DNA from: Pirellula staleyi DSM 6068
GTDB taxonomy: Bacteria; Planctomycetota; Planctomycetia; Pirellulales; Pirellulaceae
Reading direction: 5' to 3'
Assembly (NCBI GenBank): GCA_000025185.1
Contig: CP001848.1
Span: forward strand, 660,001 to 692,000
DNA: 32,000 nucleotides
Of the stretch, positions 1 to 32,000 are shown piece by piece. Made by a program: the position numbers and the translations under genes. Below the pieces are notes generated by a model. It was given only the letters and a program-made list of their open reading frames with translations. It did not search any database and was not told the DNA's origin. Position 1 is the first letter of the stretch, and every line of letters begins with the position of its first letter.

Positions 1-480
1 CTCTATGGCAAGGTCTCCGACGCCATCCGCGAAGGTGAAACGATCGCCAAGCCACTCGCTGCCAACAGCCGACCTGGTTTTCATCCGGTCGCCCTCTTCC
101 TCTGGGTACTGCTCGGTGCGAGCGTGCCGCTCGGCATCATGTGCATGCCAGGGATGATTAAGAGCGTCGGGCTGCAGCCACTGCTCTATGGTGCTCTGCT
201 CGGCGTGATGGCGGGTGGCATTTACTACTTCCTTCGCATGAATCACCGCATCGTCGACGAACTGGTGGTGAACATGGTGGACGTGGGTGAAGAGACGGGC
301 GAACTCGACACCATGCTCTACAAAGTGGCCGACGTGTTCGACGAAGAAGTTTCGACACTCACCGACGGTTTGATGAAGCTGATCGAGCCACTCCTCATCG
401 TGTTCCTCGGTGGTGCGGTGGGCTTCATCGTGATCTCGCTCTTCATGCCTCTGATTAGCTTGATCCAAGGTCTGACCTAA
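1..480 (+). CDS. gspF: Type II secretion / type IV pilus platform protein (GspF/PilC family), C-terminal part; 5' end lies outside the window
   Basis: Frame 1 is open from nt 1 (LYGKVSDAIREGETIAKPLAANS...) into the listed 124..480 ORF. The C-terminus VVNMVDVGEETGELDTMLYKVADVFDEEVSTLTDGLMKLIEPLLIVFLGGAVGFIVISLFMPLISL matches the conserved GspF/PilC second-repeat motif (vGEetG.Ld..L..vA.fy..ev......l..llEP.li...g..vG.iv.amylPi) plus the last TM helix. Pseudopilin genes follow directly. Confidence 0.85.
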   Translation, partial: LYGKVSDAIREGETIAKPLAANSRPGFHPVALFLWVLLGASVPLGIMCMPGMIKSVGLQPLLYGALLGVMAGGIYYFLRMNHRIVDELVVNMVDVGEETGELDTMLYKVADVFDEEVSTLTDGLMKLIEPLLIVFLGGAVGFIVISLFMPLISLIQGLT

Positions 481-529
481 GACACAACCCAAGATCGCTC
501 CCCACTCGGGCAGCTTTCGATATTGACCG

Positions 530-559
530 GGAATCGAGCCTCCTCAGCAGCTCGATTCC
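530..559 (+). promoter_or_regulatory. Intergenic RNA hairpin between the platform gene and the pseudopilin genes (perfect 10-bp stem, 10-nt loop, no U-tract)
   Basis: GGAATCGAGC (530-539) and GCTCGATTCC (550-559) are exact reverse complements. It lies 50 nt after the gspF stop. No T-run follows, so it is not a classical intrinsic terminator. Confidence 0.3.
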
Positions 560-745
560 GAGGGCCAGGCGCGCGAGCTGCGTCTGGTCTGCTGTCGGTG
601 CTCAGCACGTTTTGATTCCAGCAGATTCAGCAAAAAACTACAGGTGGTTGCGACTTTCGAGCGGCATTTCTCGTGCGGCTCGACACCGACGCAGCTCCCC
701 TCCCCTTATCCACGTTTGCGTTTTTCGGCGAAGGAGAATCCGGCT

Positions 746-1660
746 ATGCAACTCACCTCCACCACTGCGACGAGCCCCGCGCGACTCGAATGTGTGGCCC
801 GTTTCTCCGCGCAATCGCGACGGCGTGGTTTCACGCTTGTGGAACTGCTCGTGGTGCTCGGCATCATCGCCGTGCTGGTGGCCCTGCTTGTTCCCGCAGC
901 GATGGCCGCGCTCAACACAGCGCGTCGCGCGTCGATCGCGTTTAAGGTTTCGCAGCTGGCCGACGGCATCGAAAAATACCGTGCCGCGCACGACGACTAT
1001 CCCCCCAGCAGTCGCGACGTCGGTGCCATTCAGCGTCACTTGCGTAAATGCTATCCCAAGATTACCCCGGTTTACTTCAATGCTACGGTCGCCAAACTCA
1101 CCGATGCCTCCATCAATGGCATCGACGAAGGTGAAGCTCTCGTGTTCTGGCTGAGCCAAGTGAACAAGTCGGCGACCAATCCGTTTCCTAGCTTGATGAC
1201 TCCTGGCATTGCGATTCCCTCGCCAGAAGCTCACTACGTCTTCAAGGAAACCGACTTGCAGGACGACGATGGGGACGGCTTTCCGTCGTTCGTTTGCCGC
1301 GAAGCGAAGGACACCTACTTCCTCTATCTCGATGCTCGATCGTACGACGAGTTCATGGACTACTCGAACGCCAGTTCCCCTGCCTTTGCCGAGAGTCGCG
1401 CGGTGGGTGAGGCTCGGCCTTATTTCTCCGACACGATTGCCAACAGCGCGGCGACCGATGCTCGCCAGCGCTACAAGCTGATGAACCCCACAAGCTTTCA
1501 GATCATTTGCGCGGGGCAGGATGGTGAGTTCAACCTGGGTTTCAACGACGACGACAGCGACGTGAAGCTCTTCCCCAGCGGTCTGAACTACAGCAATTCT
1601 GATCGCGACAACATTACAAACTTCAGCGATGGCCGACGCCTGATGGACAACATTCCGTAG
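746..1660 (+). CDS. Prepilin-type N-terminal cleavage/methylation domain protein, GspG-like pseudopilin with large insertions (304 aa)
   Basis: AAGGAGA at 731-737 lies 8 nt before ATG 746. The leader ends ...SRRRG|FTLVELLVVLGIIAVLVALLVPA (class III signal, Glu at +5). After the helix, ARRASIAFKVSQLADGIEKYRAAHDDYPPS resembles GspG. The C-terminus ICAGQDGEFN...DNITNF resembles the GspG ending (s.G.DG....DDi.nw). The listed ORF start at 644 is probably too far upstream. Confidence 0.8.
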   Translation: MQLTSTTATSPARLECVARFSAQSRRRGFTLVELLVVLGIIAVLVALLVPAAMAALNTARRASIAFKVSQLADGIEKYRAAHDDYPPSSRDVGAIQRHLRKCYPKITPVYFNATVAKLTDASINGIDEGEALVFWLSQVNKSATNPFPSLMTPGIAIPSPEAHYVFKETDLQDDDGDGFPSFVCREAKDTYFLYLDARSYDEFMDYSNASSPAFAESRAVGEARPYFSDTIANSAATDARQRYKLMNPTSFQIICAGQDGEFNLGFNDDDSDVKLFPSGLNYSNSDRDNITNFSDGRRLMDNIP

Positions 1661-1746
1661 TGGATCGTCGCCACTGATCGTCTTCGTTTGAGCCCCCGAC
1701 TGAGCCCGTTTTTCTTATCACCTTCCACACCCTGCGAGAGAGCCTT

Positions 1747-2805
1747 ATGACTGGCCAACCAATCCAGCAGCACACGATGGTGCGGCGATCGCGGCGTGGT
1801 TTCACGCTCACCGAATTGCTGGTCGTGATTGCGATCATTGCGATTTTGGCCGGGCTGTCGTTCGCCGGGTTGCAAGGTGCGACGGAACAAGCGCGCGAAG
1901 CACGCACCCGTGCGGTGCTGGCGAAACTCGATCAGCTGATCATGGAGAAGTACGACACCTTCACCACCCGCTCGATTCGCGTGAATCCAGCCTTTCAGCA
2001 GAGCGGAATGTCTACAACGCCACAGACTTTCATTGCTCAGGTGCGGCTCTACACGCTCCGCGAGCAGATGCGACTCGAACTTCCCGACCGCATCAGCGAC
2101 CTCTGCACCAACGCCGAACGGACTGGTGATTTTGCCGATCTGACACTCAACGCTGTCGACATCTTCAATGTCGAGCGAGCTTCGATTTCGGGCATCGCCT
2201 TGAACCCCGGGATGCCTTCGATCACACGAACCTACAAGCGTAAGGCTGGGATTGCCATCGCCAATGGGAGTGGCTGGACGTCGGAGTTTGGTGGGGCCGA
2301 ATGCCTCTACCTGATCGTCTCGACGATGCGTGATGGCGACAAAAGTGCGCTCGAGTTCTTTCGCTCGGAAGAAATTGGGGACGTCGATGGAGATGGAATG
2401 CCTGAGTTCCTGGATGGTTGGGGGCGTCCGATCCTGTTCATCCGCTGGGCACCAGGCTACGTCAACAACCCCGACAATGGCCGCTTCGCACCAACGCTGC
2501 AAGTCAACAACGGTGTACTATCACCCGATCCGTTCGATCCTCTGCGGGTCGATCCGCGCTGGGGCCTTAACACCAATCCGTTCTACAAGCCCTATGCACT
2601 GCGGCCACTCATCATGTCCGGTGGGCCTGACAAAGAGTATTCGATCTTTGTGAATACCCGCGCGGCGATGGATCTCCCCACGGCGAGTGATCTTCCGAAC
2701 GATCCCTACGTCGGTTTGGGTACAGCTAGTGGAATGTCGGGCGATCCTGATCCGACCAACGGCTATGGCGACGACCTGACCAATCACTACCAGGGAGGGC
2801 TCTAA
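1747..2805 (+). CDS. Prepilin-type N-terminal cleavage/methylation domain protein, second GspG-like pseudopilin (352 aa)
   Basis: RRSRRG|FTLTELLVVIAIIAILAGLSFAGLQGATEQAREARTRAVLAKLDQLI. Later GDVDGDGMPEFLDGWGRPI (compare the GspG D.WG.p motif) and ...SGGPDKEY...GDDLTNHY at the C-terminus. Start could be ATG 1747 or ATG 1777. Confidence 0.8.
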   Translation: MTGQPIQQHTMVRRSRRGFTLTELLVVIAIIAILAGLSFAGLQGATEQAREARTRAVLAKLDQLIMEKYDTFTTRSIRVNPAFQQSGMSTTPQTFIAQVRLYTLREQMRLELPDRISDLCTNAERTGDFADLTLNAVDIFNVERASISGIALNPGMPSITRTYKRKAGIAIANGSGWTSEFGGAECLYLIVSTMRDGDKSALEFFRSEEIGDVDGDGMPEFLDGWGRPILFIRWAPGYVNNPDNGRFAPTLQVNNGVLSPDPFDPLRVDPRWGLNTNPFYKPYALRPLIMSGGPDKEYSIFVNTRAAMDLPTASDLPNDPYVGLGTASGMSGDPDPTNGYGDDLTNHYQGGL

Positions 2806-2808
2806 GTC

Positions 2809-3855
2809 ATGACCTCTTGGTTCTTCCGTATCGTGACATCTTTGCCAATCGCATCGCAGCAGCGCCGATCGAAGCGATCGGCTGGCTATACGCTCATCGA
2901 GCTGCTGGTGGTGATCATCATCCTGCTGCTGCTACTCGCGCTGCTGTTGCCGATTGCCTCGTTCGCGGTTAAAGACACCCGCACTCGTTCGGCCGCTTCC
3001 CGTTTGCAGAATGCGTTTCACATCGCTCGGCAAATGGCGATTCGCGATCGGCGTCCCTGTGGCGTCTACTTGCAAGTCGATCAGCAACTCGGTGGCGCGG
3101 GAGTGTTTCAAGTCACCAAGGGCTACTTTGCTCAAGAGGCACCTCCCTACAGCGGATCGACTCTCGGCGTGCGAGCGTACAACGGTCCCGGTGCCGACAT
3201 GACAATATCTACAAACGATGACGTGCTCATGTTCTCTGACTCTTCCGAGAACAATTATTTGTCGGCTTTAATCAACCATCAGCCAGAGACGATTCTGGTC
3301 CGCTTTGATTACAAGGGAGAGTGGTTCGTCTATAGCTTCGATGTTATGAGCAGTCAGTTCATAGGGGGTTATCCCGAACGGGCGACCAGCAATGCTCGTC
3401 CACCGACCGTGGCTGGAACTACGGGCTATCCGTTTCAGATTCGACGATTGCCCAAACGAACGGCTGCGGCCTTTGAGCTTCCCGATGGAACGGCCATCGA
3501 CCTGGCATACAGTGGGTTTGGTCGCACCGGAACCGAGTTCAGCAGCGGCAGCTATCTCTTTCCGGCGGACGACACCACCTCGAGCGCGATTGTCGTGATG
3601 TTTAACTCCGACGGCGCAATCGAAAGCATCTATCGCGGTGCAGAGCCGGGGCGACCTCGCAGCGAGAGCATCAACTTCCTGCTCGGCGACATCGAGCGGT
3701 TGGGGGTGGCGGGTACCGAGTCGAATTTGGCACGCTCCGAAAATCTGTGGTTTCAGCTGCGCGGTCCCTTGGGGATCCCGGTGATTTACGAAAACAACCC
3801 CGACGCTGCCCTCACGCTGCAAGCATGCCGCAGCCTGTCGGACACGGCACAGTAG
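2809..3855 (+). CDS. Prepilin-type minor pseudopilin, GspH/FimT-like N-terminal region (348 aa)
   Basis: ATG lies 3 nt after the upstream stop (TAA 2803-2805). KRSAG|YTLIELLVVIIILLLLLALLLP is followed by TRTRSAASRLQNAFHIARQMAIRDRRPCGVYL, the pattern seen after the helix in GspH/FimT-type pseudopilins. Confidence 0.7.
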   Translation: MTSWFFRIVTSLPIASQQRRSKRSAGYTLIELLVVIIILLLLLALLLPIASFAVKDTRTRSAASRLQNAFHIARQMAIRDRRPCGVYLQVDQQLGGAGVFQVTKGYFAQEAPPYSGSTLGVRAYNGPGADMTISTNDDVLMFSDSSENNYLSALINHQPETILVRFDYKGEWFVYSFDVMSSQFIGGYPERATSNARPPTVAGTTGYPFQIRRLPKRTAAAFELPDGTAIDLAYSGFGRTGTEFSSGSYLFPADDTTSSAIVVMFNSDGAIESIYRGAEPGRPRSESINFLLGDIERLGVAGTESNLARSENLWFQLRGPLGIPVIYENNPDAALTLQACRSLSDTAQ

Positions 3856-3896
3856 GCAACTTTTGGCCGTCGGCACGGCGAGCAGGAACGAACCAT

Positions 3897-5033
3897 ATGA
3901 ACTCACAACGCACCTACCGACGAGCCCTCTCGCACCAGCGGTCGGCTGTCACGATTTTGGAAGTCTTGTTTTCCATTCTCGTGGCCACCATCGGCTTGCT
4001 CGGAGCGGTGGCAGTGATTCCTGTCGCTGCCAGCCAAGCCCGCAAAGGTCAAATTGCCGACGCCTCGGCGGTGACTGGTCTTTCGGCGATTCACGAGTTC
4101 GATGCCCGTGGCATGCGCAACACCCAGCGGTGGTTTTGGTGGGACGGCAATGCCTACCAAGGGGCCAGCACGTTCTTTGGGGGTAGCTCGTCGTACTGCA
4201 TCGATCCACGCTTCGTCGCCGACAATGCCATCAGCGGAACGTCGACCACGTTTCCTTACGGAGCGTCGGGCATTCCAGCGATGCCGCGGCTGAACCTCAC
4301 CAGTTCCGCAGCCCCTCCTTACACCAGCGCGATGTCGTCGATTCAGGCGAATGTCGAGTTCGCGTGCGACGACGATCTGGTGGTGCTCGAGCCAACCGAT
4401 CGTTCGCTCCCCGCCGCGCAGCAATATCCGCGTGACGATACGCAAGCGATCCTGAGTGGTCGTCGCCAAACTGGTGGCCTGATGTCGTGGTTTGCCACCA
4501 TCACCCCAAAGCTCGATCGCTACCACTCAGCCGCAACCGCTACCAACGAATATCTTCTCTCGATTGTTGTGCTGAAGAGTCGTCCGATCAATCTTCGGAC
4601 GTCGGACTATGGCGATCAGGAATGGACTGTCAACGTCACGGCGTTCAACAGCATTGGACAAGTTGGCGGTCATGCGGCTGGCGCGAGCGTGGCGCTACGG
4701 GGTGGCGATATTCAAATCTCGGCTCCCACGGCTGAGATGCTCGACATCAAGCGCGATCAGTGGATCATGCTCGCCGGCACTGCCACAGTGATCGATCCAG
4801 CGACAGGTACAGCGGGTTCATTTACGGCGAACCGTTTTCAGTGGTATCGCGTGACCGATCTCGACGACGAGCCGGTGAACAATGGTGCCAACTGGGTGCG
4901 TGATATCACGATTGCTGGACAAGACTGGAACACCGATCTCAACGGCGACAGCAGCCCCGATCCCTGCATTGCGGTGATCGTTCGGGATGTGACGGCGGTG
5001 TACGAGAAGACGATCCGACTGGAAACAAACTAG
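3897..5033 (+). CDS. Prepilin-type minor pseudopilin, PilV/GspI-like N-terminus (378 aa)
   Basis: Internal ATG 3897 gives MNSQRTYRRALSHQRSA|VTILEVLFSILVATIGLLGAVAVIPVA (Glu at +5; the IGLLG motif is as in PilV/GspI). The listed start at 3747 would overlap the previous gene by 109 nt and adds a non-pilin-like peptide. Confidence 0.65.
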   Translation: MNSQRTYRRALSHQRSAVTILEVLFSILVATIGLLGAVAVIPVAASQARKGQIADASAVTGLSAIHEFDARGMRNTQRWFWWDGNAYQGASTFFGGSSSYCIDPRFVADNAISGTSTTFPYGASGIPAMPRLNLTSSAAPPYTSAMSSIQANVEFACDDDLVVLEPTDRSLPAAQQYPRDDTQAILSGRRQTGGLMSWFATITPKLDRYHSAATATNEYLLSIVVLKSRPINLRTSDYGDQEWTVNVTAFNSIGQVGGHAAGASVALRGGDIQISAPTAEMLDIKRDQWIMLAGTATVIDPATGTAGSFTANRFQWYRVTDLDDEPVNNGANWVRDITIAGQDWNTDLNGDSSPDPCIAVIVRDVTAVYEKTIRLETN

Positions 5034-5099
5034 TCGGTCGTCGGCGATGGATGGTCGATTGGCTTTTCCCCTGGCTGTTCTGGCCAGATTGTAGTTGGT

Positions 5100-5121
5100 G
5101 GCAAGGCCCGGAACCCTTGCC
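5100..5121 (+). promoter_or_regulatory. Hairpin 20 nt upstream of the giant gene's start codon (7-bp stem, 8-nt loop)
   Basis: GGCAAGG (5100-5106) and CCTTGCC (5115-5121) are exact reverse complements. It is followed by CTGTTATGGAGAGAGAACG-ATG, so the GGAGAG Shine-Dalgarno-like element sits just 3' of the stem. Confidence 0.25.
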
Positions 5122-5140
5122 CTGTTATGGAGAGAGAACG

Positions 5141-8100
5141 ATGGCAACTCAGCACCACGCGACGACCGGCATCTGCACCCAGCAGAGCTCCCCGACGAAT
5201 CGCCCGCCATCGCGCGGACGCCTCTCGCGCCAGCGACGTGGTGTCGTGCTGCTGCTGGTGATCAGCCTCCTGACGCTCTTCATCTTGATCGGCGTGACCT
5301 ACGCGATTGTGGCGTCGACCTACCTCTCGGCTGCGAAGAGCACCGCCCTGATCGACCAAGTGGGAGACCAGCCACAGCTGGAGCTCGACGAAGTCTTCAC
5401 CAACATTCTGAGCGACACTTCGAACAACAGCACACTCAAGGGAACCTCGCCGCTGCTCGACATGTACGGCACCGACGGGATCTGCGGCGAACTCACTTCG
5501 GTCGGCACGTTCGACAACGGTAATCAAACGATTCGGTTCAGTGCTTCGTCCCCCACGACGTTCACCGCGCCACCACCCTACACCGGAGCGACGTTCTCCA
5601 ATGTCCCTGACTACTACAACGGCCGGGTGATCACGTTCTGGCGCTACAACGGCTCGGAAGCGCGTCCGATCAGCACGCGCGTCATGCAGTACGCTCCGCC
5701 CGATATGTCGGGGAGCATCACCATGGTGGTGGCGGCCGACTTCACCAACTCGGGCTCGATGCTCGCGGCTCCGCAAATTGGCGATCGGTTTGTCATTAAC
5801 GGGGCCCCGTACAACGGCACGGGAGCCGGCTATCAAGACTCCACTTCCCCCGCGCTCGGTTTGGAAGTCGATGTTGCGGGGACCAATCGCCCGATCGCAC
5901 TTCTACCTCACTTTGCCGGACATCCTGATCCCGATAGCGCCATTCAATCGGCCAATGCAGGTGGTTTCGACGAAAGCTACGATGCGGTCGATTTCCAAAA
6001 CTTCTTCCTCGCGCTCGATCCACCAGGACTTGCGCAAGAAATTGCGAACTCCTCACGCACCTCGCCTCAGATTCCGTCGTACCATCGTCCCGACCTCGTG
6101 AATTACTGGACGAACGCCGTCAGCATCACTTCCGACACCGACATCCTGACGCACAGCGACTTGCTGCGGCGCGTGATTGCCCGCCCGATGCCGTGGGACC
6201 ATCCGAACTTCACCGGTAGCAATCCGGCATTTCCCATCGGTCAAACGAACTGGATGAGTGCACTCTCCAACGCCTCCAACTTGCAAGGCATTTGGGACGT
6301 CGACAACGATGGGGATGGAGTCCCCGACAGCATTTGGATCGATCCCGGTTTGCCGATCATCACCACCCCCGATGGGCGCAAAGTGAAGCGGCTCGCAGCG
6401 ATCAAGATCATCGACCTCGACAGCCGCCTCGATATCAACGCCACCGGCAACCTGGCGCAAACCTTTTCCTCCAATCATCGGGCTGCTCAAGGAATCACGC
6501 TGTTTGCTTTGGCCGGTCAAACCCCCTCTGCCCCGTCGCTGGTTTATCTGCCGCGCGGACTTGGCTATGGTCCTGCGGAAATCGACTGGCAAAGTGTGAT
6601 TTTTGGTAGCGACGACGCTTCGTACACCGCTGTGCTGCAAGCCCGCTATCAAGGGGCGGGAGAGACTCAGCCCGGTACGCTCGGCGACGAACTCCTCTCG
6701 GCCCGGCATGCGATTGGCATGGTGCCGAACAACTTGACGAATCCTTCGAGCTACGCCAGTCCTCCCGATGTCTACGGTCGTGGTGCTGTCGGTACCGACC
6801 ATTTTGGACAACCGGTCTACGGCTTCACGGGGGATAACGAAACGGTAGACGACCCGTACGAAGTGCAGTACGACCATACTCGCGCAACAGCCGACCGTCC
6901 GTTCGACGTGAGCGACCTCGAATGGCTCCTCCGTCATCACGATTCGGGTGTGGGACAAAAGCCGACCCGACTCTCGTCGTCGGCTGCTTCGACGTACCTC
7001 ACCGCAGGGGCTCCTGGCTCGATCGACGCGACACACGCGAAACGTCAACTCCTGACGACGATGAGCTCGCACGTTCCTGTCCCACCAGGACCACACTTGC
7101 GCGAAGAGCGGGCCACAGGCTGGAGCACCAATGCCCATCGTCGCACGCTGCTCGATCTGTATTACAAACGCCTCCTGGGAGCAGGAGATTTTACGAAAGC
7201 ATGGGCGCAGCTCGTTCCGTTTGAAGCACGCCACGGTCATCCGTTCAACATCAACCGTCCTTTCGGCAACGGTATCGACGACAACAGCAATTCCGTTATC
7301 GACGATCCAAGCGAAGCATTAATCGCTAATGAATTGCTTTTTGGGACAGTGAATTTTGAGAAGTTCAATGACAGTTCGTACGCAGGAGACTCTGCCGATC
7401 AACGTCAAATCTACGCTCGCCACCTCTACACGCTGCTGATGCTGATCCGCGACAGCGGGGGTGCCACCTGGCAGATTCCCGAGGATGTGAACGGCGACGG
7501 ACCGACTGATGCTCGCGATACCGCGCATTATCTGGCTCAGTATGCGGTGAACGTCGTCGATTTCCGCGACAACGATTCGATCAACACTGGTTTCGAGTAC
7601 GACGTGAATCCGTTCGATGGTTGGGATGTCGATGGTGATCTCTCGACCGACGAAGGTGCCAATCGGGGTGTCGTGTGGGGTGCCGAGCGTCCCGAACTGC
7701 TGATTACCGAAACGCTGGCAACGCACGACCTGCGGACCGAAGACTTGATGGACGAAGAACCCAACGGCGGCGAAACTGCGGCGCTCGTGGATGCGACCAC
7801 CGATCCCGATCCTGATTTCGATCAGCGCTTTCGCCCTTCGGGCTCGTTTTTCCTCGAGCTCTTCAATCCGCACTTCGACTACACCAACGCCACGAATGCG
7901 ACCCAGCAAGGGGTCCATAAGCCGCTCGAAATTTACGACGGCAATGGCGGAGTAGCGCTCAACCGCATTAGCGCCGGTGGAGCCGGTTCCCCCGTGTGGC
8001 GCGTGATCATCGTGCAAGGTGCGGCCCGCAATGAAAATCCCGATGTCCCCGCCCCCGAGCACCTGACCGGTGCGGCTACCGGCGCGGGAGAAATCGAGCG

Positions 8101-10084
8101 GAGCATCTACTTCACCGATCCTGCGGCAGGTGTGGTGCCAACCAATCATGGTGTCGCCTTCTTCCCCAGCTCGTCGAATCAGCAACCTTCGCTGAAGCCG
8201 GGACGTTATGCGATCGTCGGATCGTCGGGTGTGGCCGATGCTGGTAACTACACCACGTACTTTGGACGAAACGCGACCGATCCTGCCGACGTGGCGAACA
8301 CGCGCCGCTTGGTCCTGACACCCAACGCCAACGCCGACACCAATCAGCTGGCGGTGAACAACTTCGAATCGGCACCGAACCCAGCCACGGTGAACTATGG
8401 CACCGATGTCGCCCCGGTGATTGCGATTCCGATCGATAGCCCACGTTCGATCAGCATCTCGGAACCTGCGCAGTCGGGCTATCCAGTAATGGCTGGTACG
8501 AGCTCAGCTTACACTTCAGATCCCGTTGCTAATCCGATCACGCAAGGGACGTACGTTCCACCGATCGATACGCCGCTCGATAACAACCGCACCGACGGTG
8601 CCCCGAATGCCTGGGACACGCTCAAGGACTGGGGAACGAAAGAGCATTTCCGCGCAGTCCATCTGCAGCGGCTTGCCAATCCACTCCTCCCTTGGAACTC
8701 GCTCACCAATCCTTACCTGACGGTGGATACGGCGAGCGTCGATCTCACCGTGTTCAACGGCATCGAGAACAAGGATCACAACTCGTTCAACAAGGATGAG
8801 CTGAACTTCCAAACGGCACAGCGTGGTGGCGCGTTCCCCGAAGCACCGGGGCTCGATTCGCCGAACGCCGCGATCTATCGCAACCTGTGGCTCCAAGAGC
8901 CAGCGCACGGCAACGTGACCGCCGATTCGCCCAACGAAGGTGGCGCACAGACCCACATCTTCAACAAGCAGCTGTTCCACACGCTCGGCTATCTCAATCG
9001 CCGCTATCACCCGTACTTCGATGCTTCGGCCAGTGCCGGGGTCTATCTCGGTGCTCCTTCGCCGAGTGGCATGGGTGGCAATTCAACCTTCCCTTGGCTG
9101 ACGTTCCTCAACCGTCCGTTCGCCAGCCCGTATGAAATGATGCTTGTGCCATCGCAGTCGCAAAGTCGGCTCCTGACACGAGTGACCCTCGCGCCAGCGA
9201 TGTTCGATCCGTTTGACCGGACGAACTACGCTGTCCCCTACTCGCATCTCTTCAACTTCTATCAAAGCACCACCGATGCCCGGACTGTCGATGGCCCGAT
9301 GTTCTCGCGGCTGCTCGACTACGTCTCGATCCCTTCGCCTTATGCCCACTCCGACCATGCGTTCAACATGCAGTCGTTCACTTCGGCGACTTACCCGGGG
9401 GCGAACAACGCCGCTACGTATCGTCCGCCGTTTGCGTTTGTCTCCCGTTTCCGTGAACCGGGACGGATCAACATCAACACCGTGAGCGACTCGCGCATTT
9501 TGGAGGCGCTCTTCAAGGGAATGCCGCAGTACGATCCGTCGATCAACGGCGCGTTTGTCGACAAACTGCTCCGGAGCCGCCAAGGCTACACCGGTACGAT
9601 TGGGCAAGCCGACGTGAACTTCCCAACGATCTTCGCGCAGCCTTTCCGGGCGCAAGACGCGGGAGATTTGGCGCCGCTTCAGAACATGGAAGAGCGGGCG
9701 ATCAACGCCGGCCTGATGCGCCGCGATCCCGACGTCGGCACCACGCCGCTGTTCACCAAACCGAGCACCGGCGACCATGCCGATTCGACACGCAATCCCT
9801 ACTTCCGCTATCAAGGGATGCAGAAGGTTGGCAATCTAGTGACGACGCGCAGCAACTGCTTTGCCTGCTGGATTACGATCGGCTACTTCGAAGCGGAACC
9901 TGCGCCGATCGATGCGGCCCATCGCGACGGCTATTCCCTTGGCCAAGAGATTGGTTACGACTCGGGGGAAGTGCAGCGACATCGGGGCTTCTACATCTTC
10001 GATCGCTCGATCCCGGTCGGATTTATTCCGGGCAAGAAGCTCAATACCGACGATGCCGTGCTGCTGCGGCGCTTTATCGAGTAG
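5141..10084 (+). CDS. Giant GspK-like minor pseudopilin (1647 aa)
   Basis: GGAGAG lies 6-11 nt upstream of ATG 5141. The N-terminus RQRRGVVLLLVISLLTLFILIGVTYAIV is GspK-type (hydrophobic helix without Glu5). IKIIDLDSRLDINATGNL (6401-6454), GRININTVSDSRILEALF (9461-9514) and TTRSNCFACWITIGYFEAEP (9842-9901) resemble GspK hallmark segments as I recall them. It is the last gene of the pseudopilin operon, as gspK is in canonical T2SS operons. Confidence 0.75.
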   Translation: MATQHHATTGICTQQSSPTNRPPSRGRLSRQRRGVVLLLVISLLTLFILIGVTYAIVASTYLSAAKSTALIDQVGDQPQLELDEVFTNILSDTSNNSTLKGTSPLLDMYGTDGICGELTSVGTFDNGNQTIRFSASSPTTFTAPPPYTGATFSNVPDYYNGRVITFWRYNGSEARPISTRVMQYAPPDMSGSITMVVAADFTNSGSMLAAPQIGDRFVINGAPYNGTGAGYQDSTSPALGLEVDVAGTNRPIALLPHFAGHPDPDSAIQSANAGGFDESYDAVDFQNFFLALDPPGLAQEIANSSRTSPQIPSYHRPDLVNYWTNAVSITSDTDILTHSDLLRRVIARPMPWDHPNFTGSNPAFPIGQTNWMSALSNASNLQGIWDVDNDGDGVPDSIWIDPGLPIITTPDGRKVKRLAAIKIIDLDSRLDINATGNLAQTFSSNHRAAQGITLFALAGQTPSAPSLVYLPRGLGYGPAEIDWQSVIFGSDDASYTAVLQARYQGAGETQPGTLGDELLSARHAIGMVPNNLTNPSSYASPPDVYGRGAVGTDHFGQPVYGFTGDNETVDDPYEVQYDHTRATADRPFDVSDLEWLLRHHDSGVGQKPTRLSSSAASTYLTAGAPGSIDATHAKRQLLTTMSSHVPVPPGPHLREERATGWSTNAHRRTLLDLYYKRLLGAGDFTKAWAQLVPFEARHGHPFNINRPFGNGIDDNSNSVIDDPSEALIANELLFGTVNFEKFNDSSYAGDSADQRQIYARHLYTLLMLIRDSGGATWQIPEDVNGDGPTDARDTAHYLAQYAVNVVDFRDNDSINTGFEYDVNPFDGWDVDGDLSTDEGANRGVVWGAERPELLITETLATHDLRTEDLMDEEPNGGETAALVDATTDPDPDFDQRFRPSGSFFLELFNPHFDYTNATNATQQGVHKPLEIYDGNGGVALNRISAGGAGSPVWRVIIVQGAARNENPDVPAPEHLTGAATGAGEIERSIYFTDPAAGVVPTNHGVAFFPSSSNQQPSLKPGRYAIVGSSGVADAGNYTTYFGRNATDPADVANTRRLVLTPNANADTNQLAVNNFESAPNPATVNYGTDVAPVIAIPIDSPRSISISEPAQSGYPVMAGTSSAYTSDPVANPITQGTYVPPIDTPLDNNRTDGAPNAWDTLKDWGTKEHFRAVHLQRLANPLLPWNSLTNPYLTVDTASVDLTVFNGIENKDHNSFNKDELNFQTAQRGGAFPEAPGLDSPNAAIYRNLWLQEPAHGNVTADSPNEGGAQTHIFNKQLFHTLGYLNRRYHPYFDASASAGVYLGAPSPSGMGGNSTFPWLTFLNRPFASPYEMMLVPSQSQSRLLTRVTLAPAMFDPFDRTNYAVPYSHLFNFYQSTTDARTVDGPMFSRLLDYVSIPSPYAHSDHAFNMQSFTSATYPGANNAATYRPPFAFVSRFREPGRININTVSDSRILEALFKGMPQYDPSINGAFVDKLLRSRQGYTGTIGQADVNFPTIFAQPFRAQDAGDLAPLQNMEERAINAGLMRRDPDVGTTPLFTKPSTGDHADSTRNPYFRYQGMQKVGNLVTTRSNCFACWITIGYFEAEPAPIDAAHRDGYSLGQEIGYDSGEVQRHRGFYIFDRSIPVGFIPGKKLNTDDAVLLRRFIE

Positions 10085-10129
10085 CACAGCTGAGTAGCCG
10101 CAACTGAGCAGCGCAGTCCGTGACGCGAG

Positions 10130-10159
10130 CAGCTCCGTAAGCCACTGGCTGCGGAGCTG
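10130..10159. terminator. Hairpin in the convergent gap between the giant pseudopilin gene and tadA (possible bidirectional terminator; weak)
   Basis: CAGCTCCG (10130-10137) pairs with CGGAGCTG (10152-10159). There is an inner AGCC/GGCT stem with a 3-nt loop. No adjacent U-tract on either strand, hence the low confidence. Confidence 0.3.
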
Positions 10160-10177
10160 AGCGAGGGCTGGCCTGCT

Positions 10178-10645
10178 TTATTTTTTGCCGAGCCGGCGCT
10201 GCTGCTGAAAGAAGCGGGTGAGAATCTCGCCCGATGGTTTGGCGAGAATGCCGGGAACGACCTGACAGCGGTGATTCAGCCGCTCGTCGGTCAGCAGATG
10301 AAACAGCGAGCCGACCGCTCCTGCTTTGGGATCGGTGGCCCCGTAGACCACGGTTGGCACACGGGCTTGCAAGATCGCACCCGAGCACATGATGCAAGGT
10401 TCGAGGGTGACGTAGAGGGTGCAGCCTTCGAGCCGCCAATCCCCCATCGATTCGGCCGCTTGCGTAATCGCAATCATCTCGGCATGGGCGGTGGGATCGT
10501 GCAGCGCCTCGCGCTGATTGTGAGCAGCAGCGATGACACGCCCTGAATGCACAATCACAGCTCCCACCGGAACTTCATCTTCATCGAACGCAGCCGACGC
10601 TTCGTTCAAAGCGAGCTGCATATAGTAGTCGTGCGTCAGGAGCAT
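10178..10645 (-). CDS. tadA: tRNA-specific adenosine deaminase TadA (CDA-fold zinc deaminase)
   Basis: Contains EVPVGAVIV, the HAEM motif ([15 protein letters not shown]) and the PC..C motif ([34 protein letters not shown]). The size is typical (about 155 aa). The listed start at 10648 is a TTG immediately followed by ATG (10643-10645 on the + strand = CAT). I take the ATG. Confidence 0.9.
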
Positions 10646-10734
10646 CAAAGCCGTCTTGGATGGCGTGAGAGAAAGCGGAGCGCGAGGTTCACGCTAGTTT
10701 TTAGCAACTCGTGCGAACGATTTTTTATCGACCA

Positions 10735-11457
10735 CTACTTATCGTTATCGGTTACCGAGGGCTCTTTGACCTCTTCTGCCTTGGCATCGGCAGGGAGCTT
10801 AGTGAGCTTGAAATTGCGGTAAGCAGTCTTCGTTTGGTACGAGGAGAGGCCGAGCGGCTTCGAGAGATCGACTTCACTGCGGGTCGAGATCTTTTTGTCT
10901 TTCAGATCGACGCTCGCCAGGTTTTCGTCGTCGATGAAGGCTTGCAGCTTACCACCGGCAACACGGACCCGGATCTTGTACCACTGATTAGATTTGAACG
11001 TGCGAAACTGTGTGGTTTCGTTCTCGGAGGCGTCGTAGTTGTTGATGCTCGAGATGCCGACAATGCCACCGGCCCAGCCTCCGACGATGAAGCTCGCATG
11101 CGAGTCGCGTACGGGAAAGGTGAGTCCGACGAAGAAGTCGATGCCATCGACGCGCATCGCTTCGACGGTGATTTCGTACTGATCTTTGGGAAGCGGATCT
11201 TTGCCGGTCCAGGTGACACCGGTGAGCGGGTCGCCCATCGCAAATTGGAGCAAACCTTTCTCGATCGTGACTTCCCCTTCGCCACCAAAATTGGTTTTCT
11301 TCCAGTTGGTGAGGGTCTTGCCGTCGAACAGGTCGATGGTGGTCGACTTCTCAGCAGCGGGTGCTTGGGGCTCTTCGGCAGTCGACCAGCGCGCGACGAA
11401 AAGTGGCAGAGCCAGGAGGAGCGCGACGAGTGGCCGAGAAAGTCGCAAGTGAGTCAT
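10735..11457 (-). CDS. Secreted DUF1080 (3-keto-disaccharide hydrolase-like, concanavalin-fold) domain protein
   Basis: Internal ATG (11455-11457 = CAT) gives a signal peptide, MTHLRLSRPLVALLLALPLFVARWSTAEE. LFDGKTLTNWKK...GEVTIEKGLL...YEITVEAMRVDG...WYKIRVRVAGGKLQAFIDD is the typical DUF1080 pattern. The longer listed ORF (to 11592) would overlap the upstream epimerase gene. Confidence 0.75.
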   Translation of the reverse strand: MTHLRLSRPLVALLLALPLFVARWSTAEEPQAPAAEKSTTIDLFDGKTLTNWKKTNFGGEGEVTIEKGLLQFAMGDPLTGVTWTGKDPLPKDQYEITVEAMRVDGIDFFVGLTFPVRDSHASFIVGGWAGGIVGISSINNYDASENETTQFRTFKSNQWYKIRVRVAGGKLQAFIDDENLASVDLKDKKISTRSEVDLSKPLGLSSYQTKTAYRNFKLTKLPADAKAEEVKEPSVTDNDK

Positions 11458-11552
11458 CGGAGCGGGCTCCTGGAGCGGCGGTGTGGGTGGGATCGATGCG
11501 AAACTGGAGCAAGTAATTATGACAGATTCGCTGCGCGGAGCATAGCGCGCGG

Positions 11553-12539
11553 CTACCAAGGACGACCAGCCGACTCTTCTTGCAGGGCCCAAGCGACGTA
11601 GCGCGGGACTTCGATCTCGATCTGACGGGTCGGCTGATAGCCGAGCACACGGGCCGATTTTTCGAGGCTGGCGTGTGTTCGGAGCATATCTTCCGTGCGC
11701 GAGGGGAGCTGCTCGATGAGGGCGCGGCGGCCAGCAGCGGCCTCGATCATGTCGATCAGCTGACGGACGGTGATCGGCGCACAGCTTCCCAGATTGAACG
11801 CTTCTCCGGCGACAGCGGTGGCGAAGTGAGGGTGCTCGAGCGTTTGCAGCAAACCTTGGGCGATATCGGTGACGTGGGTGAAATCGCGGAGCGCCGAGCC
11901 ATCGCCAAACAGCTTCAGCGGCTCGCCCCGCAGGATCGCGCGTGTGAAAGCCGCGAGCGCTAGTTCGGGGCGAATGCGAATGCCATAGGCGTTAAAAAAT
12001 CGGAGCGAAACGAACGGAATCTGATACAGATGATGGTAGTTAAAACCGAGCTGCTCGGCGGCCCGCTTACTCACACCGTAAGGGCTGACCGGATTGCCCA
12101 TCGGCGCATCTTCGGCAAATGGTGCTGCAGCTCCACTGCCATATACCGTGGAGGACGACGCAAACAGGAACTGCTCGACGCGATGTTGCCGCGCAAGTTC
12201 CAGCAGCACCAGGGTCGCCTCGATGTTGTTCCGCAGGCATTGACGAGGATCGCGCAAACTTGCCGGGACACCTGGCGAAGCGGCCAAGTGGACGATGCTG
12301 CGTACCGCATGCTCTTCGAGCAGTTTTTTGAGCGCGACAGCGTCGAGGCAGTCGGCATTGGCGATCGTGATACGAGGGGAAAGAGCGGCGAGGTGCGCGG
12401 CGATATTGCGTTTGACGATAGGGCTGTAGTACGGATCGAAATTGTCGACCACAACGAGCCGGTGCGAAGTTTTTGCCAGCAGTAGCTCGACCAGGTGGCT
12501 TCCGATGAAGCCTGCCCCACCAGTGATCAAAACAGCCAT
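11553..12539 (-). CDS. NAD-dependent epimerase/dehydratase (extended SDR; UDP-sugar 4-epimerase-like)
   Basis: MAVLITGGAGFIGSHLVELLL (Rossmann GxxGxxG), catalytic YGVSKRAAE (YxxxK), 328 aa. Substrate is not assignable by eye. Confidence 0.85.
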   Translation of the reverse strand: MAVLITGGAGFIGSHLVELLLAKTSHRLVVVDNFDPYYSPIVKRNIAAHLAALSPRITIANADCLDAVALKKLLEEHAVRSIVHLAASPGVPASLRDPRQCLRNNIEATLVLLELARQHRVEQFLFASSSTVYGSGAAAPFAEDAPMGNPVSPYGVSKRAAEQLGFNYHHLYQIPFVSLRFFNAYGIRIRPELALAAFTRAILRGEPLKLFGDGSALRDFTHVTDIAQGLLQTLEHPHFATAVAGEAFNLGSCAPITVRQLIDMIEAAAGRRALIEQLPSRTEDMLRTHASLEKSARVLGYQPTRQIEIEVPRYVAWALQEESAGRPW

Positions 12540-12726
12540 GAAACCATGATCTTGTACGAAGAGTAAAAGCGGGGCCGCATGCGACAGCCGATCGACATAG
12601 GACGTTATAGTGGGAAACTTAGCTGTTGTGCGAGAGTGCTAGTGCATGCCGCACCGCGATGTAACGTGTGTGTTGCTCGATTTTTTGAGTCAAATCGTGG
12701 CTCTGCATCGAGAGGCAGGGAAGTTT

Positions 12727-13134
12727 ATGAATCCTAGCGGGCGAACATCGATTGCCACGATCGCTGCGCTAGCGGTGCTGATCTATTGGGGGATTTTGTT
12801 CCTGGGGACGCATTTGCCGGGTGGTTCGCAGCTCCCCTTCACGTGGTTTGACAAAGTGCAGCATGCCAGTGCGTTTGCGATGCTCGCGCTGCTGCTACTC
12901 ACGGCGATCAGCTTGCGGGTTCGCGCTGGCTGGATTGCCACGCTAACGGTGATTGGCATTTGTGCCGTTTATGGCCTGGTCGACGAACTTTCGCAGCAAC
13001 TGGTGCCGCGGCGCACGTGCGATTTCTATGACTGGGTGGCCGACGTCACGGGGAGCTTGATCGGCTGCGGCATTTTCTTTGCCGTGCGAGCCGCTTGGGC
13101 GATGCTGCGAGCGACGCAGAGCCCAACGACCTAG
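12727..13134 (+). CDS. VanZ-like family membrane protein
   Basis: Four hydrophobic segments. DKVQHASAFAMLALLL and LVDELSQQLVPRRTCDFYDWVADVTGSLIG match the VanZ-like pattern (dK..H...y......., DE..Q.f.pgR....~D...n..G..iG). Start is ambiguous: ATG 12646 or ATG 12727. Confidence 0.7.
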   Translation: MNPSGRTSIATIAALAVLIYWGILFLGTHLPGGSQLPFTWFDKVQHASAFAMLALLLLTAISLRVRAGWIATLTVIGICAVYGLVDELSQQLVPRRTCDFYDWVADVTGSLIGCGIFFAVRAAWAMLRATQSPTT

Positions 13135-15407
13135 GGCTTTGGTGGCGGAGTTGCCGGGGTCAGTCGATAGAGCGAGAAGCTGCGCTGGTGTCCCTCGATA
13201 AGTGGCTCGAGCGCGATGGGCTCGATGATCTTGCGCTGCACCAGTTGCTCGACCAGCTGGGGGTGGAAGCGTGGATCGTAGCCATAGTTCCCCGCGCTTT
13301 GGTAGCGCGCGATCTCGGCCCAATCGACGAGCAGGTAACCGACGCTGCGCGATGAAAATGCGAGGCGAATCTCGTCATCGGTGGGGCCAATCGTCCAGTC
13401 GCATAGCAGACACGGATTGAAGCAGACGTTGTACGAGCAGGGGCGCTCGATATCAAACGGCGCGGCGTCACCCACCAGCAGCACACCTAGCTCATCGCGC
13501 GGAAGCACTTGATTGAGGATCGCATGACTCTCGCGCACGCGGCGCGGAAACGTGGGATCGCCCCCCTGCGTTGCATCGACGCGAAGTGCAGCGAGTGACA
13601 CGAACCAGCGGTTGTCGGCTGCCAGCGGCGAGGCGAGGATTAGCGCGCCATCCATGAGCAAAATCAGCAGTAGCGCGAGGAACCCCCATGATCGTTTTTG
13701 CAAAATAGGGAGCGCTGGATCGATCGCGCACAGCTTCAGCAAGTTGTCGCACGCGATGGCCGCAAGTAGCGCCGCGAGGGGCAAGATCGGTAGCAGGAAT
13801 CGATCGAGTCGATGCGATACCAGCCACCAGATGGCAAGGCCCCAGAGCAGCCACAGAGCGATGGCACGCGAGGGGCCAGCGGCGCGGACGGCGAAGAGGA
13901 TTCCGATGACAAACAGCGGCAGTGCGGCGCTGGCGTACTCACCAGTAACCAGTGCGCGCCAGAGGCTGCTGGCGAGCTGCGCGGGAGTGTAGCGATTGCC
14001 CTTGTCGTCGCGCGGAACTTGATGAGCACGTTCCCAGCGGCTGATTGCTTCGTCGTCGAAGGGCGGAGCGCCGAACACCGAACCAGCAAGGGGATAGACA
14101 GGATTTCCGGTGAAATAGAGGTTTTTTCCATACCACGGACCGATCGTCACGAGCGATGCCGCCAAGAAAGCAGCGGTCGCGATCGCTGCTGACCGCCAGG
14201 CTGCTTGTGAATCGTTCTTTTGGCTTTGCGTACTATGCTCTGTCGTTTTTAGAACGAGTAACGCATCGCGCACGATCCAGACGAGTGCAGGCAAAAGGAC
14301 GAGCGCGAGGGCCGGATACTTACAGCAGCAGGCCATGCCCGCAGCGAGTCCCGCGAGGATCGCGCGCTGGGTGAGTGACACGTCGAGCAGTAGCGCGTGG
14401 AGTGTGAGGAGAGCAAACGAGGCGAGCACGCCATCGTTCAGTCCGCCTATCGAAACGTGCAATGCCCACGGATGCGAAACGTAAATCGCCACGGCGAGAA
14501 GCGATGAAAGTCTGCCGAGCGACAATCGCCGCGCGATCGAGTAGATGCTCCCTGCTGCAATCATGCTGGCGACAGCCATCAGCAATTTGCCGGCGAGCGC
14601 GCCATGCCACCAATCGAGATCGCCACGAAACAGATTCATCGCCACGATCGCCGGAACTTCGGCCAGGAGTGGCATGTTGCCATAGACGTTATGCGTTAAA
14701 AACGAAATCTGCCCTGCTTGATACCACTCCTTGGGAACTTGCAGGTGATACTCGCGGACGTCGAAATCGTGCGGCGGCAAGATCGATCCCCACAGCGTCA
14801 CGCCAATCAAGAGGCCGATAATAATCGCGAGCGCGCGCTCGGTTCCTGTCCATGCTTCCCTCGGATTTTTGAGCGAAGCGGAACTTCTAACCAGCGCGAG
14901 CCAGCCACGCTGGTGCGCGACGAGATCGACCACGGCGATCAGCCCGAGAAGCGCTAGTCCGATGCCGAAGTAAATTCCCTTCGTCGTGAAGAGCCCTACC
15001 ACGAGCACGACCGTGGCCAGCATGCCGTAGCCCAGTAGGGCGCCGAATACGAGGCGCTCGAGAGGCGTGAGCGTTCCGTCGATGCCGAGGAGTCGTCGCG
15101 CGCTGTTGCCAGCCAGAAGCATCAGCGCAGCTGTAGCCAGCGCGACGAGCAGGATCGGCAGCCGGTCGAAAAAACCAAGCGTCATTTGCCCCGCGCCAAA
15201 CCACTGGCCGATGAGCAAGTCGGGATTCAGCAAGTAGAGCCACAACTGCTGACGCAGGGGCTGCTGCGCGAAAAACAGCAGCATCAGTAGTCCGATGCTA
15301 CTGGCCAGCACGATGCCCATCGCTGTGGGGGCTGTGCGAGGGGAAGAGATCGGCGCGGAAGCTCCTACCGAAGTAGCTGCTGCCCTTGTTTTTTCGCGTT
15401 TTGCCAA
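13131..15407 (-). CDS. Large polytopic membrane protein, putative GT-C-fold glycosyltransferase (PMT/ArnT-like) with a C-terminal soluble domain
   Basis: 758-aa ORF with more than 12 hydrophobic helices. An acidic first-loop segment (PPHDFDVREYHLQVPKEWY) resembles the GT-C D/E loop. A non-membrane C-terminal region of about 150 aa follows. Start is uncertain: TTG at 15407 or ATG at 15320. Function is inferred from architecture only. Confidence 0.6.
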   Translation of the reverse strand: MAKREKTRAAATSVGASAPISSPRTAPTAMGIVLASSIGLLMLLFFAQQPLRQQLWLYLLNPDLLIGQWFGAGQMTLGFFDRLPILLVALATAALMLLAGNSARRLLGIDGTLTPLERLVFGALLGYGMLATVVLVVGLFTTKGIYFGIGLALLGLIAVVDLVAHQRGWLALVRSSASLKNPREAWTGTERALAIIIGLLIGVTLWGSILPPHDFDVREYHLQVPKEWYQAGQISFLTHNVYGNMPLLAEVPAIVAMNLFRGDLDWWHGALAGKLLMAVASMIAAGSIYSIARRLSLGRLSSLLAVAIYVSHPWALHVSIGGLNDGVLASFALLTLHALLLDVSLTQRAILAGLAAGMACCCKYPALALVLLPALVWIVRDALLVLKTTEHSTQSQKNDSQAAWRSAAIATAAFLAASLVTIGPWYGKNLYFTGNPVYPLAGSVFGAPPFDDEAISRWERAHQVPRDDKGNRYTPAQLASSLWRALVTGEYASAALPLFVIGILFAVRAAGPSRAIALWLLWGLAIWWLVSHRLDRFLLPILPLAALLAAIACDNLLKLCAIDPALPILQKRSWGFLALLLILLMDGALILASPLAADNRWFVSLAALRVDATQGGDPTFPRRVRESHAILNQVLPRDELGVLLVGDAAPFDIERPCSYNVCFNPCLLCDWTIGPTDDEIRLAFSSRSVGYLLVDWAEIARYQSAGNYGYDPRFHPQLVEQLVQRKIIEPIALEPLIEGHQRSFSLYRLTPATPPPKP

Positions 15408-15632
15408 GTGAAAAAGTCCCGATCTCTATCGTGCGGTCGCGGGGCGCAGCACGATCCGCCCGAAATGGGGATCGCGCGGGCCGACCTATCACTGCAAGTT
15501 GTGTGAACTATGATTGTATACTCGTAGCCTCCCGAGCGAGGAATCGTGCGGGCTGTAACGAATTTAACGAACCACCATGTGGGCGAGGCGGAAACTGTCT
15601 TGCTCAATCTCCCCTCCCTTTGCTGCTGGTGA

Positions 15633-16658
15633 ATGATGCCTGGAACTTCTGCCGAACGACTCCGCGGTATTTTTACGCCCAACATCGTCCCCCTCGATGC
15701 CGATGGCGAGATCCACGAAGGCGAACTGCGCCGCTATGTCGATTGGCTCATCGACTCGGGTGTACATGGGCTTTATCCCAACGGCAGCACCGGCGAGTTC
15801 ACGCGCTTCACAGCGGAAGAACGTCGACGCATCATCGAGATCATGGCCGATCAGACAGCTGGTCGTGTGCCGATTCTCGCCGGAGCTGCGGAAGCCAACA
15901 CGCGCGAAACAATCAAGGCGTGCGAGTACTATTACGAGCTCGGCTGTCGCGCCGTCGCGATTGTTTCGCCCTTCTACTACAAGCTGACCCCCGCTGGCGT
16001 GTACGCCTATTTCAAAGAGATCGCCGACAACTCGCCGATCGACATCACGCTCTATAACATCCCGATGTTCGCCTCGCCGATCGATGTGCCAACGGTGCAA
16101 CGCTTGGCAGAAGAATGCGAGCGCGCGGTGGCCATTAAGGATAGCTCGGGAGATCTGCCGCACATGATGCGCATGATCGCTGCCGTGCGACCACTCCGCA
16201 CCGATTTCAGCTTCCTCACCGGCTGGGATGCGGCGCTGATGCCGATGATTCTGGTCGGCTGCGATGGTGGAACAAACGCCACCAGCGGTGTGGTGCCCGA
16301 GATCACGCGCAAGCTCTACGACCTGACGGTGAGTGGCCAAATCGACGCCGCACGCGATCTGCAATATCGCTTGCTGCCGCTGTTCGATGCGATGCTCTAC
16401 TCGGCTGAATTCCCCGACGGTTTCCGCGCGGCGATGAAGCTTCGAGGCTTCGAGCCCGGTCCAAGTCGTCAGCCGAAGTCCGACGTTCAGCAGTTGCAAC
16501 TGGCGAAGCTCAGCGATCAGCTGCAATGCTTGCTCGCCGCCGAGGGCTTCACCTCGCAACCATCGGGTGGCTGCAAGCCCAAGCCAGCGGTGAACGAAGA
16601 CGAAGTTGCCCGCATCGTGCAAACGGTGATGGGTGAACTGCGTAAGCACGGCGTGTAA
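15633..16658 (+). CDS. Dihydrodipicolinate synthase / N-acetylneuraminate lyase family class I aldolase
   Basis: [55 protein letters not shown] and the Schiff-base Lys context [10 protein letters not shown] are DHDPS/NAL-family hallmarks. The GSTGE variant is closer to the NanA-like form than to DapA GTTGE, so I do not call it dapA. Confidence 0.85.
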
Positions 16659-16689
16659 CGCACTGACAGCTTCGCGCGGGATGCTGCTC

Positions 16690-23734: not shown

Positions 23735-23948
23735 GACCCGCTGCGGGCCGCCTGCTTGGCGCCCCAGCTTGCAGTCCATTTCCACTTACTCCACGTCTGC
23801 CGATTAACTGGCCCCCCTTCGAAACCTTCGTGAAGAGCACTGCTAGCTGCCGATAAACTTCCCGCAGTCGCTACGTCTTGCCATTTTTAGGCAGGGCGCG
23901 CTCTCGCAACGGCCAGCTCCCGGATCATCAGCTCCCCCGGATCAACCG

Positions 23949-24785
23949 ATGTCGCAAAAGCCAACTTCTGGCGATTCCCCCGCCACCAAAAGCGAACCTT
24001 CGATCGTTCGCTCGCTGGTGTCGCTGGCGATCGTCATCCATTTCATTTGCGTCGGCGTCGTGCTGGCCTCGAACCTGCGCCGCTCTCCCCTGCAGTCGCG
24101 TTTGGTCGACATCTTTGGGTCGTACACGCAGACCTTTAACTTCGACCCCGACTTCACCCCCTACTACTACACCTTCGGTCGCCCGATGGACGACGACTCG
24201 GTGATCGAGATCGATCTCTACCCCAGTGGAGACGAGCCTCTCGCCGGTCAAGAGAAGATCAAAACCGTGGTGCTTCCCGAAGCTGGTTCAGGCTTGCTGG
24301 GGGACAAGCAGCGGCACTTGGCTATTGCCCGGGTGCTGGCCTTTCATGCCATGCCCGACATCGAAGCGGTCGACGTGACGAGCGAAATCGCTAAGGCGGT
24401 GGGAGTTCGGGTCATGCTCGAGAACGGTGCCCGCCGTGCTGTGGTGCGGTGCGTGCAGCGGATGAGTCAGCCAGCCGATCTCGCCGATCTGCAGCCAGGA
24501 TTTCCTCCCAACGATCCCACAGCAGCCCCTTACAACGTCACCGTGTACGAAGCGGACGTGTGGATTCTCGAAAACGGAACCGCTGGCACGTTGCCTCGCG
24601 CCGCTCGTGGCGAAGTGGCCCCTGGTCGTACGCCTCCCCCGGCGTCGAGCAGCAGCGGAGCCCGTCCTAGCAGCACGCCTGCTCCTCCCAAAACCAGCGG
24701 CGGCAATAGCGGCAGCGACAGCAGTAGCAAATCCGCTCCCCCCGCCACTTCCAACACCTCCCCCAGCAGCGAACCAAAGAACTAA
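23949..24785 (+). CDS. Hypothetical single-pass membrane-anchored protein with an S/P-rich C-terminal tail
   Basis: ATG 23949. One TM segment (LVSLAIVIHFICVGVVLASNL), a domain of about 170 aa with no motif I recognise, then PPPASSSSGARPSSTPAPPKTSGGNSGSDSSSKSAPPATSNTSPSSEPKN. The stop lies 2 nt before the next start. Confidence 0.6.
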   Translation: MSQKPTSGDSPATKSEPSIVRSLVSLAIVIHFICVGVVLASNLRRSPLQSRLVDIFGSYTQTFNFDPDFTPYYYTFGRPMDDDSVIEIDLYPSGDEPLAGQEKIKTVVLPEAGSGLLGDKQRHLAIARVLAFHAMPDIEAVDVTSEIAKAVGVRVMLENGARRAVVRCVQRMSQPADLADLQPGFPPNDPTAAPYNVTVYEADVWILENGTAGTLPRAARGEVAPGRTPPPASSSSGARPSSTPAPPKTSGGNSGSDSSSKSAPPATSNTSPSSEPKN

Positions 24786-24787
24786 TC

Positions 24788-25750
24788 ATGGCAGCTGACG
24801 TGCGTAACTACTGGGAATCGCTGACGACTGAAATTGGCGAGACCTGGAATCGATTTTGGTTTTCCCCCACCGATCCGATCGCGCTGTCGACGCTGCGAAT
24901 CATCGTCGGCGCGGTGGCAACCCTCTATCTCGTGTCGTTCGTGCCGCAGCTCGATCACTGGCTCGGTCCACAGTCGATTTTGCCGGTCTCGAGCGTTCGT
25001 GTGGTGCTTGGTGAAGGGGTCGAAGAGCCGATTTTTCGGACGTCGTACCTCAATCTCGCCAGCAGTTCGACCGACGTGACGATCCTGCATCTGATCGCGA
25101 TGATCGCCGCGATTTGCCTGACGCTCGGTGTAGCCACACGCATCTCGTCGGTGGTGACGCTGATTGCTGTTCTCTCGACGATTCACCGCGTACCGATGAT
25201 CAGCAGCCAGCTCGAGCCGGTCCTCTCGCTGTTGCTCTTCTACCTCTGTTTGGCCCCGTGCGAAGCGATGGCTGTCGACGGCTGGCTCCTGAAGCGGCTC
25301 GGCTACACGAAATACCTGGAAACAGCGTCGTCGACGCGCACCGCCTGGGCCGGTGTGGTGACACGCATGATTCAAGTCCATTTGGCCATGTTCTATGCCA
25401 TGATGGTCACCACGAAGCTCAACGGCGAAGGTTGGTGGGATGGCAACAGCGTTTGGTTTTTGCTCGCGCAAACCCACTCGCGCCCGCTGGATCTCACGTT
25501 CCTGCGTGACTATATCTACGTGCTGAATGCCTGGACGCATGCCGTCGTCGCGTTCGAACTGAGCTACAGCGTGCTGATCTGGAATCGCCTCCTGCGGCCG
25601 ATCATCCTGGTCTGGAGCATCCTGATGTGGACGCTGCTGGCCCTGGCCACCGGCCTGTTCCTGTTCGCGATCACCATGATCATCGCTGGCCTGGTGTTTG
25701 TGGAACCTGCCACCGTGCGGCGCTGGCTCCGTCAGCCGGAACTCGCTTAG
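24788..25750 (+). CDS. HTTM-domain-like polytopic membrane protein (vitamin K-dependent gamma-carboxylase-related fold), tentative
   Basis: The N-terminus WNRFWFSPTDPIALSTLRIIVGAVATLYLVSFVPQLDHWLGPQSILP has the typical HTTM opening (w..fff.p.d...La.fRi.fG......). It has about 8 hydrophobic helices in 320 aa. The family call is by eye only. Confidence 0.55.
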   Translation: MAADVRNYWESLTTEIGETWNRFWFSPTDPIALSTLRIIVGAVATLYLVSFVPQLDHWLGPQSILPVSSVRVVLGEGVEEPIFRTSYLNLASSSTDVTILHLIAMIAAICLTLGVATRISSVVTLIAVLSTIHRVPMISSQLEPVLSLLLFYLCLAPCEAMAVDGWLLKRLGYTKYLETASSTRTAWAGVVTRMIQVHLAMFYAMMVTTKLNGEGWWDGNSVWFLLAQTHSRPLDLTFLRDYIYVLNAWTHAVVAFELSYSVLIWNRLLRPIILVWSILMWTLLALATGLFLFAITMIIAGLVFVEPATVRRWLRQPELA

Positions 25751-25881
25751 TTAAAAACACTCGGTCGCAACCGACGAGGGGCCTCCCCGCGACTCGCCTC
25801 TCGTCCCTCTCGTCGGCTACCGCTGCGAGCACTACACTACGGGAAGTCTCGGACCCCTCCGGCCCTTCGCTGCACTTCCCT

Positions 25882-27405
25882 ATGCCGCTTCGCAATCTGC
25901 TCGTCATTTTGCTCGCTGCTGCCGTCTCGATCGCCTGCTACTGGCGAGCGAGCCGCAATCGCTACGTCGATAACCTGACGCAAGCGATGAACCTCATCGA
26001 ATCGCAGTATGTCGACGAAGTCGAGCTACCCAAGCTCTACGAAGGGGCCATGGAAGGGATGGTCGATCAGCTCGACCCTTATAGCGGCTACACCAATCCG
26101 GCCGACTACGAAAAACTGCTCGAAGATCTCGATCAGGAGTTCGGTGGCATCGGCATTCAAGTGGAAGTGAAGCCCGACACCGGTCGGCTGACGGTGATGA
26201 ATCCCTTGCCGCGCACCCCTGCCTATGAAGCGGGGCTGAAAGCGGGCGATGTGATCCTCTCGATCGGTGGCCAAGATACCAAGTCGATGACCATCAACGA
26301 CGCGGTTCGTTTGATGCGCGGCAAACCGGGCGAACCAGTGACCATTGGTGTCTTGCAGCGCTCGAGCGACCGCCCGATCGAACTGACGATCAAACGCGCC
26401 ATCATTCCGATCGAGTCGGTTTACGGCGACCTGCGAAAAGCGGATGGCGACTGGACCTTCCGACTCGCTTCGCATCCTGAAATTGGCTACATCCGCATCG
26501 CTACATTTGGCGAACGAACGAGCGACGAACTGCGTGTGGCGATTGAATCGCTCCGCAGCGGCGAGCCCAAGCTCGCAAGTCTCGTGATCGATCTGCGCGG
26601 CAATGCGGGGGGACTACTCCGGGCCGCGATTGAAACCTGCGACATGTTCCTCAACGAAGGACGAATCGTCAGCACCAATGGTCGCGGCGATGTGCAGCTG
26701 AGTGCCTTCGACGCTTCAAGCGGGGTCGAGTTTCCGACCGAGTTGCCGATCGTGGTGCTGGTCGATCAGTACTCGGCATCGGCGAGCGAAATTGTTGCCG
26801 CTTGCTTGCAGGATCACGACCGCGCGGTGATCTGCGGCCAACGCTCGTGGGGAAAAGGAACGGTTCAGAATGTGATCGAACTTGGCTCGGGAAAAAATCG
26901 CTCGGCGATGCGTTTGACCGTGGCCCGCTACCAGCGACCCAGTGGCAAAAATATCCATAAAAAGACCGGCGCCGTCGATGCCGATGACTGGGGAGTGCGC
27001 CCTAATCCCAAGCTCGAAGTGAATCTCACCGATGCCCAGTTCGAGCAGCGTTTGGTGAACCGTCGCAGCCGCGATTTGCTCAGCGCCGAAGATGCCGCTG
27101 CTGGTAAGCCGACGAGCGAAACAGTGGCTGAAGCTTCGACCGATGTTCCCGCCACCATCGCGCCGCAAGGGGAAGAACCACCCTCGTCGACAGGTTCGTC
27201 GTCGGAGAGTGAAACGCCAAGCGACGCGACGAGCGAATCGCCGAGCGAAACCTCAGAGACCAAGCCTGCAGAGAACCAGCCCGCCGAAGAAACCCCTGCA
27301 GCATCGCCGAAAACGACCGACAAGCTTCCTACGCCCGATCCGTTTGCCATCGATCCGCAGCTTGCCAAAGCCATTGCCTATCTGCAATCGCTCGAAAAGA
27401 AATAG
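25882..27405 (+). CDS. ctp: S41 family C-terminal processing peptidase (Ctp/Prc-like) with a PDZ domain and an acidic S/T/E/P-rich tail
   Basis: Internal ATG 25882 gives MPLRNLLVILLAAAVSIACYW (signal or anchor). FGGIGIQV...TVMNPLPRTPAYEAGLKAGDVILSIGGQD is the PDZ domain. LVIDLRGNAGGLL, the catalytic-Ser context VLVDQYSASASEIVAACLQDH, and the Lys context RSWGKGTVQ are also present. The listed start at 25627 overlaps the previous gene. Confidence 0.85.
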   Translation: MPLRNLLVILLAAAVSIACYWRASRNRYVDNLTQAMNLIESQYVDEVELPKLYEGAMEGMVDQLDPYSGYTNPADYEKLLEDLDQEFGGIGIQVEVKPDTGRLTVMNPLPRTPAYEAGLKAGDVILSIGGQDTKSMTINDAVRLMRGKPGEPVTIGVLQRSSDRPIELTIKRAIIPIESVYGDLRKADGDWTFRLASHPEIGYIRIATFGERTSDELRVAIESLRSGEPKLASLVIDLRGNAGGLLRAAIETCDMFLNEGRIVSTNGRGDVQLSAFDASSGVEFPTELPIVVLVDQYSASASEIVAACLQDHDRAVICGQRSWGKGTVQNVIELGSGKNRSAMRLTVARYQRPSGKNIHKKTGAVDADDWGVRPNPKLEVNLTDAQFEQRLVNRRSRDLLSAEDAAAGKPTSETVAEASTDVPATIAPQGEEPPSSTGSSSESETPSDATSESPSETSETKPAENQPAEETPAASPKTTDKLPTPDPFAIDPQLAKAIAYLQSLEKK

Positions 27406-27460
27406 TGCGGCTGGTTGGCCGTGCTGTGCGAAGCTCAACACAGGCACCCGATGATTTCAG

Positions 27461-27482
27461 GAGCACGCACTTAAGCGTGCTT
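27461..27482. terminator. Hairpin in the convergent gap between the S41 peptidase and YbaK-like genes (possible bidirectional terminator)
   Basis: AGCACGC (27462-27468) pairs with GCGTGCT (27475-27481), with a 6-nt loop ACTTAA and one extra G-U pair outside. It overlaps the stop codon of the minus-strand gene. Flanking T/A-runs are weak. Confidence 0.35.
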
Positions 27483-27966
27483 AGCTCTTGGGCTCTTCAT
27501 CAGCGATGGCGATCACCGTGGGCTGCTCGACCCGTCGATATTCTTCAAACGCCAAGCGAATCGACACGCTGTGATCCCCTGCGTTGAAGTTGATTTCGGT
27601 CTCGCTGGCAAGCGCCACATCGCAGTAGGTTGTGAGGCCGAACAAACTGCCAAATGGTGGAATGCTCCCCGGCGCAAGCGACGTCAGGGCGAGAACTTCC
27701 TCGCGCGTTAGAAAACGCAAACTTTTGCCAAGCTTCTGCTGACGCACAAGCTTGCTCGAAAGCTTGCGGCTGGCAGGCATCACGAACATCACCACCCGAT
27801 CGTCGAGCTTGCAAATCAGCGCCTTGGCACCGCTCGAAAGGCTCGTGCCACGCACCGCCGCTGCTTCCTCGCTCGTGAAGACCGGCGCATGCTCCATCAC
27901 GGCATACTGGGCCGAGGCGGCATCGAGCTTGCTCCGCAATCGAGCAAGAATGGTCGAGTCTGACAT
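27481..27966 (-). CDS. YbaK/ProX-like aminoacyl-tRNA editing (deacylase) domain protein
   Basis: HAPVFTSEEAAAVRGTSLSSGAKALICKLDDRVVMFVMPASRKLS...LTREEVLALTSLAPGSIPPFGSLFGLTTYCD...INFNAGDHSVSI is the YbaK/EbsC-domain pattern. I take the start at ATG 27966 (MSDSTILARL); the listed ORF extends to 28038. Confidence 0.8.
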   Translation of the reverse strand: MSDSTILARLRSKLDAASAQYAVMEHAPVFTSEEAAAVRGTSLSSGAKALICKLDDRVVMFVMPASRKLSSKLVRQQKLGKSLRFLTREEVLALTSLAPGSIPPFGSLFGLTTYCDVALASETEINFNAGDHSVSIRLAFEEYRRVEQPTVIAIADEEPKS

Positions 27967-28763
27967 CAAGCGAGCTTTCTGAGCCGAAGATCGGGGGCCG
28001 ACTGCGGGGCGAGCGGCTGTCGCCAAGATACTGGCCACCCTCGCGCGGGCAAAGCGGCTGGCATAGGCGGGCCGATCTCTTCGCGTTCTTCTGCAACAGC
28101 AGCGAGTCTCGTGACCATAGGGTTCTGGGGGGTTTGCCTAGCGACCGGGCATGGCCGGGCGGAATTGGCTAAGGCGTAAGCAGTTAAGTCGATTCCCAGG
28201 CACGAGTTGCCAAACACGAGAGGCTCGGCAGACTCTCGGATGAAGATTTCCCACCGAGACGACAAAAAGTTCGCAAGTTTTTTCTTAGCAAACACTTAGA
28301 ACAACAAGACTGCCTCGCAGAGAGCCGGAGTAGTGCCTTGCAATTGGACGCAAAATGCGTACTTTGGGATCTTAGCCAAATTGTCGGCCCAAAGTTTGCC
28401 TATTCGCTACCAGATGAGGCCCCTCATGCCTCGCGATCTGGGAGGTTTTGGCAAACTTTACCGTGCGAGGCTGCAGCTGGAACTTCGCCCAGTGGAGGGA
28501 GGCAACCTTCCTGAGGGGGTCGATCGCAACGGTTCGAGGGCGATTTCGCACTCGAACTGGCCAAGTTTTTGGCAAGGTCGACCAATGGGTGGCGAATTCT
28601 AGTTGGGTCCAGCGGAAGCAGATGGCTTTGGCAGAGCGAGCCGCCCCTGGCAGCTCGAAACGATTCGATTTTCTGTCCAGGCGGACGACAAGCAGGATGG
28701 CTTCGGAGGACAGTAGCAGCAAGCACCACTCCCTTACCTAGAAACTGATCGCTTCCAGAGCAG

Positions 28764-28779
28764 AAAGGTTCGAACCTTT
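28764..28779. promoter_or_regulatory. Perfect 16-nt palindrome AAAGGTTCGAACCTTT 58 nt upstream of the next start codon (candidate operator)
   Basis: Exact self-complementarity read directly from the sequence. It lies in a non-coding gap of about 800 bp. Confidence 0.3.
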
Positions 28780-28836
28780 TCGCTCGCGGGTGCGTGAAGA
28801 GGGTGCGGACTGCTGGGGCGCGTTTAGTAGCACACT

Positions 28837-30600
28837 ATGAGTGAGTTTTTGATTTACTACCGAAAGGTCGATCCCACCACGTGGGCCTACCTTTCGTCGC
28901 TGCTCATGATCGGGTTGTACTTTAAGTTCAACCGGTTCTGGAGCGTGCGCAATCTCGATCTGGTGCTCCTCATCTTGCTGGCCCCTGGTCTGCTGATGGT
29001 GCACATGGGTCGTCAGCAGCGCCTCGCAGCAGCCGCTGCGATCGGCAGCGGCAAAAGCTCAATTCAATACGTCACCGTCGATCCGCCGATCATCGCGGCG
29101 CTCAAGCCGGTCACTTCTTCCGTCACCAGCAGCGCGCCAGCGATTGGCAACTCGGCCGAACTCCTTTCAGCCGCCGATGTTCCCGCGCTCCCTGCCACTG
29201 GCTCTTCCTCAAGCGAACCTACGTCGACGCAAGCAAGCGAAACTCCTGCGGAACCTTCCGTCGCCACTGCTGGTACAGAAACGCCACTCCCTTCCACAGC
29301 GGGTGGCGATAGTGGCACGACACTGAACTCGAGCACCGCCCCCGAAGCAGTGGCGCCCCTATCAGCCGGCGAATCGCTCGGCGCTACTCCCGAGAACGAA
29401 GCGGGAGCGAAAGAAACCAAAGAGAAAACCGCTTCCGCGCGCGGCCGCGCTACGGAATATGCCGGCTATCTCACCCTGTTTGGCGTGCTGCTCGTGCTGC
29501 TGGTGCGACTGCTGCTCGATCCCACGATGGTCCGCCGTCCGCTGCTCGAGCCCAATCTCACCAGCGGCGGTTTGCTGTTCCTCGGCTGTGCCCTCTTCCT
29601 GTTCTTGATGACCAACGTCATCAGCAGCAAATTGACCGCCGACGAACTACGTGGCGCACGAGGCGCTGAAGCACTGCTGACGCGTCACGATTCGGCCAGC
29701 AGCAGCGGCCAAACGCTCGAAGACTATCGTCGCCACGGACCGGGCTACAGCCTGCTGCATGTGCTGCCGAGCATCGCCACCATGCCGTTTGTGCACTCGG
29801 CCGACGAGCGCCAAGTGGTGGCCTATGCTCCCGCAGCTCGCACCATGGCGATCCTCGCGCATCTCGCCGTGGTCTCGGGGCTGATCATCATCGGCTATTG
29901 GCATTTTGAGAACATTAAGATGGGCATTGGCGCTGCCACGCTCTATCTGATGCTCCCCTACACCGCACAAATGACCGGTCACGTCGATCACGCTTTGCCC
30001 GCCGCACTATTGATGTGGGCCATCGTGTTTTATCGACGCCCCGCTGTCGCAGGTATTTTCATCGGCCTGGCGATGGGAGTGCTCTACTATCCGCTCTTCC
30101 TGCTGCCACTGTGGATCAGTTTCTACTGGCAACGTGGGGTGGGTCGATTCCTGGCAGGTGTGCTGAGCAGTCTGTCGGTGATCGCCCTCTCGCTGCTGTT
30201 TGTCTCCGAAGATTTTGCGAGCTACTGCACTCGTCTGCAGCAGATGTTTGGTCTCTGGATGCCTGTCACCAAGGGGCTCGATGGAATCTGGGGACTTGGC
30301 TGGGACCCCTACTATCGTTTGCCAGTGATTGCCGCCTGCGTGGCGATGAGTGGCGGCCTGGCGATTTGGCCAGCCCAGAAGAATCTCGGTACGCTCCTCA
30401 GCTGCAGCGCGGCGATGATGGTGGCGGTGCAGTTCTGGCACGGCTACGGCGGGGGTCTCTATCTGGCGTGGTTCCTGCCGCTGCTGCTCCTCACGATCTT
30501 CCGCCCGAACCTCGAAGATCGCGTCGCCCTGACGGTGCTGGGCGAAGGCTGGTTCATCCGCCGGCGAATGAAGCTGGCGCAGATCAATCGGGCTGCTTAA
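28837..30600 (+). CDS. Polytopic membrane protein of unknown function (possibly GT-C-like) with an S/T/A/P/E-rich loop of about 140 aa
   Basis: 587-aa ORF. Two N-terminal helices are followed by a low-complexity region (about nt 29014-29452), then at least 9 hydrophobic helices (e.g. HVDHALPAALLMWAIVFYRRPAVAGIFIGLAMGVLYYPLFLLPLWISFYW). The functional call rests on architecture only. Confidence 0.6.
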   Translation: MSEFLIYYRKVDPTTWAYLSSLLMIGLYFKFNRFWSVRNLDLVLLILLAPGLLMVHMGRQQRLAAAAAIGSGKSSIQYVTVDPPIIAALKPVTSSVTSSAPAIGNSAELLSAADVPALPATGSSSSEPTSTQASETPAEPSVATAGTETPLPSTAGGDSGTTLNSSTAPEAVAPLSAGESLGATPENEAGAKETKEKTASARGRATEYAGYLTLFGVLLVLLVRLLLDPTMVRRPLLEPNLTSGGLLFLGCALFLFLMTNVISSKLTADELRGARGAEALLTRHDSASSSGQTLEDYRRHGPGYSLLHVLPSIATMPFVHSADERQVVAYAPAARTMAILAHLAVVSGLIIIGYWHFENIKMGIGAATLYLMLPYTAQMTGHVDHALPAALLMWAIVFYRRPAVAGIFIGLAMGVLYYPLFLLPLWISFYWQRGVGRFLAGVLSSLSVIALSLLFVSEDFASYCTRLQQMFGLWMPVTKGLDGIWGLGWDPYYRLPVIAACVAMSGGLAIWPAQKNLGTLLSCSAAMMVAVQFWHGYGGGLYLAWFLPLLLLTIFRPNLEDRVALTVLGEGWFIRRRMKLAQINRAA

Positions 30601-31025
30601 CGCCGTCGCGACTCGCAGCAGAACCACCACTTCGTGTATCGATCCATGTCATTTGTTTTGGGTGCCACTGGCGTCTCCCCAGTGCCGAAGTTGGAACCGA
30701 TGCTTTGGGCGAAATCTGCCTAAAACCGTAGAGACCATCTACACTTCTCACCGGGCAGAGCCCAGTGGCACACTGGATTGCAGCCTGCTCCTTGCAGCAT
30801 GACATTGGTTGCTAGACGAAGTACTACCTCTGATGCGCGCCAGCATAGCGCGACAGCACCGACACGACTGCTACATGCGTTAATATGCGGGCAACTCGTA
30901 TAATCGATGAAGTTCCACTCGGTCCTCTGCCGACTTCTCATGGATACGCCCTCGTAGCATGTGCGCGCCTGTAGCTTTTGTGCGCCTCTGCGAGTGTCTC
31001 CTCCTTCTCGTGGCAGGTGATCGAC

Positions 31026-32000
31026 ATGAAACGCCTCCTTCGCCTTGGCTTGATCGTCGCCATCGCGCTTGCGGTCACCGCCTGCAGCAAGTCGTCCGAC
31101 AGCAAGACCACCACGCAGCGCCCCCTGACGTCCGATTCGGCAGCGTCGCAGCCAAGCAATCTGCCAGCACCAGTCGACGTCAGTCAAGAAACGCCCTCCG
31201 CGAGCGGAGCGAGCCCCTATCAGCCAGTGGAAGGCCCGTATCAAGCTGCCGAGAACCCAGTTCCCTACAGCGCGCCGGACTTGCCCGGTACTAGCGAGCC
31301 TTTCTCGACCACGCCACCAGCCACCGATCCCAGCAGCCCCGCGCCACTCGAACCGGTCACCGATTTTGCGCCGGGCCCGACCCTCAGTCCCGAGCTGAGC
31401 CCCCAGCCCACCCCTGAGCCAACCGGCAGCGGTGGGAGTTTTCCAGCGGCGGATAATCCAACCTACGCGCCGACAGCCGAGGCTCCAGCGATCGACCCTT
31501 CGATTCCACAGCTCGCTGCGCCTGACGAAACGATCACCGATCCAGCTCTGATCAATCCACTTCGCACGCTGAAGCGGAGCCGCTATGGCACCAGCGGAAC
31601 GGTGATCGAGCTCACGCCCCAAGCGGTGGTGCAAGACGCTCCAAGCGCGATCGACTCGGCTGATCCGCTCGCCGAAGCGCCCCGCATGGCGCAGCTGAAT
31701 CCGCTGCGCATTGGCCGCTCGATGGAGCCACGTAGCTTTGCTGGGGAATCGATTCCGCAGCTCCCCGGCAGTTCGTCCCCCGATGCCTCGATTCCAGAAT
31801 CTTCGGGCGATTCGGTTCCTGAAGGGACCTTCCCATCGCCTACCGACGGATCTCCCGAAGATCAGCCCGCCACCGAACCGCAACTGATCGAGCCCCCCAG
31901 CACCACGCCACCACCGGCAGGTTTGGCGATTGCACCCGAAGCAGCCATGCCCCCGCAAGCGCTCACGGCTCCCGCAATGTCACTGCCCCCACCTGCTCCA
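31026..32000 (+). CDS. Pro/Ser/Thr-rich lipoprotein, 3' end outside the window (absent from the supplied ORF track because it has no in-window stop)
   Basis: AGGTGA lies 6 nt before ATG 31026. MKRLLRLGLIVAIALAVTA|CSK is a textbook lipobox. The frame is open for all 325 codons to nt 32000, with mostly NNC/NNG third positions. The antisense 412-aa ORF (30720..31958) is R/G/W-rich, typical of a shadow frame. Confidence 0.6.
   Translation, partial: MKRLLRLGLIVAIALAVTACSKSSDSKTTTQRPLTSDSAASQPSNLPAPVDVSQETPSASGASPYQPVEGPYQAAENPVPYSAPDLPGTSEPFSTTPPATDPSSPAPLEPVTDFAPGPTLSPELSPQPTPEPTGSGGSFPAADNPTYAPTAEAPAIDPSIPQLAAPDETITDPALINPLRTLKRSRYGTSGTVIELTPQAVVQDAPSAIDSADPLAEAPRMAQLNPLRIGRSMEPRSFAGESIPQLPGSSSPDASIPESSGDSVPEGTFPSPTDGSPEDQPATEPQLIEPPSTTPPPAGLAIAPEAAMPPQALTAPAMSLPPPAP

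Follow-up and report, generated by a model that had tools for sequence, protein, structure and literature searches.

We analysed a window of 32,000 nucleotides from Pirellula staleyi DSM 6068, which opens on the forward strand with the end of a platform gene, followed by four pilin genes and a giant open reading frame (ORF). These are given below with their best-matched models, and a slash after the Gly (or Ala) of an N-terminal motif marks the prepilin-type cleavage position.

1..480, + strand: 3′ end of a PilC/GspF-like platform gene, which runs off the window start (Pfam T2SSF, E 1e-13).
746..1660, + strand: pilin 1, 304 aa, with a GspG-like N-terminus (RRRG/FTLVE; N_methyl, E 5e-8).
1747..2805, + strand: pilin 2, 352 aa (RRG/FTLTE; N_methyl, E 8.6e-9).
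2809..3855, + strand: pilin 3, 348 aa, weakly GspH/FimU-like (SAG/YTLIE; N_methyl, E 2.2e-6; GspH, E 0.0019).
3897..5033, + strand: pilin 4, 378 aa, with a PilV/GspI-like N-terminus (RSA/VTILEVLFSILV; PilV model, E 0.0011).
5141..10084 including stop, + strand: giant ORF, 1647 aa, with a predicted mature form of 175 kDa and pI 4.8.

All four upstream pilins have Glu5. Pilin 1 was matched by the GspG model (41.5 bits) over its N-terminal 69 aa only and carries the acidic loop DDDGDGFPS (nt 1262–1288), while pilin 2 carries the acidic loop DVDGDGMPE followed by DGWGRPI (nt 2380–2406). Pilin 3 scored 36.7 bits with GspH and 40.8 bits with Verru_Chthon cassette protein D, both under cut-off. Pilin 4 has Ala at position −1, where its orthologues have Gly (RRG/VSILEV and similar), and an N_methyl match was found in the pilin 4 orthologue at locus L021. 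The giant ORF starts at the ATG at 5141, with ggagagagaac upstream; a longer reading from 5051 would add 30 aa that have no counterpart in homologues.

An original prediction for this DNA had described the giant as a GspK-like tip pseudopilin, in which the hallmark segments of GspK keep their order and are pushed far apart by inserted sequence. The protein strings that it quoted were all found, at the positions it gave or a few codons away (RQRRGVVLLLVISLLTLFILIGV, aa 30–52; DLDSRLDINATGNL, aa 425–438, nt 6413–6454; GRININTVSDSRILEALF, aa 1441–1458, nt 9461–9514; SNCFACWITIGYF, aa 1571–1583, nt 9851–9889), and the wide spacing was also borne out, with ~330–380 aa from the helix to the first motif and ~1,000 aa from one N-x-N to the other. 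The E. coli GspK motif that it gave is inexact, as K-12 GspK reads SINLNMLTENDIPLFRALF. Taken as a whole, we find the interpretation partly supported.

A homologue search with the giant returned 638 matches, of which the 120 listed are 1,384–2,020 aa long with ~98% coverage, and the best 120–150 listed homologues are all giants. An exhaustive search gave 914 clusters at E≤1e-30 and 2,809 clusters at E≤1e-3; the family occurs widely in Pirellulales, its sequence clusters numbering from hundreds to thousands, and ETAA8_63990 of Anatilimnocola aggregata ETAA8 is one of its genes. Across hundreds of sequences the giant ORF shows 32–98% identity along its full length, and the retention of 1647 codons at this level is far beyond chance. 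The original prediction had noted that such an ORF might be several genes fused in error; it is, however, unsplit in more than 120 listed homologues and at 29 genome loci, where it is one gene each time (family range 1,331–2,266 aa). As every orthologue is a single ORF and the shortest complete one has 1,331 aa, an assembly fusion or frameshift artefact is ruled out. Where database entries are short, the matching part is confined to their own C-terminal end, which shows them to be contig-edge fragments.

The order T2SSE(MshEN)–T2SSF–four N_methyl pilins–giant is conserved, and in three genomes read further upstream it extends to PilB–PilT–PilB–PilC–four pilins–giant, with genes downstream of the giant not conserved across the loci examined. 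In the window, as at all loci examined, four prepilin genes precede the giant, consistent with its predicted place as last in the prepilin run, and the terminal gene is always a giant (1,331–2,266 aa). PilT was matched at 446.9 bits against a cut-off of 319, and the extension ATPase scored higher with PilB (642 bits) than with GspE (603 bits). The PilB-like extension ATPases also carry c-di-GMP-binding MshEN domains, and an MshE-type c-di-GMP motif is typical of surface pili. For the platform, a full-length orthologue (locus L013) scored 370 bits with GspF and 346 bits with PilC, both under the equivalog cut-offs. Genes for GspC, GspD, GspL and GspM were found neither in the cluster, nor in the 32 kb window, nor at the loci examined; no secretin or PilMNOP genes were seen within the 32 kb window, and no separate PilY1 gene was detected in the window or at the loci examined.

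The three genomes followed further upstream all encode a true PilT, and the machine thus resembles a retractile type IVa pilus rather than a classical T2SS. The giant could instead cap a T2SS-type pseudopilus, as first proposed, where the filament would be a periplasmic piston and the giant head would bind folded exoproteins in the enlarged planctomycetal periplasm and push them through a secretin. The platform score that leans slightly to GspF, the best match of pilin 1 to GspG, a set of five pilin-like genes comparable to G-H-I-J-K and motif similarity to T2SS GspK, including alpha-domain motifs that P. aeruginosa PilX is without (PMC7248040), are all compatible with this. However, the PilT retraction ATPase within the same cluster in three genomes, the PilB-leaning ATPase with its MshE-type motif and the absence of GspC, D, L and M genes from cluster and window argue against it, and we consider a T2SS cap unlikely. 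A classical T2SS was set aside as the primary reading owing to PilT and the PilB-leaning ATPases, and these genomes are better explained by a type IVa-like pilus whose tip pilin is of the PilX/GspK class.

Within the giant we distinguish the following segments, where AlphaFold refers to part-models described below.

5141..5242, + strand: basic leader peptide, aa 1–34, ending R-R-G, with a putative prepilin-peptidase site at G34/V35.
5243..5413, + strand: pilin-type helix, aa 35–91, hydrophobic then amphipathic (AlphaFold helices 37–73 and 78–91).
5450..6268, + strand: insertion A, aa 104–376, predicted by AlphaFold as a small beta-barrel (~aa 110–250) and then a helical region.
6293..6454, + strand: acidic loop WDVDNDGDGxPDSIW and first GspK-like motif IIDLDSRLDINATGN, aa 385–438, the proposed equivalent of GspK strands beta1–beta2.
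6455..9085, + strand: insertion B, aa 439–1315, the main body, with no detectable relatives.
9089..9166, + strand: FPWLTFLNRPFASPYEMMLVPSQSQ, aa 1317–1342, the proposed equivalent of GspK motif PPRHSANQMLFLTGELRQIKG.
9461..9598, + strand: GRININT and two helices, aa 1441–1486, the proposed counterpart of GspK's second helical repeat (Pfam T2SSK region).
9797..10081, + strand: C-terminal alpha+beta unit, aa 1553–1647, of one helix and five antiparallel strands, the proposed C-terminal half of the pilin sheet.

Examination of 117 aligned members showed Gly at the predicted cleavage site in all of them and Arg before it in 104, while position +5 is V, I, M or L and never Glu. The giants thus have the GspK/PilX-type class III N-terminus without Glu5 that had been predicted, with (R/K)-R-G/V-V-L-L-(V/I/M/L) against R-G/V-A-L-L-(I/V/L/T) in GspK. 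Leaders in the family are mostly 10–25 aa, and that of the query is long for a prepilin at 33 aa. Using hhalign, the giant N-terminus aligned with GspK aa 3–69 at P 1.8e-5 (probability 78%), and its matches to the pilins of its own operon (P 0.002–0.011) were weaker than this match to proteobacterial GspK. The N-terminal methylation models (Pfam N_methyl, NCBIfam TIGR02532) gave no match in the giant, probably because it is without Glu5.

A significant GspK-family match had been expected at both termini, and none appeared in Pfam, NCBIfam or PDB sequence searches. Pfam and NCBIfam returned nothing for the giant query at E≤10, and T2SSK_1st (PF21687), T2SSK (PF03934) and NCBIfam GspK had no significant match in the query or in 29 members, T2SSK touching one of the 29 at E 1.1; as a positive control, E. 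coli GspK matched the T2SSK_1st and T2SSK models at 3e-31 and 7e-13. PilX_N (PF14341) likewise had no match in the query or the 29 members, and PDB sequence searches with the protein and with the family profile gave no match.

Profile–profile comparison with GspK gave a mixed outcome for the proposed relationship, as the segments are collinear at the predicted places but hhalign probabilities range from 1 to 78%, with no significant family match. Six segments of the giant find their best GspK matches in strictly ascending order (K3–69, K76–111, K119–137, K173–197, K214–256 and K283–293), which by order alone has ~1 chance in 720. Their P values are 1.8e-5 to 0.036, for matches that are each short (7–65 columns) and made of simple motifs (hydrophobic helix, N-x-N), with some segment boundaries picked after the motifs had been seen. 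After the N-terminus come aa 385–438 against GspK aa 76–111 (P 7e-4; GspK HMM domain there in 83 of 121 members), aa 585–603 (DRPFDVSDLEWLLR) against 119–137 (weak, P 0.03, recurring in ~12 members), aa 1317–1342 against aa 173–197 (P 0.003; R1325, P1326 and E1332 invariant), aa 1441–1486 against aa 214–256 (P 1.1e-4 to 2.4e-4, probability 44–57%, score 37.8) and the C-terminal WITIGYFEAE against FPYSRYFTLST of GspK (P 0.036); the last two C-terminal strands gave no match to GspK. The two highest scores, 37.8 and 29.7, stand against a mean of 15.9 ± 2.6 and a maximum of 23.6 in 60 column-shuffled controls, and GspK match scores are 5–8 SD over the shuffled controls and also well above reversed controls. 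A GspK HMM found a match in each of the 121 members, at 5.9 bits on average and 16.1 bits at most (reversed decoys, maximum 1.9), with 240 of the 266 domain matches at equivalent places.

These matches also bear on whether the giant is a pilin at all. It might be bitopic in the inner membrane, where a signal-anchor helix would bear a large periplasmic body, and serve the pilus machine otherwise, for example in alignment, as a stator or in gating, with GspK motifs that arose by chance or convergence; pilin models and structures yield no significant match, the GspK matches are short and draw on low-complexity features, and the query leader is unusually long. We nevertheless regard this as quite unlikely, given the prepilin-peptidase-type site (Arg, invariant Gly, V-V-L-L) in 117 of 117 sequences, the order and control scores of the six GspK matches, an N-terminus that is GspK-specific over other pilins, and the fixed place after four pilins.

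The best-conserved parts across 121 members are the N-terminal helix, the WDVDNDGDG..DSIW..DLDGRxNxN block, PGRININT and the last 100 aa. Of three acidic loops that had been singled out beforehand, that at aa 386–396 is invariant (D386, D388, D390 and D392), that at aa 829–839 is partly conserved and that at aa 782–790 is not; an additional conserved acidic loop, GNGxDDNxNGVVDxPxE, lies at aa 709–725. Further invariant residues in aa 385–438 are W399, D401, D425 and D427. When this block was compared with the DGDG..W.P region in pilin 2, homology reached P 0.02 only, which we took for a motif in common and gave no weight as evidence.

AlphaFold gave two part-models, an N-part and a C-part, neither of which holds both halves of the proposed pilin core (pLDDT 67–71, pTM 0.66–0.80). 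They show a 55-residue N-terminal helix, as in pilins, helices at aa 1451–1458 and 1470–1481, and a C-terminal five-stranded sheet (aa 1573–1580, 1583–1587, 1598–1603, 1614–1621 and 1640–1646). Insertion B comprises two long helices (aa 752–809) and a beta-rich region (aa 817–1205), includes a FNINRPFGNG-acidic loop (aa 702–725) as well as DRPFDVSDLEWLLR, and has no Pfam, NCBIfam, PDB or BFVD match. Foldseek against the PDB with both part-models found no GspK, PilX, ComZ or other pilin and no PilY1, and the C-part model had no match in BFVD. No domain of known function was recognised in the inserts. The best PDB matches of the N-part model, and the only near-significant ones, were FNR-type six-stranded barrels (E 3.5e-3, ~110 columns), which we infer to correspond to the modelled barrel at aa 110–250, since the Foldseek output is without query ranges. 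The sole neighbours of the C-terminal unit were cystatin-like helix-on-sheet folds (E ~1, not significant).

The size and acidic calcium-type loops of the giant recall PilY1-class tip proteins, and it could accordingly be read as a secreted or surface adhesin of PilY1/MshQ type, with an uncleaved or Sec-type signal, that docks on the minor-pilin complex. The cluster is without a separate PilY1 gene, and the beta-rich aa 817–1205 gave very weak propeller-like Foldseek alignments (probability 0.00). However, the PilY1/PilC domain (PF05567) and adhesin families in Pfam and NCBIfam had no match in 29 members or in the four longest members, and the pilin-like N-terminus (R-G/V-x-L-L, 55-residue helix) is unlike the type I signal peptide of M. 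xanthus PilY1 (PMC7541494), which makes such a partner protein very unlikely.

The place of the giant in the operon, its conservation across the family, its N-terminal signature and a weak, collinear likeness to GspK are shown by these data, and it is probably a remote and hugely enlarged GspK/PilX-class minor pilin that caps a type IV filament. Its precursor would have a basic leader followed by the hydrophobic helix of pilin type, be cleaved by prepilin peptidase after Gly34 and stay anchored in the inner membrane by the helix, and by analogy would form a priming complex with the upstream Glu5-containing pilins on the PilC platform. As the giant is without Glu5, the residue that pairs each pilin to the subunit above, it could only be the topmost subunit, as are GspK and PilX, which also lack it (PMC7541494). 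Its pilin core would be split into the helix (aa 35–91), strands at ~aa 395–437 and the C-terminal unit (aa 1553–1647), with a novel acidic body of ~1,300 aa, including the invariant DxDxDG calcium-type loop, inserted in core loops and placed at the very tip of the fibre. From these features we infer processing, tip location, calcium binding and a ligand for the giant; a counterpoint is that a compact 175 kDa head (pTM 0.80) would need passage through a secretin.

Compared with GspK, whose structure is that of the ETEC GspK–GspI–GspJ complex (Korotkov & Hol 2008, as cited in PMC7248040), the giant is likewise last of the pilin run, with an R-G/V-x-L-L N-terminus without Glu5, the collinear motifs W..(D)..I.D..GR.N.N, N-R-P-F/L-x-S-x-x-E-L-x-x-V, x-I-N-x-N-T with two helices and Arg, and Y-F-x-V/L strands, a proposed extra domain inside the pilin sheet and a putative capping role. 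It differs in its fivefold size (1647 aa, where GspK has 327 aa), with insertions of ~280 aa behind the helix and of ~880 aa in the alpha-domain region, in reaching no Pfam or NCBIfam GspK threshold and no Foldseek match to solved pilin complexes, and in a machine that has PilT and in which GspC/D/L/M genes were not seen. In M. xanthus and P. aeruginosa, PilX tops a four-minor-pilin complex and the large, calcium-dependent PilY1 sits above it as adhesin and cork (PMC7541494). The giant cluster similarly has PilB, PilT and PilC, with one gene in place of pilX–pilY1 after the other pilins, although the giant has no PilX_N or PilY1/PilC signal, its head belongs covalently to the pilin, where PilY1 is a protein of its own with a type I signal peptide, and the fold of the head is unrecognised.

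The inserts are a candidate for what the fibre binds, since they amount to ~1,300 residues without recognisable relatives in a probable tip subunit, and an adhesin or ligand-binding head is a plausible role. By analogy with type IVa pili, and because MshEN PilB-like ATPases and a true PilT occur with no PilY1 detected in the window or at the loci examined, the giant would most likely act as a built-in tip adhesin and retraction stopper, one chain for PilX plus PilY1. Planctomycetal fibres from crateriform structures bind high-molecular-weight polysaccharide (PMC5394234), and the molecular players behind these fibres are described as 'still unknown' (PMC12673574); the giant is a concrete candidate for such undefined components, in surface attachment or polymer capture. 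It is improbable, but conceivable, that these fibres capture their ligand with the giant head, and that PilT retraction of a pilus tipped with this 175 kDa calcium-dependent binder would 'fish' macromolecules toward or into the enlarged periplasm; a type IV pilus would then serve nutrient acquisition by means of a new protein fold.

Tip subunits determine what type IV filaments bind, and, as pilin-class subunits, the giants would far exceed in size any that we found described. Known modular pilins include ComZ of Thermus thermophilus, PilB and PilC of Streptococcus sanguinis, CofB and TcpB (PMC8179133, PMC7248040). As in these, a pilin module would carry a bulky functional module that forces a tip position, and in ComZ and GspK the module lies inside the beta-sheet, as proposed here; known modules, however, are of ~150–400 aa with known folds (beta-solenoid, vWA, lectin, beta-sandwich), whereas the giant adds ~1,300 aa over at least two insertion points, with no recognised fold. 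It has a pilin-type N-terminus and this large additional body, with the IPR012902/N_methyl signature undetected. An InterPro-based survey of modular pilins required the IPR012902 motif (PMC8179133) and, given the lack of an N-terminal methylation match, would probably have missed the giant; as Pfam, NCBIfam and Foldseek (PDB, BFVD) all miss the family, such surveys probably missed it too. Should the predicted fold prove right, insertions of this extent are tolerated by the pilin scaffold, and PilX-like and PilY1-like roles can merge in one chain.

Our literature searches found no description of a giant GspK, a planctomycete GspK or the Verru_Chthon cassette. The Verru_Chthon cassette (TIGR02596, TIGR02598, TIGR02599) is a pilin-like gene cassette of the same PVC superphylum and also includes a very large protein A. 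The giant query matches no cassette model at E≤10, while pilins 1 and 3 gave weak matches to cassette proteins C and D, and a single member of the giant family gave one to protein B, all under cut-off and mainly over the N-terminal helix.

The giant gene lies in an uninterrupted ORF (5051-10084, + strand) in which an ATG at 5141, with ggagagagaac just 5' of it, gives a protein of 1647 aa. Many ORFs of 80-395 aa overlap the gene across 5030-10087 on the - strand and in the other + frames (e.g. 6053-7240, - strand, 395 aa); they are to be expected at ~59% G+C and lack support as real genes. Using protein sequence searches we detected 638 matches to the giant among 5.8 billion proteins, and the best 120 were 1,384-2,020 aa long with 32-98% identity and query coverage mostly ~98%, all being unnamed or 'hypothetical' and none carrying a precomputed Pfam domain. 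The sources named among the matches listed were Pirellulaceae, Pirellulales, Thermoguttaceae and Anatilimnocola. Likewise, an exhaustive HMMER search of 1.84 billion representatives using the last 332 aa returned 2,809 clusters at E≤1e-3, 1,706 at 1e-10 and 914 at 1e-30. Full-length matches here spanned 1,331-2,000 aa, while short matches aligned at their own C-terminus only, the pattern expected of contig-edge fragments. A scan of one genome per species identified 29 loci in Pirellulales-type MAGs, and the giant was a single long ORF, of up to 2,266 aa, in all 29. This, with the coverage among the matches listed, demonstrates one real conserved gene and not an assembly fusion.

A significant GspK-family match had been anticipated in the original prediction, but none was obtained with Pfam, NCBIfam, PDB sequence searches or Foldseek. 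The giant gave no match to Pfam or NCBIfam even at E≤10; one of 29 diverse family members reached Pfam T2SSK, at E 1.1, with nothing relevant in NCBIfam, and the four longest members (1,981-2,266 aa) contained no Pfam domain. PDB sequence searches with the giant protein and a 29-sequence profile gave no match. We examined two AlphaFold2 models, aa 448-1647 (pLDDT 70.6, pTM 0.80) and aa 1-1200 (pLDDT 67.5, pTM 0.66), each spanning one half only of the proposed pilin core, and Foldseek detected no pilin, GspK, PilY1 or ComZ match in the PDB with either, or in BFVD with the aa 448-1647 model. Top PDB matches were FNR-type six-stranded barrels (E 3.5e-3, ~110 columns), which we tentatively assign to aa 110-250, and the best matches of the C-terminal unit were non-significant cystatin-like helix-on-sheet folds. 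The secondary structure predicted in the models includes an N-terminal helix of 55 residues (aa 37-73 and 78-91), a pair of helices following RININT and, at the C-terminal end, one helix with five antiparallel strands, all compatible with a pilin core without proving one.

We also used hhalign to compare a 44-sequence alignment of E. coli GspK homologues with a 121-sequence alignment of the giant family. With the full-length giant, the three regions singled out in the original prediction were exactly the three best local alignments, in the correct order.

Segment matches between the giant and GspK (hhalign)
Giant aa 30-93, GspK 3-69, P 1.8e-5, probability 78%
Giant aa 396-437, GspK 76-111, P 7e-4
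Giant aa 585-603, GspK 119-137, P 0.03
Giant aa 1317-1342, GspK 173-197, P 0.003
Giant aa 1441-1486, GspK 214-256, P 1.1e-4 to 2.4e-4
Giant aa 1577-1586, GspK 283-293, P 0.036

With the GspK position left free, these six best matches were strictly collinear, with ~1 chance in 720 by order alone. After removal of the hydrophobic helix the real top scores were 37.8, 29.7 and 25.2, compared with a mean of 15.9 (SD 2.6, maximum 23.6) for 60 column-shuffled GspK alignments and 18.9 for a reversed alignment. An unfiltered GspK HMM matched 121/121 giant members (mean 5.9 bits, maximum 16.1; reversed decoys ≤1.9 bits), with 240/266 domain placements at equivalent positions. The N-terminal logo of the family, (R/K)-R-G|V-V-L-L-(V/I/M/L)-V, has Gly in 117/117 sequences and Glu at +5 in none, and that of GspK is Q-R-G|V-A-L-L-(I/V/L/T). 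As a specificity control, this N-terminal profile was compared with the pilins encoded beside it, and its match to GspK (P 1.8e-5) was far better than to any of those four groups (P 0.002-0.011). These targeted comparisons, in which the similarity is weak but collinear, suggest that the giant is remotely GspK-like. That it could be a non-pilin bitopic membrane protein with GspK-like motifs arising by chance is improbable given the invariant R-G|V-x-L-L site, the collinear matches and the controls.

All motif strings quoted in the original prediction were found where placed or a few codons away, and the two large gaps are as given there, ~330-380 aa from the helix to the first motif and ~1,000 aa from one N-x-N motif to the other. 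The E. coli motif cited for comparison is inexact (K-12 GspK has SINLNMLTENDIPLFRALF). Conservation extends across the entire protein, with maxima at the N-terminal helix, aa 385-440, 800-870, 1175-1205, 1317-1340, 1427-1450 and the last 100 aa. Among the three acidic loops proposed, that at aa 386-396 is invariant, that at aa 829-839 partly conserved and that at aa 782-790 not conserved, while a conserved loop at aa 709-725 (GNGxDDNxNGVVDxPxE) had been overlooked. The invariant DxDxDG loop (nt 6302-6328), which may bind calcium judging from its sequence, lies immediately N-terminal to the first proposed core strands, and a D-x-D-G-D-G-x-P loop is common to the giant, pilin 1 (nt 1262-1288) and pilin 2 (nt 2380-2406). 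In pilin 2 it is followed by DGWGRPI, which we take to resemble a DPWG-type motif of GspG.

Genes upstream of the giant, in order, all + strand
First in window: 3' end of a T2SSF-family gene
746-1660: pilin 1, N-terminus G|FTLVE
1747-2805: pilin 2, N-terminus G|FTLTE
2809-3855: pilin 3, N-terminus G|YTLIE
3897-5033: pilin 4, N-terminus A|VTILE (orthologues G|VSILE), directly before the giant

All four pilins possess Glu5 and, at 304-378 aa, are two to three times canonical pseudopilin size. In pilin 4 the residue predicted to lie at -1 is Ala (RSA|VTILEV, nt ~3940-3960), in contrast to Gly in orthologues elsewhere (RRG|VSILEV and similar), and the protein may be processed less efficiently or at a shifted site. 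Sub-threshold NCBIfam matches to Verru_Chthon cassette proteins were also observed for pilin 3 (D, 40.8 bits, cut-off 70), pilin 1 (C and D) and one member of the giant family alignment A4 (B, E 0.054); these are confined mainly to the N-terminal helix and give a hint that enlarged pilin cassettes form a family spanning the PVC group.

The order T2SSE(MshEN)-T2SSF-four pilins-giant was found again in related loci. More of the upstream sequence could be read in three genomes (the 98%-identical MAG DLHC01000002, Anatilimnocola aggregata CP036274 and ERZ25039539), and in these the cluster reads PilB-like, 378-380-aa ATPase, PilB-like, PilC/GspF-like, four pilins and giant, with different genes 3' of the giant in each. 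Model scoring identifies the 378-aa ATPase as a true PilT/PilU (446.9 bits, cut-off 319). The long ATPases scored higher for PilB (632-642 bits) than for GspE (603-605 bits), both slightly below equivalog cut-offs; every one contains a Pfam MshEN domain, and that of homologous locus L013, the only one tested, passed the MshE-type c-di-GMP motif model. Among the loci read upstream of the region that the window covers, L031 (1-3800) and L032 (1-4068) have two PilB/GspE-like ATPases with c-di-GMP-binding MshEN domains at the cluster start, one on each side of the true PilT, and in L033 (196-3159), where reading begins at PilT, one is seen. Two extension motors per pilin set are unusual and suggest c-di-GMP control. 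The window contains no secretin or GspC/L/M, the remaining genes being sugar-modifying and other unrelated genes. Because of this absence, the true PilT and the PilB-leaning MshEN ATPases, the description that fits the machine best is a type IVa-like pilus system capable of retraction, rather than a classical T2SS. The PilT and PilB-like ATPases likewise disfavour the T2SS frame of the original prediction, making a periplasmic T2SS-type cap an unlikely role for the giant.

GspK and PilX, the pilins without Glu5, are assigned the uppermost position in the minor-pilin priming complex, and in type IVa pili PilX bears PilY1, the complex remaining at the tip, where it serves as adhesin and cork (PMC7541494; PMC7248040). 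GspK and ComZ show that the pilin sheet can accommodate an inserted domain, which forces a tip position (PMC8179133). We consider it reasonably probable that the giant is a GspK/PilX-class tip pilin with a split core, remnants of the GspK alpha-domain and a new body of ~1,300 aa. Its core would comprise aa 35-91, ~aa 395-437 and ~aa 1553-1647, with putative alpha-domain remnants at aa 585-603, 1317-1342 and 1441-1486. The new body would be formed by two insertions, A at aa 104-376 (barrel and helices) and B at aa 439-1315 (including beta-rich aa 817-1205), and the pTM of 0.80 suggests that aa 448-1647 fold into a single integrated unit rather than a string of separate domains. Cleavage would fall at G34|V35, and the protein would sit at the tip and may bind a ligand. 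Because the cluster has PilT and PilB-like ATPases responsive to c-di-GMP but no detected PilY1 gene, we favour a role for the giant as an adhesin built into the tip that also stops retraction. A role as partner or cargo of the PilY1 or MshQ type is very unlikely, as the giant has a pilin-type N-terminus and gave no adhesin-family match in Pfam or NCBIfam.

A search of the accessible literature found no description of a giant GspK/PilX or of this family, and neither Pfam nor NCBIfam holds a matching model. The modular tip pilin principle is already known; the new elements are the sheer size, a core that is split, a fold that is not recognised and a possible union of PilX-like with PilY1-like roles. 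Dextran is bound by planctomycetal fibres that emerge from crateriform structures, and the components of these fibres have yet to be identified (PMC5394234; PMC12673574); the giant family is a concrete but speculative candidate for them.

Immediately 3' of the giant, 10178-22277 is an envelope/glycan-type gene block, mostly on the - strand. A connection with the pilus operon is improbable, because the block is kept in the 98%-identical genome and absent from more distant genomes.

Genes 3' of the giant
11553-12539, - strand: NAD-dependent epimerase/dehydratase
12646-13134, + strand: VanZ-like
13131-15407, - strand: Alg9/GT22-like mannosyltransferase-family protein, 758 aa
16690-18555, - strand: GNAT-domain protein
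20372-21118, - strand: GT2 glycosyltransferase
25627-27405, + strand: PDZ-containing S41 (CtpB-like) carboxy-terminal processing protease
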